Below are positions 1 through 64,000 of a stretch of 64,000 bases of DNA, in pieces; position 1 is the first letter of the stretch, and each line of letters begins with the position of its first letter. The notes under the pieces were generated by a model. The model was not told the origin of the DNA. It saw only the letters and a list, made by a program, of their open reading frames with translations, and did not search any database. Position numbers and translations under genes: made by a program. The stretch covers positions 66,334 through 130,333 of the forward strand of contig JBAXUE010000002.1 in the NCBI GenBank assembly GCA_037129835.1. Reading direction: 5' to 3'. Source of the DNA: a bacterium (GTDB lineage: Bacteria; Patescibacteriota; CPR2; UBA1875; CAIMLA01).

Positions 1-953
1 GTAGCATTGTAATTCTTCTTTTGGTTTTTGTACCGGGACTTAAGTTTTCTCATAATGGTGCCTCGCGATGGATTAATATTTTTGGGATTCAGTTTCAGCC
101 TTCAGAACTGATGAAAATTAGTATGATTATATTTTTAGCGAGCTGGCTCGAAAAAAGAAAAAATGAAATCGGAGATTTTCAAAAAGTGGTAGTACCATTT
201 GCCGGTATCGTTATTTTAGTACTCGGCCTGATATTAATCGAACCAGATATGGGAACAGCTACGGTTCTTGCGCTTACAGCAGGGGTAATGTTTTTTGTAG
301 CTGGGTCCAAAATGTCACATGTTTTCGCAGCAGTGGGTACCGCTATCGGAGGAGTAATTGTTTTAATAGCTGCCGCTCCCTATAGAATGGCCAGGTTTAC
401 TATCTTCTTAAACCCTACAGCAGATAAGTCTGGTAGTGGTTATCAAATTTCGCAAGCGCTGGTGGCAATTGGAAGTGGCGGTTTGTTTGGGCTTGGGTTC
501 GGCAGAAGTCGACAAAAATTCAATTATTTACCCGAGGCAGCTACAGATTCGATTTTTGCTGTTATCGCTGAAGAGCTTGGACTAATCATTTCCTGCGCCA
601 TCGTCTTTGTTTTTTTGCTTTTTGGCCTTCGTGGTTATAAAATATCTAGGGGAGCACCTGATATGTTTTCCAGGTTGGTAGCTACGGGGATAACTACTTG
701 GATTATTTCTCAGGCATTTATTAATATTTTAGCGATATTAAGCCTAATGCCCCTTACTGGGGTGCCTTTGCCATTTTTTAGTTATGGCGGCACATCATTA
801 ATGATGATTTTGGCTAGTTGTGGAATATTATTAAATATATCAAAATCTGCAAATCAAGGAGGAAGCGATGAGAATAATAGTATCGGGCGGTGGAACTGGC
901 GGACATATTTCCCCAGTTTTAGCAGTAATAGGCGAATTACAAAAAAAAGATAG
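1..953 (+). CDS. ftsW: SEDS-family peptidoglycan polymerase FtsW/RodA (5' end outside window)
   Basis: Frame is open from base 3 (the listed start at 21 is only TTG). Polytopic membrane protein with SEDS hallmarks: RWINIFGIQFQPSELMKI, EPDMGTA, SGGLFGLGFG, LPEAATDSIFAVIAEELG, PLPFFSYGGTS. Followed by murG and ftsQ as in dcw clusters. Confidence 0.9.
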   Translation, partial: SIVILLLVFVPGLKFSHNGASRWINIFGIQFQPSELMKISMIIFLASWLEKRKNEIGDFQKVVVPFAGIVILVLGLILIEPDMGTATVLALTAGVMFFVAGSKMSHVFAAVGTAIGGVIVLIAAAPYRMARFTIFLNPTADKSGSGYQISQALVAIGSGGLFGLGFGRSRQKFNYLPEAATDSIFAVIAEELGLIISCAIVFVFLLFGLRGYKISRGAPDMFSRLVATGITTWIISQAFINILAILSLMPLTGVPLPFFSYGGTSLMMILASCGILLNISKSANQGGSDENNSIGRWNWRTYFPSFSSNRRITKKR

Positions 954-2058
954 TTCAGTTGAAGTTTTATATATTGGTTCTTCGGAGGGGCTAGAGAGCA
1001 AGATTATCCCTCAAACTGGAATTAAATTTGTCGAAATTCATTCAGGTAAATTTCGTCGATATCACAAAAATAAAATATTAAATATTATTGATCCCACTAC
1101 TATTTATAAGAATTTTGTAGATCTTATCAAATTCAGTAGAGGTTACTTCGAGGCTAAAGAAATTATTTCAGAATATGATCCAGATGTTGTTTTTTGCAAA
1201 GGGGGATACGTTAGTTTCCCAGTCGGACTGGCGGCTTCTTCATTGAAATACCCTCTCGTTATCCATGAATCTGACAGTATTATGGGTATGGCAAATAAGG
1301 CGCTAGCTAAAAGGGCAGACAAGGTTTGCGTTTCATATCCGCTCAAAAACTTCACTGATGTTCCAAAAGATAAACTTGTTTATTCTGGTAATCCAGTCAG
1401 AGGAGATATTTTCGAGGGAGATAGAGGTAAGGCTGTAGAGGAATTTAGCCTTGTAAGGACGCTTCCGACACTTTTAATAATTGGGGGTAGCCAAGGTTCT
1501 CTGGTTATTAATCAAGTCGTTTCTGAGGCGCTTAGGAGTTTATTGAAAAGATATCAAATTATTCACGTATCGGGGGAAAGAGATTACGATTGGCTGAGTT
1601 TTCAAGCCGGCAAGCTACCAGAGGATGTAAAGGCGAACTATCATTTATATAATTTTCTTTCTGGAAGTCTCAAGCACGCATACAAAGTATCTGATTTGGT
1701 TATTTCTCGGGCGGGTAATAACGTGATTTCCGAACTTGCAGTACTTGGTAAGCCAACTATCTTAATTCCACTTCAGTCCTCTGCTAATGACCATCAGGTT
1801 TCAAATGCAAAGATTCTTTCTAGAATGGGTGCTGCTATGTTGGTCAAGCAGGACAGCCTAACAGCCCAATCGCTTGAGCGGAAAATAAATTATTTATTTG
1901 ATAATAAGGAAGAGCTAGATGGACTTGCTAGGAAAATTTCGGAATTATCAGCACCCGAAGCTTCTAAAATAGTAGCAGATATTATTAACGAAGAAGGAAA
2001 TAAGTTTATTCAAGAAACAAGCTATGAAGAAAATGAAAATAAGTCAGAGGAGAAATAA
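868..2058 (+). CDS. murG: UDP-GlcNAc:lipid I N-acetylglucosaminyltransferase MurG
   Basis: N-terminal MRIIVSGGGTGGHISPVLAV glycine loop, IIGGSQGS, and ISRAGNNVISELAVLGKPTILIP C-domain motif. GT28 architecture and dcw context. Acidic C-terminal tail. Confidence 0.93.
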   Translation: MRIIVSGGGTGGHISPVLAVIGELQKKDSSVEVLYIGSSEGLESKIIPQTGIKFVEIHSGKFRRYHKNKILNIIDPTTIYKNFVDLIKFSRGYFEAKEIISEYDPDVVFCKGGYVSFPVGLAASSLKYPLVIHESDSIMGMANKALAKRADKVCVSYPLKNFTDVPKDKLVYSGNPVRGDIFEGDRGKAVEEFSLVRTLPTLLIIGGSQGSLVINQVVSEALRSLLKRYQIIHVSGERDYDWLSFQAGKLPEDVKANYHLYNFLSGSLKHAYKVSDLVISRAGNNVISELAVLGKPTILIPLQSSANDHQVSNAKILSRMGAAMLVKQDSLTAQSLERKINYLFDNKEELDGLARKISELSAPEASKIVADIINEEGNKFIQETSYEENENKSEEK

Positions 2059-2845
2059 TTCACGAAATATTCGAAGGGCTGTTCGTCAACCTTCTCTATA
2101 TTCAAGGACAGAAGAGCCAGCTCCTAAGCCATTCTCTTTCCGTTGGATAATTATCTTCGTTATTTTGTTGTTAATAACTGGGATTATATTTTTAGTATTT
2201 ATTTCTGACGTATTTAGGGTTAATAATGTGGTTTTTTCTCCTACGAAATACATTAGTAGGGAAGAGTTGGAAAAAACTAAGAATAATAATCAGACACTTT
2301 TTGATAATAATATTATTTCTTTTGGCTTTTTTGGTCTGGCGGGAAAGCTTGAGAAAGTGACTGGAGTTTCTAAAATTTCTGTTATTAGAAAAAGCAACCA
2401 TGACATCTATGTAAATATAAAGGAAGAATATCCTCTCTTGGTTTGGCAGACGATGAATAAAAAATATTTGGTCAATAACGATGGAATTATCTGGGCTAAT
2501 TTTGAAGATAAATATGCCAGTGTCCCGATTATAATTGATACCAAGAATGTACCCGTAGAACTGAACTCAAAGGTAATTCCGGGTACCTTTATCTCTTTTA
2601 TTACTGAACTACAGAATAATTTTCCAAAGAAAACCGCTAATACAATTATAAAAATGGAAGTTTTGGATATAATCAGCGATCTTAGGGTCACTACCAAAGC
2701 TGGCTGGTGCGTTTATTTTGATACATCGAGAACTGCCGGTAACCAGATCATAAGCTTGGGCAGAGTTCTAACCGAAGTCGCTGCTAAAAAGCAACCACTT
2801 GAATATGTCGATCTTCGGGTCAGAGACAGAATATTTTATAAGTAG
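2024..2845 (+). CDS. ftsQ: FtsQ/DivIB-like cell-division protein
   Basis: Basic N-terminus, single TM (WIIIFVILLLITGIIFLVFI), POTRA-like segment (FRVNNVVFSPTKYISREEL) and a beta-rich C-domain. Position directly after murG. Start could be 2024 or 2033. Confidence 0.7.
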   Translation: MKKMKISQRRNNSRNIRRAVRQPSLYSRTEEPAPKPFSFRWIIIFVILLLITGIIFLVFISDVFRVNNVVFSPTKYISREELEKTKNNNQTLFDNNIISFGFFGLAGKLEKVTGVSKISVIRKSNHDIYVNIKEEYPLLVWQTMNKKYLVNNDGIIWANFEDKYASVPIIIDTKNVPVELNSKVIPGTFISFITELQNNFPKKTANTIIKMEVLDIISDLRVTTKAGWCVYFDTSRTAGNQIISLGRVLTEVAAKKQPLEYVDLRVRDRIFYK

Positions 2846-2890
2846 GTTCGATGCTCGCTTCGGGGGAGAGGACCACAATATTTGTATAAT

Positions 2891-2912
2891 AATTTATTAA
2901 TATTAATAAATT
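2891..2912. repeat. perfect 22-nt AT-only palindrome AATTTATTAATATTAATAAATT
   Basis: The sequence equals its own reverse complement. It lies 46 nt after the ftsQ stop. Confidence 0.9.
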
Positions 2913-2955
2913 AACTTCTAGGTATAAACGTATAAATGCCATAATGTTAATTTAA

Positions 2956-2993
2956 CTAATTATTTGATAATAATACAATTATCAAATAATTAG
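2956..2993. repeat. perfect 16-bp inverted repeat (CTAATTATTTGATAAT / ATTATCAAATAATTAG) with 6-nt spacer
   Basis: Read directly from the sequence. The arms are exact reverse complements. Confidence 0.9.
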
Positions 2994-2999
2994 TATTTT

Positions 3000-3027
3000 A
3001 CAGTTCAAATAATATATTATGTTAAAC
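3000..3027. other. candidate dif (XerC/XerD) recombination site
   Basis: ACAGTTCAAAT-AATATA-TTATGTTAAAC. The right arm matches the E. coli dif XerD arm TTATGTTAAAT at 10/11, with an AT-rich 6-nt centre. It lies in the only convergent strand-switch gap of the window. The left arm is a weak match. Confidence 0.35.
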
Positions 3028-3456
3028 TATACATTTAACAATTTACTTGCAAAGAAAACTCCAGCCACATACTGCAGAGCTATTACAGATACAGAATAAC
3101 TTTCTCCAATATTTAGGCTTTGCAAAGATATAAACGATGTATTTTTATCGTTTTCTATGACCACTTACACCCCCAAGTCGATATAATCAAATAGTCGTCC
3201 AAGATATATTGTGCGACACAATGCTTCAAGCAGTTCTGGTAGGTAAGGGTGAGGCTATGGTAGTCATCTAAGTATTTAATTAGGTCGACCCATACCGTTT
3301 AGACTTAGGGCGCAGAGAAAAAAGGGGGAACTTCTTTTACTTTATAATGTAACAATTCTATTGTATTTTGATTAAGTAATTGAGTATTTTAAAAATAATC
3401 CCCCCAAAAAAAATTGGATATAATTTGTAATCATAAACGATAACTTAATATATTAA

Positions 3457-6453
3457 TTAAAACCGGATTTCTTCGCCTGGCTTTATCTCTTTAGTACTAC
3501 TGATGATTATTTTTTCATGTGGAAGTATCGTGGTTATGTCTTTAAAGTCACTAGGAGCTATCTCTCGTTGCTTTTTGTCGCTATGAGTACTGTTTGTATG
3601 TATTGTACTCGGTTTCGCCACTGTGACGATGATTTCTTTTATCTCAGTCTTTGTCTCCAATTTTGGTTTTTCAATGGGGGAATCCAGCTTCTTGGGTTCT
3701 ATATTTTTTGTATTTTCGGTAATTGCCTGTTTTAACTTATCTGCCAGCTGAGTGTTATCGTTTTTTACTTCACTCTTTCCCCTATTTAAATTTGAATTAG
3801 AACGAGAATTTGTGTTCTTTTCTTTATTGTTACTATTAAATTTGTTTTTACTTCTCTCATTATTGTCGTTATGATCATTACTACTATTATTGGAAATATT
3901 GGTATTACCGCTAGCGCTAGGTTTTTCTTTATCTGGTTGCGGAGTAACCATTTCTTTGTTAGCAGGTGGAATGTAATTAGGATTTGTAATAGGTCTATCG
4001 CCTTCGTTGGCATTCACGCCAGCGATTACCGAATCGATATTGTACCATTTCCGAATATCGTCTTCTACTTTCTTTTTTGGAGTACCGTATTTTTTTCGCG
4101 AAATAGCAATTACTATGCTCGTTAGATCTTCCGTTGGCTCTGCAGAGGGAATACTTTTTGCTGAGAATGGTGAGCTATTTACTCCATTTACTGGCATATT
4201 AAGGTATAAATGCCGATTGTCTAGATTGATAAGGTCATTCTGTGAAAATATAGGCTCAAATTCTTTTTCTAGAAAGCTAGCATCTGTTGCGCCCACCCTA
4301 AATGATATCAGAGTACCTACGTTGCCAAATACCGCGTCTCTAACCTCTTCCTCCATCTGTGCAACGTATTGGTTGGCCACAGCTAGGGAAAGATGGTATT
4401 TTCGGGCTTCAGAAAGAATGGTTCCAAAGGATTCTGTGGCAAAATTTTGAAACTCATCAACGTAAAGATAGAAGTCTTTCCTCTCTGATTCAGGAATAAA
4501 CGCTCTTTGCATGGCAGCGAGCTGGATTTTTGTGATTATTAATGAGCCAAGAAGTTCTGAGTTTATCTCCCCTATTTTGCCCGTTGATAGATCTACTAGT
4601 AATATTTTTCCCGTATCCATTATTTCTGAAAAGTTAACAGTGCTTTTTGGTTGACCAACAATATTGCGAATAGTTTCTGAAGCTGTAAATTGGCCAACTT
4701 TATTAAGAATAGGCGCTACAGTCTCAGTAGCCATTTTATCATTATAGGTAGAAAACTCTTTGAGCCAGAACATCTGTACTACTGGGTCAGTTACTTGGCT
4801 AACTACATTTTTGCGATAATTTTTATCGGTTAGCATTCTGACAATACCTAGCATAGTAGAGCCCTCAACTTCTGCTAGCGCTAGTACCGTGTGATTTAAG
4901 ACATATTCTAGCCTTGGCCCCCAGGAGAACCCAAACATTCTCTTCAGTACTGATATAAAGCCCTTTGCAGTCTCTTCACGCATTCCAGGGGGGCTTTCCA
5001 GGGGATTAAAACCTAGGGGAAACTCTTTATCAGAGGGGTTAAGATAAATAACATCATCTAGGCGCTCTTTGGGGATAAATTTAAGAATATTATCTATAGC
5101 CTCTCCATGAGGATCAATAAAGGCTACACCCTCCCCTCTTTGGATATCTTGTATCGCTAAACCTTCAAGAAGCCTAGACTTTCCTACTCCAGTTTTCCCG
5201 ATTATGTACATATGTCTTCGTCTATCATCTCTTTTGATCCCGAACAGTTTATCGCTATTTCGGAAAGTTGTAATCGCAAGGGGTGAAATGTCTTTATCGT
5301 TAATGTTTTCATCAGTAATGAAGGGCAAGCTTGATGGTGGTTCGCCTTTTTTCGAAGATGTCCATACGATATTGGGCGTTTCTACCGAAACATGTGGCAA
5401 GTGATATAAACTTGCAAGTTCTTCAATATTAAGATCATAGCCCTTGTCATTAAATAGTCTTGCCCGATAAGCGTTTAAGAATTCTTCACTTGTAAATAAA
5501 CCCTTCCCAGTAAAGCCATTTAAGTTTGTTGTATTAAATTGTTTAAAAGCACCAACAACGGCTTGAATTTTATCGGTAGCCTTTTCTCTGGACTTAGAAA
5601 GATATACAACCCTTATCATGACGCGATACCCGAGTTTGGCGCTCTTGTCTTCAATGGCTGTTAACTCAGTTTCTTCTGCATGAGAAAGTTTAGGCGCCTC
5701 AGGCTTAGCATCTTTTTTAGCTTCTACGGGTGCAACATTGAGCGCATTGAATATAAAATCTAGAGGGAGGGTGCCGGAGTTGGGTTTTATGGTTTTTTTA
5801 GACGCGATATATGAAAGAGCTTTTTTCCTCCAGTCGTCATTTTCTGGTTTTGCGAGTATTTGAATCCAAATTTGTTCATTTGGCTCATTGGTCATAGAAA
5901 GCATGCCCGTAATTCCTGCCAGCGGGTCAACATCAAAGTTCAAAAAAGTTTTTATTGGGTAAATATCATCTTTTGTAAGAAGTAATTCTGTTCCCGCAAT
6001 AGCATCTGGATTTTTATCACCGTCTACATCGGTTGTTTTTGAGTAGTCATTAACCACTGATATTTCCGCAGTCGGATATTGAGCATAGACTTGACCTTCT
6101 ACAAATTCTTTAATCTTCTTGGGCACCCAGATGAAAAATTCTATAGAATTTAACGTAGAGACGATTTCAAGGCTGAAATGTTCTTGTACGGTGGTTCCCT
6201 TTTTTTGTTCGCTTTTTGAATGAAGAATACCGTGTAGGGCTGCGAACATCATTTCTGCTGCCACAGGGCCTTTCTCATTATTTTTAGGTATTTTTATTGA
6301 TAAGACAGTATGTTCAATTTCGTTTACGTATGAAGCTTTTTTAAAATTTTTCCATGAAAAAAATAGAACTAGTGGTACTATAAACCACCAAGTCCAAACT
6401 ACAACACTCCACATTCCTCCAAGTATCGCTAAGCTAAGTTCCTGCAAAAACAT
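3457..6453 (-). CDS. membrane-anchored TraD/VirD4/HerA-FtsK-like P-loop ATPase with low-complexity C-terminal tail
   Basis: N-terminal TM (WSVVVWTWWFIVPLVLFFSW), Walker A IIGKTGVGKSRLLE, Walker B FYLYVDEFQNF. The last ~190 aa are N/S/K-rich low complexity. Its start overlaps the upstream stop by 1 nt (TAATG). Confidence 0.75.
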   Translation of the reverse strand: MFLQELSLAILGGMWSVVVWTWWFIVPLVLFFSWKNFKKASYVNEIEHTVLSIKIPKNNEKGPVAAEMMFAALHGILHSKSEQKKGTTVQEHFSLEIVSTLNSIEFFIWVPKKIKEFVEGQVYAQYPTAEISVVNDYSKTTDVDGDKNPDAIAGTELLLTKDDIYPIKTFLNFDVDPLAGITGMLSMTNEPNEQIWIQILAKPENDDWRKKALSYIASKKTIKPNSGTLPLDFIFNALNVAPVEAKKDAKPEAPKLSHAEETELTAIEDKSAKLGYRVMIRVVYLSKSREKATDKIQAVVGAFKQFNTTNLNGFTGKGLFTSEEFLNAYRARLFNDKGYDLNIEELASLYHLPHVSVETPNIVWTSSKKGEPPSSLPFITDENINDKDISPLAITTFRNSDKLFGIKRDDRRRHMYIIGKTGVGKSRLLEGLAIQDIQRGEGVAFIDPHGEAIDNILKFIPKERLDDVIYLNPSDKEFPLGFNPLESPPGMREETAKGFISVLKRMFGFSWGPRLEYVLNHTVLALAEVEGSTMLGIVRMLTDKNYRKNVVSQVTDPVVQMFWLKEFSTYNDKMATETVAPILNKVGQFTASETIRNIVGQPKSTVNFSEIMDTGKILLVDLSTGKIGEINSELLGSLIITKIQLAAMQRAFIPESERKDFYLYVDEFQNFATESFGTILSEARKYHLSLAVANQYVAQMEEEVRDAVFGNVGTLISFRVGATDASFLEKEFEPIFSQNDLINLDNRHLYLNMPVNGVNSSPFSAKSIPSAEPTEDLTSIVIAISRKKYGTPKKKVEDDIRKWYNIDSVIAGVNANEGDRPITNPNYIPPANKEMVTPQPDKEKPSASGNTNISNNSSNDHNDNNERSKNKFNSNNKEKNTNSRSNSNLNRGKSEVKNDNTQLADKLKQAITENTKNIEPKKLDSPIEKPKLETKTEIKEIIVTVAKPSTIHTNSTHSDKKQREIAPSDFKDITTILPHEKIIISSTKEIKPGEEIRF

Positions 6454-7553
6454 TATTCCCTCCCGTTAGAAATGGTATAAGTAGCCCGAGATATTCGCCT
6501 AAATCGATCTCTTTGGAGATTGAGTAATATCGTCGTTTCTTTTACAACCCTTCGTTTCAATACCTCTATTATAATATCGTCTTTATGCATAGGTTCGCCA
6601 GATGTAATTAATATTTCTGCTATTACATCCTCTACCACGCCAGAAGTATAACCCCACTCCTTGAGCGCATAGATACCTCGACCGATTAAAATAAATCTGT
6701 CATCACGTATAAGTTCATTGTGTACGGCTTGTCTGGTAACGGTTTTTTTCTTAGTTCCAACATCTTGAATCTTTTTTGATATTTCAGAATAATGAAGAGG
6801 TTTTTTGTGTTTCTTTAAGATGTAATATGTTTTATCCTTAATACTTTTAGGATTAATTTCACGCCATTTGGTAAGGCCGAAGTGTCCTGCTTCGGTTTTG
6901 ATGATTTCCTTAGCGGTCGATAATATCGCGATAATATTTTTAGTATCTGTATTTGCTTCAGGGATAGTCATTTTTATTTCTCGTATAAGCTTTACTTCTT
7001 CTATGGGATTTTGTTCTTTTTCGAGGATACTAATAGCTGCAGCACTAATCGTTTTAATTAAGGGTATTGTAATTGGTTCGACAAAATACGATTTTTTAAA
7101 GTTATCAGCGTCAGAGAGCGTTGAGATGTTGTTACTGCAAGAGATCAAAAAACTTAGTTGATATCGTTGTTTTGTAGTAACCACAGCGGTGAAAATATCC
7201 TTTTCTAGGTCGCCAGAAACGATGATGCCACCGTTATTGATTATAATATCTTTAATGATTATATATATTTCTTGAGCTCGCATGTCGGTTTTGCCGAAGT
7301 CGCGAAGCTTACCAATGGCGTTCTTCTCTATTTGTCGTACGCGTTCCCTAGTAATGCCTAGACTCTTACCTATTTCTTCGAGAGTTTTTGGTTTTAGGCC
7401 ATCAACACCAAAGCGTTCGCTCAACACTTGTCTTTCGCGATCTTTTTTTATTTTTGCAGAATTCAAAAAAAAATTAACCTCGTCTGTTGCATTAAATTTT
7501 GCAACCGAAGGTATCTCTACTGTATTCGTGTTTTTTTCTTGTTTTCTAGGCAT
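6453..7553 (-). CDS. sigma-70 region-4 HTH plus HARE-HTH domain protein
   Basis: [28 protein letters not shown] is a sigma-70 region 4.2 HTH. The C-terminal [12 protein letters not shown]...[17 protein letters not shown] resembles the HARE-HTH of RNAP delta-like proteins. Confidence 0.65.
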
Positions 7554-7613
7554 AATTCGTAATACGATTATAGCATAAAATAGCCTGTTGTGTCAACTTA
7601 TTTGCCTATAGCG

Positions 7614-8462
7614 TTATTTTATGAATATATCTATTAAAGTGCCCGCAACGGTGCTGATAACCACCAGAATCAGGGCTATTTGTGCGAGATTTTTCCACTT
7701 AATGCCTCTAGCTGCTAGAACGACGAAGACCTCTCCACCAGCGGCAGAAAGTCCAGCTACTACGGCGCCAAAGGTAATGATTTTTTCAATATATAGAGTC
7801 GCTATCGCTATAGAGGTGCCACAACCTGGTATCAACCCCACTAATGACGCAAGGAAAGGCTGTAGCCATAAAATATTCGCAAAAAAGTCGTTTAAAAAAG
7901 TCATTGTATAGGTGTCTTGAATATAATTAAAAATAGCAAGCGTGATAAATACAATAAAGACCACTCGGATAGCATGTTTGATGGCATGTATGATCTCGCC
8001 TTTCAGGCCATCATGGTGCGGATGTTGTGCGCAACAAAACTCTATTTCTTTTTCAATTTTGGTTCTGCGTATCTTAAATCCAGGGAAGAAGTCTACTAGG
8101 TAGCCAGCCGTTATGGCTATAATTAGCTTAGCCAGTAAAATCGGTATAAACTTTTCTATCCCAAGCGGTATAAATACATATATCGCTTCGTCAGAGATAG
8201 CAATAATCGCGGCTACCAAGGTTCCTAGGGTCGCTATCCCTTCCGTAAACAATATCGCTATTACAACAGCTACATTACATCCGGGAAGCATTCCGAAAAG
8301 TGCAGCGAACAGAGGCATCATTTTCTTGGATTTTTCGAGTTTATGTTCAACCTTATGTCCGTATCGATGATTAAAATAATCAACAATCACAAAGATAGGC
8401 AGGATTATTACTCCTACTCTTAGCGCAGTTTTTGCTGCTTCTATTATTGGTTCCCAATTCAT
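7614..8462 (-). CDS. polytopic membrane protein, putative metal-ion permease (ArsP_2 / '10TM heavy-metal exporter'-like)
   Basis: About 8-10 TM segments, duplicated (M/G)LPGCN / LIPGCGTS motifs, and a His/Cys-rich loop CCAQHPHHDG. Confidence 0.55.
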   Translation of the reverse strand: MNWEPIIEAAKTALRVGVIILPIFVIVDYFNHRYGHKVEHKLEKSKKMMPLFAALFGMLPGCNVAVVIAILFTEGIATLGTLVAAIIAISDEAIYVFIPLGIEKFIPILLAKLIIAITAGYLVDFFPGFKIRRTKIEKEIEFCCAQHPHHDGLKGEIIHAIKHAIRVVFIVFITLAIFNYIQDTYTMTFLNDFFANILWLQPFLASLVGLIPGCGTSIAIATLYIEKIITFGAVVAGLSAAGGEVFVVLAARGIKWKNLAQIALILVVISTVAGTLIDIFIK

Positions 8463-8477
8463 TAGGTTATTTTACCA

Positions 8478-9287
8478 CTATTTAAACAATCTTTTATAAT
8501 TTAGCCAGCTAGAAAGTTCGCTTTCATTTTGAATGTATCCACGATATTCTATATTTTCTCCGAGATGTATGCCTAGGTGCAGGTGTTTTCTCTCCCCCCC
8601 ACTATTAGTACTGTAGGCTGGTGCCAAATTTGCTATTAAACTTTTTTTGTTTAAAATGTCGTTAACTTTTAGGTTTGATGAAGCAATATCAAGATGACCG
8701 TAAAGCACGGTTACTACTTGTTCTCCCACGTTGCAATCTTGGATAACAGCTCCTCCATATCCTTCTATTGGTCCGATTAGACGTATTTTTCCGTTACATA
8801 TTGCGGTTATTGGCACCGCGATATCTGCCTCATTAGATAGCGTTTCAAAATCAATGCCGGTATGAAATCCTATAAAATTCTCGGGCTGTATTGGTGATTC
8901 AGTAGGCGTGACATAGATTCCAAAAGGTTTTTTTGTTATTCTGGATAAAGAATTTGAGATGGGTTCGCCTAATGTCCCTATATTCGATGTCGTCGTCGGT
9001 ATTGGTGTAGGCGTTGGCGTTAACATCGGCGTCACACTAGGAGAAGATTTTGCATTAATGCTTCGTTGTAAATATACCCTACCTTTTACGACGCATTTTC
9101 GTGGATTGCTCATCTGAACTGGGATGCCAGCCTTTATACAACTTTCATAACTATTTATTTGGCTTAAGGTAAATTGTTTATATGCGTATACTAGAACAAT
9201 AAATATAATAAAAATTATTAATAATAAAAAATAATATATTCGCTTATTGTGTATCTTAATTCGTAAAAATTTACGTTTCCTATACAT
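8478..9287 (-). CDS. membrane-anchored M23 (LytM-type) peptidoglycan endopeptidase
   Basis: N-terminal TM, a Pro/Thr linker (TPMLTPTPTPIPTTT), and M23 metal ligands GFHTGIDFE and KHLHLGIH. Confidence 0.85.
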   Translation of the reverse strand: MYRKRKFLRIKIHNKRIYYFLLLIIFIIFIVLVYAYKQFTLSQINSYESCIKAGIPVQMSNPRKCVVKGRVYLQRSINAKSSPSVTPMLTPTPTPIPTTTSNIGTLGEPISNSLSRITKKPFGIYVTPTESPIQPENFIGFHTGIDFETLSNEADIAVPITAICNGKIRLIGPIEGYGGAVIQDCNVGEQVVTVLYGHLDIASSNLKVNDILNKKSLIANLAPAYSTNSGGERKHLHLGIHLGENIEYRGYIQNESELSSWLNYKRLFK

Positions 9288-10584
9288 CTTGCTTTCTTTC
9301 TTCTAGCCTTTTTTTGATCTCTAACTCTGCACCATTTGAGCTCGGTTGATAATATTTCTTGTGCTTTAATTCTGGTGGTAAATATTCTTGTTCAACGAAG
9401 TGTCCAGGATAATCATGAGGGTACTTATACCCCTTCCCTTTTCCTTGACTTTTATCAAAACCTGTTGGTGCATTTACGATATGTTTAGGCACACCGCTGA
9501 ATTTTTCTTCTCGAACATCACGAAGTGCATTATCGATAGCAAGATATGAGGCATTCGACTTTGGTGCACTGGCGAGATATATAACACATTGTGCGAGATT
9601 GATTCTTGCTTCTGGAAGGCCGATTTTTGTAACTGCATCGAAGGTGGTATTCGCAAGCACTAGTGCCATCGGTGCTGCATTGCCGATATCTTCAGAGGCA
9701 AAGACCAACATTCTGCGAGCAATAAACTTAGGATCTTCACCGCCCTCTATCATTCTTGCTAGCCAGTAGATTGCTGCGTCAGGGTCACTACCACGCATTG
9801 ATTTGATAAAAGCCGAGATAATATCGTAGTGCTCGGCGCCCTGTTTGTAACTACTGATGAATCTTTTACTAATTGCTTGTTGTAAAATATCTTGAGTAAT
9901 TTTGTTATTCAATAATTTGGAATTTGACGCGATTTCTAATGAGTTTAGGGCCACTCTTGCATCACCGCTAGAATATTCAGCCAGAGTCTCGAGTGCTTTC
10001 TTGTCTATCTTGATTCCCCTGTCCCCAAGACCGTTTGTTTTATCCTTTAGTGCAGCCTTAATAATGTTTATTATATCTATTTCTTCAAGTGGTTTTAGTT
10101 CGAATAGTTTCGACCGAGACATGATGGCAGAGTTGATTTCAAAACCTGGATTCTCGGTCGTCGCGCCTATCAAAATAATAGTACCGTTCTCAATATGAGG
10201 AAGAAAACCGTCTTGTTGAGATTTGTTAAAACGATGTATTTCGTCAACGAAAAGAACAGTTTTTTTGTCATAAAGCTCTCTGTTTTCTTTTGCTTCTTTG
10301 ACTACTCTACGGAGATCGGCTACACCGCTAGTAACTGCGCTAAATTCTTCGAAATTGCTCTTTGTTTGGTTTGCGATAATCCGTGCGAGAGTAGTTTTGC
10401 CAGTTCCCGGTGGCCCCCATAGGATTATCGAAGAGAGAGTATCATTTTCGATAATTTGTCGTAGAAGTTTCCCTTCACCGACGATGTCCTCCTGACCAAA
10501 AAAGAGATTAAAATCAGTGGGCCTCATTCTGTCAGCAAGAGGTTTGTGAGAATTATTTTTATTAAAGATATTTGGTATTTCCAT
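9280..10584 (-). CDS. rarA: replication-associated recombination protein A (AAA+ ATPase)
   Basis: ILWGPPGTGKTTLAR, VLFVDEIHRFNK, LIGATTENP, and MgsA C-domain RGSDPDAAIYWLARM / SEDIGNA. Confidence 0.93.
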   Translation of the reverse strand: MEIPNIFNKNNSHKPLADRMRPTDFNLFFGQEDIVGEGKLLRQIIENDTLSSIILWGPPGTGKTTLARIIANQTKSNFEEFSAVTSGVADLRRVVKEAKENRELYDKKTVLFVDEIHRFNKSQQDGFLPHIENGTIILIGATTENPGFEINSAIMSRSKLFELKPLEEIDIINIIKAALKDKTNGLGDRGIKIDKKALETLAEYSSGDARVALNSLEIASNSKLLNNKITQDILQQAISKRFISSYKQGAEHYDIISAFIKSMRGSDPDAAIYWLARMIEGGEDPKFIARRMLVFASEDIGNAAPMALVLANTTFDAVTKIGLPEARINLAQCVIYLASAPKSNASYLAIDNALRDVREEKFSGVPKHIVNAPTGFDKSQGKGKGYKYPHDYPGHFVEQEYLPPELKHKKYYQPSSNGAELEIKKRLEERKQDV

Positions 10585-10627
10585 AGTCTTATTCTAAGCT
10601 TAGAGTAAGCATAATTCAAGTGTACGT

Positions 10628-12157
10628 CTAGACTGTCTGTATGCCATCATGTGTTATCTCAAGTACCTTACTTGGTTTTATGGCTTCAAGAAACTCTCTG
10701 TCGTGAGTAATTACTATGTACGTTCCAGAGTATTTGTTGATAGCGGACTGAAGCTCTTCTGCGGCAGCAATATCCAAATGATTGGTTGGTTCATCAAAGA
10801 GCAGGACATTGGCTCCTTTCCACGACAAGCTAGCAAGTATCAATCTCTGTCTTTCTCCTGGGCTCATCTTTTCAGCAACTATATTATTCTTTTCATCTAG
10901 GTTAAATCTAGCGAGAACTTGTCGTAGTTTTCCTTCGGTTAAGCTTGATTTATCTGCCTCTAGTCCAGTCATGATCTTGAAATTATCTAGTAAGCTTTTA
11001 TCTGGTGCTGGAATCGATTGATCCTGGTCAATAAGGCCAAAGTGGACACTGGGACCGATGGATATATCTCCCGAAGTGGGCTTCAGTTCTTTGAGTAATA
11101 TTTTTAATAATGTAGTTTTACCTACACCATTAGCTCCCACTATCGCTATTCTATCCCCACGATTTACCTCTAGAGTCAGGGGTCCTATCTTTCGTTCTTT
11201 GCTTAGGTTTATTTCGACTTTATCTAGCTTTGCAATCGAGTCACCCAGATATTCGTGGTTATCAAACAGGAAATTTAAGTCCAACTCCTTTTGAGGCTTC
11301 GACTTATCGTCCATTCTACCGATTCGATTTCTTAAAACTTCAGTTTGACGCCCTAGTTTTCTGGTAGCAGATTCTTTCTCCCTATTGAAAGCGAGCTTAT
11401 CGTTATCCTTTTTGTTTTTTGAATTATTCGATTTTGTCGCATTTCTTTGCATTTCCCGATAAGCTTTTTCTGCTCGTTTTTTGTCTTCTAAGTAGTTCTC
11501 ATAATCAGATTTGATTTTTTCTTTTTCTAGATGTTTTTCGTTGAGGTAATCATCATAGCTCATATTGTATGTCGCCAGTCCAGTCGCGTTAGCGCTAAGT
11601 TCCAGTACTTTTGTGCTCAATTTACGGATAAAGGTTCGATCATGAGAAACAAAAATCACAGCCTTTTTGTTATTTAGTAAATACTCTTCTAAAAGTATCA
11701 GGCCTTCTTTATCGAGGTTATTTGTAGGCTCGTCGAGTAAGAGAATGTCACTACCCGCAAGCATAATAGTAGCCAGAAGAAGCTTCGTTTTTTCTCCCCC
11801 AGAAAGTGTGCCAACCTCTCTATCTAGAGATATCTCTCTAATTCCGGTCGAATCAAATACCTTTAATCTTTGAAACTCTTCGATATCCCCTATTCTTAGC
11901 TTTAGATATTCAAGAACGCTGCCCTTATAATTTGCCGGTATTTCCTGGGGGAAATAGCAGATACTTTGTTCTTTATCTTTCACTATTTCTCCCGAGTTTG
12001 CTTCTAATTCACCGGCAATTATCCGCAAGAGAGTACTTTTACCGACCCCGTTTTCACCTATTAGGGCGACCTTTTCACCCAAATCCAAAGTAAGAGAAAT
12101 ATTATTTAGTATTTCTCGACCTGCTATATTATAGTAAATATTATTTATTTTAATCAT
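10628..12157 (-). CDS. ABC-F family ATPase (two NBDs, no TM domain)
   Basis: Two Walker A sites (GENGVGKST, GANGVGKTT), two signatures (LSGGEKT, MSPGERQ), two Walker B sites (LLLDEPTN, LLFDEPTN), and a charged inter-domain linker. Confidence 0.9.
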   Translation of the reverse strand: MIKINNIYYNIAGREILNNISLTLDLGEKVALIGENGVGKSTLLRIIAGELEANSGEIVKDKEQSICYFPQEIPANYKGSVLEYLKLRIGDIEEFQRLKVFDSTGIREISLDREVGTLSGGEKTKLLLATIMLAGSDILLLDEPTNNLDKEGLILLEEYLLNNKKAVIFVSHDRTFIRKLSTKVLELSANATGLATYNMSYDDYLNEKHLEKEKIKSDYENYLEDKKRAEKAYREMQRNATKSNNSKNKKDNDKLAFNREKESATRKLGRQTEVLRNRIGRMDDKSKPQKELDLNFLFDNHEYLGDSIAKLDKVEINLSKERKIGPLTLEVNRGDRIAIVGANGVGKTTLLKILLKELKPTSGDISIGPSVHFGLIDQDQSIPAPDKSLLDNFKIMTGLEADKSSLTEGKLRQVLARFNLDEKNNIVAEKMSPGERQRLILASLSWKGANVLLFDEPTNHLDIAAAEELQSAINKYSGTYIVITHDREFLEAIKPSKVLEITHDGIQTV

Positions 12158-12193
12158 TTTGTGGCCTTATTCTAGGCCAAACACGGCTTATAT

Positions 12194-13444
12194 TCAAGTA
12201 GGTATCAGGGTGTTTTCTCGAAGCAACTTATCTAGTTCCCTTGCTTCATCGCTGACCTTTAAGGACATTTCATTATATCCTAGCAAGCTTAAGCCATCGA
12301 GTTCACGAATACGAGAGAGCGCGACATATCCAAGTCCATATGTAAATGCTCGGCTGAGGTCTATTTCGGCATAATCAAGAGTCATTCCTTGGCTTTTGTG
12401 TATTGTTATCGCCCATGCAAGCCGTAGCGGAATTTGTTCGATCCAGCCATCGAAGTCGATTTCTTCTATTCCCCAACGGATCGGCATCGCGATTATTTTG
12501 TTGCCCTTAAATGTTTCTACTATTGGATTGTTGGTTTCTAAATCGAAACCGATTATTGTACCCGTGGTGCCATTTACGTATCCTTTGGCAAGATTATTAA
12601 ATACGAACATTACAACGGCGCCGATCTTTAGCTTTAGTTTCTCGGGTGCGAGACAACCTTTTTTCATTTGGCCGACGATAAAGTCATCACCGCTCGACGA
12701 CATCAGATAGACTCTTTCGGCTTCATCTATCACTGCTAATCTCTGGAGATTATAGTCATCGACATTAGAATTGTGGGTAAAAAGCTTGGTGGGTATTATT
12801 CCTTCATCGAAGCCACAGTTTATTCTAGAGCTTAGTAGCTCGCAGGATTCTTCTGTCACTCTAGATTCTCTGATCTCGTTTAGAAGCCTATAAAGGTCGT
12901 TATTGTCGCTCTGTCTGTATTGTTTCTCGAGATAACATATCTGGAGGTCCATCTGTTGCCAGGCAGTGGATTTATTAACAAAATCACCACTAGATTTACC
13001 TTTCGCAACCGGAGGCAATTGGAAAAAATCTCCACAAAGCACTACTTGCAAGCCACCAAATGGCCCTAGATCCGTTCTTACTCTACGGCAAATCTCATCT
13101 ATCATGTCTAGTTGATGGGCGTGTAGCATCGATACTTCGTCTATTATCAGAACTTTTGCTTCTTGGATTCTTTTTACTGTAGATTTGTTACGACTAAAAA
13201 GCTTTTTGATATCTGCGCTAGTTATATTGTCCTTGATCCCTATCCCCGACCAAGAGTGGATGGTCACCCCGTTTAGATGTGTCGCAGCAATGCCAGTAGA
13301 GGCGGTAATGCCAACAGCAATATCGTTTTTATTTAAATACTGAATAAACTGGTTTAGTAGAAATGTTTTTCCAGTTCCTGCTTGGCCAGTTATCAGAGCA
13401 TTTTTGCCGCTTACTAATATTTCAAAAGCTTCTTCTTGGGTCAT
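12194..13444 (-). CDS. Pif1/RecD-like SF1B DNA helicase
   Basis: GQAGTGKTF, LIIDEVSM, LCGDFFQLPPV, and AITIHKSQGMT. Confidence 0.85.
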   Translation of the reverse strand: MTQEEAFEILVSGKNALITGQAGTGKTFLLNQFIQYLNKNDIAVGITASTGIAATHLNGVTIHSWSGIGIKDNITSADIKKLFSRNKSTVKRIQEAKVLIIDEVSMLHAHQLDMIDEICRRVRTDLGPFGGLQVVLCGDFFQLPPVAKGKSSGDFVNKSTAWQQMDLQICYLEKQYRQSDNNDLYRLLNEIRESRVTEESCELLSSRINCGFDEGIIPTKLFTHNSNVDDYNLQRLAVIDEAERVYLMSSSGDDFIVGQMKKGCLAPEKLKLKIGAVVMFVFNNLAKGYVNGTTGTIIGFDLETNNPIVETFKGNKIIAMPIRWGIEEIDFDGWIEQIPLRLAWAITIHKSQGMTLDYAEIDLSRAFTYGLGYVALSRIRELDGLSLLGYNEMSLKVSDEARELDKLLRENTLIPT

Positions 13445-13552
13445 TTATGTATTATCCCGTTTATTGGGAATATATTCCAGTAGACAGTCCATATATTTTG
13501 AGTACGAGTGTGTTTTTATAGATGAAGGGTTAAGGTTATTGAAAATTATGAC

Positions 13553-14188
13553 CTAAATATTTTTTAATGTCTTGACCGCCCTGTTTGTTTGTTCAATAAA
13601 ATCACCTTTGTATTCTATGATACGGAGGTTATATTTGTTTGTTTCTTTTGTAATTTTATCAGAATATTGGCTGAGCATATTGGCAATTTTGGGATAAATT
13701 TTGTTATTTTTTGATTTATTTTTCACCCAGCATGACTCACTTTGATCTAGTAGTATATTATTGATAAAATCTTCAGATTTTTGTTTCGTCACTATTACTG
13801 CCTTTATCTTTTTTTCGCCGTACTGGTCTATCATCTCTTTTATAAATTTCGGCGCCAGGTGATATCCTTCTATTATGATATTGTGTCCGTCTCCCAGGGT
13901 ATACGCTATTAGCCCCCCGATTGCAGGTTGTGTAATTGCTCCTTGAGCGGTGTAGGCACGGATAATGTCTGTTGCAGAGTTATTGTTATACATTTCTTCA
14001 TTTGATGATGTATTCTCTCTAATTGTATCGATGGGAAATAGCCTCGCAATATCAGCTTTATCAATATAAGGCTTTACCATACCCTCGATAGTGTCTGTGG
14101 AGACCCACGGGATGCCAGTATCTATGGACAGTTTATTTGCGACCGTTGTTTTCCCACATCTTGGCGGCCCGCCTATAAGATATATCAT
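13553..14188 (-). CDS. P-loop NTPase/kinase-like protein
   Basis: N-terminal MIYLIGGPPRCGKTT Walker A, small alpha/beta size. Substrate unknown. Confidence 0.55.
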   Translation of the reverse strand: MIYLIGGPPRCGKTTVANKLSIDTGIPWVSTDTIEGMVKPYIDKADIARLFPIDTIRENTSSNEEMYNNNSATDIIRAYTAQGAITQPAIGGLIAYTLGDGHNIIIEGYHLAPKFIKEMIDQYGEKKIKAVIVTKQKSEDFINNILLDQSESCWVKNKSKNNKIYPKIANMLSQYSDKITKETNKYNLRIIEYKGDFIEQTNRAVKTLKNI

Positions 14189-14220
14189 ATATTACCTCAA
14201 AATTATTTTGTTCTTTAAGC

Positions 14221-15708
14221 TCATTGAATTTTTCCGAGAAATTCCCATATCTTGACCATCGCTAGTGTGTCGAGTCCACAGTAGTCCCAGAGGTCTTTTA
14301 GAATTTTCTCTTTTTCGTCTGGATTATTACCATCGAGGACCGCTCCCATCCACAGTCTTTGGGCAGCCAGTCCTTCGGATATTTCTAGGTCTTTGTGTGA
14401 AAGCTCGGGAATAAGTACAGGTAGAACGTGTTTTATTGAAGCACTACCGCCAAATCTAGCGTCCACGTAGTCAAACTCTATAAATGGAGTGATTAGATCG
14501 ATGATTCTCTCATTCAGATTATGATAAAAGGTATGAAACTCGGGCAACATCTCTCCCATATCCCGATTACATCCCTTTTCGAAATCTTCCCACCAGACTA
14601 GTACACTGCCTTTTTTGCCAATATTTTCTGCAAGAGATTGTGATAGTGGTAATACTGGATTGCTATTGTCCTTGTGTAGATATTCGAGATGTCTTACTTC
14701 TGCCCCAGGGCTATCTATAATATGTAGTGAATATTGGAAAGGCACTTGTTGAAACGGTTTATGACCGTCAAAATACGGTATCACACTGCTCATAGTCTCA
14801 TAGTCAAGAAAATATATAGGATACTCTATTGTTGCCAAGAATTGTTTAATATTTTCTTTATTAATAAGCGCTTTATTCTGTTTTAGGGCCTTTATTTGCC
14901 ATCCTTGTTTATCAGAGAGACCAGCGAAATCTTCTGGAACCTCGGCAATCTTCGTGTAACCAGCTTTTTCTAGCTTTCCTATCAGGGTCGCGCTAGGATT
15001 ATAGATATCATAGATACTGCCATCACCGCTTTTTATCCCTGCTAGTAGTTTGTATATTTCTATCCAGTCAGAAGTAGCCGAAAGACCACAGTGTGCAGGT
15101 GAAATATCTGGCATTTTATCTAGCTTGGCAGTTCTAAGAGCTTCTGCGATATTTTCTCTGGCCGCAGGTATTCGTTTTTTTACGGCATCGGTAATATCTG
15201 TGACCGTAGTAATGTCCTCGGGTTTTATTTCTCCTTGTCGAACGAAGTCTTTGTTCACATGAGCTACCATAATGTTGCGTACATGGTATCCCGAGTCCTC
15301 GATCACTATTGTCTGAAATGCCAGATCATGTTCGTGATATACTCGTGGTCCCGTGGAAGATTTGATTTCATATAGATCAATCATATTCTCGTCAACAAAC
15401 TGGATTACGTCAAAAATACAGGTTAGCTCCCCTGCTTCGAAACGACCTTGGAATATAGTTTTAGCGCCAGATTCGATTACCAGTTTTGTTCTACCCGGTA
15501 GAGATAGATACTCTTTGTAGCCGTCCCAGTTTAGCTTCACACCATCTGGAAAAAGCTTCTCGGCGTAGGTTTCAAAACGAAAACCCGCTGCGAATATCGC
15601 TTGAGTAGCCGCGTCGTATGGCGGCAGTTTCTTGGGCTCATTCTTTTTGAGCCAAAGCCAAGCAGGGTGTTTTAAATATAATAAATAATCAGATTTGGAT
15701 AATTGCAT
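14221..15708 (-). CDS. DUF2779-like protein (Cas4/PD-(D/E)XK-type N-domain plus RNase-H-like C-domain)
   Basis: Opening LSKSDYLLYLKHPAWLWLKK and the DLYEIKSS / YFLDYET segments match my recollection of DUF2779. Confidence 0.6.
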   Translation of the reverse strand: MQLSKSDYLLYLKHPAWLWLKKNEPKKLPPYDAATQAIFAAGFRFETYAEKLFPDGVKLNWDGYKEYLSLPGRTKLVIESGAKTIFQGRFEAGELTCIFDVIQFVDENMIDLYEIKSSTGPRVYHEHDLAFQTIVIEDSGYHVRNIMVAHVNKDFVRQGEIKPEDITTVTDITDAVKKRIPAARENIAEALRTAKLDKMPDISPAHCGLSATSDWIEIYKLLAGIKSGDGSIYDIYNPSATLIGKLEKAGYTKIAEVPEDFAGLSDKQGWQIKALKQNKALINKENIKQFLATIEYPIYFLDYETMSSVIPYFDGHKPFQQVPFQYSLHIIDSPGAEVRHLEYLHKDNSNPVLPLSQSLAENIGKKGSVLVWWEDFEKGCNRDMGEMLPEFHTFYHNLNERIIDLITPFIEFDYVDARFGGSASIKHVLPVLIPELSHKDLEISEGLAAQRLWMGAVLDGNNPDEKEKILKDLWDYCGLDTLAMVKIWEFLGKIQ

Positions 15709-15718
15709 ACTCGCCTAT

Positions 15719-15997
15719 CTAGTTGGTAAAGCCAACGTGCTTGGTATTTTCTTCTGCTTGCTCTATCTTAACTCCAAAACCGCTTTCATACTGTTCTATA
15801 TTGGTTTTGAGTGCCTCGTAGAGCCTTTTGGTGTGTCCTGGTGACATTATTATCCTTGAGAGCAACATTCCTTGGTTCTGGAAGATATTAATGAAATCTA
15901 GGGTAAATTCTTCTCTAGTATGTCCGATCATCGCGACATTGGCATAGTTTCCCTTCAGGGTGGCGTCATCGGCTTTTATTTGTACTTGTTGTTCCAT
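15719..15997 (-). CDS. DUF3467-like small protein
   Basis: YANVAMIGHTREEFTLDFINIF resembles the DUF3467 core. SD-bearing 92-aa ORF. Confidence 0.55.
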   Translation of the reverse strand: MEQQVQIKADDATLKGNYANVAMIGHTREEFTLDFINIFQNQGMLLSRIIMSPGHTKRLYEALKTNIEQYESGFGVKIEQAEENTKHVGFTN

Positions 15998-16018
15998 AGT
16001 GTCTCCTTTTCTCTCTTC

Positions 16019-16102
16019 GTCATTCTGAACCGAGTGAAGAATCTAGGATTGTATCTGGATTCCTGCTTACCGCAGGCAAGCTTCTTTCCGACTCAGGATG
16101 AC
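16019..16102. repeat. GTCATYC hairpin-repeat element (two modules in inverted orientation)
   Basis: GTCATTCTGAACCGAGTGAAGAATC at 16019, plus at 16057-16102 the reverse complement of the 46-nt module found at 19816-19861 (43/46 identical). Confidence 0.85.
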
Positions 16103-16122
16103 GATTTGGGGGTGTTAAATTA

Positions 16123-18852
16123 TTATTTTGATACTAATTTCTCTGCTACTAGTTGGGTTATTCTCTTTGGAGGTTTATTTCTAGCTTTAAATGTTTCTTG
16201 AACCAAAAGATAGAATAAAGCGATAAATATTGCTATTGCCCAGGCAGAGAAGTTAAGCGGTGCCATGCCAGCGAATTTCTGGAGAAAAGGAACGTAAATT
16301 AATAAATTTACAAACATAAAAGACACGGCCAGTCCTATCCAGACTCTTTGTGAACCAAGTAGTTTCCATACTGGTTTTCTGGCTGACCGTATAGAAAAAG
16401 CGTTGGCATATTGGCACAGGGCCATGGTGGCATAAGTGACAGTAGTGGCCGCAATATATGTTTCGTTATTCGGAAAAGCACTCCCCCAACGCCAACCATT
16501 TAGATATCCATATATGCAAAATCCCGCCACCGAAAAAACACCCAGCATTATACCACTCCTTACGATGTAGTAGATAGTATCTGTACCAAAGAGGATATCC
16601 TTTTTGTCTCTTGGCGGTTTTGACATCACATCATCCTCTTCTATATCGCCTGCAAGTGCGAGAGCCGGAAAAGCCTCTGCGCAGAGGTCGATTAATAGTA
16701 TTTGGATAACAAAAATCGGAGGCAAGCCGATAACTAGCCCAAAAACAACAGCAGTGAACTCCGCCATATTTGCAGTAAAGACATATTTTGTTGCTTTTTT
16801 GATATTGTCATAGACGATTCTGCCCTCTTTTACCGCCCAAACAATAGAAGAAAAACTGTCGTTCAGCGAAACCATTTCTGCAGCTTCTTTGGTAACATCT
16901 GTTCCTGTCAGCCCCATCGCTACGCCAATATCCGAGGTCTTTAGAGCCGGAGCGTCATTGACGCCATCGCCTGTGACCGAGACGATATTTCCATGTGCTT
17001 GTAGTACTTTCACTAGCCGCAGCTTGTGGATTGGGTCTACCCGAGAGAATATTACATCTCCAGTTTCGATAATCTGATATAGTTCATCGTCTTTCAATTG
17101 ATTTAGTTCATTACCGTCGATGACGCGCGGATCTATGTTCAGCTTGATTCTCTTACCTACGGCTGCTGCTGTCAGGCCATAGTCGCCAGTCGCCATTATT
17201 ATCTTTATTCCAGCTTCTTTAGCGATTCTGACAGTTTCTGCTACATCTTCTCTTGGTGGATCGATAATACCAAGAAGTCCTAAGAAAATCAGGTCAGAAT
17301 CGATTGTACTGCCATCCATAGGCTTATAGGCAGAGGCTATTACTCTCAGCGCATCCTTGGAATATTCGTCATTTGTTTTTTCGATATCTTTTCTATCAGC
17401 TGTAGTTAGTTCGACTGCTTTGCCACCCTTAAGTATTTTTGTACATTTTTGTAAGATAACCGCAGGCGCCCCTTTGACGTATACCGTCTTTTCACCTTTG
17501 TAGTCGACTGCCTTGGCCATGAATTTTCGTTCTGAAGTAAAGGGTATTTCCTCTACACTTTTCGCTTCCCTCTGCATCGTATAAGTATCTAGTCCTGCCT
17601 TTTCTGCTGCCACAAGCAGAGCGATCTCGGTTGAGTCACCGATATAATCTGGTTTGTGATGATTTTTTGTATCGACTTCGGCATTATTGGAAATAGTTAC
17701 AGCTTGAAACAATATATTAGTTTCATCCAGACAGCTTCTGTTGCACAGTTTTCCTTCACGGGTGATTTCCCCGTCGAGACTATATCCCACGCCCTTTATA
17801 TGATAATTTTCGTTATTAAAGTAAATCTCTTTTACGGTCATCTGGTTCTTGGTTAGGGTGCCTGTTTTGTCAGTAATGATGTAGTTTGCCTCACCTAGGG
17901 TTTCCACTGCCGAAAGTCTGCGGATAGCAGCCTTTCTTCTGGTCATTTTTTGGATGCCGATCGCAAGTGCGATAGACACCGTGGCTGGTAAACCCTCAGG
18001 GACAAGAGAAGATGCTACTCCGATGGCAAAACGAAAAGATTCTAGTGCGTCAAAGTGACCCTTTGCTACTGTATCGACTACGAGCAGGATGAGAACGACC
18101 CAGAAGGTTGCTTTGGCTACAGTCTTGGCAATCCGGTCTATCTCTATTTGTAGCGGTGATTTTGATACCTTTTGGGTCGAGGTTATTTTGGCAATTTTAC
18201 CAAAGCTAGTTTCCATTCCGGTGGATACCACCACACCGATACCGTTACCAGAGATTACGTCAGTTCCCATAAATACAGAGCCTGTTACATCGACTACGTT
18301 TCTCTCGTTCTCCTCTGTTACCATCGCTACTTTGGATTGTGTTTCAGATTCTCCTGTAAGTGCTGCATCATTCGTTTCTAACTCATTTGCAGATATTAGC
18401 CGGATGTCTGCTGGTATCTTCATTCCCTCGGAAAGAACAATAATGTCACCGGGTACGATATCCATGGCGTCGATAGTCTGGCGGTCATTGTCTCTGATAA
18501 CGGTTGCAGACTGAGCGACAAATTTCTTAAGAGCGTCTATCGCTTTATCAGCTTTGTATTCTTGGAAAAAACCAATAGTGCTATTGGCAATCACAACTAA
18601 AAAGATGACAATTGCATCTTTAGGTGCTCCTAGAATATATGCGAGACCGGCGGCCGTCAGAAGAACTATCGCTAGAAGGTCAGTGAATTGGACAAGAAAT
18701 TTGACTATATATGGAGTTCGTTTTTGCTGTACTAGCTTATTGTGGCCGTATTTATTGAGACGCGTTGTAACTTCTGCGCTCGAAAGACCTTTGTCAGTCG
18801 TCTTTAGAGTATCTAATACTTTAGTAATATCGTCATAGAGCAATGAATTCAT
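16123..18852 (-). CDS. P2-type cation-transporting P-type ATPase (Ca2+/SERCA-PMCA-like)
   Basis: TGES, PEGLPA, DKTGTLT, TGDGVNDAPAL, and 10-TM topology. Confidence 0.9.
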   Translation of the reverse strand: MNSLLYDDITKVLDTLKTTDKGLSSAEVTTRLNKYGHNKLVQQKRTPYIVKFLVQFTDLLAIVLLTAAGLAYILGAPKDAIVIFLVVIANSTIGFFQEYKADKAIDALKKFVAQSATVIRDNDRQTIDAMDIVPGDIIVLSEGMKIPADIRLISANELETNDAALTGESETQSKVAMVTEENERNVVDVTGSVFMGTDVISGNGIGVVVSTGMETSFGKIAKITSTQKVSKSPLQIEIDRIAKTVAKATFWVVLILLVVDTVAKGHFDALESFRFAIGVASSLVPEGLPATVSIALAIGIQKMTRRKAAIRRLSAVETLGEANYIITDKTGTLTKNQMTVKEIYFNNENYHIKGVGYSLDGEITREGKLCNRSCLDETNILFQAVTISNNAEVDTKNHHKPDYIGDSTEIALLVAAEKAGLDTYTMQREAKSVEEIPFTSERKFMAKAVDYKGEKTVYVKGAPAVILQKCTKILKGGKAVELTTADRKDIEKTNDEYSKDALRVIASAYKPMDGSTIDSDLIFLGLLGIIDPPREDVAETVRIAKEAGIKIIMATGDYGLTAAAVGKRIKLNIDPRVIDGNELNQLKDDELYQIIETGDVIFSRVDPIHKLRLVKVLQAHGNIVSVTGDGVNDAPALKTSDIGVAMGLTGTDVTKEAAEMVSLNDSFSSIVWAVKEGRIVYDNIKKATKYVFTANMAEFTAVVFGLVIGLPPIFVIQILLIDLCAEAFPALALAGDIEEDDVMSKPPRDKKDILFGTDTIYYIVRSGIMLGVFSVAGFCIYGYLNGWRWGSAFPNNETYIAATTVTYATMALCQYANAFSIRSARKPVWKLLGSQRVWIGLAVSFMFVNLLIYVPFLQKFAGMAPLNFSAWAIAIFIALFYLLVQETFKARNKPPKRITQLVAEKLVSK

Positions 18853-18967
18853 AAATATATTTTATGCTATATATAGATAATAATGAAGAGAAATAAATAC
18901 AAATGGAGAAGGTCCGCGCCGGGAAGACGCTTTATATAGCTACCTTCTCGTTGCGGACCTCTTGGAC

Positions 18968-19342
18968 CTAGTCTTCGACCTCATCGATCCCGAGCATCGC
19001 TCTCGCGACTTCGATATCGGGTGCCAGGTCGAAGTTGTTGGTGTACTTCACCAACTTCTTAGAGACCTTCTCGTCCTCGGGGACTACGATCACAAACGGA
19101 ATGTGATCATTCATCAGGTACCGACCAAAGCTGTAGATACGGCCGATAGCCGCGCTACAAAGCTTGGTGACCATTGCGAGGTCGAGAATGACTCCGGCCT
19201 TGCGGGCCTTTATCAGAGTCTTGTCGAACTCGAGTCGGAGAACCGGCTCGACACTGTCGTCGAGATTTCCTCCGAGCTTCAGGATCACGGCCTTGTGGCC
19301 GTTACCTGCTTCGAACTTTTCGATACTGTGTACACAATGCAT
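18968..19342 (-). CDS. STAS-domain protein (anti-sigma-antagonist fold), in G+C-rich islet
   Basis: 124 aa with the pattern VILKLGGNLD...EPVLRLEFDKTLIKARKAGVILDLAMVTKLCSAAIG typical of SpoIIAA/STAS. G+C clearly above its neighbours. Confidence 0.6.
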   Translation of the reverse strand: MHCVHSIEKFEAGNGHKAVILKLGGNLDDSVEPVLRLEFDKTLIKARKAGVILDLAMVTKLCSAAIGRIYSFGRYLMNDHIPFVIVVPEDEKVSKKLVKYTNNFDLAPDIEVARAMLGIDEVED

Positions 19343-19351
19343 ATATCCCCC

Positions 19352-19666
19352 TCAGTCGGTTTCTAGTATTGCCGGGTTTTCGGAAAAGAACCATGAACCC
19401 CACAGCTCTCTCTTGACACCTACTTGCAGCGAATGTACCCACATTCCCCCTATGGGGATTTCGAAAGAGGGAAAGAAATCGAGTTCGATCTCTCCCTGCC
19501 AAACCACTTTCTCACGGTCAACGATATCGTAGATGACAAGTGAGTCACCGGTCTGGAGCAAGTGCAGGCCATCATAGCCGCCTTGCCTTCCTTCTTCTTC
19601 GAAGGCCCAGAAACCTCCTTCGGTTCCGGTCTCGAAGTAGAAATGTAACGTACCCACAAGTTTCAT
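19352..19666 (-). CDS. hypothetical protein (104 aa), in G+C-rich islet
   Basis: ATG at 19666 is preceded by GGGAGGTGA. The longer listed ORF (to 19768) lacks an SD. There is a 9-nt gap to the STAS gene. Confidence 0.55.
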   Translation of the reverse strand: MKLVGTLHFYFETGTEGGFWAFEEEGRQGGYDGLHLLQTGDSLVIYDIVDREKVVWQGEIELDFFPSFEIPIGGMWVHSLQVGVKRELWGSWFFSENPAILETD

Positions 19667-19759
19667 GTGGCTCACCTCCCAAACGATGTTATCGTGATTG
19701 AGACAAAGAGGATTATACAACATAATGAGTGTTCTGTAAAGATAAACATATACTCCCCA

Positions 19760-19861
19760 GTCATCCATGGCCCGCTTTCGTCATCCTTGCGAACGCGAGG
19801 GTCTCTTTTGGCAACGTCATCCTGAGTCGAAACGAAGCTTGCCTGCGGTAAGCAGGGATCC
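19760..19861 (+). repeat. three tandem GTCATCC modules
   Basis: GTCATCC starts at 19760, 19780 and 19816. The last module contains the hairpin CCTGCGGTAAGCAGG. Confidence 0.85.
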
Positions 19862-20234
19862 ATGTCCACTCTCCTTATCGTTCGAATTCTAATGAGAACT
19901 ACAGATACAGGTTATATGTAGTTTTCATAGGATCTACGTAATCCAACCATCAGTTCGAAAAGAAAGAGAGTAAAGTAACGAAGTTATAATAAATAACTTC
20001 CGGTATCGGCTTGTTGTTATTTATTATATTTGAGCTACTGCAACGAATGATACTTTAAAGAATCTGTTAGGTTGGGCTTTTTGCACCACTTTTATTAAAA
20101 AAGTGGCATATATTATAATATAACGTTTAAAAGATATTCGCTAAAGTCGTAATTGCTCGACCTCGAAGATAGTCGAGTACACGGTACCAAGGCGATTTTT
20201 CATTGGGATTAACGCTTAAATATACCGCCCCTTT

Positions 20235-20330
20235 GTCATCCCTGGTCGCACTTGTCCTCCAGTAGCTTGTTAGCGAAGTAGGAACCCCAGTCTGCCCGAG
20301 CCGTACGCTCGTGTCGGCCAGGGGGATCTC
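20235..20330 (+). repeat. GTCATCCCTGG...CCAGGGGGATCTC module with ~55-nt insert
   Basis: Same ends as the short modules at 21275 and 34750-34779. The internal AGTAGC..GCGAAG..AAC resembles 21328-21343. Confidence 0.75.
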
Positions 20331-20331
20331 T

Positions 20332-20619
20332 CTAGTTCCCTTTTATAAATTCCAAAAGTTTCCTTTTAGTTTCCTCTGGGTCATTCGTATATATAAAGAT
20401 ATACTGTCTCGTCGTATTCCCACGGACGACGCATTTAAACCCACTATCGATGTCGAGAAGCTTGATGTTGCGTATTCCCCTGCCGATAACCTTGATTTCA
20501 CCGAGAGAAATCTTACTCACTTCTGGATATTTGGATGCAGCATCGACAAAATCCTCCGCAGCATCGATGATGGTGGTGTGACTGCCGGCATATTTGCTGC
20601 CAGAGCGGTGCGGACTCAT
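20332..20619 (-). CDS. hypothetical protein (95 aa)
   Basis: Its start overlaps the upstream peptidase stop by 4 nt (ATGA). No family assigned with confidence. Confidence 0.55.
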   Translation of the reverse strand: MSPHRSGSKYAGSHTTIIDAAEDFVDAASKYPEVSKISLGEIKVIGRGIRNIKLLDIDSGFKCVVRGNTTRQYIFIYTNDPEETKRKLLEFIKGN

Positions 20620-21254
20620 TTCTTATTCTCTCTGGCCTTCTCCCACCGTATTTCTAGCTCTTGTTTTACTTCAGTCTCGAAATCCAAAATTGATATGCCG
20701 TATACTTTATTAAAATCCTTTGCAAAGCCCTTTTCTGTCATATCTGGGCCCATATATTTGATCATTTCTAGTAGCTTATCTTTACCGTAGTCTCGGACTA
20801 ACTTGTTTACCATCAGGATTCCCCAGCGATATGTTTGCTGATCACAGCTAGAATAATGCTTTGCACAGACATTTTCGTCAGTTTCTACTGGGAGATATGT
20901 TTTCTGTCCCGCCATGTGTTCGGCTAGTCCCTCGACAAACCAAATAGGCTCCCCGTTGTATCTTCCGACGATATGATCAAAGTACCAGTGGCTCATCTCG
21001 TGGTGGACTACTTTCCAAAAATCCCCCTTTTTATGCGGGGTGATGTCTTCCAAAACACTTTCGTCGATAAAGGCCAGTCCCCTGCTATGCGTAGTCGCCC
21101 TGACCCAGTCCTCTGTTTTCCTACCTGTGAATTCGTCCATCTCAGCCCTAGTAAATAGAAACTTTATCGGCGGATCAGGGACTTTATCAGCATCGGTGAG
21201 CTCGAAGAACTCTCGACACAGTTTTTGTATTTCTTTTATCTTCTTTGTATTCAT
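20616..21254 (-). CDS. Peptidase_MA-like HExxH zinc-metallopeptidase-fold protein
   Basis: VVHHEMSHWYF followed about 20 aa later by WFVEGLAEH (gluzincin-type third ligand). No signal peptide. Paralog of 56359..56931. Confidence 0.65.
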   Translation of the reverse strand: MNTKKIKEIQKLCREFFELTDADKVPDPPIKFLFTRAEMDEFTGRKTEDWVRATTHSRGLAFIDESVLEDITPHKKGDFWKVVHHEMSHWYFDHIVGRYNGEPIWFVEGLAEHMAGQKTYLPVETDENVCAKHYSSCDQQTYRWGILMVNKLVRDYGKDKLLEMIKYMGPDMTEKGFAKDFNKVYGISILDFETEVKQELEIRWEKARENKK

Positions 21255-21274
21255 AATTACTTTTCCTCTCCTGT

Positions 21275-21343
21275 GTCATCCCTGGCCACAAACCAGGGAT
21301 CTCCTGCTTATTGTTCGAAGATCGGCAGTAGCCGAAGCGAGAA
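21275..21343 (+). repeat. GTCATCCCTGGCCACAAACCAGGGATCTC hairpin module plus tail
   Basis: 6-bp stem CCCTGG/CCAGGG. Near-identical copy in reverse orientation at 34750-34779. Confidence 0.85.
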
Positions 21344-21369
21344 CTAAAAAATAGCCTCTTGGTACTAGT

Positions 21370-22356
21370 TTATACCTCGCTAATTACGTCAAAGCCCTTG
21401 AAACTACCAGTTATGGCAAGGCCAATTATTTTGCCGTTTGTTAGGTGTTTTTCTCGCATTTTTCCAGCGATTTCATTAATAGTTGCGCCAGAACCGACGG
21501 CATCATCTATTATCAAGATATTTTTGTATTTACTGTTATCTTCTACCACGAATGTTTTTCTAGCATTTTCTATACGGTCCTCAAGTTTATTGAGAGTTTT
21601 CTGGGGTACTATCACTTGAGTTTTTATCTTTACGATACCTATCGTTCGAATGTGCAGATTTAGCTCTTTCTCCAGCTCTTTCATAAACTGAAGTTCACGT
21701 TTCACGGTAGGCTGAACAAAAGCCACCCCGTCTACATTCTTGTCATGTATCAGCTTCATAATCTGCGGTTTGATACTATCCACCAGATCATCGATGAGCT
21801 CCCTATTTTGGCTTTGTTTAGAATATAGTAGTAGTTGACCCAGGCGAGTTTTACCAAATCTTTCGATACTATAAAAATCGAGATAATATAGGTTGTCTAC
21901 ATTCACTTGTTCGAAACTAGTTCGAAGCTTGTCTATGCCAGATATCAAACCATTTTTTGTGTATTTCAGATACTTTTCGAGTGTTTTGATATACTCCACA
22001 GCTGTTTTTGTGATGTCTAGATGGTTTTTCTGAGTCCAGTATGCGAAACCCTCCCATCCAGTTTTCATTTCGCCAGCAGGCGTAATAATGAGGTAGTTTT
22101 TGTCTATAGTATTGATTATTTTTCTATCAACATTAAGACCGTCTAGGGTTTTGCCAGCCTCACCAGACTCACTTAGTGAATAATACACCTTGGGAGGCGT
22201 GCCACTCTTTACTAGGGCACCATTTTCTATCAGATTCTTGAGCTGTTTGTGAATAGCCTGTTCTGATATATCAAACTCAACAACCAATTCCTTGGGAGTT
22301 GCTTGTTTGTGTTCTGAGATGTATCTGATTATATTTTTTGAGGTATCTGTTTTCAT
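21370..22356 (-). CDS. winged-HTH plus ComF/GntX-like phosphoribosyltransferase-domain protein
   Basis: N-terminal IIRYISEHKQATPKELVVEFDISEQAIHKQLKNLIENGAL (wHTH). C-terminal PRTase signature NILIIDDAVGSGATINEI, preceded by ComF-like FVQPT...Q..L....R..N spacing. Confidence 0.65.
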   Translation of the reverse strand: MKTDTSKNIIRYISEHKQATPKELVVEFDISEQAIHKQLKNLIENGALVKSGTPPKVYYSLSESGEAGKTLDGLNVDRKIINTIDKNYLIITPAGEMKTGWEGFAYWTQKNHLDITKTAVEYIKTLEKYLKYTKNGLISGIDKLRTSFEQVNVDNLYYLDFYSIERFGKTRLGQLLLYSKQSQNRELIDDLVDSIKPQIMKLIHDKNVDGVAFVQPTVKRELQFMKELEKELNLHIRTIGIVKIKTQVIVPQKTLNKLEDRIENARKTFVVEDNSKYKNILIIDDAVGSGATINEIAGKMREKHLTNGKIIGLAITGSFKGFDVISEV

Positions 22357-22431
22357 AGTAAGATTATATATGGTTTATGGTTTAGTGTCAACTATAAACT
22401 ATAAACTATTAATCAAATAATATTTCTGGTC

Positions 22432-22617
22432 TTATCGTATTACCCCTTCTCTTTTCTCGGCTTCTTCAAGGATTTCGTTGATTCCTCCATCAGATACGAG
22501 GAATTTGAAGGGCTGTATCAGCCTCTCGCCTTTTTTGGTGATGACTGTAGCAGTTTCATTCTTCATATTTACCTTTACTACTGTGACTTGGTTCTCAAAA
22601 TAATCAAATACTGTCAT
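22432..22617 (-). CDS. hypothetical protein (61 aa)
   Basis: ORF 8 nt downstream of the DUF2130 gene on the same strand. No recognisable motif. Confidence 0.4.
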   Translation of the reverse strand: MTVFDYFENQVTVVKVNMKNETATVITKKGERLIQPFKFLVSDGGINEILEEAEKREGVIR

Positions 22618-22625
22618 AATGCCCC

Positions 22626-24428
22626 TTACTTCTTATCGAGTATTTTTACATTTTTTTTAGCATAGTCAGCAGAGAGCATTTTGATCCCCGTATCTTTAAA
22701 AGAAACTCGAATTTCATCATCAGATATTCCCTCTACTTCGCCTATTCCGAAATCAGGATGACTGATAAGATCCCCAACTTCCAAGAAAGTTTCCGACTCT
22801 TCATCGATGTGTTCTACCACAGGTTCTTCGTCTGACCTATCTTCTACTCCTTTAGTATTTCCACTAAATATCGCTCGAAGTATTTTTTCTTCTGACGACT
22901 GAATAGCTTTTTCCTCTTCTACAGAAACAACTGTTTTTTCTACTTCTGTAACAGGTTTCTGGAAGTCATCTCCACCAGGAAGCTCTAGTGCCTTTATCTC
23001 AGGTAGGGCTATGTGACCACCAATATCACCATACATTCCTACAGTATTTGTGAGTACTCTGCTAAGCTGCTTTTCTCTCTCACACCATATCTTTTCGAAA
23101 GCGTTTCGCTCTTTGCGTATACCACTTTCCATAGCTCCAAAAGCCTCTACTATGGCCTCTACCCTTTGTTTAAACTCATTGCCCGTAAGGTATGTATATA
23201 GGTAGTCCATCTTGTCGTTCTTGTTGACTGCCAAGGCCTTCTCTCTATAGACATCCACCAGGCCTTTTCTCAGCACTGTAGCGAGTGCAATAGCATATTT
23301 TAACTCACATACCCAAATCTTTTCTATTTGTACGAATCCATGAGCATCTCCAGGCATAGCTGCTGTTACTATCACTCCGATATCTGCCTTTATAGCCCTC
23401 ATATCTTCTTTTAACTTATCTACCCAACCTGCACTCCAAGACTTGGTTTGCTTGGATTCCCAAGCTATTTTGCCACACAGAGCACCGGCTTTGTTTTGTA
23501 CTAGCTGTACCACATCAGCACCGTTTACACCCTTTGGTACTGGCGCGATAGCGTCAAAAGGAAAAGCGTCGGTTAGCACTTGTTCTAGCTCGAGCTCCTG
23601 AACTTCGCCTTGGGTTTGCATGGAGCCTTGCTCCAGCTTCCTAGCTAGATCGTCCTTTGCCCTGCTGACATTCGATAGCTTCATCTCTAGCTCAGCAATC
23701 TTTTTGTGCTGTTGCTCTTCGGCCTTTCTACCCGCTTCTTCTTGAATCTTCTGACGCTCCTCGTCTAGCTGTCTCATCTTCTCTAGCTCAAAGCTCTGCT
23801 TGTCTTCCTCTAGGGTAATCTTTTGCTTTCGAAGTTCCAGCTCTTTTTCCTGAGCTTTACGGAGCTTCTCGTCCTTTTCATTCATTTGCTCTTGGAAACT
23901 ACGTTTCTCTAGCTCCAGCTCTTTTTGAGTTTCGTCGGCTAGCTCTTTTTTGAGCTCTAGGCGATAGGCCTCAGTCTTCTCGGCGTATTTCTTCTCGACT
24001 TCGAGCTCTATCTTGATTTTTTCCTCTTCTAGCCTAGTCTTTTCTTTTCTGAGCTCTATTTCACTCTCTTGAGCTTTTTCGAGCTTTTCATTTTTTTCCA
24101 AAATTAACTGCTCAAAATTATGTTTTTCTAGCTCTAGCTCTTTTTTTGCCTCTATTGATAATTCTTTTTTGAGTTCTAGCCGATAATTTTCTATCTTTTC
24201 GGCATACTTTATCTCAGCCTCTAGTTCTATCTTGGTTTTCTCTTTTTCTATCTCAGATTCTCTGGTGGCCAGAAGCCTATTAGTCTGCTCTAGCTCATCT
24301 TTTAGCTTTTGCTGTTCACTACTTAGCTCTTTGCGAACCTTTAGTTCCATCTGCTCTTTTAGGATGTCGTCGATGTCTATATCCCAACCGCATTTTGGGC
24401 ACTTAATGTTTTGTTCTGAATCTGTCAT
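22626..24428 (-). CDS. DUF2130-like coiled-coil protein with internal 73-aa tandem duplication and C-terminal Tudor/CarD-like tail
   Basis: N-terminal zinc-ribbon IKCPKCGWDIDID, long E/K coiled coil, conserved C-half (GADVVQLV..., IGVIVTAAMP). The tail VGDLISHPDFGIGEVEGISDDEIRVSF resembles small beta-barrel DNA/RNAP-binding domains. Confidence 0.65.
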   Translation of the reverse strand: MTDSEQNIKCPKCGWDIDIDDILKEQMELKVRKELSSEQQKLKDELEQTNRLLATRESEIEKEKTKIELEAEIKYAEKIENYRLELKKELSIEAKKELELEKHNFEQLILEKNEKLEKAQESEIELRKEKTRLEEEKIKIELEVEKKYAEKTEAYRLELKKELADETQKELELEKRSFQEQMNEKDEKLRKAQEKELELRKQKITLEEDKQSFELEKMRQLDEERQKIQEEAGRKAEEQQHKKIAELEMKLSNVSRAKDDLARKLEQGSMQTQGEVQELELEQVLTDAFPFDAIAPVPKGVNGADVVQLVQNKAGALCGKIAWESKQTKSWSAGWVDKLKEDMRAIKADIGVIVTAAMPGDAHGFVQIEKIWVCELKYAIALATVLRKGLVDVYREKALAVNKNDKMDYLYTYLTGNEFKQRVEAIVEAFGAMESGIRKERNAFEKIWCEREKQLSRVLTNTVGMYGDIGGHIALPEIKALELPGGDDFQKPVTEVEKTVVSVEEEKAIQSSEEKILRAIFSGNTKGVEDRSDEEPVVEHIDEESETFLEVGDLISHPDFGIGEVEGISDDEIRVSFKDTGIKMLSADYAKKNVKILDKK

Positions 24429-24514
24429 CTTATCTCCTTATTCTTTTTAGCATTTATTAATAGCTCCTGCATTATACACCCCAATAATGCCAAAAGTGCC
24501 CATTTACGAAAAAA

Positions 24515-24757
24515 TTAATCAAAAAGTATAAAAGGATTCATCTCCGCCGGTGTTTTCCAGCGTATTTTATACTTCTTCCTAAGTATTTCTTTTTTCTTAT
24601 GCCAAAAGGTATGGCAATATCCCAAATCACCTTCTTTGATTGGCGAATCTTTCAACGCATCCGTGACTTCATTATTGATTTTTGCGAAAATATCACGATA
24701 CCTCGGGTCTCGCTCTATTGGATCGTTAGCTATGTCGTCATCGTACATATTAATCAT
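24515..24757 (-). CDS. hypothetical protein (80 aa)
   Basis: Intact ORF in the co-directional string. LGYCHTFWHKKKEILRKKYKIRWKTPAEMNP looks like a conserved core. Family unknown. Confidence 0.5.
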   Translation of the reverse strand: MINMYDDDIANDPIERDPRYRDIFAKINNEVTDALKDSPIKEGDLGYCHTFWHKKKEILRKKYKIRWKTPAEMNPFILFD

Positions 24758-24768
24758 CTTTGTTCTTC

Positions 24769-25110
24769 TTATTCCGGAGCTTGAATTGGCTTCGCTTCTC
24801 GTCTTTTCTTTATGTAGCTAACTAGGTTAATTATATCTACAACGAATGACCCAAGCAAAATCACTACGAAAAAGAATAGACCAAGTGCATAAGAGATGGC
24901 ATCACCCCAGGCCTGGTTTGGTAATGTGCGTATATAGGTTCCGAATAGAAAAAATCCGACGGCTACTACGACGCTAGTTATCTTTAGACCTATTGATAGA
25001 TCTCCGAGTTTTTTCCCGGTCTTGATATAGATAATGATCGAAGGTGCGACCATAGCCGCGATAGCAAGCAAGAGTATGAATAGCCCAGTAATTAGACCCA
25101 TAAGCACCAC
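24769..25110 (-). CDS. small integral membrane protein (3 predicted TM)
   Basis: Three hydrophobic stretches. Gap of 11 nt to the next gene. Confidence 0.55.
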   Translation of the reverse strand: MVLMGLITGLFILLLAIAAMVAPSIIIYIKTGKKLGDLSIGLKITSVVVAVGFFLFGTYIRTLPNQAWGDAISYALGLFFFVVILLGSFVVDIINLVSYIKKRREAKPIQAPE

Positions 25111-25146
25111 CCTCCAGACGCGATACGTAACGATTTTGTTATGATA

Positions 25147-26121
25147 TTACTTTTGTACATGTTCCTCTCCTTTTGCATGAATTATATTTTCCATATTATC
25201 ATACAGATAAACAAAATATTTTTCTATTTCATTCATTTTATTTGGTAACATATTTTTTGTAAGAGCTGCCGATTCTGCAAAAAACTCTTCGAAATATTCT
25301 GCATATTCAAGAATAAAGTCGTCAGTGAACTCTCCCTTAATTATACATTCATCATAGAGTGGTTTGATCGCCTTTACTCTGGTCTTTAGATATGGGGTAA
25401 AGGGATTATCTATTAGATATCCCATCCCTGGTGGGTTGTAATACATATTGCCTTCGTCATCTTTGATAAAGAAGAACTGTCCGAATTCGGTATTTGCTAG
25501 TATTCCTCGTTCTAGTTGAGCGCCAGTCCCGTTTTCTGTAGCGTAAAGATTTTTAAAATAAAAATGTCCGATTTCATGTGCAAGTAGATATTCGAGTAGC
25601 GCCTCTTCTTTGTTATCTGCTTCTTTTACTACATCTGGCATCTCGTATGGATAGTCATAGGTATCAAATAGCTTTATATCGCCAAAGTGCTCGCTTTCTC
25701 TGTCGGAAATGGCATGTGCCCGTACCCTCAACCACTCATCACCCTCAGGTAGCTCGTTGTTTGCTTTGGCTTTTTCGTATTCTTCCCTGTTATAAAGCTT
25801 CTTTTCATTCTCTATTCCTGGGGTGTAGACATACATTATTACATTATCATAGATTATTTTTGATATACCGACTTTTTTAAAATCCTCTAATTCGTAATTT
25901 CTCGCGATGAACTCCAAGGCGCTCTCTCCTAGATTCTTGTTTTCTTCAAATCCTTCGAAACCGAGATATGCTCGAAAATCATCTAGCTTCTCCTTTGATA
26001 TTTCATCATGAGTTTCCGTATAGACACTACTAGTAGGCGCACTTTCTTTAAGTTTTGTTCTTTCCCACAGCTTACTAGCCTCACGCTCAGCAGGTCCTAT
26101 TGGTAATGGTATATGTTCCAC
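25147..26121 (-). CDS. hypothetical HExxH protein (324 aa)
   Basis: YLLAHEIGHFYF motif. Acidic, with no signal peptide or TM. Confidence 0.55.
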   Translation of the reverse strand: MEHIPLPIGPAEREASKLWERTKLKESAPTSSVYTETHDEISKEKLDDFRAYLGFEGFEENKNLGESALEFIARNYELEDFKKVGISKIIYDNVIMYVYTPGIENEKKLYNREEYEKAKANNELPEGDEWLRVRAHAISDRESEHFGDIKLFDTYDYPYEMPDVVKEADNKEEALLEYLLAHEIGHFYFKNLYATENGTGAQLERGILANTEFGQFFFIKDDEGNMYYNPPGMGYLIDNPFTPYLKTRVKAIKPLYDECIIKGEFTDDFILEYAEYFEEFFAESAALTKNMLPNKMNEIEKYFVYLYDNMENIIHAKGEEHVQK

Positions 26122-26140
26122 TATTATCCTTTCTTTGTAT

Positions 26141-26812
26141 TTATTTCTCTTTCGTCACCAAGAACGGAAAAACTCTGTTCATTTCATCGTTCCGAAGGAT
26201 AAATGCCGCCTCGAGGAAAGTATACAGTAAATCTTTTGTATTTTTCAGTACATCAGCACTACAAAAGACGACGAAATCAGCTTCGTTTATCTCTGAGGGC
26301 GATTGGATGTGGATCTTGTTTCTCAAGTTCTTGAGCTGTTTCAAATCATTTCGATAAAAGGCAAATGACAGCCCGAATGTCTGCTCCTGCGCAGACTTAT
26401 AGAGTAAGCTCTTAAAATCATGGATATCGTCATAGCTGGCACCTGTTTCTTTGTGCTGGATATACAGAATAGACTCTATTATTAGTGCCGATATCAGAAC
26501 AAATGTCTTCACATTCTGCCCATAGAGAGAGCTGGTGAGATATAGCTGCTTGGTGCATTCGTCTAGATAGTGAAGATATTGGAGATTATAGGCGATGTTA
26601 CTAAAAGCAGCATACTTTGGGTCATCATCAGAAAATTCGTAATCTATCAGCCGTGGGAATATAGTACTGCGATAGAAATCTATTGAGTTTGGCAGAAACT
26701 TGTTCGAACCCTCCTCTTTGGAACAAACCCGACACAAGATATTAGGCTTGTCTGGATTGTACAAGTCCTGCTTTACAAAGCCTGAATTGCTGTGTTGTTC
26801 TGTTTTAGTCAT
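26141..26812 (-). CDS. hypothetical alpha-helical protein (223 aa)
   Basis: Intact ORF flanking the DUF262-HNH genes. Contains LKNLRNKIHIQ (see rejected HEPN idea). Confidence 0.5.
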   Translation of the reverse strand: MTKTEQHSNSGFVKQDLYNPDKPNILCRVCSKEEGSNKFLPNSIDFYRSTIFPRLIDYEFSDDDPKYAAFSNIAYNLQYLHYLDECTKQLYLTSSLYGQNVKTFVLISALIIESILYIQHKETGASYDDIHDFKSLLYKSAQEQTFGLSFAFYRNDLKQLKNLRNKIHIQSPSEINEADFVVFCSADVLKNTKDLLYTFLEAAFILRNDEMNRVFPFLVTKEK

Positions 26813-26873
26813 TTTTCCCTTTTATAAAAGAATACATTGTTCTATCTTACTTTGTAAAAAATTATTAACTAAA

Positions 26874-28229
26874 CTAGTCTCTGCCACCCCTTTGTCTATT
26901 ACAATATCGGTGGACTAATCTGGCGTTTGATAGCTTGGTTTCTCCACCTCGCCAGTAAAACTCAATATGATCAACCTCAGAATCGTCTAAAACACGTATT
27001 TTTTGACCACATATTTTACAGGTTGAATCAGTGTCAAAAAGTTGCTTTTTCTCGTCGTGTGAATAGTTTCTTGTCTGTGACTTGGAATAATCTACGATTT
27101 TCCTCAAAGATTCTAGCCATTTCTCAAATCTGTATTGCACATTTTCTGGCTTATCTGTTGATGACTTCAAGGAATCTTCAAATTTCTTGACAGCTGTCAT
27201 TAAGTGTAAAAGTTCTTCGCGAATAGAATCAAGGTGAGGGATAATTTCGTTTTTTTGATACATCGTGAAACCCCACATTACGATGTCAAATAAGCCTTTG
27301 TTTATTTTTGTATTTTCCCACTTTCCGTTTGAGTCAGATTCTTCGCCTACAACAAACCTACGAAAAGCATTGTCACCAAATACTGAGCGAGTTAGGTCAA
27401 CAGATTTTTTAAAAACCTCACGAAGTTCTTTTGCTTTTTCTTCATTTAGATTTTGGTTATTATGCATTTCTTGATTTAGAAACTGTCTCATGGGTGCTTT
27501 GTATTTTAAGTATGAGTTATTATAAAAAGCGAAAAATCGTAATAAAAGCTCTCTATCAATCATTCTTATGGACATAGCTGGTGATTTTAATAATGTTTGA
27601 TATTCTTTATTTTCGGCAAGCTCGATTAGTAAGTCGTTATATTTTCCACGGTAAATACAGTTTCTGAGTTCCTGGTCGTTCAGCTTCACTGCGCCAGTAT
27701 TTAGTCTTTCGAAAACCTCAAATCTAACATTGATATCAGAATCCTTTTTGATTCTGATAAATGGTATAAGATAAGAATCAACTTTTCGCTGTGTTATTTT
27801 GTCTAGTTCCTTAAATGATTTCCTGTTTAGTCCTGTCAAAACCTTTAATCCCGAAAGGGCAAATTTTTCGTGCTTGTCTTGAAAGTACCCGTCCTTAAAA
27901 GAAAAGATAGAAATTAGTCTTTGTTGCCCGTCTATTACTGATTGGGTACCGTCATCTTCTTCGGCAGTGTATATTACTGGTATCGGGACTCCCAAGAGAA
28001 TAGATTCTATCAGTCTACTAGCTTTGCTTTTATCCCAGACATATCCTCTTTGAAAGTATGGTCTTACATCAAGTTCCCCTGCCTTGTAATCAGAATATAA
28101 GTCTTTTATGGCTCTACTGGGGTTGTCAAAGGTAATTCTTCTTTCATCCTCAGGTATATCAAAAACCAGTGGTTCGTTGTCATTATTGTCTTCTTCAAGA
28201 ATAACGTCATTATTATCTATTACCGTCAT
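26874..28229 (-). CDS. DUF262 (ParB-like NTPase) plus C-terminal HNH nuclease, GmrSD-like
   Basis: RPYFQRGYVW...VIDGQQRLISI (DUF262 DGQQR motif). C-terminus CKICGQ...VDHIEFYWRGGETKLSNARLVHRYCN (HNH). Confidence 0.8.
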   Translation of the reverse strand: MTVIDNNDVILEEDNNDNEPLVFDIPEDERRITFDNPSRAIKDLYSDYKAGELDVRPYFQRGYVWDKSKASRLIESILLGVPIPVIYTAEEDDGTQSVIDGQQRLISIFSFKDGYFQDKHEKFALSGLKVLTGLNRKSFKELDKITQRKVDSYLIPFIRIKKDSDINVRFEVFERLNTGAVKLNDQELRNCIYRGKYNDLLIELAENKEYQTLLKSPAMSIRMIDRELLLRFFAFYNNSYLKYKAPMRQFLNQEMHNNQNLNEEKAKELREVFKKSVDLTRSVFGDNAFRRFVVGEESDSNGKWENTKINKGLFDIVMWGFTMYQKNEIIPHLDSIREELLHLMTAVKKFEDSLKSSTDKPENVQYRFEKWLESLRKIVDYSKSQTRNYSHDEKKQLFDTDSTCKICGQKIRVLDDSEVDHIEFYWRGGETKLSNARLVHRYCNRQRGGRD

Positions 28230-28285
28230 AATTCTCCTTTACTTTGATCTATCGTTTTTGCTTATCAAGTTTTTTCATTGGTTCG

Positions 28286-29449
28286 CTATTTATTTCCCTT
28301 GGCACGGTTATGTGTTTTACAAAGCATCTCACAGTTATTGATATCTGTGGCGCCACCTTTACTCCATGCTGTAACATGGTCAGCATCCATTTCGGTAAGA
28401 CTCCAGATTTTTGTCTTGTTGGCGTCGTGACCGATTACGCAATTCGGACAATTTGAAATGCCTTTAGATTTAGCGGTCGTAGTTTGTGACGAATATACCG
28501 CTTTTTTAGTTGCCTCATCAAAAACACGAACTTCAAGTAGTTTCTTTTCATTAGACCCACCTAGAATATATTCAAATATTCCCTTTCGATTTTTTATGTA
28601 TGGGTCTCCATAAAGCTTTTGTACGGCCAATGACACTTTTGCAGGATCATAGGCTTTTGTATGAAATTTTTTATAAAGTCGACCCCAATCCAGGCCTCGC
28701 ATTTCACTTTCAACATCTATAAATACACCAGAAACCCATTCTATTACGCTTTTAAAATATGCTTTTAACTCAGTGATATTGTTATCAAAGCGGTGACGAC
28801 TCATATATTCGCCGTTATTACCACAACTAATCCAGTCTAAGGCTCTCTCTAGAAATTCCTGTCTGTTGGCACTGCCAGTTACATAAGCACTCCATTTTTG
28901 AATGTTGGCATTTTGACTATTACTGAATTCCTCTTTACCAAGTGTGACAAATGGACCAGAATAAACCGCATTTAATAGTTCTTGATTATTTAGCGGTACA
29001 CCGGCAATGTTTATGGTTTTGAACCACTCTTTTATTTCACTTTCTTCGCCCTCGCATTCGTATATAAGAAGCTCAGCGTTCATGATTTTAGCCTGCTTAT
29101 CTGAAGCAATTCCACTGAAGTATTGTTCCATGCCGTTTTCGTCTTTTATGGCAAATTTGTTATAAACGAATCGTCCGATACTAGTGATACGTTGTTGTCC
29201 GTCCAATACTTCTAAGTTGTCAGTGCTCACTTTGTTAAAATATATTAAGCCCAGCGGATAGTCTTTGAGTAATGAGTCAATGACCGCGACGTCTTTTTTA
29301 CCATCAGCATAGATGTAGTTACGTTGATACTCTGGCTGAATAGTGAGCTTGCCAGAGAGTCCGAACAAACCCTTGCCTTCATGCTGGTTATACACAAATC
29401 CTTCACATATATTTCTTACGGTTATGTTAGTTACTAAAGTAGTTTTCAT
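28286..29449 (-). CDS. DUF262 (ParB-like NTPase) plus C-terminal HNH nuclease
   Basis: [11 protein letters not shown]...[12 protein letters not shown]-terminus CPNC...[26 protein letters not shown]. Its start overlaps the methyltransferase stop by 4 nt. Confidence 0.8.
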
Positions 29450-30648
29450 GCTATACCTTTCTTGTGTTTGATTAAAATCCTAGCGAATGGAACCACAACA
29501 GTTTCATCTTTTATCATATATAAATCACCGTTCACCGTTCCTCTTTTTTGCACTTCTTTCCGATACTTTTTATGCTCAGGTTTATACGGTTTGACTCCGA
29601 TGGATAAGCCCAGGTTTGCTATTCCCAAACCAATAATATCAAATTGTTCAGGAGAATATTTGTCAAGGAAACTAATTGGCACGCCCATAATACCCTTAAA
29701 GTCTCCAGGAATATGTTTAACGAAAGGAACTTCTATTGCATTAAAATTATCATAATTATCAAAAGATCTTTTAGTGCCAAATTTTATAACGTCTGACAAT
29801 TTCATTAATGGTAAGAATTCGTGAAGCCTTCCGTGGTCAAGATTAGTAAACCAGCGAACACCTTGGACTCTCGTGATGTAAACTTTCTTACCATTTTCAT
29901 CCGTCCGTATTTCGCGTACTTGCTCTAGATTGGCAATATCTTCTGGTATTTCATAAAACATTGCTCCACCATTCACTTTATGATTATTGCCAAGCCAAAT
30001 CTTGTTATCCTTAATTAATGGAAAGACTTCTTTATAAGTAATAGCGTTCATACTACCAATTATTAAGAACTTTTTTTTGTACTCAATAAGTTGTTTTAAG
30101 TACTCGCGGAACAAACTGAAAGGCGGGTTAGTTACCACTATATCAGCCTGCTTTAGTAGCTCAACACACTCGTTGCTCCGAAAATCTCCGGCTGCGTATT
30201 TATCATCGCCAAGTAAAAGCGAATAAGCATTATTGTCATGTTCTAAAAGCCATTTCACATCATTAAGGTTGGTTATGCCATCTTTATTAAGGTCTGAAAC
30301 CTCATTGATCTCAATTTTAAATGCTTTTTTATTTTTTCGATTAGAAAGTGTCTTATTTTTACCCATTTCTTCGAAACCCGGTATTTGTATCTGTGTTTGT
30401 ACAATCGGCGAACCAACGTAGCTTGTCGTTATCAACTTTTTTAAGCCAAATTCCTTAAATTTATTTGCAAAATACTTGAAGAAATTACTTTCAAATGGGT
30501 CATCGCAGTTGCAATAGACTATCTTGCCGCGAAAAACATCAGGATCGTAATCAATGTAGGCTTGGATTTCCTTCTGAATATCTTGATATTGAGTATAAAA
30601 CTCGTCGTTTTTAGTCTTTTTTGCGTTATGTAAATTTTTTTGTGCCAT
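29446..30648 (-). CDS. EcoRI-methylase-family N6-adenine DNA methyltransferase
   Basis: N-terminus [25 protein letters not shown] is typical of that family. Catalytic motif [11 protein letters not shown]. Confidence 0.8.
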
Positions 30649-30660
30649 TTAAAACCTTAT

Positions 30661-31128
30661 TTATTTTTCAAAGCAAATTGGATTAAATATCTTTTCAGGA
30701 AAATCGTTATCTCCAATTTTATATTTTAATTCACCGTTTGTTCCATGTACTGAATATTTTTCTCGATTGCGCTTTGACACAGAAATTGATTTGACTCCGG
30801 ACTGGCTAGGCCTTAACAACCTCTCAATTTCGTCATAGTTTAAGCAACAAACTCCTGCATCGTAACATACAAGTAGGACAAAAACCTTCTCAAACTTTGA
30901 TTTTAGCTCTAATAGTTTTTCGAGATGATTCTCCGAAAATGTAAAGCTCCAGGGGATTAACCGACTCTCAGTATATTTAACATATAAGCCACTTTCTCTG
31001 AGCTGAGAGAGAATCTTAAAACTAGAATTGTCATCATCAACATAATCACTAACACCAAGACATCTTTGGTCTTGAATTATTTTTAGTAAAGCTGCCCCGT
31101 AATATAGTTGATATTTAAAATTTGCCAT
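30661..31128 (-). CDS. hypothetical protein (155 aa) between the Z1 and methyltransferase genes
   Basis: Gaps of 6 nt and 12 nt to its neighbours. Has D/E...K-containing beta-strand segments (YVKYTES, VFVLLVCYD), but no secure nuclease motif. Confidence 0.55.
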   Translation of the reverse strand: MANFKYQLYYGAALLKIIQDQRCLGVSDYVDDDNSSFKILSQLRESGLYVKYTESRLIPWSFTFSENHLEKLLELKSKFEKVFVLLVCYDAGVCCLNYDEIERLLRPSQSGVKSISVSKRNREKYSVHGTNGELKYKIGDNDFPEKIFNPICFEK

Positions 31129-31134
31129 AATAAT

Positions 31135-33018
31135 TTATCTTAGCCTATAGTTTGCCTTTTTAAGGCTATCTTTAAAATAGTAAACAAATCTACACTTTCC
31201 TGCCTCGTTTCTGATCAACATAATATGGTGCTTTGCATTGGGAAAAGCGACCATTTCTGTACCACCAAAAACACCCCTACTTCTGTATAAAAAGTCCTTA
31301 TATTCAAGGTCATCTGTTTTTGAAACCATTCTTATTGGATGGAATGCTATGTCCTTGTCTGCAGTCATTCCACTGTATACAATAAAATTAATTAGAAATA
31401 GAGGCACCACACTGCCACCGTAAAGCCGGTTAACTTCTTTTAGCTTTTGGATATTACTTATTCCTTTTTTACTAATAATATCTGAAAAAATGCTAGCGTA
31501 ATCAAACATAGGAAAATACATTTCGTTTTTGTCAGTTAATATATTCTTCTTGTCGATACTAGAACTAGAGGCGGGCTTAACTCTTTGGCTTGAAATCCAA
31601 ACTGGTGCTGCACCCTCGTCATTGCTTTTTAATGATTTTAAAGATAAATCATGAAAAATAAAACAACGGTGCCAGTCCTCGAAAAGTGATTTTGGTATTG
31701 AGAGTTCAAAGAAGTCTTTGTATTTGCCTCTACTGCCGAACATTCTAGCTCTTTGGATATAAGTGTCTTGTTGAATCCTGTGTTTAGCAGTTCGTGTGAA
31801 GAACATGCCCAAAAGATTCTTTATTGTTAAGCCCCGGGAAATTATATTTCCACCAATTATTATTGTAAAAAGAGCTGGTGCATTAGTTGGGTCTTCTTCC
31901 ATTTTATTATTTGAGTTAATAACATAAACTTTTTTCTTATTAACATAATCTTTGACAAATGTTGTCACTTCTTTTGCTGCTATATCACCAAATCTTTCTT
32001 CTGCAATACTGTGTATTATTCCAAGGTAACGTTCCCATTTGGGACCCTTATTTGTATCTGCCAGTGCGTCAAAAAAATTATCTACAATTTTTTTATCTCT
32101 TTCGTGTTCACTTTTAATGCCACTTGTATGAATAATAAAAGCAAAATTAACATCATCATTATTCGCATTTTGTTCTACGAGCTTTTCCTTGTACTCGGGA
32201 TTTATATTTAAATAAGAAGCATTAACTAAAAAGCTTGCTAAAGCTTCATGTAAATATGATGGGTCATCTCCATTCTCAGGAAGTATATTCACCATGTATT
32301 CAACTTCGGTTATTTTTTCTAGATTAATTGGAAAAAAAAAGTCTTTGCCTACATAATTTTTATGAGAATCAAAAAATACCCATTCTTCAGATAAATTATC
32401 AAAAGTATTGTTAAGATCTAGTCGTGCTGGAGTGGCTGTTACCCCAACGTAGGTGCCGTCTCTTCGAAGTAATTTGCCGATTTCGTTATTAATTGCCGTT
32501 ACTTCATCTTTATTTATTTTAGAATTTGGGCTGGCATAATCAGCCTCGTCATCAATTATTATTAAACCACTTCTATTTCTTAGTTTTTCGTTTAAATTTG
32601 TTAAATTGCGGATATTTTTCTTTGAAAAAATTATAACCTGCCCATCATTTAAGTCTTCTTCAAGAAAAGCCCTGCTAGACATGGTATCTGGTGTAGGGTC
32701 GATACCTGAACTAGTAAATCTTTCGAGATTTTGAAGTTCAAGCTTTTTATTGTCATTCATGAGAATAACAATAGTGTTGTTGCCAATATCAAGTAATTTT
32801 GCTGTAAGCGATATCATCATTTCGGTTTTGCCACTTTGTGGCTCACCGTAAATCACAAATGATGTTATACCCTTTTGAATTTTTTCTACTGAATCTGAAA
32901 CAGCGTTTTCAATTTGAAAAGTATCAATACCCTTTTTATCTCTAAGGAAATTAATTCTTTTCTCATATCGGCTGTTTCTTCTATTTTCTGAGTCTCTATA
33001 ATCATCTGGATTAAACAT
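31135..33018 (-). CDS. Z1-domain protein with SF2-helicase-like ATPase core
   Basis: GEPQSGKTE (Walker A), IIIDDEADYAS (DEAD-like), VGVTATPARL, GGNIISRGLTIKNLLGMFFTR, DTYIQRARMFGSRGKY. SD GGAGAG before the ATG. Confidence 0.8.
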   Translation of the reverse strand: MFNPDDYRDSENRRNSRYEKRINFLRDKKGIDTFQIENAVSDSVEKIQKGITSFVIYGEPQSGKTEMMISLTAKLLDIGNNTIVILMNDNKKLELQNLERFTSSGIDPTPDTMSSRAFLEEDLNDGQVIIFSKKNIRNLTNLNEKLRNRSGLIIIDDEADYASPNSKINKDEVTAINNEIGKLLRRDGTYVGVTATPARLDLNNTFDNLSEEWVFFDSHKNYVGKDFFFPINLEKITEVEYMVNILPENGDDPSYLHEALASFLVNASYLNINPEYKEKLVEQNANNDDVNFAFIIHTSGIKSEHERDKKIVDNFFDALADTNKGPKWERYLGIIHSIAEERFGDIAAKEVTTFVKDYVNKKKVYVINSNNKMEEDPTNAPALFTIIIGGNIISRGLTIKNLLGMFFTRTAKHRIQQDTYIQRARMFGSRGKYKDFFELSIPKSLFEDWHRCFIFHDLSLKSLKSNDEGAAPVWISSQRVKPASSSSIDKKNILTDKNEMYFPMFDYASIFSDIISKKGISNIQKLKEVNRLYGGSVVPLFLINFIVYSGMTADKDIAFHPIRMVSKTDDLEYKDFLYRSRGVFGGTEMVAFPNAKHHIMLIRNEAGKCRFVYYFKDSLKKANYRLR

Positions 33019-33044
33019 AGCTCTCCAAATTTAATATATATTAT

Positions 33045-33073
33045 ATTCTACTCTCCTTTTGTGCTTATCGCAA
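33045..33073 (-). promoter_or_regulatory. putative sigma-70 promoter of the Z1 operon
   Basis: On the - strand: TTGCGA-17 nt-TAGAAT, about 27 nt upstream of the Z1 ATG. The -35 overlaps the small palindrome TGCTT..AAGCA. Confidence 0.4.
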
Positions 33074-33109
33074 GCATAAATTCGGTTTGACGGCTCTAGG
33101 CATCGGATA

Positions 33110-33137
33110 TTGACAACTAAAATACGCGGAGTATAAT
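33110..33137 (+). promoter_or_regulatory. consensus sigma-70 promoter (TTGACA-16 nt-TATAAT) facing away from the Z1 operon
   Basis: Exact -35 (33110-33115) and exact -10 (33132-33137) hexamers on the + strand in a non-coding gap. Confidence 0.6.
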
Positions 33138-33142
33138 TATTC

Positions 33143-33243
33143 ATGAAGAGAGCAGTAATGCCTATGTAACGCCGAGTGGAGGCACCTCGATAGAGGGCCC
33201 GTGAAGCGAGGAGCACGAGTATATAGGTCACCTCTTCTTTTTT
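33143..33243 (+). ncRNA. candidate ~100-nt small RNA (unknown class) between DUF3800 and Z1 genes
   Basis: Starts just downstream of the consensus promoter. Closing stem GAAGAG (33145-50)/CTCTTC (33232-37) is followed by T6. Inner 8-bp hairpin GCACCTCG (33182-89)/CGAGGAGC (33207-14). G+C-richer than its surroundings. The only ORF here (33031..33231 -) lacks an SD. Confidence 0.45.
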
Positions 33244-33877
33244 ATAGCTTATTTTCTAAATATATTAAATTAACTTTTTTACCTAGTTTAGTCAGAGTTT
33301 TTTTATTTCCATACAGGTGACTATGAATAATTCCACATATCTGATCTGCTATTTGTAGATTTGCTTCTTCTGACGTGCCAAAATCAATACGAAAGTCCGA
33401 CTCTGGGTACTCTAGTTTTAGTTCGGTCTCGATAGTTCTTGATAAACCTTCTTTATTAATTAATTTTGTTTTAAAACTATCTAAAGTCACTATAGTCACC
33501 TTTTCACGTTTAAATGTTTTGCTAGATTCAAGCAAAACCTTCTTTACAAGGTTGATGTACAACCTGTCATAGACAAGCTTACTTTTGTAATAATATTTCT
33601 GAGACAGCAGATTCTTGCTCTGAGAAGCAGCGAATACTGTAATCTCAGGTGCTGGACACTCAGGACTAAAGATATATGGCAATATATACAAGTCTGATAA
33701 AGCATTTGAGCTCTTTATTTCACCTTTCGGATAACTGGCAGGTAGTGCCTTCCTCTTAACCTTCTTATACCATTTCGCCGTCTCACCCGGATTTGCAGTG
33801 CTAAAACCGGCCACAGCCATAAACTGATTTTTTGTGCCCTTTTCTAAGTTAAAAGTTTCGTCGATATAGATAAACAT
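33242..33877 (-). CDS. DUF3800-like protein
   Basis: N-terminus MFIYIDETFNL (the IYIDE acidic motif typical of DUF3800). 211 aa. Confidence 0.65.
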   Translation of the reverse strand: MFIYIDETFNLEKGTKNQFMAVAGFSTANPGETAKWYKKVKRKALPASYPKGEIKSSNALSDLYILPYIFSPECPAPEITVFAASQSKNLLSQKYYYKSKLVYDRLYINLVKKVLLESSKTFKREKVTIVTLDSFKTKLINKEGLSRTIETELKLEYPESDFRIDFGTSEEANLQIADQICGIIHSHLYGNKKTLTKLGKKVNLIYLENKL

Positions 33878-33941
33878 ACTTATATTTTACCCTTGCCATA
33901 GGATAAAACTAGTAGACAAGTTGAAACAGCACGCTAGCCTA

Positions 33942-34661
33942 CTATTTCAAATCACGTAATTCCTCTATCACTCCGACTTTATTAAGAATGGGTATCATTT
34001 CGGAGCTACCTTCATAATTACTATAGTAGAAAGTTCCACCGATTTCGTACCATCTTTTAAATGGTTTCCCTTTCTCTGGAGTGAACAAAAAATGTGTCCA
34101 AAGTCTGTAGTCTAGCATGTCGATGTGATTTGTCTCGACATGTAGAAATGAGTGCGGCTTCAACACGCCTAGTGAGTTCTCTGCTATCCCCATCGGTGCT
34201 GGCGGGTCATCATCTTGAGGTATATTACCCCCTACAATATCCTCGACACTGGTATAGTGATTACTTGAATCATTTATAATATAGGCGTCATAGAAGCCAG
34301 ACTCTTTTTCGTCAAAGACGATTGCAATGTAGAGTCCCTTGTTATGTTTTCTGATTTTGTCCCACTCTTTCTGTTCTTCTATCTCTGGACATATCATCTT
34401 GGCACTGCATTTAGGGCATGGATGACTAGCTGGCCAGATGTGATACTTTTCGTCATGACAATATGGGCATAGATTCACTAGAGACTGAAAGTATTTCTCT
34501 GGATCCCACGGCACATCCCAAGCCTTGGTAGTGACTTCTACTAATATCTTTCTTCTATCACAGACACAAGTCCGCGTTTCCTGATCGGCACAGCGGCCAA
34601 AACCAGCAATAGTCTTTTTTTGATAATTACACTTTGTGCATTTGTATAACTTGTGTGTCAT
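33942..34661 (-). CDS. hypothetical multi-zinc-ribbon protein (239 aa)
   Basis: Start moved to the ATG at 34661, because the listed 5' extension translates hairpin repeats. Cys pairs: CTKC, CVCD, CPYC, CPKC. Confidence 0.55.
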   Translation of the reverse strand: MTHKLYKCTKCNYQKKTIAGFGRCADQETRTCVCDRRKILVEVTTKAWDVPWDPEKYFQSLVNLCPYCHDEKYHIWPASHPCPKCSAKMICPEIEEQKEWDKIRKHNKGLYIAIVFDEKESGFYDAYIINDSSNHYTSVEDIVGGNIPQDDDPPAPMGIAENSLGVLKPHSFLHVETNHIDMLDYRLWTHFLFTPEKGKPFKRWYEIGGTFYYSNYEGSSEMIPILNKVGVIEELRDLK

Positions 34662-34702
34662 ATTTGCAATATACGCTCGTTTTGTGCCTGGGGCAAGACC
34701 CA

Positions 34703-34779
34703 GGAGGTCATCCTTACGAAAGTAAGGATGACCTCCGGAGGGTAAGAAAGAGATCCCTGGGTTTGTGACCAGGGATGAC
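34703..34779. repeat. two GTCATCC hairpin modules
   Basis: GGAGGTCATCCTTACGAAAGTAAGGATGACCTCC (14-bp stem) and GAGATCCCTGGGTTTGTGACCAGGGATGAC (reverse copy of the 21275 module). Confidence 0.9.
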
Positions 34780-34976
34780 AACGGGTGTTCCCACGAAAAA
34801 TAACTCAGTCCGCAGACCGACACTTTGAGAAATATGTATGCTGTAGCTCGGCTACTAAAAGTATTTTTAAAAGAGAGTTGTTATTTTTCTTGAACTTAAC
34901 TCCATTTTCTTTCAAGAGAAAATGGATAATAAATAATTAATAAATTTTTAGTTAGAATAAATTGGTATATTGCGAA

Positions 34977-35546
34977 TTAATGTCCGCCGTAGACAGTGAA
35001 GCCTTTTTGTTTTAGCTCTTCGGCGAGCTTTATCTCGGCCTTTTTTGCTTCTTCTCTATTTTCTATCTTTCCTATCTTGCCGTAGAGGTCTGGGCGGAGC
35101 TTTGGATTGTCTGCCTTTCGGACCTTTACTGATGAGTTCAGCCCTGCCATGTGTTGCTCCAGTCGTATTTCTGGATCATAGATACTTTGCCCGATATATA
35201 TTTTCTTCTCGTTGTTATCTAGTTCGATAGCATATACTTGCCAAAAATCATTCTGGACCATGGGTCCAGCGATAACCATATATTTTTTTGCTTCGAGAGC
35301 GACGATAACCGCTTTTGCGGCCTCTATCGCCTCTTCGGCAGTATCATACTCTGGTAATTCTTTTGTCCATTTGGTCAGATTAGCGGGGTGACGTTCTTTG
35401 CGAACGCTAGTCACAAACTTTTCAAAGGCTTGCTGGTGATTGCTCGTGCCATATCCGACAAATACTTTTTTCTTACCTTGGTCTATTTCAAATACGTTTA
35501 CTATGTATTTATTATCTTCCATTTTTTTGGTCTCCTGTAGCGTCAT
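34977..35546 (-). CDS. GIY-YIG-like domain protein
   Basis: The C-half WQVYAIELDNNEKKIYIGQSIYDPEIRLEQH fits GIY-YIG spacing. The N-half has no assignment. Confidence 0.5.
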   Translation of the reverse strand: MTLQETKKMEDNKYIVNVFEIDQGKKKVFVGYGTSNHQQAFEKFVTSVRKERHPANLTKWTKELPEYDTAEEAIEAAKAVIVALEAKKYMVIAGPMVQNDFWQVYAIELDNNEKKIYIGQSIYDPEIRLEQHMAGLNSSVKVRKADNPKLRPDLYGKIGKIENREEAKKAEIKLAEELKQKGFTVYGGH

Positions 35547-35577
35547 TTTACTCCTATTTTGTGCTTAGAGCAAGGGA

Positions 35578-36651
35578 TTATTTATCCCAAACGCAGCTAC
35601 TCCCAAAGTGTCCGTGCTTTGCGGTTTCTAGATACATTGGCTTTTTTAGTTTTAGAAAACTGATGATTCCCCGAGGGGTCAAGTCGTACTCGTTCGATCC
35701 CAGTAGGTTTACCTCGGTTCTGTTATCAATAATAGCGATGGCCATCACCGGCTCTGCGACACCGATACTATAAGCAAGCTTCACGAGCACTTCATGGGCA
35801 TTTTCTTTGCGGAGATAGTCTACGGCGATACGGCGCGCCATATAGGCAGCGCTTCTGTCTACCTTCGTGGCGTCTTTGCCACTAAAACAGCCACCTCCTA
35901 TGGGAATCTGAGGACCGTAATTGTCTACTGCTAGCTTGCGACCGGTGAGACCAGTGTCGGCGGTAAAGCCTCCTACTACAAATTCCCCTGTCGGGTTAAT
36001 GTGAATATGTTTTGGTTCAAGTGTTTCCGCTAATATTCTCAGGGGTGTAAAGTCTGCGCCTTCAAGATGCTGGGCACTGATGACTACTGTGTCTACTTTA
36101 CCATTTTCACCCAACGTTACTTGACTTTTCGCATCTGGACCGAAACCTTTCGGTAAATTCTTCATCAGTTGTCTGGCTAAATATAGCTCCTGCGGGATCA
36201 TTTCTTCGTTTTCATCGCAGGCATATCCGACCATGATTCCTTGGTCCCCCGCCCCACCAGTATCTACTCCTTGGGCGATTTCTGGGCTTTGATGAACGAT
36301 ATTTATGTGTATCTCGAGTTCGTCAGAATATCCGATTTCTGAATAAATATTTTGTACAATATTTTTGACGTCTACTTTTGCACATGATGTCACTTCTCCG
36401 GTGATATATATGTGCCCATGACCTCCCATCGTCTCTATCGCTACCCTACTTTCTGGGTCTTGTCTTAGATATTCGTCTAGTAATCCGTCGGATATTTGGT
36501 CGCAGACTTTATCGGGGTGTCCAGGGCTGACGCACTCGGCTGTCCGTATCCCCTTCTTGCTATAATATTCTACTTTTTCTTTTCGCGAGTTTATCGCCGT
36601 CATCGCTTCTTTCACTACTTCCTCCTTTGTCTTACCATGGGTATCGATCAT
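35578..36651 (-). CDS. metK: S-adenosylmethionine synthetase
   Basis: GHPDKVCDQISD, GAGDQGIMVGYA, GGGCFSGKDATKVDRSAAY. Confidence 0.95.
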   Translation of the reverse strand: MIDTHGKTKEEVVKEAMTAINSRKEKVEYYSKKGIRTAECVSPGHPDKVCDQISDGLLDEYLRQDPESRVAIETMGGHGHIYITGEVTSCAKVDVKNIVQNIYSEIGYSDELEIHINIVHQSPEIAQGVDTGGAGDQGIMVGYACDENEEMIPQELYLARQLMKNLPKGFGPDAKSQVTLGENGKVDTVVISAQHLEGADFTPLRILAETLEPKHIHINPTGEFVVGGFTADTGLTGRKLAVDNYGPQIPIGGGCFSGKDATKVDRSAAYMARRIAVDYLRKENAHEVLVKLAYSIGVAEPVMAIAIIDNRTEVNLLGSNEYDLTPRGIISFLKLKKPMYLETAKHGHFGSSCVWDK

Positions 36652-36668
36652 AAATAATAGTTCTTTTG

Positions 36669-36818
36669 TTATTTCTTCCTTCTTTCTTTTTCACATCTAT
36701 CAATATAATTAATAGTTACTTCTGCAATTGTTTCTGGTGTTTCATTTAGCACATCAGTCAGGTATCCTATCCCGAATCGAATTTCTTGTTTTTCTTTTTC
36801 TGTTAGATACATAAACAT
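36669..36818 (-). CDS. possible small leader ORF (49 aa) upstream of metK
   Basis: ATG at 36818 (MFMYLTEKEK...), 17 nt before the metK start. Weak SD and no homology recognised. Confidence 0.3.
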   Translation of the reverse strand: MFMYLTEKEKQEIRFGIGYLTDVLNETPETIAEVTINYIDRCEKERRKK

Positions 36819-37174
36819 CCCTTTCTTTTCTTTCTTTTCTTTTGAAAAATCATTAGGTAGCCTCAGCTGCCCGACTATCAACGATTGCCAGAAATTGCGT
36901 TAAACGAATTTCTTAATGAGTTGAAGGAGTCGATTTTCCTGAACCTGGCGCCACCTGCTTTCAAGAGGAGGTGGCAATTAATAAAATTAATCTGCCGTAA
37001 TCTATAACTATTTAACTACTTATTTTGATACCTTTGTCTTTCGTCACAAAGGTATCGCCAAAAGACTCTTTTCATGCGGACTCACTGCGGTTCACCGCAA
37101 TGTCTGATAATATTTTGTTTTCAGAAACATCGTTGTCATTGAATCAACTTTCATCAAGTTAGTTATTTACCAAT

Positions 37175-37350
37175 CAAAAAATCTTTCCATTTGGAAAGAT
37201 AAGTTCGACCTTTGAGTTTTCACTCCTTATCGTTCCGCATTTGCGGCTAGCATTGGCACCCATTTGGTGTGGGTTGCCGGCAGGTACCGCCGTCGCGACG
37301 CTATGTCGGTCAGGCATCGGGCTAGTTCCCTATCTGCACTCTTGATATAT
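37175..37350 (-). promoter_or_regulatory. SAM-I (S-box) riboswitch with intrinsic terminator
   Basis: The - strand reads TATCAAGAG..AGATAGGGAACTAGCCCGATG..GCCGGCAACCC..GGTGCCAATGCTAGCCG..AACGATAAGGAG, matching S-box conserved blocks. Terminator ATCTTTCC-AAAT-GGAAAGAT+T6 at 37200-37175. Extended -10 TGATATAAT at 37373-37365. metK lies downstream. Confidence 0.85.
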
Positions 37351-37370
37351 TTGATTGTAGATATATTATA

Positions 37371-37940
37371 TCACATCTTTGATTTTCTCGTTTCGGTAAG
37401 TAGCCTTTCATATTCGTCTATTATATTGCTATCTAGTTTTGTTTTCAGCACTCTTAGTATTTCTTCGTGATACCAGAGTCTTTCTTCTGGAGTGGAGTTA
37501 AAGTTTTTTCCAGCTTCTTCGCCTACTAATTTCTTGTCGTCTAATAGGTTTCTCATATTATGAATTTTGTCTGCGGCACACACCATCAGAGACTCTACTC
37601 TGTCGTTTTCCAGATTCTCAATATAGGCATCTTTTCTGACTTTCCATGGCAGTTTCTCTTTGCCATCTGATTTCTTTTCAGTAACGCCCATAACTATCTC
37701 ACAGACATCTGGTCCAAAATCTCTGGTAAGCTCCTCCGGAGTGTATTCTGAGTCTTCTATCGTATCGTGAAGTAGCCCGGCTACTATGGTATTTTCGTCA
37801 TCGGTGTAGTTTGACAAGATAATAGCGACAGCAAAAGGATGAATGATATATGGAATGGCTACGTCTGATTTTCTTAGTTGATCTCGGTGGCAGACTGCTG
37901 CTACCTTTAGGGCTTTTTCGATCTTTGGTGTATATTTCAT
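37371..37940 (-). CDS. HD-domain (p)ppGpp hydrolase-like protein (small alarmone hydrolase type)
   Basis: AAVCHRDQLRK..IPYIIHPFAVAIIL...GLLHDTIEDS is typical of the SpoT/RelA HD hydrolase domain. 189 aa, stand-alone. Confidence 0.8.
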   Translation of the reverse strand: MKYTPKIEKALKVAAVCHRDQLRKSDVAIPYIIHPFAVAIILSNYTDDENTIVAGLLHDTIEDSEYTPEELTRDFGPDVCEIVMGVTEKKSDGKEKLPWKVRKDAYIENLENDRVESLMVCAADKIHNMRNLLDDKKLVGEEAGKNFNSTPEERLWYHEEILRVLKTKLDSNIIDEYERLLTETRKSKM

Positions 37941-38093
37941 ACAACCTCCATTTCTTTGTTAATGCATTTATAAACAAAAAGCGGTCAATAAACAAGGTAC
38001 AATCCTTGTAATAACCGCAATGGACGCTCCTCGGAGCCGCTGACCTATTACATGTTTATTATATCATTATGGGTTGAAAAATCAACTTTAGGA

Positions 38094-39956
38094 TTAGCAC
38101 CCGCCTCCACCGCCACCGCCGCCACCACCACCAGCTCCACCAGAACCAGACATCGAAGAGCTAGCGACAGATGATGAAACAGAAGACATGGCCGATGAAA
38201 AAGAGTCGGCATTGAAGTTATTAAAAGAGCCGACATACCAAACGGGTGCATATGTATTGAAGTATTCCTTGCCATAGATATCTTCCATTTTCTTTGCCCA
38301 TTCTTTGGTAATGCCAAATACGATTGCATAGGGCAGTAGCTTTTCAAATATCCCCTCTTTTTCATAGAATCTTTGGCGATATTTTTCGGCAATATTCATA
38401 TAATATCTCAGTCCTTCTATTCTCCATCTAGCTTCTGCTCCCTTGGGCGTTACTTTGTCCATCAGAATCCCAAAGATAATGAGTATAGCCGCCGAGATAC
38501 CAAATGATGCGGTAACAAAAAAATTGGAACTTGCGATAATATAGGCAAGAAAAGCAAAGAAGCCACCTATGCTTAAAATAATTATTTGATTTTTACTACC
38601 GCTAGTATCTAAATATCCAGCTGAAACCAACTCTGCTTTTATTAGTTTTTCTACCATCGTATACGTGGTTGTGAATTTATTTTTTAAAGCCGATAGTTTC
38701 CTAGTTGTTTGAAGACCCATATCTACTTCGTTTTTGGGGTCATAGTCTCCTGGAGTTATTTTTGGCTTGCCCGAGAATATTAGTCCAATTTTGCCGATAA
38801 CATTTACCGGATCCATAAAAACACCTCGAATAAGTATCCTTTGATGCTCTTTGAGTTTACTAAAGTCCCGATTGAGTAGGGTGAATTGAAAATCCTTTCC
38901 GAGTCCTAGAAAGCTACCCTTGATTTCCTCGATTTTTAGATATTTGTTTGTTGCTAGATATACAAGTTCAGCAGCGATAAATTTATCTTTACCACCACCA
39001 CCTTGTAAGTAGCTGATCTCCCCAGGAGATAATTCGTCTGGTGGGTCGTATTCGGCAACTATCGCGGCTTTCTTCTTTGGGTCGCGGCCGTATTTATACC
39101 AAAACCAAAATACAAACGGGAAGAGGAACAAAGGGATTATTAACCAAAAAACATCAAAAGGAACGATATCGAAGAGTCCGAGCTTGGCGGCCGTGAATGT
39201 GTTTTTGGGTAGTTTTGCATCAATCGTAATCCCATCCCCTTTTCGCATAAGTTCTGTCCGCGTAAGTGATAAGGTGTTGTCGGTGTTCCAAGAAGCCGTA
39301 GAGCTAATGTTATTAGTGCCCCCTTGACTACCGTAGTATATCTTGTAATCTATCTGGTTTTCGGTAACGTTATCAGGGAATCTAATCGTCGCGACAACTT
39401 GGTCTATCTCCATGTCCCAGCTGTTGCCAGTAATATTCCAATTAAATCTGTCATAGTCAGAATTGGAATAGTCTATACCGTTTTTGACATGATAAGTTAC
39501 CATATATTCATTCACCCCCGATACATTTACTAGGTCATCCGCGATTCTCAAAGTGATGAGGCCACTTAAAGAATCAATAGTAGTTGTATAGTATCGGTTT
39601 TTTCCGGAAAAGTCAGTAACAGAAGAAATAACTATTGGCGTAAAGATAATATTACCCTGATCGCTTAGATAGCGAGTAGGTAAAACTCTAAAGATACCGT
39701 GTTTGTCATATACATCGCCAATATCTGCGGTAATTTTCTCCGTAATGTCTAATGATGAGTCCTGATTTACTATAATATTGGTCTCAAAATTCTGTACGTA
39801 CCACTCGGTGATGTTGGTGCGGCGAGGTGGTATCGATAACTCATTAAAGGTTAAATTGTCTGTGTTTAAGCTATCAGCTGTGAAACTATTTAGGGTCTGA
39901 GCTGATACGGTGATTGGAAACAATAATAAAGTTAAGAATATAAAAATTTTCTTCAT
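38094..39956 (-). CDS. DUF2207-like membrane protein with poly-glycine C-terminus
   Basis: Signal/TM at the N-terminus, large extracytoplasmic domain, TM cluster, and tail SGSGGAGGGGGGGGGGGC as commonly seen in DUF2207. Confidence 0.7.
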   Translation of the reverse strand: MKKIFIFLTLLLFPITVSAQTLNSFTADSLNTDNLTFNELSIPPRRTNITEWYVQNFETNIIVNQDSSLDITEKITADIGDVYDKHGIFRVLPTRYLSDQGNIIFTPIVISSVTDFSGKNRYYTTTIDSLSGLITLRIADDLVNVSGVNEYMVTYHVKNGIDYSNSDYDRFNWNITGNSWDMEIDQVVATIRFPDNVTENQIDYKIYYGSQGGTNNISSTASWNTDNTLSLTRTELMRKGDGITIDAKLPKNTFTAAKLGLFDIVPFDVFWLIIPLFLFPFVFWFWYKYGRDPKKKAAIVAEYDPPDELSPGEISYLQGGGGKDKFIAAELVYLATNKYLKIEEIKGSFLGLGKDFQFTLLNRDFSKLKEHQRILIRGVFMDPVNVIGKIGLIFSGKPKITPGDYDPKNEVDMGLQTTRKLSALKNKFTTTYTMVEKLIKAELVSAGYLDTSGSKNQIIILSIGGFFAFLAYIIASSNFFVTASFGISAAILIIFGILMDKVTPKGAEARWRIEGLRYYMNIAEKYRQRFYEKEGIFEKLLPYAIVFGITKEWAKKMEDIYGKEYFNTYAPVWYVGSFNNFNADSFSSAMSSVSSSVASSSMSGSGGAGGGGGGGGGGGC

Positions 39957-40063
39957 AAATATATCTTACACTTTATTGAAATTATTTAATACTAAAGTAT
40001 AAAATCTTAATTAAAATAATCTTTACAGTAATTCAGAAAGCGTTAAAAACTAAGCTTATGAGA

Positions 40064-43000
40064 TTATTCTTCTTTGCTTTCGATTTCCGCAGCTGCCTTG
40101 ATGGCTATCATGGTTTTCCAGAGATCTTGTAATGTGCTTAAGCCCTCGGTATGGCTAAGTGCGGCCTGACTCGGTTTGCTTATTTCGACGAAACCGGCTT
40201 TACCGATAATCTCAGGGACAAAACCTTGTGAGTCATCATTAATCGGTTTCTCATAGTCAGTCCACGGGTCTACAAAGGCTACTTCCATGTGTTTTTCGGT
40301 CGGCATTATCTCAACAAATTTTGTATGATCTTCACCGACACCATCCTTGGTTTTACCAAAAAATCGTAATGTTACTCCACCGAGAGATTCCTGTCTTCTG
40401 TTTAAAAAGTTGTAAAGACACTCGAGAGATCGGGGTGCTCTTCTAGTAGATTCATCCATAAATAAAGCTCTTCCTCCAAGCATTGAAATCATTTTGAGGA
40501 ATGTGAGATACTCATCGATCCCCTCTGGCTCATCTTTACTGGCGTTAGAAAGACTAGAAGGAATTTTCGTGCCATATATTGGTATTATAAGCTCATCGTC
40601 ATATCCAATAGCTTCTTTTGCCTCTGTAATTAATGTTTCGTCTAAGGCGCCAGTTTGTTCATACTCTTCAAAGGCGGCTTCAATCCGATCTTTATTTGCT
40701 CGTACAAAATTGCGAATATCATCGGTACGAAGCTCTTGGAGTATTTTTCTTTCTTTAGCAAACTGTTCTGGTAAGTATTCGGCTGCTACATCGGCAGGAC
40801 CAGTCCTCTCATTGGCAAGCAAAAAAACAGGGCTTTCTGGATTTTCTCTTTGATATAACAGAGCCGTATTCCAAGTAGTGACTGATGACTCAATATTATG
40901 TTCCATAGTTTCTATCAATTGCTCTGGAGTAAAATTTGATTTTCTACGATTTCTACCTTTTTTGTCTTCTAGTGAACCAAGCTGTTCGTAAAAAATATCT
41001 CCAGTAGTATAGGCTGAACCCTTTTCTATAATTTTTTGTGCGATATATTTTGCCATTTCTACCAGTGGTATTGCATTAGGATGTTCTCTTTTTATCTTCA
41101 CAAATTCTCTTAGAAACTCAACAGGCATCTTAAAATTCTTTGGCTTAATATTTAGATCGCTGACAATCTCATCGTAGATCTTTCTGATGTGTATATAATC
41201 GGAGGAAAAACGGTCAATCTGTGCTGCATCTTGGGAAAAAGGAACAAAACCTTCCTTGAAACCATCCAAAGAGGCTTCTAGCTTACTCTGTATCTGCTCT
41301 ACAGTATCATCTAGGGTTACTTGGTCTTCTGTCAGCCACCTAAGTGCCCGTGAAATTATTTGAAATCTATCGGCGTCAGAATAATTTTCTAGTTCCCTTG
41401 TTAGTATTTGTAGTTTTATTGGGTTATCAAACTGTTTATAACAGGAAATGTCCAGTAGTATCTGTGTGGCTTCTTTTCCCTCTGCAAACAAAGATGCTGT
41501 CAACTGTCCCAACTCAGAATTTTTTGTTTCCTCTAGGTCAGATATTCTTTCGTCGGAAATATTCGTAATGTTATCCACAAAAGTCATAAAAGAATCAAGT
41601 AATAGTTCTCGATTTTCTTTTTTGATACTACCGCTTTCTATAGTGTCTTGGTAAACGTCTATAAAATACCAGAAATTATCAAGACCGGTTTTGTCGATCA
41701 CTTTACTAAAAAATTCTATATCATCATCTCCGCTAAATAATTCGGGATTCGACACAAGATATTCGCAAAGCCTTGTATAATTTATTGCTTCAGTGTGATC
41801 TGTGGCAGACCCCAATATTTTATTTATAAAATCCTTGAAACCAGGCTTTTCGGCAAGAATAAAGACATTCGGCAAAGCCTCTTCGGATAAATATAGGTCA
41901 TAAAATAATTCATTATTTGCCCTTAAGTCTGTTATGTATGCGACATATTCGCTAGCTGCAGTCACCTGCTCTTTTGTAACTCCATGTACCTGTCCATATA
42001 ATTCGAACCCAGACTCGGAAATTTTGTCAGAAAGGAAAAGAGCATCCAATAACATTTTTGCAGTATTTTTGCTTTTCCCAAGCCTTTCGTAATTGTTCAA
42101 CAATACAAGGATAGCAGTCCTAACATATTCTAAATCTCCTTTATAGGTAAATTCTTGGAAGATTTCCACTAAAGAAGCTATAACTCTTGGGTTGGTAGCG
42201 GTTTGAAGTGCTTGGTCGAGCTCGTTTAGATGATCAGCTTTTGCTTGCTCTACATTCTCACTACCATCTTTATCTTTTTCTGGAAAATCTTCCATAATCC
42301 CAATGATAAAAAATCGCTCTTCTTCAGTTCCATTGTTGGCAAAATATAGTGCAGTTTGCCTTAAAAGGCGGCGAAATTCACGGTCATTGTCAAAATTACT
42401 TTTTTCTCCACTGTCTTGATACCAAAGTTGCAGGGTATTCGGATTGGCCTTGATGAAAAGTATAAAATCCAGAAGCTCTTTGGGGAGCTCTATTAGGTTT
42501 CTCAAGTCATCAGATGAAAGTGACTCTAGATATCCGGGTAACTGATCAATATATGGCCAACCTCCAGAATAACCTACCTCTCTAAAGGCATTTAGGACAT
42601 TAATCTTTACGGCCTCGGGATCTTTAAAAGAAAGAAGCATAGAGCTACATCTCACCGAAAGGTCTGAATGGTCGTTTATTACTGTCATTTCATCGATAAT
42701 TGATCTTTTTATTTTAGTACGGATTATATCGACTAGGGTTTCTCCAAAAATATCTGACAAACCAGGGGCTTCTATTAAGAATTTGATTAAATCACGTTTT
42801 TGATTAAGAAAATCACCATCAATTTCAGTTATTAATCGTTTTAGCATTGTGGTATCTGCAATTGAGTCTTTTTGAGGGTTGCTTTCGACTTGTCGTATGC
42901 GTTTTCTTATCAATTCGGCTAGATCATTGTATTTATCGAATTCTGTAAAAATAGTAACGGCATCTGCAATATTATTTCTACTAATATTCATTGATTTCCT

Positions 43001-43846
43001 GATCTCAGAGGCTAAATCATGGCCACCGATCTCCCTAATTTTTTCTTCAGTCTCTGAAAAGTCACCGTCTTGGTAAAATTCTAAAAGGGGTACTCTCGCT
43101 TTTTCTAAGTTTTCATCAGAAAGTGCTTTTATTTGTTTGACCAGATAGTCGCGATAAGGCCAGACAATCAATTCTTTTTCTGCTTCTTCTCGTGTCTTCC
43201 GAGCTTCTTGAACAAAGTATTCATAGAAGGAAAGACCCATCTTCTTTTGTAATTCTACCCCTGGATCTAACTCATCTTTTTCGGTTAGGATGCTATTTAC
43301 GGCTTGTTTCATCTCGTCGATCTCTTCCCAACCGACAGACATAGATGGTTCTGCGATACTAATGATTGAACTTATAGTTAGCGCGCCATTAAAATTATAA
43401 TATTCTGGTTGTACGGGGCTAGTAATATTTGAAGATTCTTTAAGTCTTGGGAGGTTATTTTGTAAAACCTTGATTCTAACGTTATTTTCTCTGATGGAAA
43501 TGCTCAGCTGGACAATTTCTGTGATGATTGTTTCTAGTTCTTGATTTGTATTATCTTTAGATAATATCTCTCTCAATTGAGACATTAATGTGAATAATTT
43601 TTCATCAAACCTGCCGTTCATTTCCACCCAAATTTTAAGAGACTTGCATAGTTCTTCATACTCCGTCACATCAATTTGTTCTTTCGACTCTAGTTCCATC
43701 TTATAGTCTACGATAGAGGGCAAAAGCGGTTTTGTAATGTCAATATATAGACGAGAAAGTAGTTCGTTCTTGTCAATGCGTTTTTCTAATCTTTGATAAG
43801 GCGTTTCCGGGAACTCTGTATTCTCATGTTCTATTTCTTGGCTCAT
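40064..43846 (-). CDS. very large acidic hypothetical protein (1260 aa), no recognisable domain
   Basis: Uninterrupted ORF, helical and acidic, with no TM, signal peptide or P-loop. Confidence 0.7.
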   Translation of the reverse strand: MSQEIEHENTEFPETPYQRLEKRIDKNELLSRLYIDITKPLLPSIVDYKMELESKEQIDVTEYEELCKSLKIWVEMNGRFDEKLFTLMSQLREILSKDNTNQELETIITEIVQLSISIRENNVRIKVLQNNLPRLKESSNITSPVQPEYYNFNGALTISSIISIAEPSMSVGWEEIDEMKQAVNSILTEKDELDPGVELQKKMGLSFYEYFVQEARKTREEAEKELIVWPYRDYLVKQIKALSDENLEKARVPLLEFYQDGDFSETEEKIREIGGHDLASEIRKSMNISRNNIADAVTIFTEFDKYNDLAELIRKRIRQVESNPQKDSIADTTMLKRLITEIDGDFLNQKRDLIKFLIEAPGLSDIFGETLVDIIRTKIKRSIIDEMTVINDHSDLSVRCSSMLLSFKDPEAVKINVLNAFREVGYSGGWPYIDQLPGYLESLSSDDLRNLIELPKELLDFILFIKANPNTLQLWYQDSGEKSNFDNDREFRRLLRQTALYFANNGTEEERFFIIGIMEDFPEKDKDGSENVEQAKADHLNELDQALQTATNPRVIASLVEIFQEFTYKGDLEYVRTAILVLLNNYERLGKSKNTAKMLLDALFLSDKISESGFELYGQVHGVTKEQVTAASEYVAYITDLRANNELFYDLYLSEEALPNVFILAEKPGFKDFINKILGSATDHTEAINYTRLCEYLVSNPELFSGDDDIEFFSKVIDKTGLDNFWYFIDVYQDTIESGSIKKENRELLLDSFMTFVDNITNISDERISDLEETKNSELGQLTASLFAEGKEATQILLDISCYKQFDNPIKLQILTRELENYSDADRFQIISRALRWLTEDQVTLDDTVEQIQSKLEASLDGFKEGFVPFSQDAAQIDRFSSDYIHIRKIYDEIVSDLNIKPKNFKMPVEFLREFVKIKREHPNAIPLVEMAKYIAQKIIEKGSAYTTGDIFYEQLGSLEDKKGRNRRKSNFTPEQLIETMEHNIESSVTTWNTALLYQRENPESPVFLLANERTGPADVAAEYLPEQFAKERKILQELRTDDIRNFVRANKDRIEAAFEEYEQTGALDETLITEAKEAIGYDDELIIPIYGTKIPSSLSNASKDEPEGIDEYLTFLKMISMLGGRALFMDESTRRAPRSLECLYNFLNRRQESLGGVTLRFFGKTKDGVGEDHTKFVEIMPTEKHMEVAFVDPWTDYEKPINDDSQGFVPEIIGKAGFVEISKPSQAALSHTEGLSTLQDLWKTMIAIKAAAEIESKEE

Positions 43847-43945
43847 AAAGTAATATTAATATTATTTAAGCTTTATTACAAGAAACTATTATCATTGAGA
43901 TTCTTATTTCCTAGATATATGACATGGGTCTATTTTGTATATATG

Positions 43946-44752
43946 TTATAAAACTTTTAATTCTTTCGCACGCTTTATTTGAGAAATATCTTCTGGTATT
44001 TTCCCAGCTAGAGAGTTTCCTTTAAATGATTGAATAATCCTAACTTCTTCAATATCAATATCGACTCGACTGGTAGAGGCTAATACCAGTCCTGGTTCTC
44101 TGATTGTGCCTTTTGACGGACCACCCGTGATAAAGCATTTTCTAGCATCCATAATGATGAGATCTGGTGTATAGATAGTATTCATCTCAGCGACTTTCTC
44201 GGATACTTTGCCGAGATGTAGACTGATTCTCTCTGTTGGCTTCATAAAGCCAATAATAATCTTCAGTGCACCGGTAAAGTCAGCGATAAAGTGGGTTTTG
44301 CAGCAGGGCAAGAGAATAATCTTGTCTACTTCATCCATGATCTTTGGCACTGATACTTTCTTTAGATATTTTCCTTCTGGGATTTGTTTTGTCACCCACT
44401 GATGGTCATCAAAAATGTATATATCCGGTGGTGTCTTGGATTTCTGCAGGTCATAGACACATGCCTTGCACAATGTCTTTTCTGTTGATATAGAGTGATT
44501 ACTGATAGTAAAAGTTGAGCTCTCGCCCACTATCACCCTTTTGGCTCCAGCTGCGAAGACGAGCTCGACAGTAGCTGCCAAGAAGTCTGGTGCTGTCGAT
44601 GCCGGTGATTCATCCGCGGTATTGTAGTTGGGCTTTATTAGTACAGTCTCACCTTTTTTAACGAAATTATCAAAACCACCAATTTCATCAACTGCTTTTT
44701 GAATTGATGGCTTAATATCTTTTTCTGCTTTTACCTTGGCTATATGCATCAT
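43946..44752 (-). CDS. DUF362-like protein
   Basis: GETVLIKPNYNTAD and RVIVGESS match the DUF362 N-terminal pattern. Confidence 0.6.
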   Translation of the reverse strand: MMHIAKVKAEKDIKPSIQKAVDEIGGFDNFVKKGETVLIKPNYNTADESPASTAPDFLAATVELVFAAGAKRVIVGESSTFTISNHSISTEKTLCKACVYDLQKSKTPPDIYIFDDHQWVTKQIPEGKYLKKVSVPKIMDEVDKIILLPCCKTHFIADFTGALKIIIGFMKPTERISLHLGKVSEKVAEMNTIYTPDLIIMDARKCFITGGPSKGTIREPGLVLASTSRVDIDIEEVRIIQSFKGNSLAGKIPEDISQIKRAKELKVL

Positions 44753-44765
44753 AATTTTTTTATCC

Positions 44766-46043
44766 TTATCTGATTATGTCTTCCATCCCATGTTTTAAAA
44801 GTAATCTAATGAACTCCCCAGAGGTAAATATCTTTGCGAAGTTTGGTCCACTAGCGGTAAGGTCCGCACCTTCTTTTTCTGAGAGCAGCTTAAGTAGCGC
44901 TTCGGCTTCTTCTGGGTCAACGATATTTTCTACTGAGTGTGAGCTTTTCCCTCCGATTTGAATAGCTGATTTTCTTCTTTGTTTTCTTGTTTCTGACATG
45001 TAATAATCAGTCATAAATTTATCATAGTCTGGGTCCATCATAGATACCTCTCGATAGATTCCTTCATTGGTTAACTCAGTCATTTCTTCATTTATCTCAT
45101 ATCCGGTCATCATGACAGTGTCGCCTTCACTATTATCTATCCTGATTCTCCCACCCAAAATCTTAACAGCATATCCGTCTTTTAGTGTTCCGTCTGGTTT
45201 TAGTAGCCTTTCTTTGTAAAAGTTTTCAACTCTAGTCTTGAACTCGGCATTCTGCTTATAATGATTGTTATTTTTGATAAAACTGTTTATCAGCTGTCTT
45301 TCGAAATTAGCTATTATCACTTTTGCTAGTCTATCTTTTTCTTCTGGGTCGGTTACTAACTCTGGCTTTGACTCTAGGTGAATATATTCATGAGACAGTG
45401 TATGTGATACATCAAGTAGCTTCATTTGTCGTATTTGCTCTGGTGTATGAATAGCTGTGATCTCTGGGCTCTCAAACTGATATGAAAATTCCTGCATATT
45501 CTTTTTTACGTCTGCATAAGTCATATATGCCTTACCGTCCTCGACGAAGCTAGTAGTGGCAAATACATAATCTTTTCCTGGTTCTAGGTACATGGTGAAT
45601 TCAAATTCGTCCTTAAGAATCTTTTGTAGATCTTTTGTTTCAGTAGAACGACTGTCAGATTCTTTCTTTTCTATTACTTCGCCGTCCACTATTTCGAATA
45701 AATCGGCTGAGAAATCTGCTGCGATATCTGGGACAATTTTTTCCATTGCTTGTTTTACAGATATAGATGCTTCAGCTATCAATGATTGCATAACAGGGAT
45801 AATCTCTGCCTTTTCTTTCTCAATATCTCGGGTCATCTCATTAGCTTCATTTATTTGATCAATACTGTCTTGAGACCCCTTGGGGTCGTTCTCACGGTGT
45901 TTTGTAAAAAATCCCTCTGCTCTTGAGTAATCTTCTGTGCTAGGCAATGTAACATTGCGATCACTCGCTATTGCTTCTGCAATTTTCTTTACTACGAGTC
46001 CTTCTTTGTAGGCTTCGTCGTTGCTAAGTCTTTCTGGTGTCAT
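44766..46043 (-). CDS. hypothetical HExxH protein (425 aa)
   Basis: HTLSHEYIHLE motif. Acidic N-half, no signal peptide. 13-nt gap to the DUF362 gene. Confidence 0.55.
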   Translation of the reverse strand: MTPERLSNDEAYKEGLVVKKIAEAIASDRNVTLPSTEDYSRAEGFFTKHRENDPKGSQDSIDQINEANEMTRDIEKEKAEIIPVMQSLIAEASISVKQAMEKIVPDIAADFSADLFEIVDGEVIEKKESDSRSTETKDLQKILKDEFEFTMYLEPGKDYVFATTSFVEDGKAYMTYADVKKNMQEFSYQFESPEITAIHTPEQIRQMKLLDVSHTLSHEYIHLESKPELVTDPEEKDRLAKVIIANFERQLINSFIKNNNHYKQNAEFKTRVENFYKERLLKPDGTLKDGYAVKILGGRIRIDNSEGDTVMMTGYEINEEMTELTNEGIYREVSMMDPDYDKFMTDYYMSETRKQRRKSAIQIGGKSSHSVENIVDPEEAEALLKLLSEKEGADLTASGPNFAKIFTSGEFIRLLLKHGMEDIIR

Positions 46044-46168
46044 ATTATTCTTCCCTTATTATCAAATATTACCTCAGTTAGTTGTTGTAAACAACCTTAG
46101 TTTACAAAAGTTCGGAGCCCAAGATCGGGCCCCATTAGGGTGCCGTCCATGGGCTCATATTGTTCTAC

Positions 46169-46492
46169 TTACTTCTTCTCGAAGGCTGGTGGTTTTACCC
46201 ACACACCTCTTTTGCGAAGTAGCTTATAGAAACCTTTTAGGATATCTTGGTATTCCGACTCTACAGTCGAAATGTTGAGCTGTTGCCAAGCCTCCTTTAG
46301 TTCTCGATACGAGATGTTGCTCGCTAGTGACTTCCACTGGTCTTGAGCCCCAAAGTAGAAGATATAGCTACTAGGGCCGCATCGCTTTCCGGTGATGTGT
46401 ATCACTATTTCTCGACGACGATTCGACTTGCATAAATAGACTTTGACACAGTTGTGTCGAAAGCATCTGCCGATAAAGCCAAGCTTACTCAC
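46169..46492 (-). CDS. hypothetical protein (107 aa), in G+C-rich islet
   Basis: GTG at 46492 is preceded by GAGGAGGA plus 6 nt. Followed by hairpin GGGCCC/GGGCTC plus a U-rich tract. Confidence 0.5.
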   Translation of the reverse strand: MSKLGFIGRCFRHNCVKVYLCKSNRRREIVIHITGKRCGPSSYIFYFGAQDQWKSLASNISYRELKEAWQQLNISTVESEYQDILKGFYKLLRKRGVWVKPPAFEKK

Positions 46493-46533
46493 GATGGGTC
46501 CTCCTCTCACTAGGGGCAGATTGTGCGACTACT

Positions 46534-46650
46534 CTAGCTGCGGTGCTTCTTCTTCCCTTTTCTTGGGTGAGCAGCAGTTACGGCCTTGCCACAACCTCTG
46601 GCGCAACATTTCCTGCAACGCCGCAGATCCTTTTCGTTACAGATTCGCAT
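46534..46650 (-). CDS. candidate 38-aa Cys/Arg/Lys-rich peptide MRICNEKDLRRCRKCCARGCGKAVTAAHPRKGKKKHRS
   Basis: ATG at 46650 is preceded by GGGGGGAG plus 5 nt. Putative promoter TTGCTC-17-TATTAT upstream. 41 nt upstream of the 107-aa ORF. Confidence 0.4.
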   Translation of the reverse strand: MRICNEKDLRRCRKCCARGCGKAVTAAHPRKGKKKHRS

Positions 46651-46863
46651 GCTCGCTCCCCCCGATAGTAATGGATACCAGACTAGGTGATAATATACTA
46701 AAATATTTGTCAGAGCAAGGTAAATCTGCTCAAAATTAATTAATAATTGTAAATATATTTTGTAATATGCGGCCATTTTCTTTGCATAAAGCCACAAAGG
46801 TTCTCTCAGCTTTTGCTCAGATTTGATGTATACAATATAGATGTCATTTAAACAAGGAAGGAG

Positions 46864-47142
46864 ATGAATGACAAAACCTGGCGAGTAGTGATCGCCGCTA
46901 TCAAGACTTGGCGCCACTGGAGGACACGAATTTCACAAAGAGTTGGTGCTAGTGTGTCGCAAAAGTCGGATAGCAAATACAGTTCAGGGCTAGAAGTACA
47001 TATTCTCAGCTCGGGCAGGGTCACGAAAACCACCACAACTAAATATATATTTTTCATTCCACTCAAAATAATAGAGGCCATCCCCCGGCCTCTATTATTA
47101 TTAATATCAATAATGCAAAAAGCCATCGTTTGGGAACGATAG
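46864..47142 (+). CDS. doubtful ORF (92 aa) in G+C-rich islet
   Basis: AAGGAAGGAG lies right before the ATG, with TTGCTC-17-TATAGA upstream. However, the ORF runs through a strong hairpin (47073-47093) and its C-half is low quality. Confidence 0.25.
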   Translation: MNDKTWRVVIAAIKTWRHWRTRISQRVGASVSQKSDSKYSSGLEVHILSSGRVTKTTTTKYIFFIPLKIIEAIPRPLLLLISIMQKAIVWER

Positions 47143-47269
47143 CTTCCATAGGCATTCCTCTCTGTTGTTGGAATAATAGATGGTTTGCTGTTTGGTCGAA
47201 GTCCTCTGCGATATTACTCGCTCTCTCACCTACTGGTGAGACCCATGGGCTCCATTGTTGCGGTGTTGA

Positions 47270-47500
47270 CTAGCTTGGGAATTTGATTCGCTTGCCAATT
47301 TTTTCGGCTCTTACTGCCTTAAGGAATTCTTCGGGTTCTATCCCAAAGTGCTCCGAGAGCCAGTTTTGAACCTCACAGAGGGCGTAGTTGCGTTCCCACA
47401 ACGTATCTCCTCTAAAGGACTGTGAAGCCAAAGCGATAACCTCCGCTCTGCTAAAACTGTCATAACCGTCTTTGTTGGTACTGTTACTCCCTTTCTTCAT
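47270..47500 (-). CDS. hypothetical protein (76 aa), in G+C-rich islet
   Basis: ATG at 47500 is preceded by GGAGA plus 5 nt. No family recognised. Confidence 0.5.
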   Translation of the reverse strand: MKKGSNSTNKDGYDSFSRAEVIALASQSFRGDTLWERNYALCEVQNWLSEHFGIEPEEFLKAVRAEKIGKRIKFPS

Positions 47501-47631
47501 GATTGTCTCCAATCGCTAAACGCTGGTTTGATCCAACGCTGTCGTCTTATGAACGACAAGAACTGATAGGACTTAACACAAACGATATTATAGTCATTTA
47601 ACGGGGTTTTGTCAATAAGCATCAATAATAA

Positions 47632-47664
47632 AGCCGAGGTGATCTTTCCCCCTCGGTTTTATTT
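47632..47664 (-). terminator. intrinsic terminator of the ABC operon (bidirectional shape)
   Basis: CCGAGG...CCTCGG stem flanked by an A-run and a T-run, starting about 10 nt after the ATPase stop. Confidence 0.7.
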
Positions 47665-47672
47665 AATGGTAA

Positions 47673-48554
47673 TTATTTTGCTACTTTGCCGTCGACTATC
47701 GTGATCGTACGAGTGCAGAGTTTGGCCACTTCTGGATTATGGGTAACAATTATAAATGTCTGCCCGTGCTGATTGAGTCGAACTATAAGATCCATTATTT
47801 CTTTGGTCATTTTGATATCTAGTTCTCCTGTAAGCTCATCACCAAATATAATTGCTGGTTTATTTACTAGAGAGCGAGCTATTGCTACTCTCTGCCGTTG
47901 ACCGCCCGAAAGTTCGTTTGGAGTGTGAGTAAGTCTATCTCCAAGCCCCACAAGCCTTAACGATTTTTCTGCAAGTGCCCTTCGTTCGTTTCTCGGAGTT
48001 TTTCCATAACGGAGTGGTAGCATCACATTTTCTATGGCTGTCAGCGTTGGAATCAGATTGAAAGATTGAAAGACAAAGCCGAGCTCGCTAGATCGGACTT
48101 CTGGTAGTTTGTTTTGACTAATTCCAGTAACATTGACGCCTCGTAGAAATATCTGCCCAGTCGTTGGCTCGTCTAGAAGGCCTAGCATATTTAAAAGAGT
48201 TGATTTCCCAGAACCAGATGGTCCCATAATAGCAACCATCTCCCCCTTTTTAATATCTATGTCCACGCCATTTAGGGCATGGACAACAACCCCTTTTTCA
48301 TTTTTGCCTTCTTTTATTTTTTTACCCGTTAGAAAATGATAAGTTTCGACGTATTTTTCTTTATCAAATAAATCTTGTGCTTTTTCTAGTCTTATCTCAA
48401 TTTCAGAAATTTTTTCAGTATTATTCTTTGAAACTGCTTTTTCATAAGCATGATGAAGTTTGTGGATTGCTTCCTGGGCCTTTATTGCCACCTTCTTATT
48501 CCCCATAATGTAAACCTTGCGAAGGTTATTAAGCTTTAGAATAGTATCGGCCAT
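47673..48554 (-). CDS. ABC transporter ATP-binding protein (MacB/LolD type) with ~65-aa N-terminal insertion
   Basis: GPSGSGKST, LSGGQRQR, IIFGDELTGELD. A helical insert lies between the first beta-strand (ILKLNNLRKVY) and VHALNGVDIDI. Confidence 0.88.
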   Translation of the reverse strand: MADTILKLNNLRKVYIMGNKKVAIKAQEAIHKLHHAYEKAVSKNNTEKISEIEIRLEKAQDLFDKEKYVETYHFLTGKKIKEGKNEKGVVVHALNGVDIDIKKGEMVAIMGPSGSGKSTLLNMLGLLDEPTTGQIFLRGVNVTGISQNKLPEVRSSELGFVFQSFNLIPTLTAIENVMLPLRYGKTPRNERRALAEKSLRLVGLGDRLTHTPNELSGGQRQRVAIARSLVNKPAIIFGDELTGELDIKMTKEIMDLIVRLNQHGQTFIIVTHNPEVAKLCTRTITIVDGKVAK

Positions 48555-48556
48555 GA

Positions 48557-49711
48557 TTATTCCTCCCTCAGTGATTTAACAATACTGATTTTCACCGCAT
48601 AGTAAGCGGGGTAAATACCCGCAATTACGCCGATGGCGAGCGAGAATATCATTGAACCGATAAGTAACCTAGGAGTGAGTAAAAATATCTTGTCCCCAGT
48701 CTGCTCCATATAATAGTTCACTAAATATACAATAACAGCTCCAAGGGCTATCCCGATGGCGCCACCAAAAAATCCGATAACGCCAGCTTCTGTAAGATAT
48801 TCGAGTAATATATTGCGGTTTTTTGCCCCTAGAGCTTTCTTTATCCCTATTTCCTTAGTTCTTTCTGAAATTGACATCGTCATGGTATTGACTATTGATA
48901 GCGTGCCAACAAGAAGTGAGATGATACAAATTCCGTAAATAATTGAGTTAAAAGTTTGCATTGTAGATGCTATTTGGTCTTGAAATTGTTTCGGTCCAAG
49001 AGTATCAACGCCTTTGACCTCTTTCTTTATTTTTTCTGATAATTTATTTGGGTCTACACCTTTTTTAGGATAGGCAATAAAGCCATAAACCAGATCGTCT
49101 GGTTTCGTAGTATTTCTAAGTAATTCGGGTAATTCATTGTACATTATTTCTCTACCATCATGTAAAGAGACGGATATTTGAGTATCAGGTAGAGTGAAAG
49201 TTTTTTCGGCAATGCCAACAACTTCAAAATTTTTACCTCTAATTTTGATATTTTCTCCCACCTTGGCTTTTAGTTTTTTTACTAGGTCTGCGCCGACCAA
49301 TGCCTTGTTACGGTCTGAAGCAGTAATAGCTCGCCCACTAGTAAGTCTAATTTTAAAGCTTTCGTAATCGTTGGATTTTTCGTCAATGCTAATAATGTTT
49401 GCTAGTGGTCCAAGACTAGCAGTGATGTTATCACTAAGTAGTGAATAAGTTTCGGCCGCTACATATGCGACGCCATCGACTTTTTCTATTTCTTTTTTCT
49501 TATCAATCTTTAATGGGCTACTATATGTACTTATTTTGGCAGATATTTCTACTTTGTCCTTATAATATTCTGCCCCTCCATCTACAAGCAAACTCAGTTT
49601 CTCGGCGATAGCTCCCATAACCACAAGGGCCAGGATACCGATGGCGATACCAAAAACCGTCAGTAGTGTTCTGGTTTTTCGTCTCCACATATTTTTTAAG
49701 ATTTCAAACAT
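48557..49711 (-). CDS. ABC transporter permease, MacB/FtsX-like
   Basis: N-terminal TM, periplasmic MacB_PCD-like domain, and a C-terminal FtsX 3-TM bundle (ERTKEIGIKKALGA). Confidence 0.85.
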   Translation of the reverse strand: MFEILKNMWRRKTRTLLTVFGIAIGILALVVMGAIAEKLSLLVDGGAEYYKDKVEISAKISTYSSPLKIDKKKEIEKVDGVAYVAAETYSLLSDNITASLGPLANIISIDEKSNDYESFKIRLTSGRAITASDRNKALVGADLVKKLKAKVGENIKIRGKNFEVVGIAEKTFTLPDTQISVSLHDGREIMYNELPELLRNTTKPDDLVYGFIAYPKKGVDPNKLSEKIKKEVKGVDTLGPKQFQDQIASTMQTFNSIIYGICIISLLVGTLSIVNTMTMSISERTKEIGIKKALGAKNRNILLEYLTEAGVIGFFGGAIGIALGAVIVYLVNYYMEQTGDKIFLLTPRLLIGSMIFSLAIGVIAGIYPAYYAVKISIVKSLREE

Positions 49712-49762
49712 TTAATTCCTTATGATTATGAAAATATTTTAACATAATTATGAATGATAAAT

Positions 49763-49816
49763 AATAAAAAGAAAAGGCCCGCACTAGGGTAGGTGTGAAC
49801 CTTCTCTTTGCGGGCC
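49763..49816 (-). terminator. intrinsic terminator closing G+C-rich islet 3
   Basis: 8-bp stem GGCCCGCA/TGCGGGCC followed on the - strand by TTTTCTTTTTATT. Lies 13 nt after the stop at 49829. Confidence 0.7.
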
Positions 49817-49828
49817 GTTGTGTCTTGT

Positions 49829-50191
49829 TTAGAACAGGGAGGGCTGGTCTTTCCCAGCAGCATCAGACGTATCTGATACTTGCAGTTTGTCGATAGGTCC
49901 CTTTGGAAACCTCTCGACAAACTCCTCGAGATTACTGTCTTGCACCAACCAGCTCTGTTCTATCTTGCGATTGAACTTCCTACTCAGTGCATTGCTGATG
50001 ATGTGTGAGAAGTTCACAGTAGTAGTGAACTCCCGGGGACGAGCGTGCCACGCGTCGTGTTGCTTCTGCGTGACATAGATACCGACACTCAAGCCGGCGA
50101 CCTTGAATACCCCGATGTAGGGGCAATTGGGTCTGGTGACCTTCATTTTTGTTACATCTGTAGTGCTAGTGCGTTTGGCCAAGCCAAACAC
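49829..50191 (-). CDS. hypothetical protein (up to 120 aa), in G+C-rich islet
   Basis: GTG at 50191 abuts the upstream TGA (possible coupling). An alternative ATG is at 50146. No family recognised. Confidence 0.45.
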   Translation of the reverse strand: MFGLAKRTSTTDVTKMKVTRPNCPYIGVFKVAGLSVGIYVTQKQHDAWHARPREFTTTVNFSHIISNALSRKFNRKIEQSWLVQDSNLEEFVERFPKGPIDKLQVSDTSDAAGKDQPSLF

Positions 50192-50196
50192 CCCCT

Positions 50197-50550
50197 TCAG
50201 TTTAGTGAGATGTACAGGTCGGTTCTTGCTCTTTCAGGTTCGTGCCGGGCTGCCATAAAGAGTAAAACAATCGCTCTTCTGCTGGCCAAAACCAGTGTTT
50301 CAGGATCTTTGGTTGTTGGGCCGAAGCAACCGCTTTCGATGTACTCGATCTGATCGCCGATAATCTCAGCAATCGTGATCATGTCATCGGGCACTTGATA
50401 ATGTGCCGCGAAGTTTAGTACCGCCTCTCTTTGGACAGAAGCCGTTAACAGTACAGTAATACTGAGTTCAGGCTCGAGACCTAGATCTTCACAGCGTTGA
50501 ACTAGCATGTCTTGGACTGCCCCAAGTATTAGTGTGCTTAAAGCCGCCAT
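50197..50550 (-). CDS. hypothetical protein (117 aa), in G+C-rich islet
   Basis: ATG at 50550 is preceded by GAGGGGA plus 6 nt. The listed 5' extension lacks an SD. Confidence 0.5.
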   Translation of the reverse strand: MAALSTLILGAVQDMLVQRCEDLGLEPELSITVLLTASVQREAVLNFAAHYQVPDDMITIAEIIGDQIEYIESGCFGPTTKDPETLVLASRRAIVLLFMAARHEPERARTDLYISLN

Positions 50551-50640
50551 TGACAATCCCCTCGTTTCTAGACGAATTGTGTAGGTACAATGTAAATTAC
50601 TATACCACTTTATGGTATATTTGTAAAGCATGATTTACGC

Positions 50641-50670
50641 AAAAAACAGCCCTAAGTCGGGGCTGTTTGT
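50641..50670 (-). terminator. intrinsic (bidirectional-shaped) terminator
   Basis: AAAAAACAGCCC-TAAGTC-GGGGCTGTTTGT. On the - strand the stem is followed by TTTTTTG. Confidence 0.7.
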
Positions 50671-50842
50671 AATAAATTGCAGGTTGAGCCGCACTGTAGG
50701 GTAACAGTAGTGCGCGGCTTTGCCCATAGGCGAATCCTCTCTCATGAAGGGTTGTGGTATCTTACTTGAGTTATTGAGATTGACCTAATCCCAGAATCAA
50801 ACTGTTTCCAGTTACCCTTGATTCTGAGTGCAGAGTTTTGGG

Positions 50843-51118
50843 TTATCTTTTTTGGAAGAAGACTTTGCGACCAAGGTCCTGTGGTTTACAAACGGCCCAG
50901 AAAAGACTAAGTCCCATCTCGGATAAACCAAGAAGGTCATCTAGTAATTCTGGGTTATTCCATCGAACCTCTTTGCCGGCATACTTCTTGAGTAGTTCGT
51001 CGACGTCCCTGATATTTTGGTCTCTTTCGATTTCACGCCGTTGTTCTTCAAGGTCTACTAAGACCTCAATGTGATACCCATTACGCTGCAGAGCTTGTAA
51101 AAGAGCTAATTGAGTCAT
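50843..51118 (-). CDS. hypothetical protein (91 aa), in G+C-rich islet
   Basis: ATG at 51118 is preceded by AAGGGAG plus 5 nt. No family recognised. Confidence 0.5.
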   Translation of the reverse strand: MTQLALLQALQRNGYHIEVLVDLEEQRREIERDQNIRDVDELLKKYAGKEVRWNNPELLDDLLGLSEMGLSLFWAVCKPQDLGRKVFFQKR

Positions 51119-51268
51119 AAAGACTCCCTTCGTTTGACAGCACTTCGCAATATTGCGGAGTAACTGCATCATCACGTTGCCGCGACTCATGTGCGGTATT
51201 ATACTCTTTTTTACCTATATGTCAAGATAATTTACTGTTACAAGTTTTTGTTATAGGAATAGGTTGCT

Positions 51269-53377
51269 TTAGTTGAATTTAACTTCTGCGACCTTTGAGA
51301 TATCGCTAAGTTTATGACCCTGAATCATCGAATCCGAAATTGTGTACAAAATGTCACCAATATATAAAATTCTAGATATTGTACTGTTGGCTGCATAGTC
51401 GTAAGAATAATTATTTTTTGAGTTTTCGTTAGTTGTTTTGTGTGTGATGCGATCGCGGAACTGGAATCCTTTTTCTAAGTCCACTTTGTAAACATAGGCT
51501 CCTTGGAAAGTATCCGTACCATATGTATTTGCCTCTGCCCCAGTACTCGCCTTTTGTTCTGGTGTTAGCTCGGCAAGAGATATTGGTAACGATAATAGGC
51601 TTTTTGCTTTATCAAACAGAAACGCCTTTGGGTCTGTAAGGACTGGTGAATCAGTCCCTCGGTCACCTATTACCGTCTTGAACATTTCTTTTGGATTGGT
51701 AACATCTGTAACATCAAATATAGCCATCTTTACGCCCTGGTACCAAGCGAAGTCCAAATTTCTGCTTTCGATCGCTTCGGTGGAGGCGTCGATAGCTTCT
51801 TTTCCGATGCCGATAATGTGGTTTTCGTCATATGGATGTAAATAGTCAGAGTATCCCGGTATCTTTAGGTATCCAAGAACAGCGGGTTTCTCGGGATCCT
51901 TAAGGTCAATAACATAAAAAGGATCTACTTTTTTGAAAGTGACAAGGTACCCTCTATCTCCCATAAATCTGGCGGAATATATCTCTTCTCCTGGCGCAAG
52001 ATCTTCTAGGGCGCCAACTTGTTTCATGTCACCATTAAAAACATAAATATTATTTGTCGATTTATTGACTGTATCAGTAATACTTCCCTTGGTAGCGGCT
52101 ACTCTAAAAAATCCATTGCTCTCGTCCATAGAATATTGATTAAGCGCACTACCCTCTATCGAAGCCGAACTAAGATATTCAGAATTGTTACCTACTAGTT
52201 TAAATTTGTGGAACTGTGTTTTTGAGACAGTGTTCCTGGTATAGTTTGTATAAATTGGTTGTTCAAGACTGGCAAGATACAGGTTTTGGCTGGATGCATA
52301 TACAATGTCTGAATTTCCGATAATTGTCCGTCTATTGATTTCCTTGGTTTCGTCTTTGATCGATAGACTCACAACACTTACAAAGGTGTTATTGGTCTTA
52401 TCTTCTATATTATTAACGTTTTTGAAATATTCCACATCGGCACAGCCACAAGTGGGTTTATAAACTGCTTTGGCAGAACCTTGAACATCAGAATATTTAG
52501 GAAGTAGAGATAGGGCATCTGTTTGGGGTGTAATGACATTATAATTTGGATATGTATTAAGAACTAAGTGAACATTGTCACCAATCATTCTGCCAGCACT
52601 ATAATTACCTTCATACTCAACACTTCTAGTGAGTTTTGGGTTTGTCTTATTGCTAGTATCCCAGATTTTGATAAAAGTATAGGTGGTAGAGGGATTATAG
52701 GGTTTTGTAAACCTTTCGATAATACTATTATTTGTAGAGGTCTCTTTTGTAACTGTTTTATTGCCGATGGCTAATAACCTATTTTTCGCGATAAATAATT
52801 GACTAACATTTCCATAATCGCTACCCGTATATTCTTCAGGCATTATAGAGGAAGGGCTAGCATCGGTATTGTTACTTTCTACTACCTTGATTGTTTTTAC
52901 AAGTTTGGCATCTTCGGCGGGATAAGCTTTAACGATGTCAATGTTACCTTGCCTGACAGTATAGATATATTCACCATCATTCTTAACAGTATCAGCTTCG
53001 TCAACTCCCTCAACTTGCACATTCGTTTTAGAATAATCACTACTACCTCCTGTAGTATCTGCGGTAGTGGCTTCACCGGCCTCTATACTCATGCCAAGCG
53101 GGGCATTAACGCCTATGTTTTTTGTTTGTACATCTCTTGCGAGCATTTTAGTAATATCTCCGCAGGATTTTGCAGTTCCAATGTACGTATTATTAACTTT
53201 GATAGCGCTTTTCGATGTATTTCTTACGCGATAATACCAGCCCAAGGCGATAATTGAAAATAAGAATATAATTGCTATAGATCCAAAGAAAATTTTCATA
53301 AAGACAGGGCTTTTGTAAAAATTATTTTTTATAGAGTCCTTTTTTGTTATATCCATATCATCTCCTTTAATATACAT
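51269..53377 (-). CDS. secreted/anchored beta-propeller-domain protein (Beta_propel family-like)
   Basis: N-terminal TM. Segment SARFMGDRGYLVTFKKVDPFYVIDLKDPEKPAVLGYLKIPGYSDYLHPYDENHIIGIGK is characteristic of that family. Confidence 0.75.
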   Translation of the reverse strand: MYIKGDDMDITKKDSIKNNFYKSPVFMKIFFGSIAIIFLFSIIALGWYYRVRNTSKSAIKVNNTYIGTAKSCGDITKMLARDVQTKNIGVNAPLGMSIEAGEATTADTTGGSSDYSKTNVQVEGVDEADTVKNDGEYIYTVRQGNIDIVKAYPAEDAKLVKTIKVVESNNTDASPSSIMPEEYTGSDYGNVSQLFIAKNRLLAIGNKTVTKETSTNNSIIERFTKPYNPSTTYTFIKIWDTSNKTNPKLTRSVEYEGNYSAGRMIGDNVHLVLNTYPNYNVITPQTDALSLLPKYSDVQGSAKAVYKPTCGCADVEYFKNVNNIEDKTNNTFVSVVSLSIKDETKEINRRTIIGNSDIVYASSQNLYLASLEQPIYTNYTRNTVSKTQFHKFKLVGNNSEYLSSASIEGSALNQYSMDESNGFFRVAATKGSITDTVNKSTNNIYVFNGDMKQVGALEDLAPGEEIYSARFMGDRGYLVTFKKVDPFYVIDLKDPEKPAVLGYLKIPGYSDYLHPYDENHIIGIGKEAIDASTEAIESRNLDFAWYQGVKMAIFDVTDVTNPKEMFKTVIGDRGTDSPVLTDPKAFLFDKAKSLLSLPISLAELTPEQKASTGAEANTYGTDTFQGAYVYKVDLEKGFQFRDRITHKTTNENSKNNYSYDYAANSTISRILYIGDILYTISDSMIQGHKLSDISKVAEVKFN

Positions 53378-53397
53378 TATTATTAATACTTTACACT

Positions 53398-53871
53398 TTA
53401 CAATTTCTTTTGAAAAGTAACATCTGTTTCCGTAAGGCCCATTTTGGTATAAAAGTTTCTGCCAAAACTATTATTGTAAGACGCAGTAATAGTCATTAGA
53501 TTTGAATCTTGCGCTATGGCCCATTTTTCAATCATCGTATACAACTGTTCACCGATACCCATTCTGCGGTATTCTTTTTTGATGAAGGTGTTTTCAACTT
53601 CTGCTAATTTTAGGTCCTTTCGCATATGGTCGGGAGTTTCTGTCAAATGTGCAATCATGTACCCAATAATCTTTTCGTCAGTTTCAACTACAAGAACTAG
53701 CGAGTCGCTTATGTTTATTCTTTTTTCGAAATAGTCTCTACCCCACTGAGAATCTGGCCAGGCAACATCCAATGTATCGTCAAAAACATAATCGTGTTCA
53801 AATAGCGCGGTATTTAAGTTTACGATAGTATCGATATCTTTTGTTGTAGCTTTTCTTATATTGGTATTCAT
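53398..53871 (-). CDS. GNAT-family N-acetyltransferase
   Basis: 157 aa. Acetyl-CoA motif A region KEYRRMGIGEQLYTMIEKWA. Confidence 0.85.
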   Translation of the reverse strand: MNTNIRKATTKDIDTIVNLNTALFEHDYVFDDTLDVAWPDSQWGRDYFEKRINISDSLVLVVETDEKIIGYMIAHLTETPDHMRKDLKLAEVENTFIKKEYRRMGIGEQLYTMIEKWAIAQDSNLMTITASYNNSFGRNFYTKMGLTETDVTFQKKL

Positions 53872-54007
53872 ATAAAAATCCGTTAGTAGACCATTTTATA
53901 GGTTATTCTAACCTAACTTCGAGATAATGCAAAATTACGTTTTTTTTGTATAATTAATAAGCTCAAAATATTATCTATCCGAGAGCACAAATAAATATAT
54001 TATAGTA

Positions 54008-54109
54008 TTATTTCTCGGCTTGAACTGAAGAAGTAATTTGAATACCTTTAGGCTTTTTTGCCTGCTTTGGTTTCTTGGTATTCTTTTGTGAATTTTTTCC
54101 TTTAGCCAT
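54008..54109 (-). CDS. candidate 33-aa basic peptide MAKGKNSQKNTKKPKQAKKPKGIQITSSVQAEK
   Basis: Not in the ORF track (under 60 aa). AAGGAGG plus 4 nt before the ATG, 18 nt after the topA stop. Confidence 0.4.
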   Translation of the reverse strand: MAKGKNSQKNTKKPKQAKKPKGIQITSSVQAEK

Positions 54110-54126
54110 TTTTCCTCCTTGTAGCA

Positions 54127-56289
54127 TTATACATTTTTATGTGGATTATGATTAGGACAATCTTTGCTAGAACAACGCTCTGGGATAGTTTTGGTCCCTT
54201 CCATCATCAGAGAGCCGCATTCTTTACATATATTACCTGTCGGTTTCGCTTTAATAGCGTATTTGCATTTTGGATAATTGTTACAAGAATAGAATATTCC
54301 GAAACGACCTTTTCTTTCAGCCATTTCACCTTTTTTGCAGACTGGGCACTTTACGCCAGTACCATTATCGATTACAGCCGTTTCGTCTTTTCTGATATAT
54401 TTGCATTTCGGATAATTTGAACAAGAAATGAATTTGCCGTATTTTCCCTCACGTTCAATAAGATCTCCGCCACATTCGGGGCAGGGTTCACCGATTGGTT
54501 TCGGCCCTTCCATCTCTTCGCCTTCCATAGTAAGTGCACCCTGGCATTCTGGATACTTGGAGCAACTAAGAAATTTACCGTTCTTCCCAAGCTTTATTAT
54601 CATACTACTTTTGCATTTTGGGCATTTGAATTTTGGATCCGCAGGTTCTGGTTTTACTGGTTCTTTGAGCTCTGTTTTTACTTTTTTGATAAATGGACCA
54701 TAAAATTCTGACAGTATTTGGACATACTTGGCTTTTCCGTTAGCTATAAGGTCAAGTTCATCTTCCATTTCAGCAGTAAAGGTGTCGCTGATGTATTCGG
54801 CAAAATATTTTTCAAGAAAGGTACTAACAACATCGCCGGTATCTGTAGGAATGAGTGTTCGACCCTCTTTTGTAACATAGCCACGATCTTCTAGTGTTTT
54901 CATAATGGAAGCATAAGTACTAGGTCTGCCGATACCTCTTTTCTCTAATTCCTTAATCAGGCCAGCTTCCGTGTATCTGGTTGGAGGTTCGGTCTGTTTG
55001 GCAGTAGTAACAAAATCTATCAGTGTTAGCTCGTCACCGATATTAACTTTTGGTAGGTTGACTTCTTCGCCTGCCACTGCCGGATCAGCTGAAAGCCAGC
55101 CGGCGAATAGTTGATGACTACCATTGGCTGTAAATAAAGGAAATTTGTTGTCATCGTAATACTTGGCAGTTATCTTGCTTCGAAGAAGTTTGGCATCAGC
55201 CATCTGACTTGCCACTGTTCTGCCCCATATCAGCTTGTAGAGTTTCTTTTGTTCGTCATTGTGACCAGCATTGTCATGTTCAAAATTTGTGGGACGGATT
55301 GCCTCATGAGCTTCCTGGGCATTTTTACTCGTAGTTTTGTATTTATGAGGGGATAAATATTCTTTGCCGTACTTACTCGTCACCACTTGGTTTATTTGTT
55401 CTAGCGCTGTCTCTGAAAGATTAGTACTATCGGTACGCATATAACTGATTAAACCTGCTTCATATAGTTTCTGTGCTACTCCCATGGTTCGTGATGGCGA
55501 GAATCCTAGTCTAGTGCTCGCTGTCTGCTGTAGTGTAGATGTAGTAAATGGTGGTTTTGGTGCTCTTTTTGCTTCTGTACTTGTGACATTGGCAACTATC
55601 CATTGTCCATTTTTGGCAACGGTTTCTATTTCGGTTAATCGTTCTATATTTTTTGGCTCTTCGGTACAGGTAAGCGAAAGATTATCTTTGCCCAGAGTCT
55701 TTGTTTCGGCAACTAGTGTCCAAAAATCTTCACTGACAAAAGCTCGTCTTTCTCTTTCTCTTTCCATAATAATTCTAAGTGCAGGAGATTGTACTCGGCC
55801 TGCAGATAGACCATATCGAACCTTTTTCCAGATGACTCCAGAAAGGTCATAGCCAACAAGACGGTCTAGGACACGCCTAGCCTGTTGTGCATCTACTAAG
55901 TCAATATTTATCTTGCGTGGATTATTGGCGGCATGTTCAACTGCGCTTTTGGTGATTTCATGAAATTCAATCCTGTCATAATCGCTTTCTTTTAGCTTCA
56001 ACGCTTGGGCCAAGTGCCACGAAATTGCTTCACCTTCACGATCAGGATCAGTCGCCAGTAGTACTTGGTCGGCTTTCACTGCTACCGCTCGTAGATCACT
56101 GATAATTTTTTTACCACGGGGAGTAATAATGTATTTTGGTTTAAACCCGTGTTCGATATCTACGGCGTCTTTATTGCTTTTTGGTAGATCTCGCACATGT
56201 CCAAAAGAAGCCATTACTTTGTGGCCTGGACCTAAATATTTTTCTATTGTCTTCCCTTTTGCGGGAGACTCTACAATTACAAGTTTCAT
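54127..56289 (-). CDS. topA: DNA topoisomerase I
   Basis: TOPRIM MKLVIVESPAKGKTIEKYLG, DPDREGE, active-site region GLISYMRTDS, and four C-terminal CxxC zinc ribbons. Confidence 0.95.
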   Translation of the reverse strand: MKLVIVESPAKGKTIEKYLGPGHKVMASFGHVRDLPKSNKDAVDIEHGFKPKYIITPRGKKIISDLRAVAVKADQVLLATDPDREGEAISWHLAQALKLKESDYDRIEFHEITKSAVEHAANNPRKINIDLVDAQQARRVLDRLVGYDLSGVIWKKVRYGLSAGRVQSPALRIIMERERERRAFVSEDFWTLVAETKTLGKDNLSLTCTEEPKNIERLTEIETVAKNGQWIVANVTSTEAKRAPKPPFTTSTLQQTASTRLGFSPSRTMGVAQKLYEAGLISYMRTDSTNLSETALEQINQVVTSKYGKEYLSPHKYKTTSKNAQEAHEAIRPTNFEHDNAGHNDEQKKLYKLIWGRTVASQMADAKLLRSKITAKYYDDNKFPLFTANGSHQLFAGWLSADPAVAGEEVNLPKVNIGDELTLIDFVTTAKQTEPPTRYTEAGLIKELEKRGIGRPSTYASIMKTLEDRGYVTKEGRTLIPTDTGDVVSTFLEKYFAEYISDTFTAEMEDELDLIANGKAKYVQILSEFYGPFIKKVKTELKEPVKPEPADPKFKCPKCKSSMIIKLGKNGKFLSCSKYPECQGALTMEGEEMEGPKPIGEPCPECGGDLIEREGKYGKFISCSNYPKCKYIRKDETAVIDNGTGVKCPVCKKGEMAERKGRFGIFYSCNNYPKCKYAIKAKPTGNICKECGSLMMEGTKTIPERCSSKDCPNHNPHKNV

Positions 56290-56358
56290 AACTAAGTGTT
56301 AATGTTATTTTAATTAGTGCTATGTGTCAATCTTTTCCATTCATGGCTGCCGGTAAAG

Positions 56359-56931
56359 CTATTCTTTGTTTAGCCATGGAAACATTTTGACGAGCTCTAT
56401 GTTTCTTTCGTCATTTTTTTCTAACGAGGCAAGGTTAAATAGTTTTTCTTTGCCAAATTCGGACATGATCAAATTGACCATAGTTATACCCACTTGATAT
56501 TTATCACCGTTTTGGGTGTAGCTAAGTTTATTCAGTAACTGTATATTTATATCTTCTTGGGTCCAAGTACTACTTTGGCCAGCAACGTATCCGCAGACAC
56601 CTTCTATTAACCATCCTGGCGTATGCTTATTGCTGACAGGGCGTAAATATTTATGAACCAGTTCGTGTTTTAAAACTTTCTGAAATCTGATGTGACCTGG
56701 ATCCTTTTGCGGGGGCATTCCATTTGGACCAATAATGTAAATATGGTTTTGGGGAGAAAAGCCAACGAGGTAGTCTGGGGCTGGGATATCATCATTTCTG
56801 TTTTTGTCATAAAAAGTAATAATATCTTTTTGACTATCAAACAAAACAACGTCTATATCTTTTAGTGGTTTGGTGCCGAAAAAGTCTGCCACTTCCTGAT
56901 TGTACCTTTGGGCTAGATCGTTTGTATCCAT
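56359..56931 (-). CDS. Peptidase_MA-like HExxH protein (paralog of 20616..21254)
   Basis: VLKHELVHKYL followed by GWLIEGVCGYVAGQ. Same layout as the 20616 protein. No signal peptide. Confidence 0.6.
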   Translation of the reverse strand: MDTNDLAQRYNQEVADFFGTKPLKDIDVVLFDSQKDIITFYDKNRNDDIPAPDYLVGFSPQNHIYIIGPNGMPPQKDPGHIRFQKVLKHELVHKYLRPVSNKHTPGWLIEGVCGYVAGQSSTWTQEDINIQLLNKLSYTQNGDKYQVGITMVNLIMSEFGKEKLFNLASLEKNDERNIELVKMFPWLNKE

Positions 56932-56949
56932 ATTATCTCCTTAAATATT

Positions 56950-58038
56950 TTAATTGATTCTATATACCATACCACCAATATGCTTAATTTTGCCAGATAT
57001 TTCCATAATGGTTATAGCAGAGCTTATTTCACTTTGGGAGAGCCCGGCTTTTTTTGAAATCTCGTCAATGTGTTTTGGTTCTAGTCTTAGCACTTCGATA
57101 ATTGTTTTTTCTGTTTTATTGCTACCAACTGCTTGGCGCATCTCGGAAACTACTTCAGGGCAAGAAAACCCAAATTCATCATAGACGTCTTGAACACTGG
57201 TAAGGACATGAGCTCCAGATTTGATCAGGTTGTTTGTTCCAATACTGGCTAAACTAAATATATTTCCAGGAACGGCAAAAACTTCTCTGTTCTGGTTCAG
57301 TGCCGAAAGCGCAGTGATGAGGCTTCCAGAGCTCTCTGCTGCTTCGGTAACGATGAGACCCTGAGATATACCGCTAATGATTCGGTTTCTGGCTGGGAAG
57401 TTTTGTTTTAATGGAGGAGTGTCGAATGGATATTCAGAGATTATTGCTCCGTTACCGATGATTTCGCGAGATAATCTAAAGTTGCTGCTCGGATAGATCT
57501 GATTCAGGCCGCAGCCGATAACCGCAATAGTCTGCCCACCGCCAGATAGGGCTCCTTTGTGAGCGGCAGTATCGATGCCAATTGCTAGCCCACTAACGAC
57601 TGTCACACCTCCCATGGCAAGTTCGCTGGTAATCTTTTCTGTGACGCGGAGGCCATAGTCAGAGGGTCTTCTACTGCCTACTACGCCGATACATAACTGA
57701 TTTAGCTTGGCTGTGCCCTTTTTGTATAGAATAAATGGAGGATCGTAAATCTGTTTCAACAGTTCGGGGTAGTCATTTTCAAAAATAAAGACAGGCTCTA
57801 TATTATTTTGTTTAAGTTCGTGGAGAACGTTTTCTGGTTTGTAGTTCTCTTTTGAGAATATGAATTCTTTGAGACATCGCTTGCTTAGTTTGAGAGCTCT
57901 TAGCTTGCTATCGGGTAGCTCGAACAAATTATTTATGGGAGCGTCTAAGGCGAAAACCTCAAGAAACAGAGAGGCAGTGAATCGAGCATTTCTACCTAGT
58001 GTAAGCCAATATATGTAGTCTTCAATATTCTTTTCCAC
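56950..58038 (-). CDS. dprA: DNA-processing protein DprA
   Basis: GVVGSRRPSDYG and SGLAIGIDTAAHKGAL, plus a C-terminal wHTH. Start set to GTG at 58038 (GGAGGGG upstream). The listed start at 58095 is TTG and overlaps a + strand promoter. Confidence 0.88.
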   Translation of the reverse strand: MEKNIEDYIYWLTLGRNARFTASLFLEVFALDAPINNLFELPDSKLRALKLSKRCLKEFIFSKENYKPENVLHELKQNNIEPVFIFENDYPELLKQIYDPPFILYKKGTAKLNQLCIGVVGSRRPSDYGLRVTEKITSELAMGGVTVVSGLAIGIDTAAHKGALSGGGQTIAVIGCGLNQIYPSSNFRLSREIIGNGAIISEYPFDTPPLKQNFPARNRIISGISQGLIVTEAAESSGSLITALSALNQNREVFAVPGNIFSLASIGTNNLIKSGAHVLTSVQDVYDEFGFSCPEVVSEMRQAVGSNKTEKTIIEVLRLEPKHIDEISKKAGLSQSEISSAITIMEISGKIKHIGGMVYRIN

Positions 58039-58056
58039 AACCCCTCCAAAAAACAC

Positions 58057-58085
58057 TTGACAAAAGTAGCCAACAGTGCTAGAAT
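58057..58085 (+). promoter_or_regulatory. near-consensus sigma-70 promoter TTGACA-17 nt-TAGAAT
   Basis: Read directly. It points into the 58.09-58.34 kb non-coding gap. Confidence 0.55.
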
Positions 58086-58091
58086 AAATAG

Positions 58092-58341
58092 TCAACCTAA
58101 ATCAGGATGACATTTGACAATAAGTTTCTCTAGGTAAACGCCAGTTATGGCGAGTGTCCTATCAATGAGTAAGGCCTTAAACACCCTCCTTTAAGCTTAC
58201 TTGTTGGTAGGGTTCTCCCCGTAACCGCCAGCCAATATTTTGGGCTAGGTAAAGTCTTCGGATCGAGTTACACTAACGGGAGAACTTTGAAACAAAAGTA
58301 AGGGAGTCGTATTTATACGGCTCCCTTACTTTATTATATTT
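58092..58341 (+). ncRNA. candidate ~250-nt ncRNA of unknown class
   Basis: Bounded by the promoter above and a 17-bp-stem terminator (AAGTAAGGGAGTCGTAT/ATACGGCTCCCTTACTT plus a T-rich tail). Internal hairpins: CGCCA-GTTA-TGGCG, AGTAAG..CTTAAA-CACCCTCC-TTTAAG-CTTACT, and a UUCG loop at 58254-58261. No credible ORF. G+C-richer than its flanks. Confidence 0.4.
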
Positions 58342-58375
58342 AAGTGTTTATGACTAGTGGACAAGGAAAAATTAA

Positions 58376-59344
58376 CTATTCTTTAACTATTTTCACAACA
58401 TTAATTTTCGGGGTTACTTTTACCACTACAGGTTGCTTTATTTTTGGTAGGCTCACATCACTTCCCTCTCGCACTTCAGCTGTGGCAAAGATGTTATTAG
58501 ATTCTTTCGGTAATACTCTCTCTCGGATAAACGCCAGTCTTTCTGGGTCTAAAGAGTCAGGATCTACAATTGCTGCTACCATACTGTCACAAAAATCTTC
58601 AGCAGCAGAATGGATTGCATATTCGCTGATACACCTTGATGGATCTTTGGGTTTAAAATACAAAGTAAGGCCACCAGGTGTTGTTATGCCTTCTGGGACG
58701 TGTTCCCAGCCAAAATCTTTCTGCCATTTATCTAGTTGTTTAGAGGCCAAACTGTGAGAAAGCTCATGAATTAATGTCCCTTCAAAGTTTGATGTAGCCG
58801 ATATTCGGTGTTGTTTGTCTTCTAACGCAGGAGGATAAAGCTTAATTGCACCTTCGCCTGTTTCTGCGTAACCATTTAGTGGCTCATTAGTGTATTTATT
58901 AATCTCGTTTTTGTCATCAATTAGAATATATTTAACGGTATTAAGAGCTTCGCCACCTAAGATATTAGAGAATTTCTCTAATATGGATTTTAGCTGAAAT
59001 ATTCTCTTGTCTTCTATTTTTTGACTAAAACTGTATAATTCAAGGCTGTACTCACCTACTTTAATCGATACTTGTTGTTCTGGTATGCCTTTTTCTCTCC
59101 ACTTATCCTGTAACCACCAATTATTACTAATAATTTCTTCTTTTGCTTTTTCTTCAATATTTTCTTGAGAAACTGTAATATCTGCCACTCGATCACTACC
59201 ATCTTCTAGAAATTCAAATTTAATGTCGTTTATTTTTTCATACTCTCGATCTTTCGGTAATTGGAATTCAGAAGCCTTGATATTAGAAATAATTTTGTGA
59301 CTTTCTTTTTTCATTTCTTGAAAATCTACTAGTTGTTTTTCCAT
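58376..59344 (-). CDS. hypothetical HExxH protein (322 aa)
   Basis: GTLIHELSHSLA motif. Acidic N-half, no signal peptide. Confidence 0.55.
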   Translation of the reverse strand: MEKQLVDFQEMKKESHKIISNIKASEFQLPKDREYEKINDIKFEFLEDGSDRVADITVSQENIEEKAKEEIISNNWWLQDKWREKGIPEQQVSIKVGEYSLELYSFSQKIEDKRIFQLKSILEKFSNILGGEALNTVKYILIDDKNEINKYTNEPLNGYAETGEGAIKLYPPALEDKQHRISATSNFEGTLIHELSHSLASKQLDKWQKDFGWEHVPEGITTPGGLTLYFKPKDPSRCISEYAIHSAAEDFCDSMVAAIVDPDSLDPERLAFIRERVLPKESNNIFATAEVREGSDVSLPKIKQPVVVKVTPKINVVKIVKE

Positions 59345-59383
59345 ATAAACCCTTAATCTTTTACTATTGCTGGATACTGTTAT

Positions 59384-59938
59384 TTAAATACTAATATGCT
59401 CTATGCCTTCTGCGAGGGCTTTTTCTATTTCTGACACTGTTTTTGTGACAACTTCTTGTGCAAGGGCCTCTTCATCTTTAGTAAATTTCTGTAACACAAA
59501 AGCTTCTGTGGGTATATTATCACATTCTTTTGTTTTGATTCCCATTCGAAACCTGGCAAATTCATCAGTGCCGATACACTCTATGATAGATTTAACACCT
59601 TTGTGTCCCGCAGAGCTACCACCTTGTCTGACTCTGACTACACCAAGCTCGAGATCGATATCGTCATAAGCGACCCAGAGATGTTCAGTATTAATATTAA
59701 AATAACTCATTACAGATTGTATAGCTTCTCCAGATAGGTTCATAAAAGTCTGAGGTTTAAGAAGTTTGATCTTTTCGCCACTTACTATTATTTCGCAGAT
59801 CTCAGCCTTGAACTTTTTCTCAAGCTTAAAATCACCGTCATATTTATCTGCTAGGTTATCAACCGTAGCGAAGCCGAAATTATGGCGTGTGCCGATATAT
59901 TCTTTTCCCGGATTACCAAGTCCAACGATTAGTTTCAT
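59384..59938 (-). CDS. pth: peptidyl-tRNA hydrolase
   Basis: MKLIVGLGNPGKEYIGTRHNFGF, GGSSAGHKGVKS. Confidence 0.95.
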   Translation of the reverse strand: MKLIVGLGNPGKEYIGTRHNFGFATVDNLADKYDGDFKLEKKFKAEICEIIVSGEKIKLLKPQTFMNLSGEAIQSVMSYFNINTEHLWVAYDDIDLELGVVRVRQGGSSAGHKGVKSIIECIGTDEFARFRMGIKTKECDNIPTEAFVLQKFTKDEEALAQEVVTKTVSEIEKALAEGIEHISI

Positions 59939-59957
59939 GGTTTATGTACTTTCCCCC

Positions 59958-60012
59958 GTCATGCTGAATTTATTTCAGTATCCCGAGATCCTGAATCGAG
60001 TTCAGGAAGACG
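59958..60012 (+). repeat. GTCATGCTGAA / CCTGAATCGAGTTCAGG hairpin-repeat module
   Basis: Related to the 16019 module (GTCATTCTGAACCGAG). Two short hairpins, lying between der and pth. Confidence 0.7.
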
Positions 60013-60036
60013 CAAAGAGGTGTGCGACGAGTGTAG

Positions 60037-61437
60037 TTATTTTTTCTTTTTACTTTTCTTATTATACTCAGCATTTTTCTTTTTGAAAACCAGTCTTATG
60101 GCCGTACCTGAGAAATCCCAGTGGTCGCGAATTCGATTTTCGAGATATCTTTTGTAAGAAAAGTGAATATGTTCTGGGTGACTTGAGAAGAAAATAAATG
60201 TCGGTGGATTGATATCGGCTTGAGTGATGTAGTTGATTTTGGGTAATACATTCTTCTTTGCTGGTGGTGATTTTTTCAAGATGTCCGCACCTATAAGTAG
60301 GTTTAGCTCGGATGTTGGGATTCGGCGGGCACGTGCTTCTGTTACTTCGAAGACTACATCGGGGATTTTCTCGATATTTTTACTTGTTTTTGCTGAAACG
60401 AATACAACTGGAGCAAAAGGTAGGAATGAAATCTTGTTATGAAGATAGGCAAGATAGTTTTGCATGTCGGTTTCGTCTTTATCAATTGCGTCCCATTTGT
60501 TAACAACTATTACAACACCTTTTGCTTGATCGGCGGCGAATCCTGCGATGTGTAGGTCTTGTGATGTAAGTCCTTCTGTTGGATCTATAAGTATTAGCAC
60601 GATATCAGCGTCTTCAACGGCACGGAATGAACGAAGGACTGAGTATTTCTCTATTTTACCTTCTTCATATTTGGTTCCTAGATCTCCAACTTTACCTCTT
60701 CTTCGGATTCCAGCAGTATCGATAAAGTTTATTTTTCCTCTTTCGTCTTCGAAACTCGAAATAGTAAAGTCTCTGGTGGTGCCAGCAATATCAGAGATAA
60801 TTGCTAGCTTTTTGCCGATGAGAGCATTGAAAAGGCTTGATTTGCCGACGTTCGGACGACCCGCAATAGCGACGTTTATTCCTTCTTCGTTGTCTATGAC
60901 CACTTTTCTTTGTGGTTCGATATCTTTTAGATTTGTGACAATACCGTCCATAAGATCGCCCATATTGCGGCCTGTGAGCGCAGATATCGGTGTTATTTCA
61001 CTTGCGCCAAGGCGGTGAAGCTCTGATAAATTTGAAAGATATTTTTCACTATCATATTTGTTGGCAGCAACAATAAACGGTTTTTTTGCTTTTTGTACCA
61101 TTCTAATGGCATTGTCATCGTCTTTAGTCGGTCCGACAGAGGCATCAACGATAAATACTATTAGATCTGCTTCATCGAGTGCTACTAATACCTGTTCTTT
61201 GACATCTTCATCGAGAACTGTGTAAGCAGTTCCTTCTGATTCTATTCCTGCGGTATCAACTAATATAAATTCGGTACTATTCCAGGTTGTCCTTGCATAT
61301 AGACGGTCTCTAGTCGTTCCAGCCCAGTCGGCAGTAACTGCTTGTTGTTTTCCTAAGATACGATTAAAAAGAGTCGATTTTCCGACATTCGGTCTGCCCA
61401 CAATGGCAATAACTGGGATATTAGCATTTTCTGACAT
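60037..61437 (-). CDS. der: ribosome-biogenesis GTPase Der (EngA)
   Basis: Two G domains, each with GRPNVGKS(T/S), DTAG and NKxD, a KH-like C-domain and a Lys-rich tail. Confidence 0.95.
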   Translation of the reverse strand: MSENANIPVIAIVGRPNVGKSTLFNRILGKQQAVTADWAGTTRDRLYARTTWNSTEFILVDTAGIESEGTAYTVLDEDVKEQVLVALDEADLIVFIVDASVGPTKDDDNAIRMVQKAKKPFIVAANKYDSEKYLSNLSELHRLGASEITPISALTGRNMGDLMDGIVTNLKDIEPQRKVVIDNEEGINVAIAGRPNVGKSSLFNALIGKKLAIISDIAGTTRDFTISSFEDERGKINFIDTAGIRRRGKVGDLGTKYEEGKIEKYSVLRSFRAVEDADIVLILIDPTEGLTSQDLHIAGFAADQAKGVVIVVNKWDAIDKDETDMQNYLAYLHNKISFLPFAPVVFVSAKTSKNIEKIPDVVFEVTEARARRIPTSELNLLIGADILKKSPPAKKNVLPKINYITQADINPPTFIFFSSHPEHIHFSYKRYLENRIRDHWDFSGTAIRLVFKKKNAEYNKKSKKKK

Positions 61438-61468
61438 ATTTTCTCTTTGGTTTACTTAACGATGTATT

Positions 61469-62368
61469 TTACCACACAAAGTGGGTAAAAATCCATGAGT
61501 TTATGTTATAAGATTCAGAAAATCTACTCGCTGAGCCGATCACTGCCGTCAGAACCTCGTGGCCATCTTGCTTTTCTAGGGATATTAGGCACTCTCCTGC
61601 CCCAAAAGTATAACCGGTTTTGACACCGAAATATTTCTTTCCATCGAGCAAGATATTTGTATTCGTGAGATAGATCGGTCTTCCGGCCGTGGTGTAGACC
61701 ACCTTTTGTGTTGTCGCCACTGTTTCTGCGAAGAAATTATTTCTGAGTAATATTCGGCTTAGCTCTAACATGTCTTTGGCGCTAGAATAGTTGCCTGCAT
61801 CGTCCCAACCTACAGGATTGGCAAAATGAGTATTTGATAGGTTTAGGCTCTCTGCTGCTAGATTCATTTTTGTCACAAAACCATCAACGCTCCCAGCATC
61901 TAGAGTCGCTAGCGAGGTAGCGGCGTCAGAGCCAGAATTCAACAGCATTCCAGTAAGTAGATCGCGCTTAGATATTTCCTCGCCTTTACTTATGCCCATC
62001 AGGGCGTCGCCAGCTTGAGTGATGTAATCTGGGATTGTAACTTTCTCGTCTAGGTTTGGGCTGTCTTTTAGGACTACATATGCCGTCATTAGCTTCGTTA
62101 GGCTGGCAATCTGAAGCTTTTCGTCTTTGTTGCTCTCGTTTAGAGCTGTGTTGCTGCCAAGATCAATACTATAAACTGATTTCGCCAAATTTTGGTATTC
62201 TGCATCAACGCTAGATAAAGTAGGACCGCTTACAATCTCCGGCAATTTTGTAACTACAGTTTCTTTTTGAGGGGATGGCTTCAAAAAATTATCAAGATAA
62301 GCCCTTGGTCCGTCGAAAATATGCCAACCGGGTGTCAGTAATAGTAGTATTAAGGCTATTTCACGCAT
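61469..62368 (-). CDS. serine-type D-Ala-D-Ala carboxypeptidase (peptidase S11-like)
   Basis: SxxK (IASLTKLM), SGSDAA region, and KTG (FGVKTGYT). N-terminal signal/anchor. Confidence 0.85.
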   Translation of the reverse strand: MREIALILLLLTPGWHIFDGPRAYLDNFLKPSPQKETVVTKLPEIVSGPTLSSVDAEYQNLAKSVYSIDLGSNTALNESNKDEKLQIASLTKLMTAYVVLKDSPNLDEKVTIPDYITQAGDALMGISKGEEISKRDLLTGMLLNSGSDAATSLATLDAGSVDGFVTKMNLAAESLNLSNTHFANPVGWDDAGNYSSAKDMLELSRILLRNNFFAETVATTQKVVYTTAGRPIYLTNTNILLDGKKYFGVKTGYTFGAGECLISLEKQDGHEVLTAVIGSASRFSESYNINSWIFTHFVW

Positions 62369-63059
62369 CTAGAAGGCTCCTGAGCTCTTTTTCTGTTAGA
62401 TTGCGATATTCACCCATCTTCAAATTACCTAGTTCTAGTGGGCCTACTTTGGCCCTGTGAAGCTTGGTAATGTTTTTACCAAAGTGCTCAATAGAACGCC
62501 GAATCAGTCTATTTCGGCCCTCGTGGACTCTAACCAGATATTTACCCTGAGAAAGCACTTCTAGGTGATCTGGTTTAAACTCGCCATCTTCTAGGGCAAT
62601 CCCCTTTTTCATCTTCGCTAATTCTACATCAGAGAGCGGTCTATCTACTGAAAAACTATATTCTTTGAGTTTTTGATGGCTCGGATGTGTAATCTTTTGG
62701 GTTAGGTCTCCGTCATTTGTCATAATAATCAGACCCGAGGTGTTTTTGTCTAGTCTACCAACAGGCCAAACGCTGGGACTTCCTGGGACGAGCTCGGTAA
62801 TAAGAAGATCGGCGTGTCTGTCTGAGACCGTAGAAGTATAGCCAACGGGCTTATTTAGCAGATAATACACCTTATTGCTTATCTGCACTTCTTTACCATC
62901 AAGTAATATCTTATCTACTTCAGACACAGAAAAAGCAGGATCGATAATGTTTGTACCGTTTACTGTAACTCTGCCAGACTGAATAATGTCTTCACTTTTT
63001 CTTCTCGAAGAAACCCCGGTAGATGCTAAATATTTAGCTAGCCTCATCGTTTTTCTCAA
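62361..63059 (-). CDS. RsuA/RluB-family pseudouridine synthase
   Basis: N-terminal S4 domain (RLAKYLASTGVSSRRKSEDIIQSGRVTVNG). Catalytic VGRLDKNTSGLIIMTNDG. Confidence 0.9.
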   Translation of the reverse strand: MRKTMRLAKYLASTGVSSRRKSEDIIQSGRVTVNGTNIIDPAFSVSEVDKILLDGKEVQISNKVYYLLNKPVGYTSTVSDRHADLLITELVPGSPSVWPVGRLDKNTSGLIIMTNDGDLTQKITHPSHQKLKEYSFSVDRPLSDVELAKMKKGIALEDGEFKPDHLEVLSQGKYLVRVHEGRNRLIRRSIEHFGKNITKLHRAKVGPLELGNLKMGEYRNLTEKELRSLLDA

Positions 63060-63585
63060 AAAGATTTAATTCTTCCATCTTGGGTAGTGCATTTTCGTTT
63101 TCTAGACCACAATATTGGATAAATTCCATAGTAGTACCGTAAAGTATCGGTTTACCGACACTTTCTTTGCGGCCTATTTCGGCTATAAGCCCTCGAACCA
63201 TTAGATTTCGAACTATCTGGTCGGAGTTTACTCCTCGGATTTCTTCGATTTCGGCTTTTGTCAGGGGCTGTTTGTAGGTAATTATAGCTAGTGTCTCTAG
63301 AGCTGCTTGTGATAAATCGTGTCTGAGCTCTTCGTTGAGTAGTCTGCTTACTTCCTTTGAATTTTCAGGAGCCGAGATAAGGGCAAAATATTCACCTTTA
63401 TTTATGAGGCTTATTCCCCTATTTTTGTAATCAGCTTCAAGCTCTTTTAGCGATTTCTGTATCTCCGAAACTGGGATGCCGATCGCTTCGGCGATTTCTA
63501 GTAGAGAAAGTGGTTTTTCGGCAACAAAAAGTAAGCTTTCTACGATAGATTTGATATTAATATTTTTTGTTTCTATTCCGCTCAT
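63034..63585 (-). CDS. scpB: segregation and condensation protein B
   Basis: IESLLFVAEKPLSLLEIAEAI and two wHTH repeats. Follows scpA. Confidence 0.88.
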   Translation of the reverse strand: MSGIETKNINIKSIVESLLFVAEKPLSLLEIAEAIGIPVSEIQKSLKELEADYKNRGISLINKGEYFALISAPENSKEVSRLLNEELRHDLSQAALETLAIITYKQPLTKAEIEEIRGVNSDQIVRNLMVRGLIAEIGRKESVGKPILYGTTMEFIQYCGLENENALPKMEELNLFEKNDEAS

Positions 63586-63589
63586 AGCT

Positions 63590-64000
63590 TTATTTTAAAC
63601 CCATTATAAGGATATCCGCAAAGGATTCTTTTTGGATGACCCCTATTTCTTTCTGTTTTATCATTTCTAATATTGCCAAAAAGGTCACAATAACCTCGGT
63701 TTTATTCTTTGCACCAGCTAATATTTCTTTGAATCTAATAGTTTTTTTCTTTTTAGTTAGGGAATAAATAATCTTTTTTTTGTCTTCTATGGTAATTTTT
63801 TGCTCAGGTGAATCTGTAATAACTCTTTCCTCTATTTGCTCTGGTAATTTGTTTAGAGTTTCTTGGAAAATCGCGAAAAGCATTTGATGATTAATGTCCT
63901 GTGGAGGTAAAAAGATTATTTCTGACTCTGATTTTGCGCGTCTGGAATAGCCTCTTTGGCCGTCTATAAGGATAGATTCTAAATTTGCTGCCGCTTTTTT
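63590..64000 (-). CDS. scpA: segregation and condensation protein A (5' end outside window)
   Basis: The frame stays open upstream of the listed ATG (63883) to the window edge (..KKAAANLESILIDGQRGYSRRAKSESEIIFLPPQDINHQ-MLFAIF..). The C-terminus VIVTFLAILEMIKQKEI is typical of ScpA. Confidence 0.8.
   Translation of the reverse strand, partial: KKAAANLESILIDGQRGYSRRAKSESEIIFLPPQDINHQMLFAIFQETLNKLPEQIEERVITDSPEQKITIEDKKKIIYSLTKKKKTIRFKEILAGAKNKTEVIVTFLAILEMIKQKEIGVIQKESFADILIMGLK

Follow-up and report, generated by a model that had tools for sequence, protein, structure and literature searches.

A conserved 28-bp dif-like site at the convergent ftsQ/DUF8128 gene junction of Saccharibacteria and in phage contigs

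We found a conserved 28-bp element, TAGTCGTCCAA-GATATA-TTGTGCGACAC, in the intergenic gap at which two convergent gene blocks of a Saccharibacteria chromosome meet (Table 1; the window is the whole stretch of 64,000 nucleotides that was analysed). Judging from sequence comparison, we consider it moderately probable that this element is a divergent, lineage-specific dif-type recombination site, which would be located at the replication terminus and would also be used by phages. One or two tyrosine recombinases of the Xer family would bind the two arms of the site and exchange strands across its 6-bp centre, and chromosome dimers would be resolved by this exchange towards the end of the cell cycle. 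Phages would probably use the same core, with either a host or a phage-encoded Xer-like recombinase, for integration or for multimer resolution. The sequences themselves show the geometry of the junction, the conservation, copy number, and architecture of the site, and its phage copies, whereas the existence of the recombinase, its reaction, and the identity of the convergence point with the replication terminus are inferred.

Table 1. Features of the convergent junction and of the genes next to it (positions in the window)
Feature	Position	Strand	Description
ftsW	21..953	+	Pfam FTSW_RODA_SPOVE, E 2.9e-88; 5' end cut by the window edge or by the ORF call
murG	868..2058	+	Pfam Glyco_transf_28 N and C domains; exact protein on contig k141_20016 (372,584 bp)
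ftsQ	2024..2845	+	Last gene of the rightward dcw block; identity through homologues
Convergent intergenic gap	2846..3456	.	611 bp, 29% GC; between ftsQ and the DUF8128 gene
Inverted repeat	2955..2994	+	Perfect 17-bp repeat with TATTTT after it; loop of 6 nt; folding energy as RNA -17.2 kcal/mol (z -8.3)
28-mer of the original prediction	3000..3027	+	ACAGTTCAAATAATATATTATGTTAAAC; present as that prediction gave it
Semi-conserved box	3116..3133	+	GGCTTTGCAAAG..ATAA; from alignments of relatives
Conserved ATGACC box	3157..3162	+	About 30 nt left of the conserved site; CPR2 has it too
Conserved dif-like site	3192..3219	.	11-6-11 imperfect palindrome
Left arm of the site	3192-3202
Centre of the site	3203-3208
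Right arm of the site	3209-3219
DUF8128 gene	3457..6453	-	998-aa membrane-anchored DUF8128/TrwB-like P-loop protein (type IV coupling protein-like); first gene of the leftward block
Sigma70 region 4 + HARE-HTH gene	6453..7553	-	Always directly upstream of the DUF8128 gene (synteny)

The ORF at 2024..2845 had no Pfam match of its own and was identified as ftsQ through 41 homologues, which have POTRA_1/FtsQ_DivIB_C domains and bear the name FtsQ in the JGI naming. The DUF8128 protein on the opposite side of the gap matched the Pfam families TrwB_AAD_bind, TraG-D_C and DUF87 as well as PF26449 (DUF8128), had TrwB as its best match in the PDB, and has more than 7000 homologues. Most relatives have a gap of 385-837 bp at this same junction. 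With few exceptions, the genomes compared, which range from Saccharibacteria to candidate division CPR2, have the site 70-410 bp beyond the DUF8128 stop codon. The conserved stretch measures no more than 28-30 bp: in a comparison of 20 distinct host sequences, identity was 91% within the 28-mer and only 39-41% in the adjacent 28 nt, and FtsQ is only approximately 50% identical among the genomes that share the site. The 24-mer at 3194-3217 is invariant in the relatives, with variants occurring in the loci L043, L044, and L085. A single match was found in the window at up to 3 mismatches (for the source genome, copy number was checked over approximately 73 kb), and one copy was present in each of 7 GTDB species genomes and in each of 10 metagenome contigs. 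The element at 3192-3219 thereby shows the layout of a dif site (two 11-bp inverted arms around a 6-bp centre) together with single occurrence and conservation among relatives. The arms are symmetrical at 8 of 11 positions in the family consensus (ATGTCGTCCAA and TTGTGCGACAC), at 7 of 11 in the window copy, the left arm of which begins with TAG, and at 9 of 11 in L044 and L085. No locus deviates in the asymmetry of arm positions 7-9 or in the direction in which the site points with respect to ftsQ and the DUF8128 gene.

The original prediction had assigned the role of dif to another 28-mer of this gap, at 3000-3027. The right arm of that 28-mer indeed matches the XerD arm of E. coli dif at 10 of 11 positions, its centre is AATATA, and, as had been proposed as a check, it is unique in the window at up to 3 mismatches. 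The expected conservation failed: no relative's gap contains it, and in the closest relative (L003, FtsQ 84% identical) its left arm and centre are gone. Moreover, the right arm sequence TTATGTTAAAY was found once as an exact match against 0.14 expected per 64 kb and, when one mismatch was allowed, 5 times against 5.8 expected, which is chance level. An equally dif-like site, defined by an arm of at least 10/11 and a total of at least 18/28 matches to E. coli or B. subtilis dif, arose in 41 of 3000 shuffles (1.4%) of the 611-bp, 29% GC gap, and the AT-rich gaps of relatives contain 16-18/28 matches to canonical dif at unrelated positions. Because it is absent from the relatives and matched by 1.4% of the shuffles, we read the 28-mer at 3000-3027 as a chance resemblance and rejected it as dif. 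That XerC and XerD would bind it as a functional dif is extremely improbable, even though the XerD-like arm, the AATATA centre, the single copy, and the small share of shuffled gaps that equal it speak in its favour, because its left arm has 4/11 matches to E. coli dif and is not palindromic with the right arm, AT-rich gaps such as these routinely yield 17-18/28 matches to canonical dif, and a far better conserved element lies 165 bp off.

The convergent strand switch that had been noticed at this place was borne out by our analysis. Rightward ftsW-murG-ftsQ face a stretch, from 3457 to 64000, in which all credible genes are leftward, and between 3457 and 63585 all ORFs of at least 120 aa that are not nested in a larger ORF are on the minus strand. 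The source contig (L001) carries approximately 9 kb more of plus-strand genes left of the window, from rplA to mraY; in the approximately 73 kb of genome in view, about 12 kb of plus-strand genes converge on 61 kb of minus-strand genes. The sign of the GC skew changes at the junction, with values of +0.12 to +0.14 left of it and of -0.03 to -0.06 right of it, and within the approximately 73 kb in view cumulative G-C had its maximum at window position 4254, about 1 kb from the gap. The left GC skew also exceeded the right one in 14 of the 15 relatives having more than 3 kb leftward, and in L001, which is the same genome. Left and right of the junction alike, the coding strand is rich in A+G, which confounds these skews with gene strand; the terminus is therefore proposed mainly from gene orientation over approximately 73 kb. 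The convergence is long-range and recurs in many independent assemblies, the ftsQ/DUF8128 convergent junction being common to genomes from Saccharibacteria to CPR2; a CPR2 genome with a DUF8128 protein 49% identical retains both the junction and the site. On one side there is approximately 45 kb of strain-specific DNA, defence genes included, and the block orientation is unchanged. Altogether, the convergence point has the appearance of a replication terminus in a chromosome of Saccharibacteria (CPR). From the earlier reading of a terminus with a dif-like site, we thus retain the terminus-type convergence, now with a sharply bounded, single-copy 11-6-11 element, but not the 28-mer at 3000-3027.

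The junction could also be just a deeply conserved operon boundary at which the dcw cluster faces the topA-DUF8128 block, with no terminus and a site unrelated to replication. We regard this as unlikely, although several points favour it: the same gene pair is convergent even in CPR2, and the geometry alone could therefore be inherited synteny; the skews follow the coding strand; and the approximately 73 kb in view come from a genome of likely 0.7-1 Mb. However, co-orientation is near-complete in both flanks, over 61 kb in one and over 12 kb in the other, and the one-sided strain-specific DNA is in the same orientation; long co-orientation and accumulation of strain-specific DNA are typical of replichores and of terminus-proximal regions. 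The presence of a unique dif-like site at the junction is likewise as expected of a terminus (PMC3025954) and argues against a mere operon boundary.

We then compared the site with known dif sites. Nothing else in the gaps of L044 and L085 matches E. coli dif as well as the conserved site does. The variants are GTGTCGCATAA-GATACA-TTGTGCGACAT in L085 and ATGTCGCATAA-GATACA-TTGTACGACAT in L044, and the right arm of two deeper relatives can be summarised as TTGTRCGACAT. Taken from the opposite strand, the sequence of the L085 site is ATGTCGCACAA-TGTATC-TTATGCGACAC, and that of L044 likewise has TGTATC followed by TTATG; both share CGCATAA, TGTATC, and TTATG with E. coli dif (GGTGCGCATAA-TGTATA-TTATGTTAAAT). 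The other-strand arm matches the E. coli XerD arm at 7 of 11 positions in L085 and at 8 of 11 in L044 (TTATGCGACAT), and the CGCATAA arm of the deeper variants recalls the canonical XerC arm. The dif site of B. subtilis is ACTTCCTAGAA-TATATA-TTATGTAAACT. The right arm of the window site, TTGTGCGACAC, departs from the XerD-arm consensus (TTATGTTAAAT or TTATGTAAACT), with 6 of 11 positions matching E. coli. Kono et al. (2011) use as a criterion more than 4 of 6 pairs between dif positions 7-12 and 17-22 (PMC3025954), and there are 3 such pairs in the window site and 4 in its CPR2 counterpart, both short of this number; it is the outer GTCG...CGAC that is most symmetrical. In summary, the site is like the XerC/XerD-dif sites of Proteobacteria and Firmicutes in its 28 bp, 11-6-11 layout, AT-rich centre, occurrence once per chromosome, and placement at the point of convergence and apparent skew shift. 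It is unlike them in that both arms are versions of one sequence with an outer symmetry, in its weaker inner palindrome, and in its low right-arm match to the XerD arm; the latter two count against the dif reading.

A near-palindrome with matched arms, a lineage-specific sequence, and a position at what is probably the terminus are what the site has in common with XerH/difH (Helicobacter, Campylobacter), XerS/difSL (streptococci, lactococci), and XerA/dif (archaea). In these systems the recombinase gene adjoins the site. In contrast, the neighbours here are ftsQ and the T4CP-like ATPase gene, with no recombinase within 64 kb, and difH and difSL have no sequence similarity to 3192-3219. The single-recombinase difH site has been described as two matched palindromic domains that enclose a unique 6-bp centre (PMC3325230). 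The near-symmetry of the arms makes it likely, by analogy with XerH/difH or XerS/difSL, that a single recombinase would serve the site, and the atypical symmetric arms suggest that these reduced genomes may have a simplified Xer system. Neither the 64-kb window nor the Saccharibacteria loci that were fetched gave a tyrosine recombinase in Pfam and tblastn searches, and FtsK (PF01580, FtsK_SpoIIIE domain) was absent from the window; both results count against the dif reading. We also considered a Xer gene placed beside the site, in the manner of xerH and xerS, and found none in the 64 kb or in the 20-kb loci of relatives.

The position of the site fits a different kind of cis element as well. 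Instead of a recombinase, some other protein that binds or translocates DNA could attach to or be loaded at the 28-mer, and phages would copy the site to use the same host protein. Candidates would be the DUF8128 T4CP-like ATPase, by analogy with clt downstream of Streptomyces traB, or the sigma-r4/HARE-HTH protein, and the site might also be an operator. The placement of the site past the DUF8128 stop in almost every genome, a dyad symmetry that fits a dimeric or hexameric binder, conserved flanking boxes suggestive of a larger nucleoprotein region, and the location of the phage site in a divergent early/late control region are in line with such a role. We nevertheless hold it to be rather unlikely, given that the DUF8128 linkage is broken in L042, that the 11-6-11 layout, AT-rich centre, and CGCATAA/TTATG inner arms of the deeper lineages are specifically recombinase-like, that one unique site per genome stands at the convergence point as dif does, and that sequence-specific DNA recognition by the neighbouring proteins is conjecture. 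The clt loci of Streptomyces plasmids, which are associated with the FtsK-like TraB, resemble the present site in that a cis site lies directly downstream of the gene of a membrane-anchored ATPase of the FtsK/T4CP superfamily. Whereas clt consists of 8-bp direct repeats on conjugative plasmids, the element studied here is one dyad-symmetric chromosomal 28-mer, and the likeness is positional only.

The use of the site by phages, which is part of the dif-type reading, was suggested by a degenerate 22-mer search, which found one copy of the 24-bp site core in each of 18 viral contigs. Approximately 0.1 chance matches are expected, a figure obtained by scaling the result of a 16-mer scan, where extended similarity was lacking in 13 of 14 matches, and in the viral copies the G and the C just beyond the search pattern are also conserved. 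The complete 48.9-kb phage contig IMGVR_UViG_3300020045_005581 contains GTGTCGTCCAA-GATATA-TTGTGCGACAC, which is identical to the host consensus at 27 of 28 positions and has unrelated flanks; the 17 further contigs carry variant cores. An element core that equals the host site between unrelated flanks is the relation seen in IMEX and in attP/attB pairs. In the complete contig, the site is located in a 1.8-kb stretch without any ORF of at least 130 aa, between a leftward and a rightward gene block. No tyrosine recombinase was found in this contig by tblastn over the reassembled contig or by Pfam/PHROGs searches of approximately 40 ORFs, which distant ones could escape. In another viral contig, a 286-aa ORF 33% identical to E. 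coli XerD lies 2.7 kb from the site. Relatives of this viral recombinase are on contigs of up to approximately 43 kb, many of them 36-43 kb, and its more distant relatives are chromosomal tyrosine recombinases of Patescibacteria with the XerC/D domain pair (P0255, P0262, P0263). Searches of GenBank phages and PLSDB plasmids for the site gave chance-level matches only. A Pseudonocardia plasmid contains ACGTCGCAGAA-GATACA-TTGTGCGAACT (E 0.3).

Among the host loci, L042 has phage-like genes (endolysin, HNH) in place of the DUF8128 side and no DUF8128 gene within 8 kb; colinear similarity to its relatives is kept left of the core and lost right of it. These phage-like genes showed no homology to the L019 phage. 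A prophage flanked by two copies of the site was not found, and there was no second copy or half-site in the fetched DNA of L042 and L043; the insertion in L043 was not core-mediated because it lies beyond the conserved left-hand boxes. Overall, the viral copies are like IMEX (CTX-phi, TLC, the gonococcal island) and the Xer plasmid sites cer and psi in having a dif-type host core amid unrelated flanks; in the complete phage contig, the variant is the host-specific one and no integrase could be recognised. Most of the known IMEX phages are filamentous or small, while those found here are tailed and have terminase genes, a XerD-like integrase is encoded by at least one phage family itself, and no copy integrated between two sites was found.

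The terminase genes bring another explanation into play. The site lies 0.2-2.3 kb upstream of terL in L019, L088, L093, L098, L095, and L100, and in the last five of these 0.2-0.7 kb upstream of the small ORF that precedes terL; several other viral loci have it upstream of an ORF of 490-660 aa that is directed away from the site. Phage cos sites usually lie upstream of terminase genes, and partial two-fold symmetry is typical of cos nicking sites such as lambda cosN. The site could then be a phage packaging signal (cos/pac) or its relic, in which case the chromosomal copies would be phage-derived DNA with no host function. The placement upstream of terL in at least 6 viral loci, the partial two-fold symmetry, and the position 150-660 bp from the contig end in several short viral contigs agree with this explanation, and a packaging-type role remains a live rival because the phage site is just upstream of terminase genes. 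We rate it as improbable. The host copies are found at one fixed ftsQ/DUF8128 junction across phylum-level divergence, with non-homologous flanks and without surrounding phage genes, and therefore imply selection in the host; to our knowledge, a fixed junction of core genes in host chromosomes is not where cos sites occur as conserved single-copy features. In addition, viral contig ends never coincide with the site, and the ORF-poor 1.8-kb region of the complete phage is an obvious place for any cis site.

We also analyzed whether the gap offers an RNA or a coding explanation for the conservation, such as part of a small RNA, the hairpin of a bidirectional terminator, or a small-protein gene. 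The core does fold as a hairpin (-8.6 kcal/mol, z -2.4), many relatives have a -10-like box approximately 80 nt upstream, and in some genomes ORFs of 25-35 codons cross the site in the alignment. However, the gap had no match to any Rfam family (E up to 10) and no tRNA or tmRNA, and RNAalifold predicted no structure other than the palindrome on either strand (covariation term -0.12). The 3192-3219 element does not behave as a structured noncoding RNA: arm positions 7-9 are mismatched, and arm positions vary between Y and R independently and without compensation, giving C.A as well as U.G combinations. As for a small protein, the ORF is interrupted or startless in seven genomes, the window included, and all third-codon positions are invariant; the phage has only the 27-28-bp core in common. 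Hence an RNA element or small-protein gene is a very doubtful explanation of the site.

A broader and rather speculative idea, which we consider no likelier than a non-recombinase binding site, is that the 28-mer would be a CPR-wide cis element of a chromosome-end-processing locus common to hosts and tailed phages. It would be either a minimal single-recombinase Xer substrate hijacked by integrase-less tailed phages, in which case these would be the first tailed-phage IMEX, or the recognition site of a DUF8128 translocase, in which case a universally conserved T4CP-like translocase would be the CPR counterpart of FtsK at the terminus. Our literature search found no paper on a dif site or terminus marker in Saccharibacteria or other CPR, and searches for the site sequence and for dif or Xer in CPR returned nothing relevant; a large survey of dif sites in 16 phyla does not mention TM7 (PMC3025954). 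A conserved single-copy terminus site could aid in closing and orienting metagenome-assembled CPR genomes and in replication-rate estimates, which need the positions of origin and terminus. Because phages carry the lineage-specific site variant, the site is also a sequence handle for assigning phages to CPR hosts and, if recombination is confirmed, genetic tools for cultivable Saccharibacteria would have a natural landing site in it.

Finally, the gap contains further elements beside the 28-bp site. The boxes at 3116-3133 and 3157-3162, which flank the site in the hosts, are not needed by a bare dif site and count against the dif reading. In relatives, the 3116-3133 box reads GGCTTyAyAnAGCC-ATAAT, which corresponds to a small inverted repeat plus a -10-like hexamer; the alignment shows a 3-bp stem with a few compensatory changes, and RNA folding of the window copy gave no stable structure. 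The ATGACC box was considered as the start of a conserved ORF running through the site and was rejected as such, as this ORF is broken or startless in 7 of 13 aligned genomes: it has an in-frame stop or lacks the ATG in the window, L006, L010, L011, L012, L016, and L018. The hairpin at 2955-2994 is probably the terminator of the dcw operon, and L003 retains an inverted repeat corresponding to it.

Alignment of the gap between ftsQ and the DUF8128 gene revealed one invariant block, GTCGTCCAAGATATATTGTGCGAC, within a 28-bp site of consensus ATGTCGTCCAA-GATATA-TTGTGCGACAC (the window copy begins TAG). It has an AT-rich centre of 6 bp between two 11-bp arms, which are symmetric at 8 of 11 positions in the consensus and 7 of 11 in the window copy. 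All relatives found by way of FtsQ homologues have a single copy between ftsQ and the DUF8128 gene, always in one orientation, and seven GTDB species genomes and ten metagenome contigs have one copy each; the titles of the GTDB species representatives that share it read Candidatus Saccharibacteria or Patescibacteria group. Identity across 20 distinct host sequences is 91% for the 28-mer versus 39–41% for the 28 nt on each side. Because palindromes as good as this one are common in such gaps, the case for the site rests on conservation, not symmetry alone. We lean towards reading it as a candidate dif-type core for a Xer-family recombinase that lies at the terminus and has been copied by phages.

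Coordinates and main properties of the features
Sequence	Feature	Position	Strand	Detail
Window	ftsW, murG, ftsQ	left 2.8 kb	+	
Window	inverted repeat	2955-2994		perfect, 17 bp, 6-nt loop
Window	dif-like 28-mer	3000-3027		rejected
Window	semi-conserved box	3116-3133		small inverted repeat, then CATAAT-like hexamer
Window	ATGACC box	3157-3162		semi-conserved
Window	conserved site	3192-3219		invariant block 3194-3217
Window	HARE-HTH/DUF8128 gene pair	3457-7553	-	
Window	DUF8128 + TrwB-like P-loop protein	adjoins gap	-	998 aa; >7000 homologues in CPR bacteria
Window	mgsA	9280-10584		
Window	two GmrSD-like HNH nucleases	26874-29449		mgsA-topA region
Window	EcoRI-type methyltransferase	29446-30648		mgsA-topA region
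Window	Z1/SNF2 protein	31135-33018		mgsA-topA region
Window	topA	54127-56289		
L043	site AAGTCGTCCAA-GATATA-TTGTGCGACAT			DUF8128 protein 65% identical
L044	site ATGTCGCATAA-GATACA-TTGTACGACAT			DUF8128 protein 58% identical
Candidate division CPR2 contig	site GTGTCGCATAA-GATACA-TTGTGCGACAT			DUF8128 protein 49% identical
L007 (Saccharibacteria relative)	heliorhodopsin gene (PF18761)	19878-20663		9 kb from junction
L086 (viral, 43.8 kb; locus 48% GC)	XerD-like recombinase	5977-6834		
L086	site	9571-9598		
L103 (Pseudonocardia broussonetiae plasmid NZ_CP053566.1)	ACGTCGCAGAA-GATACA-TTGTGCGAACT	4001-4028		unannotated gap

The original prediction had tentatively placed dif at another 28-mer of this gap, which exists and is unique within the window. 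Its right arm does match TTATGTTAAAY exactly (0.14 expected per 64 kb), but the resemblance is at chance level and not conserved. The 28-mer agrees with E. coli dif at 18 of 28 positions in total, a site at least as good arose in 41 of 3000 shuffles of the gap, and canonical dif matches of 16–18/28 occur at unrelated positions in the gaps of relatives. In a gap alignment with four relatives, a deletion in the closest one (L003, FtsQ 84% identical) spans its left arm and centre, and the others have no counterpart. Being unconserved and matched by shuffles, it was rejected as a look-alike that arose by chance in AT-rich DNA.

The proposed convergent strand switch was borne out. A locus of the same genome extends the window by approximately 9 kb leftwards, on the plus strand throughout (rplA, mraZ, rsmH, ftsI, murF, mraY), and all non-nested ORFs of at least 120 aa between 3457 and 63585 in the window lie on the minus strand, so that two long co-oriented blocks converge on the 611-bp gap. 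(ENA contig k141_20016, 372,584 bp, holds the MurG protein.) GC skew is +0.12 to +0.14 left of the gap versus -0.03 to -0.06 right of it, and cumulative G-C peaks at 4254, for an extremum predicted at about 3 kb; however, because G and A are both enriched on the coding strand on either side, the skew is largely a coding-strand effect with little weight independent of gene orientation. We consider it unlikely that the convergence point is not the actual replication terminus. Approximately 45 kb (window ~10.6–54 kb) separate mgsA from topA, two genes that are direct or close neighbours in L043, a deeper relative. Also encoded in this stretch are a GIY-YIG protein, a Pif1-like helicase, DUF2130 and a P-type ATPase. 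Its genes all remain co-oriented, and it resembles a variable or defence region close to the terminus.

More distant genomes were reached through three DUF8128 homologues. In L043, L044 and the CPR2 contig the site again lies within the convergent ftsQ/DUF8128 gap, in unchanged orientation. The L044 and CPR2 variants contain CGCATAA and, on the opposite strand, TGTATC-TTATG, which are the inner features of canonical dif, and the best E. coli dif match in both gaps is the conserved site. In all lineages the left and right arms differ at positions 7–9, through non-compensatory changes. RNAalifold (16 sequences) predicted nothing beyond the palindrome and a 3-bp stem (covariation term -0.12), with the same result on the reverse strand, and Rfam and ARAGORN searches found nothing; we regard an RNA element as most implausible. 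A short ORF that begins at the ATGACC box and spans the site is uninterrupted in some genomes; it was rejected, since the alignment shows stops or a missing start in the window, L006, L010, L011, L012, L016 and L018.

The neighbouring genes encode a sigma70-region-4 and HARE-HTH protein (366 aa), followed by the DUF8128/TrwB-like membrane ATPase, which in the window has a long N/S/K-rich tail. This pair is conserved across CPR, from Saccharibacteria to CPR2, and always converges on ftsQ. The site might instead bind a non-recombinase protein, possibly the adjacent T4CP-like one, which we judge improbable; the dif-type reading leaves the two conserved host boxes left of the site unaccounted for. 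The ATGACC box is also present in CPR2, and many relatives share a purine-rich stretch approximately 20 nt right of the site.

The core 22-mer matches one viral contig, IMGVR_UViG_3300020045_005581, whose sequence (48,920 bp, 34.5% GC) we rebuilt from five overlapping loci. It is a tailed phage encoding large terminase, capsid, holin, lysozyme, CHAP, NinB/NinG, RNA ligase and polynucleotide kinase, and probably a portal and a 1280-aa tail protein; no tyrosine recombinase was detected in it. Its site, GTGTCGTCCAA-GATATA-TTGTGCGACAC, is 27/28 identical to the host consensus, clade-specific TCC included, within unrelated flanks without the two boxes or the purine-rich stretch. This single copy lies in a 1.8-kb stretch without ORFs of at least 130 aa, between a leftward early and a rightward late block. 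A pattern made degenerate so as to include the host variants matches 18 viral contigs, with about 0.1 matches expected by chance (an estimate from a 16-mer scan; 13/14 matches without extended similarity), and the G and C bordering the pattern are conserved too. In six viral loci the site lies 0.2–2.3 kb upstream of terL, in five of them 0.2–0.7 kb upstream of the small ORF preceding it; in most others it lies upstream of a large ORF pointing away. A terminase-proximal position would also suit a cos site. A packaging-type element seems highly doubtful to us, and the dif-type hypothesis accounts for host and phage data together. L088, L093 and L098 carry a perfectly palindromic site, GAGTCGTACAA-GATATA-TTGTACGACTC, followed after 230 bp by a 121-aa ORF and terL, and the motif TTAACAGGGG(T), in either orientation, precedes several other viral sites.

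In viral locus L086, a 286-aa ORF 33% identical to E. coli XerD lies 2.7 kb from the site. Its ~60 close homologues are all on contigs of at most ~43 kb, many of 36–43 kb, and among its more distant relatives (32–36% identical) are recombinases from Patescibacteria chromosomes that have the XerC/D domain pair. L086 appears to represent a phage family that encodes Xer-type integrases, and members of it may use the conserved site family. The plasmid sequence in L103 is 22/23 identical to the CPR2 core (BLAST E 0.3) and may match it by chance or mark a related recombination site in an actinobacterial plasmid.

In relative L042, on a 353-kb contig, HNH endonucleases, a CHAP endolysin (PHROG E 1.6e-30), a holin-like ORF, a lectin-fold protein and a 1151-aa protein come next after ftsQ and the site, with no DUF8128 gene within 8 kb. 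Its left flank is colinear with relatives and its right flank is not, whereas relatives share weak colinear similarity from the first base past the core; this pattern would fit a junction at the core. No attL/attR pair was found, and no second site copy was seen in the fetched part of the L042 contig. L043 has a 3.8-kb insertion on the ftsQ side, beyond the conserved left-hand boxes and therefore not core-mediated. The metagenome contigs of relatives L010, L004, L015 and L018 terminate within ~0.1–1.1 kb of the site; that of L010 (258 kb) stops 105 bp past it, where the same sequence runs on into phage-like genes in L042, from another sample. These ends may reflect population heterogeneity at the locus.

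The conserved site departs from the XerD-arm consensus of canonical dif, and its inner palindrome is weaker than the one used as a criterion by Kono et al. (PMC3025954). No tyrosine recombinase gene was detected in the window or in the Saccharibacteria loci fetched for comparison. The near symmetry of the site would point to a system with one recombinase, like XerH or XerS; difH is described as a pair of matched palindromic domains on either side of a 6-bp centre (PMC3325230). TM7 is not mentioned in the 2011 dif survey, which covered 16 phyla (PMC3025954), and our literature search turned up neither a paper that deals with dif or Xer in Saccharibacteria or CPR nor one with the site sequence.

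The inverted repeat approximately 110 nt past the ftsQ stop is followed by TATTTT and folds as RNA with -17.2 kcal/mol (z -8.3); L003 retains an inverted repeat. Despite its all-A/T-rich stem, it is probably the dcw-operon terminator.

Follow-up and report, generated by a model that had tools for sequence, protein, structure and literature searches.

A conserved chromosomal gene pair of Patescibacteria encodes a sigma region 4/winged-helix protein and a membrane-anchored VirB4/VirD4-superfamily ATPase

The type IV coupling proteins TraD, TrwB and VirD4 are membrane-anchored P-loop ATPases that have two transmembrane (TM) helices and are linked to a relaxase, an oriT and a type IV secretion system (T4SS). 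F-plasmid TraD has a long C-terminal extension ending in a conserved peptide, and this tail binds TraM, a DNA-binding ribbon-helix-helix protein encoded next door. The VirB4/TrwK proteins run from an N-domain to an ATPase domain, lack the tail and TraG-D_C region, and adjoin VirB3, VirB6, VirB8 or pilin genes; TrsD/TrsE are a split Gram-positive T4SS form. On the transcription side, the delta subunit (RpoE) of Firmicutes RNA polymerase (RNAP) consists of a HARE-HTH winged helix and an acidic C-terminal tail, and in ECF sigma/anti-sigma operons a sigma-related gene leads, with the gene of a single-pass membrane protein tightly coupled downstream. The gene pair described here shares traits with each of these systems.

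The window, a 64,000-nt stretch of contig JBAXUE010000002.1 from a CPR2 bacterium, carries on its minus strand two open reading frames that each start with ATG, one of 366 aa (7553..6453) and one of 998 aa (6453..3457). The ORFs and the sequence confirm the TAATG overlap at 6451-6455 described in an earlier note on this DNA. The minus-strand junction is GGGAGGGAATAATG, in which the TAA stop (6455-6453) and the ATG start (6453-6451) have a single base (A) in common, and together with a Shine-Dalgarno-like GGGAGGG at 6464-6458 the element spans 6451..6464. The overlap, from which translational coupling had been deduced, is lineage-specific; elsewhere the genes are separated by a median of ~42 nt and overlap in only 2 of 42 pairs. 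The pair is co-transcribed from its own predicted consensus promoter, a minus-strand TTGACA, 18-nt spacer and TG-TATAAT at 7567..7596 upstream of the sigma-like gene, which was the sole 12/12 consensus match in a scan of 5 kb (2800-7800). As the end of the -10 hexamer lies 13 nt ahead of the ATG, the leader of the first gene would be very short and lack a Shine-Dalgarno sequence.

The 366-aa product is a soluble protein of five HTH-type domains, a primary-sigma-type region 4 plus four winged helices. Region 4 (aa 38-84, 7302..7442) matched Pfam Sigma70_r4 with 61.4 bits, and its best PDB sequence matches were region 4 of primary sigma factors. The next two winged helices (aa 91-157 and 163-227, 6873..7283), defined by AlphaFold2 (AF2) secondary structure and alignment, form the most variable part of the aligned proteins. 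The third (aa 237-300, 6654..6845) matched Pfam HARE-HTH (44.7 bits), exceeded the cutoff of the NCBIfam RNAP-delta model TIGR04567 (45.3 bits, cutoff 42) and superposes on Staphylococcus aureus delta, whereas the fourth (aa 307-361, 6471..6635; AF2 model and alignment) is strongly conserved. The AF2 model of the whole protein had a pLDDT of 90.3 and a pTM of 0.74. Homologues fall into more than 7000 clusters, all of which combine region 4 with HARE-HTH. Unlike delta, the protein lacks an acidic C-terminal tail, has a net charge of +16, is twice as large, and carries a sigma region 4 as well as three additional winged helices.

The predicted -35-recognition helix of region 4 is intact, every -35-recognition residue being kept, and T68 R69 E70 R71 V72 R73 Q74 (TRERVRQ) is invariant among 31 homologues. 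Given this primary-sigma-type region 4 and the +10 charge of the HARE part (residues 231-300), the protein looks like a DNA binder. Pfam gave no match to sigma region 2 or 3, in agreement with the earlier note, which had described a region 4 plus HARE-HTH protein that is not a sigma factor. Lacking regions 1.2, 2 and 3, which sigma-70 family members possess, the protein can neither bind a -10 element nor open duplex DNA and cannot serve as a sigma factor, and the annotations "RpoS" and "sigma factor-like" are misleading. Many homologues are labeled delta subunit by JGI.

The second product is an ATPase that one TM helix anchors on the cytoplasmic side of the membrane. Its N-domain is of the VirB4 type, its catalytic domain resembles those of TraD and TrwB, and its long flexible tail ends in a conserved peptide. 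Hydropathy gave one TM-like segment (aa 8-35, 6349..6432), modeled by AF2 as a helix of aa 2-45. Since KNFKK follows it, the positive-inside rule predicts that the N-terminus lies outside and that the remainder is cytoplasmic. The DUF8128 N-domain (~aa 46-377, 5323..6318) has a VirB4/TrwK N-terminal domain-like fold and closes with a conserved linear motif, KKGEPPxxLP (aa 367-376), at which the gene is divided in its split forms. The P-loop domain (~aa 404-790, 4084..5244) matched Pfam TrwB_AAD_bind (aa 409-702, 24.8 bits, cutoff 20.5) and TraG-D_C (aa 662-726, 22.6 bits, cutoff 22), scores that barely exceed the thresholds of these coupling-protein models. DUF87, AAA_10 and HerA-type matches were weaker, NCBIfam gave partial matches to SXT_TraD, TOL_TraD and CedD, and the only PDB sequence matches of the domain were TrwB and DotL. 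The Walker A motif GKTGVGKS (aa 419-426, nt 5176-5199) and the Walker B motif FYLYVDE (aa 661-667, nt 4453-4473) are both kept, with G419, K420, G424, K425, D666 and E667 invariant among homologues, and hence the ATPase looks active. Homologues with PF26449 plus PF10412 make up more than 7000 clusters.

The catalytic domain is followed by an N/K/S-rich low-complexity tail (~aa 800-960, 3574..4056; over residues 800-998, N makes up 14%, K 13% and S 9.5%) that varies in length and sequence between homologues. The protein ends in a conserved element (aa 961-998, 3460..3573) with no Pfam match, of the form I-x-P-x-D/E-F ... I-x-P-H-E-K-I ... E-I-K-P-G-E-x-I-x-F, and lineages as distant as Parcubacteria share the terminal PGExΦxF peptide. 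The earlier note had described a single-TM FtsK/HerA/TraD-type ATPase with a disordered tail, and Pfam, hydropathy and composition support a single-TM ATPase of the FtsK/HerA/VirD4 superfamily with a low-complexity tail. The layout of N-domain then ATPase domain is that of VirB4/TrwK, but the sequence did not match CagE_TrbE_VirB, AAA_10 was below threshold, the gene does not adjoin the partners of VirB4, and Patescibacteria T4SS loci hold a separate, bona fide VirB4.

The two genes recur together in both directions of search. In an ATPase-led survey of 80 GTDB-species loci (73 testable units), the sigma-like gene lay directly upstream on the same strand in 43. Starting from the sigma-like gene (80 metagenome loci, 58 testable), we found a DUF8128 gene within 900 nt downstream in 47 and within 2.6 kb in 3 more. 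This adjacency is far above chance. The pairs recurring in other Patescibacteria have protein identities of 30-57% and different flanking genes, which upstream are DprA-TopA, SecD-SecF or an aminoacyl-tRNA synthetase and downstream FtsQ-MurG-FtsW, a D-Ala-D-Ala carboxypeptidase or MltG. The pair is a chromosomal housekeeping module conserved over the ultra-small Patescibacteria. The ATPase is split into separate genes in 18 of 82 units, so that, as with TrsD/TrsE, both fused and two-gene forms occur naturally. In at least eight loci an N-domain-only gene follows the sigma-like gene without an ATPase domain, and the DUF8128 N-domain is the most constant partner of that gene. The sigma-like gene also remains at four loci that the ATPase has left (L092, L105, L113 and L148). 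No sigma-like/ATPase gene fusion was found among the related loci; one apparent fusion, at L004, was a run of N and so not real.

Published transposon sequencing in Southlakia epibionticum separates the two genes. The apparent orthologues, assigned by domain architecture, size, adjacency and TopA synteny rather than by alignment, are SEML1_0294 (sigma-like; ES/ES/ES) and SEML1_0293 (ATPase; NE/NE/NE, reads dropping from 5817 to 2940 to 1372) (PMC10633639 Table S1). With only the sigma-like orthologue essential, the DNA binder must also act independently, and the two-gene DNA-binding and DNA-pumping unit proposed earlier cannot be a simple obligate pump. Uptake or export of DNA, also suggested then, is unlikely for the module alone, since each subunit has a single TM helix and the module includes no gene for a channel.

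Our preferred reading, plausible but tentative and short of probable, is a T4SS-independent adaptor and motor module that acts on DNA at the membrane, the adaptor having a second, essential role that is probably in transcription. The HTH protein would be the DNA-recognizing adaptor and, by analogy with TraM on the F-plasmid TraD tail, would dock on the ATPase via the N-domain and/or the C-terminal tail peptide. It could thereby deliver certain DNA, or DNA in complex with RNAP, to a hexameric motor at the membrane that would move or remodel this DNA on the cytoplasmic side without a dedicated channel, for example in chromosome handling at division or in the processing of incoming DNA. The ATPase-independent role of the adaptor would most likely lie at promoters or on RNAP. 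We count in favor of the module that the pair keeps together while its flanks change. A link between tail and adaptor is suggested by tail length, which reached 50 aa or more in 40 of 41 adaptor-linked ATPases but in only 16 of 28 that lacked the link (Fisher p = 3e-5, uncorrected for phylogeny), and an adaptor gene never adjoins the tail-less ATPase paralogues. The N-domain-only genes still paired with the adaptor gene argue for a link between N-domain and adaptor, and the essentiality of SEML1_0294 and the persistence of the adaptor gene without the ATPase gene argue for its independent role.

Several observations weigh against the adaptor and motor module. A regulator-target or factor-antagonist pair would account at least equally well for an adaptor that is essential beside a motor that is not, and ~40% of ATPase loci (Dojka-, Gracili-, Peregrini-, Abawaca- and Daviesbacteria loci plus paralogues) have no adaptor gene nearby. 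In known systems the N-domain of VirB4 type serves as a scaffold between proteins rather than for handling DNA, the match to DNA-translocating coupling proteins is weak (24.8 bits), and the related ATPases VirB4 and EssC/EccC move proteins, not DNA.

A possible though rather unlikely alternative is a factor with a membrane antagonist, akin to sigma and anti-sigma. The essential sigma-r4/delta-like protein would be a general RNAP- or promoter-binding factor sequestered at the membrane by its antagonist, the co-translated membrane protein, which could be the DUF8128 N-domain alone or joined to the ATPase. Release would depend on ATP hydrolysis or on the tail and might, for example, be switched between motile and host-attached stages. 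The gene order is that of ECF operons, factor first and single-pass membrane protein second with tight or overlapping junctions, and the retained -35-recognition residues, the delta-like HARE domain, the dispensable partner, the loci where the N-domain alone suffices as neighbor and those where the factor gene persists alone all fit. Unlike ECF pairs, however, this one lacks region 2, an anti-sigma domain and an extracytoplasmic sensor domain, its partner being a large ATPase predicted to be wholly cytoplasmic. Simple sequestration leaves the invariant, apparently active ATPase and the long tail unexplained, and a protein with region 4 only cannot direct initiation itself.

It is distinctly unlikely that the adjacency is purely regulatory, with the HTH protein controlling the ATPase gene that follows it, along with essential genes at other sites, and the two proteins never touching. 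A regulator beside its target is the commonest cause of conserved transcription factor gene adjacency, the perfect -35 TTGACA of the operon could be recognized by the encoded region 4, and the essential/dispensable split is compatible with such control. A phylum-wide, essential and highly conserved five-domain protein would nevertheless be atypical of a local regulator, and the tail-adaptor association and the retention of the pair through ATPase splitting hint at a link between the proteins.

Judged by the genes annotated around it, the pair does not belong to a conjugation or T4SS coupling apparatus. As noted earlier, no T4SS or conjugation genes lie nearby: there were none among the nine neighboring ORFs within ~10 kb or among ten further ORFs of the window (mostly the larger ones), and no T4SS gene, relaxase or oriT was seen among annotated genes and gene families in the window and the related loci. 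Those loci are flanked by housekeeping genes, and the pair is not embedded in conjugative elements there either. On both points that could have refuted the earlier note, co-conservation of the pair and its genetic setting, the outcome thus favors it. That the ATPase is nonetheless a canonical coupling protein feeding DNA or protein to a T4SS encoded elsewhere, with the HTH protein as a relaxosome-like accessory, is very improbable. Its matches to TrwB_AAD_bind, TraG-D_C and TraD models point that way and T4SSs are present in many Patescibacteria, but this chromosomal, phylum-wide core protein has one TM helix and a ~360-aa VirB4-type N-domain inserted ahead of the P-loop rather than the two-TM layout, and its partner is an HTH/winged-helix protein, not a ribbon-helix-helix one. 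The ATPase is counted among the Patescibacteria VirD4-type homologues, of which only 148 of 5,713 lie near virB4, and the authors of that survey raise exaptation (PMC12102498). In S. epibionticum the T4SS is essential, as is another coupling protein-like gene, SEML1_0142, but the ATPase orthologue is not.

There is a slim chance of a competence motor, in which the ATPase would act after ComEC to draw incoming DNA into the cytoplasm, with the HTH protein handling that DNA. Loci of CPR2, WS5 and Saccharibacteria have DprA two genes upstream, but DprA-TopA adjacency is common throughout bacteria, pair or no pair, and a distance of 46.5 kb separates the pair from DprA and TopA in this window. Natural transformation occurs in Patescibacteria, and S. 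epibionticum can do without competence (PMC12857230), as it can without the ATPase orthologue. Incoming DNA is single-stranded, whereas HTH/winged-helix domains bind duplex DNA, and the essential partner is left unexplained.

A split FtsK-like chromosome pump at the terminus, with the HTH protein as sequence-reading gamma domain, is largely refuted and scarcely likely, because Pfam gave no FtsK_SpoIIIE, alpha or gamma domain match, S. epibionticum keeps a complete, essential FtsK (SEML1_0096), and its pair, at 279-283 kb of 864 kb, is off the terminus, so that the terminal location proposed for the pair is not conserved. The terminus at this locus is itself weakly supported: in several lineages the pair and the dcw division cluster converge, and a dif-like palindrome lies at 3002-3028, but the motif is absent from 163 related loci. 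The GC skew changes sign near 3-4 kb of the window, and as the dcw genes of relatives show the same coding-strand skew, the flip may be a coding-strand effect.

The two genes lie on the minus strand of the window, the open reading frame of the 366-aa sigma-like protein at 7553..6453 and that of the 998-aa ATPase at 6453..3457. The minus-strand junction between them reads GGGAGGGAATAATG; the TAATG overlap reported in the earlier note is present, the TAA stop codon (6455-6453) and the ATG start codon (6453-6451) having one base in common, and a Shine-Dalgarno-like GGGAGGG located 5 nt upstream at the junction is a strong element for the second cistron. The gap of 60 bases between the preceding gene and the pair contains a minus-strand sigma-70 consensus promoter (7596..7567; TTGACA, an 18-nt spacer and TG-TATAAT), which is the sole 12/12 match in a scan of 2800-7800. 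The promoter match ends 13 nt from the first ATG, and the first cistron (window 7553-7596) has a leader of a few nt that lacks a Shine-Dalgarno sequence. As its own consensus promoter lies in the upstream gap, the pair looks like a unit that is transcribed separately and whose first cistron is nearly leaderless. The perfect -35 hexamer of the operon, TTGACA, is the motif predicted to be recognized by the region 4 that the operon encodes. An Rfam scan of window positions 1-12000 gave no match (E ≤ 0.1) and there are no tRNAs in the window. Across related loci from other Patescibacteria the spacing of the two genes ranges from -11 to 502 nt (median about 42 nt) and overlap is found in two pairs only; the stop/start overlap is not a general trait of the pair.

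Pfam analysis of the sigma-like protein gave Sigma70_r4 (aa 38-84, 61.4 bits) and HARE-HTH (aa 237-300, 44.7 bits), and the RNA polymerase delta model of NCBIfam was passed over aa 237-308 (45.3 versus a cutoff of 42). No Pfam match to any other sigma region was found in the 366-aa protein, neither region 2 alone nor region 2 with region 3. A profile of 31 homologues matched region 4 of primary sigma factors in the PDB with E values around 1e-14 (best 4e-15). The recognition helix T68-R-E-R-V-R-Q74, the counterpart of the TRERIRQ with which E. coli sigma-70 reads the -35 element, is invariant among homologues having overall identities of only 38-57%. In the AlphaFold2 model (pLDDT 90.3, pTM 0.74) region 4 (aa 22-89) is preceded by only about 20 disordered residues and followed by winged helices at aa 91-157, 163-227, 238-297 (the HARE domain) and 307-361. 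The composition assigned earlier from the sequence, region 4 plus HARE-HTH with regions 2 and 3 missing, is borne out. Given region 4, the HARE and other winged helices and the basic charge (net +16 for the whole protein, +10 for the HARE domain by itself), this is a nucleic-acid-binding protein and not a sigma factor, and it may bind RNA polymerase. Sigma-70 family factors share the region 4 HTH, but their region 2, which performs core binding and -10 recognition, is absent here. RNA polymerase delta (RpoE) shares the HARE-HTH but is a small two-domain protein with an acidic disordered C-terminal domain, whereas the protein described here has five folded domains and no acidic tail. The current labels (RpoS, sigma factor, delta subunit) are mis-annotations. 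Literature searches on HARE-HTH together with sigma, delta subunit/RNA polymerase or Patescibacteria turned up no description of such a sigma-like/HARE protein, and its status as a separate family matters for models of transcription in the reduced genomes of Patescibacteria.

The downstream product was correctly described as a single-TM P-loop ATPase with an N/K/S-rich tail: its only hydrophobic segment is at aa 8-35, with KNFKK after it, the Walker A (aa 419-426) and Walker B (aa 661-667) motifs are intact and separated by 235 residues, and residues 800-998 are N/K/S-rich. The Walker residues are invariant among homologues, as is much of the N-domain (about aa 46-377). The N-terminal 400 residues carry PF26449 (DUF8128), a precomputed match on a database protein 100% identical to the window protein; the same family was found on 120 of 120 homologues among the matches listed, and we found no paper that names it. 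The N-domain has the fold of a VirB4-type N-terminal domain. Pfam matches to TrwB_AAD_bind (24.8 bits, cutoff 20.5; HMM positions 12-288 of 387 aligned) and TraG-D_C (22.6 bits, cutoff 22) were both marginal, and DUF87 and AAA_10 were below threshold (AAA_10, 20.0 bits versus a cutoff of 27.5). The TraD models of NCBIfam matched only about 45 aa with scores far under their cutoffs, and PDB sequence matches were to TrwB and DotL only, around the P-loop. The last 40 or so residues are conserved within the clade and a terminal peptide, PGExΦxF, recurs out to Parcubacteria. The evidence on the TM segment, N-domain, P-loop and tail gives the order TM helix, VirB4-type N-domain, T4CP-like ATPase, flexible tail and conserved C-terminal element. 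This last element matched no Pfam family and, as searches at E ≤ 10 gave only noise, an AbrB/SpoVT-like or other known domain was rejected.

Each of the two proteins has more than 7000 homologue clusters, which is a lower bound. Our ATPase-anchored sample comprised 80 loci from GTDB species representatives (Saccharibacteria, Nomura-, Uhr-, Dojka-, Peregrini-, Gracili-, Doudna-, Falkow- and Wildermuthbacteria, and others) and contained 82 units, of which 73 had enough upstream sequence to be testable; the sigma-like gene was directly upstream on the same strand in 43 of the 73. Among 80 sigma-anchored metagenome loci, 58 were full-length with room downstream, and a DUF8128 gene followed within 900 nt in 47 of these and within 2.6 kb in three more. 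These counts bear out the two-gene module proposed in the earlier note. The flanking genes vary by lineage. In CPR2, WS5 and Saccharibacteria the pair is preceded by DprA-TopA and followed by convergent FtsQ-MurG-FtsW; Parcubacteria-type loci have SecD-SecF before the pair and a D-Ala-D-Ala carboxypeptidase after it, and in a third group the upstream gene is an aminoacyl-tRNA synthetase and MltG-MnmA lie downstream. Hence, the pair stays together as its surroundings change. The neighbours in the window are FtsW, MurG, a permease, an M23 peptidase, MgsA, ABC-F and Pif1, those in related loci are housekeeping genes too, and no T4SS gene or relaxase was found among the annotated neighbours in either. 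By these annotations the pair has no conjugative setting, as had been noted, and membership in complete conjugative elements was not seen. It is a conserved, promoter-equipped, T4SS-independent module, a solid observation that points to a phylum-wide module.

The anatomy of the pair varies among loci. The ATPase is split in 18 of the 82 units (L042, L043, L046, L049-L051, L053, L055-L057, L063, L065-L067, L070, L073, L075 and L079), exactly after a conserved KKGEPPxNLP linker (window aa 367-376) that is disordered in the AlphaFold2 model, so that the N-domain (about 420-490 aa) and the ATPase are encoded by two adjacent genes. In at least eight loci (L121, L125, L126, L139, L141, L144, L147 and L157) what comes after the sigma-like gene is a gene for the N-domain alone, with a product of 413-486 aa that ends in ...EPPxNLP; MltG comes next in five of the eight, and no ATPase domain was found downstream in the available sequence of these loci (3.5 kb or more). 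As the N-domain-only proteins still end in EPPxNLP, the ATPase half may be encoded at an unlinked site. Some Saccharibacteria have a second ATPase paralogue that lacks the tail and is not accompanied by a sigma-like gene (L025, 885-3431; L037, 1128-3587; L060, 1746-4118); in some Saccharibacteria-type loci it is found a few kb upstream of the copy that is sigma-linked. A tail of at least 50 aa is present in 40 of 41 sigma-linked ATPases versus 16 of 28 unlinked ATPases (Fisher p = 3e-5, without phylogenetic correction). The sigma-like gene is tied more strongly to the N-domain and tail than to the catalytic domain. A seeming 1340-aa sigma-like/ATPase fusion in L004 (4792-8814) was ruled out because its junction is a masked run of N, and among the best 120 homologues of either protein none carried domains of the other.

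Genome-wide genetic data are available for S. epibionticum, in which SEML1_0294 and SEML1_0293 are adjacent and downstream of TopA (PMC10633639, Wang et al., Table S1). SEML1_0294, 1050 bp and annotated 'RpoS', has Sigma70_r4 at aa 27-72 and HARE-HTH at aa 225-283 (Table S2), and from architecture, size, adjacency and synteny we infer that the two genes are orthologous to the window pair. SEML1_0294 was called ES/ES/ES, its insertions numbering 24 in the input DNA but 1-2 once selection had been applied, and SEML1_0293 was called NE/NE/NE, with normalised reads that drop from 5817 to 2940 and 1372; both were flagged as core and Patescibacteria-enriched (PMC10633639). Essentiality is limited to the sigma-like partner of the two gene products. 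The same tables (S1 and S2) list SEML1_0142, an essential, Patescibacteria-enriched T4CP-like 'TraM recognition domain' protein of 1019 aa with its P-loop assigned to aa 381-800. Its layout is similar to that of the window ATPase, and it may be a real T4SS coupling protein or a further paralogue of the window ATPase family.

The module comprises an intact ATPase on a membrane tether and a partner of five HTH-type domains having an invariant -35-reading helix. We propose that the HTH protein would dock on the ATPase N-domain and/or the tail peptide, would present DNA or DNA-RNA polymerase complexes to a membrane-bound hexamer acting at the cytoplasmic face, and would have a second, essential role, probably in transcription. 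The tail of F-plasmid TraD binds TraM, and docking on the ATPase tail is proposed by analogy with that interaction. Taken together, adaptor docking, a cytoplasmic-face membrane hexamer and a second essential adaptor role make a tentative reading, quite possible although short of probable.

The main rival, which we consider rather unlikely, is a factor-antagonist switch of the sigma/anti-sigma kind. Such a switch accounts at least as well for the essentiality pattern and the N-domain-only loci, but it leaves the invariant ATPase unexplained. Patescibacteria-specific coupling of transcription or promoter DNA to the membrane by the pair is unlikely; the essential sigma-r4/RNA polymerase delta-type hybrid would then bind -35-like DNA or RNA polymerase and the membrane ATPase would hold, release or remodel it, a scheme that we likewise doubt. 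If such coupling were true, it would constitute an ATP-driven switch of global transcription or of nucleoid-membrane attachment, with a possible use in the swarmer-to-attached life cycle of epibionts, and would be without counterpart among known sigma/anti-sigma, delta or T4SS systems. Regulatory adjacency alone, the two products being linked only by the expression of their genes, seems distinctly unlikely.

It is very improbable that the ATPase is a true T4SS coupling protein. It shares with VirD4/TraD/TrwB a P-loop nucleotide-binding domain with Walker A and B, and the T4CP models matched (marginally), but coupling proteins have two TM helices straight before that domain whereas the window ATPase has one and inserts a VirB4-like domain of about 360 aa between it and Walker A (aa 419); moreover, neither a relaxase or oriT nor T4SS mating-pair genes were found among the annotated neighbours. 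A further trait of coupling proteins is an all-alpha domain inserted in the nucleotide-binding domain; the window ATPase has 235 residues from Walker A to Walker B. The N-terminal domain fold is common to the ATPase and VirB4/TraC/TrwK; the 998-aa protein gave no Pfam match to CagE_TrbE_VirB, and no VirB3, VirB6, VirB8 or pilin genes were found beside the window ATPase or in the annotated related loci. A role as competence motor is also very doubtful. With a single TM helix in each subunit and no gene for a channel protein alongside, the module alone is unlikely to pump DNA across the membrane, which argues against the DNA uptake or export suggested in the earlier note. Substitution for FtsK is extremely improbable, as the four-TM N-domain, alpha/beta motor and gamma winged helix of FtsK/SpoIIIE are all lacking (no Pfam match to FtsK_SpoIIIE, FtsK_alpha, Ftsk_gamma or FtsK_4TM at E ≤ 0.1) and replacement was rejected on account of the complete and essential FtsK of S. 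epibionticum (SEML1_0096). A defence system was also rejected, PADLOC giving only weak mad8/HerA P-loop matches and an MzaA region-4 match.

The ATPase family already has Pfam entries (DUF8128 plus TrwB_AAD_bind) and has been noted in publications as an orphan homologue of coupling proteins, and the Tn-seq phenotypes of the pair have been published, though without discussion. Quinonero-Coronel et al. (PMC12102498) reported 5,713 VirD4-type homologues in 2,918 Patescibacteria genomes, only 148 of them near virB4; the S. epibionticum copy was non-essential, and exaptation "cannot be ruled out". The literature flags thousands of 'orphan' VirD4-type genes in the phylum and raises the question of the role to which they were exapted. 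By the literature searched, four points are new: that the N-domain is of VirB4 type, that the module occurs in fused, split and N-only forms, that an essential sigma-r4/delta-like protein is its partner across the phylum, and that the tail correlates with this partnership. The N-domain, this modularity and the constant partner offer handles on the orphan ATPases, and both genes belong to a small core, Patescibacteria-enriched set, one of the two being essential in the sole species with genome-wide genetics.

The location of the pair at a putative terminus, also proposed in the earlier note, may hold for this genome. GC skew is positive over window 1-4000 and negative beyond, and the 611-bp gap in which genes converge (2846-3456) contains a dif-like imperfect palindrome, AGTTCAAATAATATATTATGTTAAACT (3002-3028), present in one copy in the window. 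The right arm of the palindrome, TTATGTTAAAC, is similar to the XerD arm found in known dif sites. The skew switch has only about 3 kb of sequence to its left, and the dcw genes of relatives carry the same coding-strand skew. A terminus may be present here in this genome, but terminus location is not a property of the module: the dif-like motif has no counterpart among 163 related loci and the S. epibionticum pair, located at 279-283 kb in an 864-kb genome that has dnaA at position 1, is not at the terminus.

Comparison with L081 and L083 gives the gene order Der-Pth-DprA-TopA-sigma-like-ATPase in CPR2, WS5 and Saccharibacteria. In the window Der (60037-61437), Pth (59384-59938), DprA (56950-58095) and TopA (54127-56289) are on the same strand as the pair and 46.5 kb from it, and the order in relatives suggests insertion of a large block (7614-54126) that now separates TopA from the sigma-like gene. 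An ORF of 1260 aa at 40064-43846 has no Pfam match at E ≤ 1e-5. Another, of 273 aa at 2024-2845 and also without a Pfam match, sits where FtsQ/POTRA genes follow MurG in relatives and is probably a divergent FtsQ.

Follow-up and report, generated by a model that had tools for sequence, protein, structure and literature searches.

Inverted 46-nt repeats bordering a P-type ATPase operon are probably REP/SDR-like intergenic hairpin modules

Two 46-nt inverted repeats border an operon of a 104-aa gene, a 124-aa gene and a P-type cation ATPase gene in the window, i.e. in the whole 64-kb stretch of DNA that was analysed. Our analysis indicates that the repeats are probably tiny G+C-rich intergenic hairpins of a REP/SDR-like kind. 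The 3.8 kb between them would be an ordinary chromosomal operon, which neither moves nor flips as a unit. The coordinates of the operon, of the two repeats and of the related modules are collected in Table 1.

Table 1. Repeat modules and genes in and around the bracketed operon (window coordinates)
Feature	Position	Strand	Remarks
Left doublet, two modules head-outward	16018..16103	.	86-nt hairpin, REPIN-like
Module A, CGTCATTCTGAACCGAGTGAAGAATCTAGG	16018..16047	+	near-canonical; inverted relative to left 46-mer
Left 46-mer	16057..16102	-	reverse complement of right copy, 43/46 identical
Nested 19-nt hairpin, identical to that of the right copy	16062..16080	-	inside left 46-mer
P-type cation ATPase, 909 aa	16123-18852	-	five Pfam P-type ATPase domains; GC3 0.39
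124-aa ORFan gene, possibly STAS fold	18968-19342	-	GC3 0.70
104-aa ORFan gene	19352-19666	-	GC3 0.55
Promoter-like site TTTACA-17-TATAAT of the 104aa-124aa-ATPase operon	19712..19740	-	11/12 matches; inside bracket
Third, partial head (AGTCATCCATGG...)	19759..19778	+	completes three-head row at right site
27-nt module CGTCATCCTTGCGAACGCGAGGGTCTC	19779..19805	+	tandem with right 46-mer, inner side
Right 46-mer, GTCATCCTGAGTCGAAACGAAGCTTGCCTGCGGTAAGCAGGGATCC	19816..19861	+	
Nested 19-nt G+C hairpin CTTGCCTGCGGTAAGCAGG	19838..19856	+	inside right 46-mer
Long module (GTCATCCCTGG...CCAGGGGGATCTC)	20229..20331	+	abuts DUF2103 stop codon
Module TGTCATCCCTGGCCACAAACCAGGGATCTCC	21274..21305	+	spacer between ComF-like and peptidase-like genes
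Two modules: perfect palindrome GGTCATCCTTACGAAAGTAAGGATGACC, plus TGTCATCCCTGGTCACAAACCCAGGGATCTC on - strand	34706..34781	.	
Inverted module doublet	59957..60013	.	Pth-EngA spacer

The left and right 46-mers differ at three positions (15, 18 and 42), and the longest exact run common to both is 23 nt. Their similarity extends to 57 nt at 88% identity (16047-16103 and 19815-19871). At up to three mismatches these two are the only copies in the 64-kb window, and matches were obtained in 0/100 shuffled sequences, which confirms the repeat pair reported by the first-pass annotation. Each copy is seen again in independent assemblies, thus the pair is not an assembly artefact. The right 46-mer is unchanged in the strain contigs L003, L008, L010 and L011 and missing in L004, and the left one is unchanged in L003 and L004. 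When the 23-nt core was searched for in GTDB representative genomes and JGI metagenomes, it was matched at three orthologous right-hand sites and at no other locus of this organism. Beyond these, the core was matched in one deltaproteobacterial MAG and in one further, unrelated contig. The 46-mer is a rare variant, not a high-copy one.

The modules of this family share a common plan, in which a head (C/T)GTCAT and a tail GRATC(TC) flank a short-looped hairpin whose first arm starts with YC and whose second arm is complementary to it. In the right 46-mer, a 22-nt head part (GTCATCCTGAGTCGAAACGAAG) is followed by a nested 19-nt hairpin, and GATCC forms the tail. Removal of the hairpin and of one C leaves exactly the 25-nt module GTCATCCTGAGTGAAACGAAGGATC; the 46-mer variant is a 25-nt module with an acquired nested 19-nt hairpin. 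A related hairpin of 19-20 nt, CCCGCCTGCGGCAGGCAGG, is found as an insertion in L003 and L008 relative to L004 and to window positions 34783-34936.

Within the 64 kb the intergenic family comprises 11 heads at six sites, four of which lie between 16.0 and 21.3 kb, and the repeats had correctly been assigned to a dispersed family. The window has 23 occurrences of the heptamer GTCATYC, and 11 of them fall within its intergenic 10.8% (p = 8.7e-6). The modules are enriched in intergenic DNA, cluster locally and form inverted doublets as well as tandem arrays. The interiors of the remaining window modules are unlike that of the 46-mer. The module pair at 34706..34781 has a folding energy of -58.7 kcal/mol (z = -6.6). 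At the DUF2103 stop codon, the module of L003, L008 and L010 is 30 nt long; its head and tail agree with those of the window module, and its interior differs. Modules vary between close strains at otherwise conserved sites.

The left 46-mer runs head-to-tail along the coding strand, and its head begins 20 nt past the ATPase stop codon (16123-16125). The left doublet takes up most of the 125-nt spacer between this stop codon and the start of the DUF3467 gene (15997). It folds on the coding strand with -32.7 kcal/mol (z = -2.65), and no U-tract is found after the hairpin. At the right site three heads stand in tandem, and 75 nt separate the right 46-mer from the downstream -35 of the promoter-like site. 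In the left cluster the 46-mer occupies the inner position and in the right cluster the outer one, so that the two ends are asymmetric.

Nearly all genes of the window lie on the minus strand. The promoter-like site of the operon (19740-19712) is the best scoring one within 15500-20600 and is kept in L003 and L004. The three genes that had been listed as the content of the bracket are indeed present, while the STAS label of the 124-aa protein is less secure. A Pfam search of this protein gave no match, its AlphaFold model is unusable (pLDDT 36), and a STAS identity is weakly suggested by its top two PDB sequence matches, both of which are STAS proteins (E = 0.086 and 0.52). The 104-aa gene is hypervariable across strains (70% and 55% amino-acid identity), yet stays in frame. 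The G+C-rich two-gene islet proposed earlier is real, with 53-54% G+C at 19000-19450 compared with 39% for the window. Relative to the window mean GC3 of 0.37 (sd 0.08), the ATPase gene is native in composition whereas the two small genes are outliers. The DNA between the repeats was therefore not acquired as one piece.

For a comparison between strains, 12 conspecific contigs from at least 8 samples were collected from ENA, Logan and JGI; they were retrieved through exact protein identity, so that the set is biased to close relatives. All 12 are colinear, with one location, one order and one orientation, and no inverted or empty configuration of 16057-19861 is found among them. The presence/absence or inversion in relatives that had been envisaged is thus not seen in these contigs. 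In L004 the left copy, the promoter and the operon are in place, and the right doublet is missing; ~190 nt are replaced by 24 nt, and the 104-aa gene next to them has diverged as well. Since the doublet is absent within a divergent allele, this could be a secondary loss or replacement rather than the ancestral empty state. A near-identical block is shared by the window, L003 and L004 from 15861/16017 to 19312/19342. On the right it stops 500 nt short of the repeat, and on the left it runs 40-200 nt beyond the repeat.

A composite element, with the 46-mers as terminal inverted repeats and an operon mobilised, now or once, by a transposase encoded elsewhere, appears quite improbable to us. Inverted repeats of 93% identity do enclose exactly one operon including its promoter, and no copies of the 46-mer variant other than these two are known. 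However, the operon keeps its location and orientation in 12/12 conspecific contigs, L004 has it in place without the right repeat, and the strain-identical block does not end at the repeats. The foreign composition of the two small genes would suit acquired cargo, but the native GC3 of the ATPase and the asymmetric ends would not. Relatives with 71-74% identical ATPases have the gene in other neighbourhoods, and elsewhere inverted modules of the family flank a GIY-YIG gene. Against this, a search for target-site duplications over 22 x 22 boundaries (484 pairs) outside 16057 and 19861 found as best direct repeat one of 4 nt, with ~2 expected by chance. The lack of a transposase noted in the first-pass annotation is confirmed, as none of the ~59 window ORFs encodes a transposase, integrase, invertase or Y1/RAYT protein; no enzyme able to move the modules is found in the 64-kb window, which is part of a contig of at least 372 kb. 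With no target-site duplication, no transposase in the window and no empty site in the 12 contigs, and with L004 lacking the right repeat, the proposal of a non-autonomous composite element is not upheld. An invertible segment, in which site-specific or RecA-dependent recombination between the 46-mers would flip the operon, is very improbable. The 23-nt exact run common to both repeats is near the minimum length for homologous recombination, and two Logan contigs break off close to the right repeat, L002 at window position 19846 and L077 at 20005. But these breaks fall in a spacer that differs between co-occurring strains, and L002, from a sample with a right-side break, crosses the left repeat unbroken. 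Furthermore, the inverted junction is present in 0/12 contigs (at least 8 samples), no invertase or recombinase domain is encoded in the window, and a flip would set the operon against the near-universal minus-strand orientation. The promoter-like site, being within the bracket, would turn with the genes, and inversion would therefore not act as an expression switch. The single orientation in the 12 contigs, the lack of an invertase in the window and the position of the promoter-like site all argue against the inversion site suggested earlier.

The two copies might also act together in RNA. The 16S and 23S rRNAs are flanked by stems that RNase III cuts, and by analogy the copies could pair in DUF2103 read-through transcripts and form an RNase III-cut stem around the operon. 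All genes here are co-oriented, so that read-through from the upstream DUF2103 unit is conceivable, and the duplex of the two copies in the coding-strand transcript is predicted to have 44/46 pairs and -84.5 kcal/mol. We nevertheless give such a long-range stem hardly any weight. Transcription from the conserved promoter-like site would start downstream of the right copy, thus the operon's own transcript would hold the left copy only; in addition, the right copy is missing in L004, and each copy folds locally and belongs to a local doublet. Finally, the bracket could be a pure coincidence, if identical 46-mers were abundant across the genome and two of them had inserted independently on either side of the operon; this is unlikely. 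Modules of the family are scattered over the 64 kb of genome examined and common in its spacers, and to this extent the earlier remark that the bracket may be coincidental stands. But just two 46-mers are present in the window, the other window modules differ in their interior, and the core scan yielded only the orthologous right-hand sites for this organism. With so rare a variant, local copying is likelier than two random draws. The few matches beyond orthologues mean that abundance does not explain the adjacency of the two copies, and an extra assumption of local copying is needed. The two 46-mers, which lie within a local group of such modules, are more likely a local copy of one another than random draws from a high-copy pool.

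In our preferred reading of REP/SDR-like hairpins around an ordinary operon, one 46-mer would be the copy of the other, or the two would derive from a rare source in common. Copying would have placed them in the spacers on either side of the 104aa-124aa-ATPase operon. The mechanism may be the one by which REP/REPIN and cyanobacterial SDR elements spread, which acts in trans and is probably specific for single strands or hairpins. The left doublet would form part of the 3' end of the ATPase transcript. By analogy with E. coli REP hairpins, it would most likely serve as a barrier to 3'-exonucleases or as a partial insulator between cistrons. The right copies, upstream of the promoter, are probably neutral passengers or buffers of read-through from the DUF2103 unit.

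Beyond this genome, the canonical module GTCATYCTGAGCGAAGCGAAGRATC is found in 58 IMG/VR contigs, whose G+C content spans 37-69% and in which its flanks are unrelated. Among 67 copies of the canonical 25-nt unit, likeness of the flanks is limited to a preceding T and a following TC, and the Y/R positions covary (41 T/A, 25 C/G, 1 T/G, 0 C/A). Outside ORFs lie 43 of the 67 copies, compared with 22% of the bases. Many are located 3-20 nt past a stop codon, and the orientation relative to the adjacent gene is unbiased (16 same, 13 opposite). The canonical 25-mer also occurs on plasmids of Cyanobacteriota, Bacteroidota and Acidobacteriota. GTCATCCTGAGTGAAACGAAGGATC is repeated on a Planktothrix agardhii plasmid, which carries similar tandem partial heads, and the 25-nt module is present on a Calothrix plasmid. 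Inverted module doublets are also seen in L015, L055 and the Planktothrix plasmid. On the same plasmid and in L060, inverted modules of this family flank a small GIY-YIG gene. Two related species each lack the module over ~14 kb around their ATPase gene, and a search of the available literature for the literal module sequence gave no match.

A broader view takes the GTCAT-headed hairpins as cross-phylum mobile modules of ~25 nt without a described transposase, which occasionally carry cargo as inverted pairs. Members would insert beside or inside each other and be replaced at fixed sites with head and tail kept constant. Inverted pairs would capture intervening DNA, such as the GIY-YIG mini-genes and conceivably this operon. 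We think this view unlikely; if it were true, the cargo between two copies here would be the ATPase operon, a rare case of a large one.

Among known systems, the REP/BIME/REPIN elements of Proteobacteria, with their RAYT proteins (Y1 IS200/IS605-like transposases), resemble the modules in several respects. In both, a conserved head marks short imperfect palindromes, which are extragenic, often located right after stop codons and free of target-site duplications. Both occur as singles, tandem clusters and inverted doublets that fold into a longer hairpin. The REP/REPIN head is GTAG, whereas it is (C/T)GTCAT here, and the interiors here are heterogeneous. Inverted doublets with a short spacer, as in the definition of REPINs (PMC3337134, PMC3116915), are found at 16018-16103 and 59957-60013. 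REPINs are described in a preprint (bioRxiv 10.1101/2022.05.22.493013) as lineage-specific and vertically inherited, whereas the 25-mer here is cross-phylum and the window has no RAYT gene.

With the cyanobacterial SDR the modules share units of ~21-27 nt in near-identical copies with unrelated flanks (here 25 nt, 67 copies), nested insertions (here the 19-nt hairpin) and presence/absence between strains (here the right doublet in L004). Units of ~21-27 nt and nested insertions were reportedly described for SDR by Elhai et al. in 2008. The 25-nt module itself is found on the cyanobacterial Planktothrix and Calothrix plasmids, but the host in our case is no cyanobacterium; it is an uncultured bacterium with a small genome and probably belongs to the candidate phyla radiation. 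SDR5 inserts precisely into HIP1 (PMC4390886), and SDRs have been listed alongside REPINs (PMC3116915).

Composite transposons and cargo-carrying MITE-like elements likewise have inverted repeats around cargo with no transposase between them. The bracket here differs from these in having no target-site duplication, no second location and no presence/absence of the whole unit, and in its asymmetric ends and compositionally mixed cargo. The GC clusters of yeast mitochondria and the PstI palindromes of Neurospora are tiny G+C-rich hairpins in A+T-rich organelle spacers. Their sequences and hosts are unrelated to those described here, and the likeness is one of analogy only: these, too, are hairpins at gene borders, sometimes nested and variable between strains.

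The two 46-nt inverted repeats at the ends of the 3.8-kb bracket are confirmed. The left copy is the reverse complement of the right copy with three mismatches, and the two form the sole such pair in the window; no further copy was found there at ≤3 mismatches, nor in any shuffle. Their similarity stretches to 57 nt at 88%, with a longest exact run of 23 nt. The 46-mer is a composite, GTCATCCTGAGT-C-GAAACGAAG plus CTTGCCTGCGGTAAGCAGG plus GATCC. Without its 19-nt hairpin and single C it becomes the 25-mer GTCATCCTGAGTGAAACGAAGGATC, and the identical 25-mer recurs on the Planktothrix agardhii plasmid NZ_LR882964. Each 46-mer belongs to a cluster of related short modules, and its position in the cluster is asymmetric, inner at the left and outer at the right. 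At the left site, on the coding strand 3' of the ATPase stop codon, the 46-mer and an inverted near-canonical module stand 11 nt apart, in this order. This left doublet folds as an 86-nt hairpin (−32.7 kcal/mol, z = −2.65). No U-tract trails the hairpin; beyond it are the DUF3467 ribosome-binding site and start codon. The 46-mers sit at both borders of one transcription unit.

Coordinates of the features in the window
Feature	Position	Strand	Sequence or remark
Inverted near-canonical module, left site	16018-16047		CGTCATTCTGAACCGAGTGAAGAATCTAGG
Left 46-mer	16057-16102	-
ATPase gene	16123-18852	-	909 aa
124-aa ORF	18968-19342	-
104-aa ORF	19352-19666	-
Promoter-like site	19740-19712		TTTACA-17-TATAAT
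Three tandem heads, right site	19760, 19780, 19816	+
Right 46-mer	19816-19861	+	GTCATCCTGAGTCGAAACGAAGCTTGCCTGCGGTAAGCAGGGATCC
Modules	20229-20331		adjoining DUF2103 stop codon
Modules	21274-21305		ComF-like/peptidase-like gene spacer
Defence/restriction island	~25100-34700
Three-gene upstream motif	33045-33074, 34668-34697, 35545-35574		CTTGC-N5-GCACAAAAGGAG on coding strand
293-aa ORF	33942-34823
Modules	34706-34781
Non-coding segment (~155 nt)	34783-34936		beside GIY-YIG gene
metK	35578-36651
SAM-I riboswitch match (RF00162)	37224-37351	-	sub-threshold
Modules	59957-60013

The 23-nt core of the 46-mer is GAAGCTTGCCTGCGGTAAGCAGG. Among the GTDB representatives, from which the source genome is evidently absent, it has a single match, in a deltaproteobacterial MAG with CGTCATAGGAAGCTTGCCTGCGGTAAGCAGGAAT, and a JGI scan returned only orthologous right-hand sites and one unrelated contig. 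The exact core is located in two unrelated genomes, at 5858-5891 of locus L007 (the deltaproteobacterial MAG, CAWGWZ010000027), where a CGTCAT head precedes it, and at 2448-2470 of locus L009; about 0.1 matches per collection are expected by chance. IMG/VR contains no match to the 19-nt hairpin by itself. The two 46-mers are the only copies of this module variant known.

All modules in the window share a (C/T)GTCAT head, a stem opening YC and a GRATC(TC) tail, while their interiors vary. Four of the six module sites lie within 16.0-21.3 kb. Family enrichment was judged by the count of the head heptamer, which occurs 23 times in the window, 11 of them in intergenic DNA (10.8% of the window; p = 8.7e-6). 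A looser hairpin census (19 matches against 9.7 expected) is not decisive alone, and a hairpin finder demanding 6 perfect pairs was too strict and returned mostly noise. The first-pass annotation was right to place the module in a dispersed repeat family. The modules are an intergenic, hairpin-forming family, variable between strains and capable of nesting. No Rfam family represents the modules: with gathering thresholds Rfam gives nothing anywhere in the window, and in permissive mode its matches at the three module sites searched (E ≥ 0.16) are at chance level. A tRNA scan found none, and literature searches by sequence and peptide strings found no relevant paper.

The three genes of the bracket differ in composition. 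The ATPase carries all five Pfam P-type ATPase domains, is named 'MAG: cation-transporting P-type ATPase [bacterium]' by NCBI and has its closest named homologues in CPR2 and Patescibacteria MAGs. The two small genes do form a G+C-rich islet as annotated (53-54% against 39% for the window), and their GC3 values of 0.70 and 0.55 are the two highest of the window, the ATPase being ordinary at 0.39. Since the ATPase is native-like and the small genes are outliers, the bracketed DNA has no one shared history. A search of 5.8 billion proteins shows both small proteins to be species-restricted ORFans. The STAS label given to the 124-aa protein is plausible but weak: STAS proteins take the top two places among its PDB matches, but at E = 0.086 and 0.52, and Pfam returns nothing. 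It has no similarity to the true STAS gene adjoining a related ATPase, and its single-sequence AlphaFold model is unusable (pLDDT 36). The 104-aa ORFan is hypervariable across strains (70% and 55% amino-acid identity), still in frame and with many third-position changes, and it adjoins the 124-aa gene, which does not vary across strains; the divergence switches within ~30 nt (19313-19343). The best promoter-like site of the region matches 11/12 positions, lies inside the bracket and is kept in all three strain types.

Strains were compared through twelve ENA, Logan and JGI contigs, retrieved via the exact ATPase, DUF3467 and DUF2103 proteins and the DNA core. One ENA contig (ERZ27300174:k141_20016, 372,584 bp) is 100% identical to the window. 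The window, L003 and L004, the latter two being contigs of related strains, share a near-identical block with 1-2 differences, which runs from 15861 (L003) or 16017 (L004) to 19312/19342. These 3.3-3.45 kb take in the left doublet together with the ATPase and 124-aa genes; outside them, divergence is 4-10% in the left flank and 30-45% in the 104-aa gene. The block stops ~500 nt inside the right repeat. In L004 its left edge is ≤2 nt from the outer end of the left doublet. This mosaic indicates a recombinational exchange of the stretch from the 124-aa gene to the left doublet, in a comparison biased by the choice of contigs for an identical ATPase protein. L004 keeps the left doublet unchanged, shares the promoter-like site and operon, and lacks the right modules, with 24 nt where the window has ~190 nt; the right doublet therefore has no definable clean insertion boundary. 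A 19-20-nt hairpin related to the nested one, CCCGCCTGCGGCAGGCAGG, is present in L003 and in another strain contig, L008, and absent from the L004 counterpart and from the ~155-nt non-coding segment of the window, so such mini-hairpins come and go independently. This segment recurs at 92-95% identity in other strains, in the DUF2103/104-aa spacer (L003 ~1060-1290; L008 1123-1294) and in opposite orientation to the genes. Ahead of every copy stands a GATC-hairpin-GGATGAC module whose interior differs each time.

The first-pass annotation had proposed a non-autonomous composite element or a site for inversion, and neither reading is supported. As a composite element, the block should have left target-site duplications; the best direct repeat over 484 boundary combinations is 4 nt, with about two such expected by chance. 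No transposase, integrase or invertase domain is found in the ~59 ORFs of the window. All twelve contigs are colinear with the window over their overlap, with no inverted junction or empty site, and L004 keeps the operon without the right repeat. The edges of the near-identical block, the mixed composition and the asymmetry of the 46-mers are further tests that tell against the bracket as one unit. The contigs of one Logan sample do stop close to the right repeat, within the spacer ahead of the operon that varies between co-occurring strain types; one of them crosses the left repeat unbroken. In this Logan assembly, SRR7053572, contig L002 starts at window position 19846 and contig L077 ends at 20005, ~160 nt apart. 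Pairing of the two 46-mers within a read-through RNA is unlikely, even with a predicted duplex of −84.5 kcal/mol. The bracket is most likely a by-product of small hairpin repeats settling at operon borders and no sign of a transposon.

In more distant relatives, ATPases 71-74% identical have other gene neighbourhoods: in one, the order is YggT-STAS-DEAD helicase-ATPase-PF1765-like gene-...-IleRS, and in another the ATPase adjoins MacB/FtsX-type ABC transporter genes. Loss of synteny at this identity says little about mobility. No GTCATCC module occurs in ~14 kb around each of two related ATPases, and the post-ATPase spacers of these relatives hold no strong hairpins. From this absence, the modules are species-specific additions.

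Beyond this genome, the canonical form GTCATYCTGAGCGAAGCGAAGRATC is found in 67 copies in 58 IMG/VR contigs of 37-69% G+C, with flanks that are unrelated except for T before and TC after. Its Y/R positions covary (41 T/A, 25 C/G, 1 T/G, 0 C/A), with a Fisher p of 1.6e-17 that overstates the effect because the copies are not independent events. Forty-three of the 67 copies lie outside ORFs of ≥100 aa, compared with 22% of bases. Many are 3-20 nt past a stop codon, with no orientation bias relative to the gene ending beside them (16 same, 13 opposite). Plasmid matches come from Planktothrix, Calothrix, Oscillatoria, Hymenobacter and Granulicella, mostly in unannotated DNA. On the P. agardhii plasmid (5940-6860) and at L060, a locus carrying family modules (10731-11228), a small GIY-YIG nuclease gene stands between inverted modules on both sides, with tandem partial heads present. 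Such a gene is nearby in only 1/58 IMG/VR loci, and GIY-YIG was rejected as a general module partner.

Several other features of the window were observed. Its genes, almost all on one strand, include DUF2779, PIF1, a ComF-like protein, DprA and a TrwB-like ATPase. Like the homologues of the P-type ATPase, this content suggests a probable small genome of the candidate phyla radiation. The defence/restriction island comprises two GmrSD-HNH genes, an EcoRI-type adenine methyltransferase, a Z1/SNF2 helicase and a DUF3800 gene, and the GIY-YIG protein comes next. Three neighbouring genes share a directly upstream motif, a small hairpin plus ribosome-binding site, which implies that 34661 is the true start of the 293-aa ORF. 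The SAM-I riboswitch match covers the full model length (30.8 bits against a gathering threshold of 44.4, E = 5.5e-5) upstream of a 70-aa ORF and metK, and accounts for part of a 489-nt G+C-rich gene-free gap.

The locus is a caution that a striking inverted-repeat bracket around transport genes need not mean a transposon. The bracket itself is ordinary, and the cross-phylum reach of the 25-nt module is the sole part that a specialist might pursue: the identical module spans genomes of 37-69% G+C, and a probable candidate-phyla-radiation bacterium has it in common with plasmids of cyanobacteria. The family shows nested 19-nt insertions and replacement between strains, and several naturally occurring alleles of this species, some occupied and some not, are available for study. 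How such small modules spread is a question already raised for REPINs and SDRs.

One 46-mer is probably a copy of the other, made by the trans-acting process behind the spread of REP, REPIN and SDR elements. In E. coli operons, REP hairpins shield the mRNA upstream of them against 3'-exonucleases and leave neighbouring cistrons partly uncoupled. By analogy, the transcribed left doublet would most likely act in the same way; the right copies, upstream of the promoter-like site, play no evident part in the transcript of the operon itself. The modules would work like REP, BIME and REPIN elements and like the small dispersed repeats (SDRs) of cyanobacteria. They differ from REP in lacking the GTAG head and lineage specificity, and no RAYT is seen in the window. 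With the SDRs they share size, unrelated flanks, nesting and strain-specific presence.
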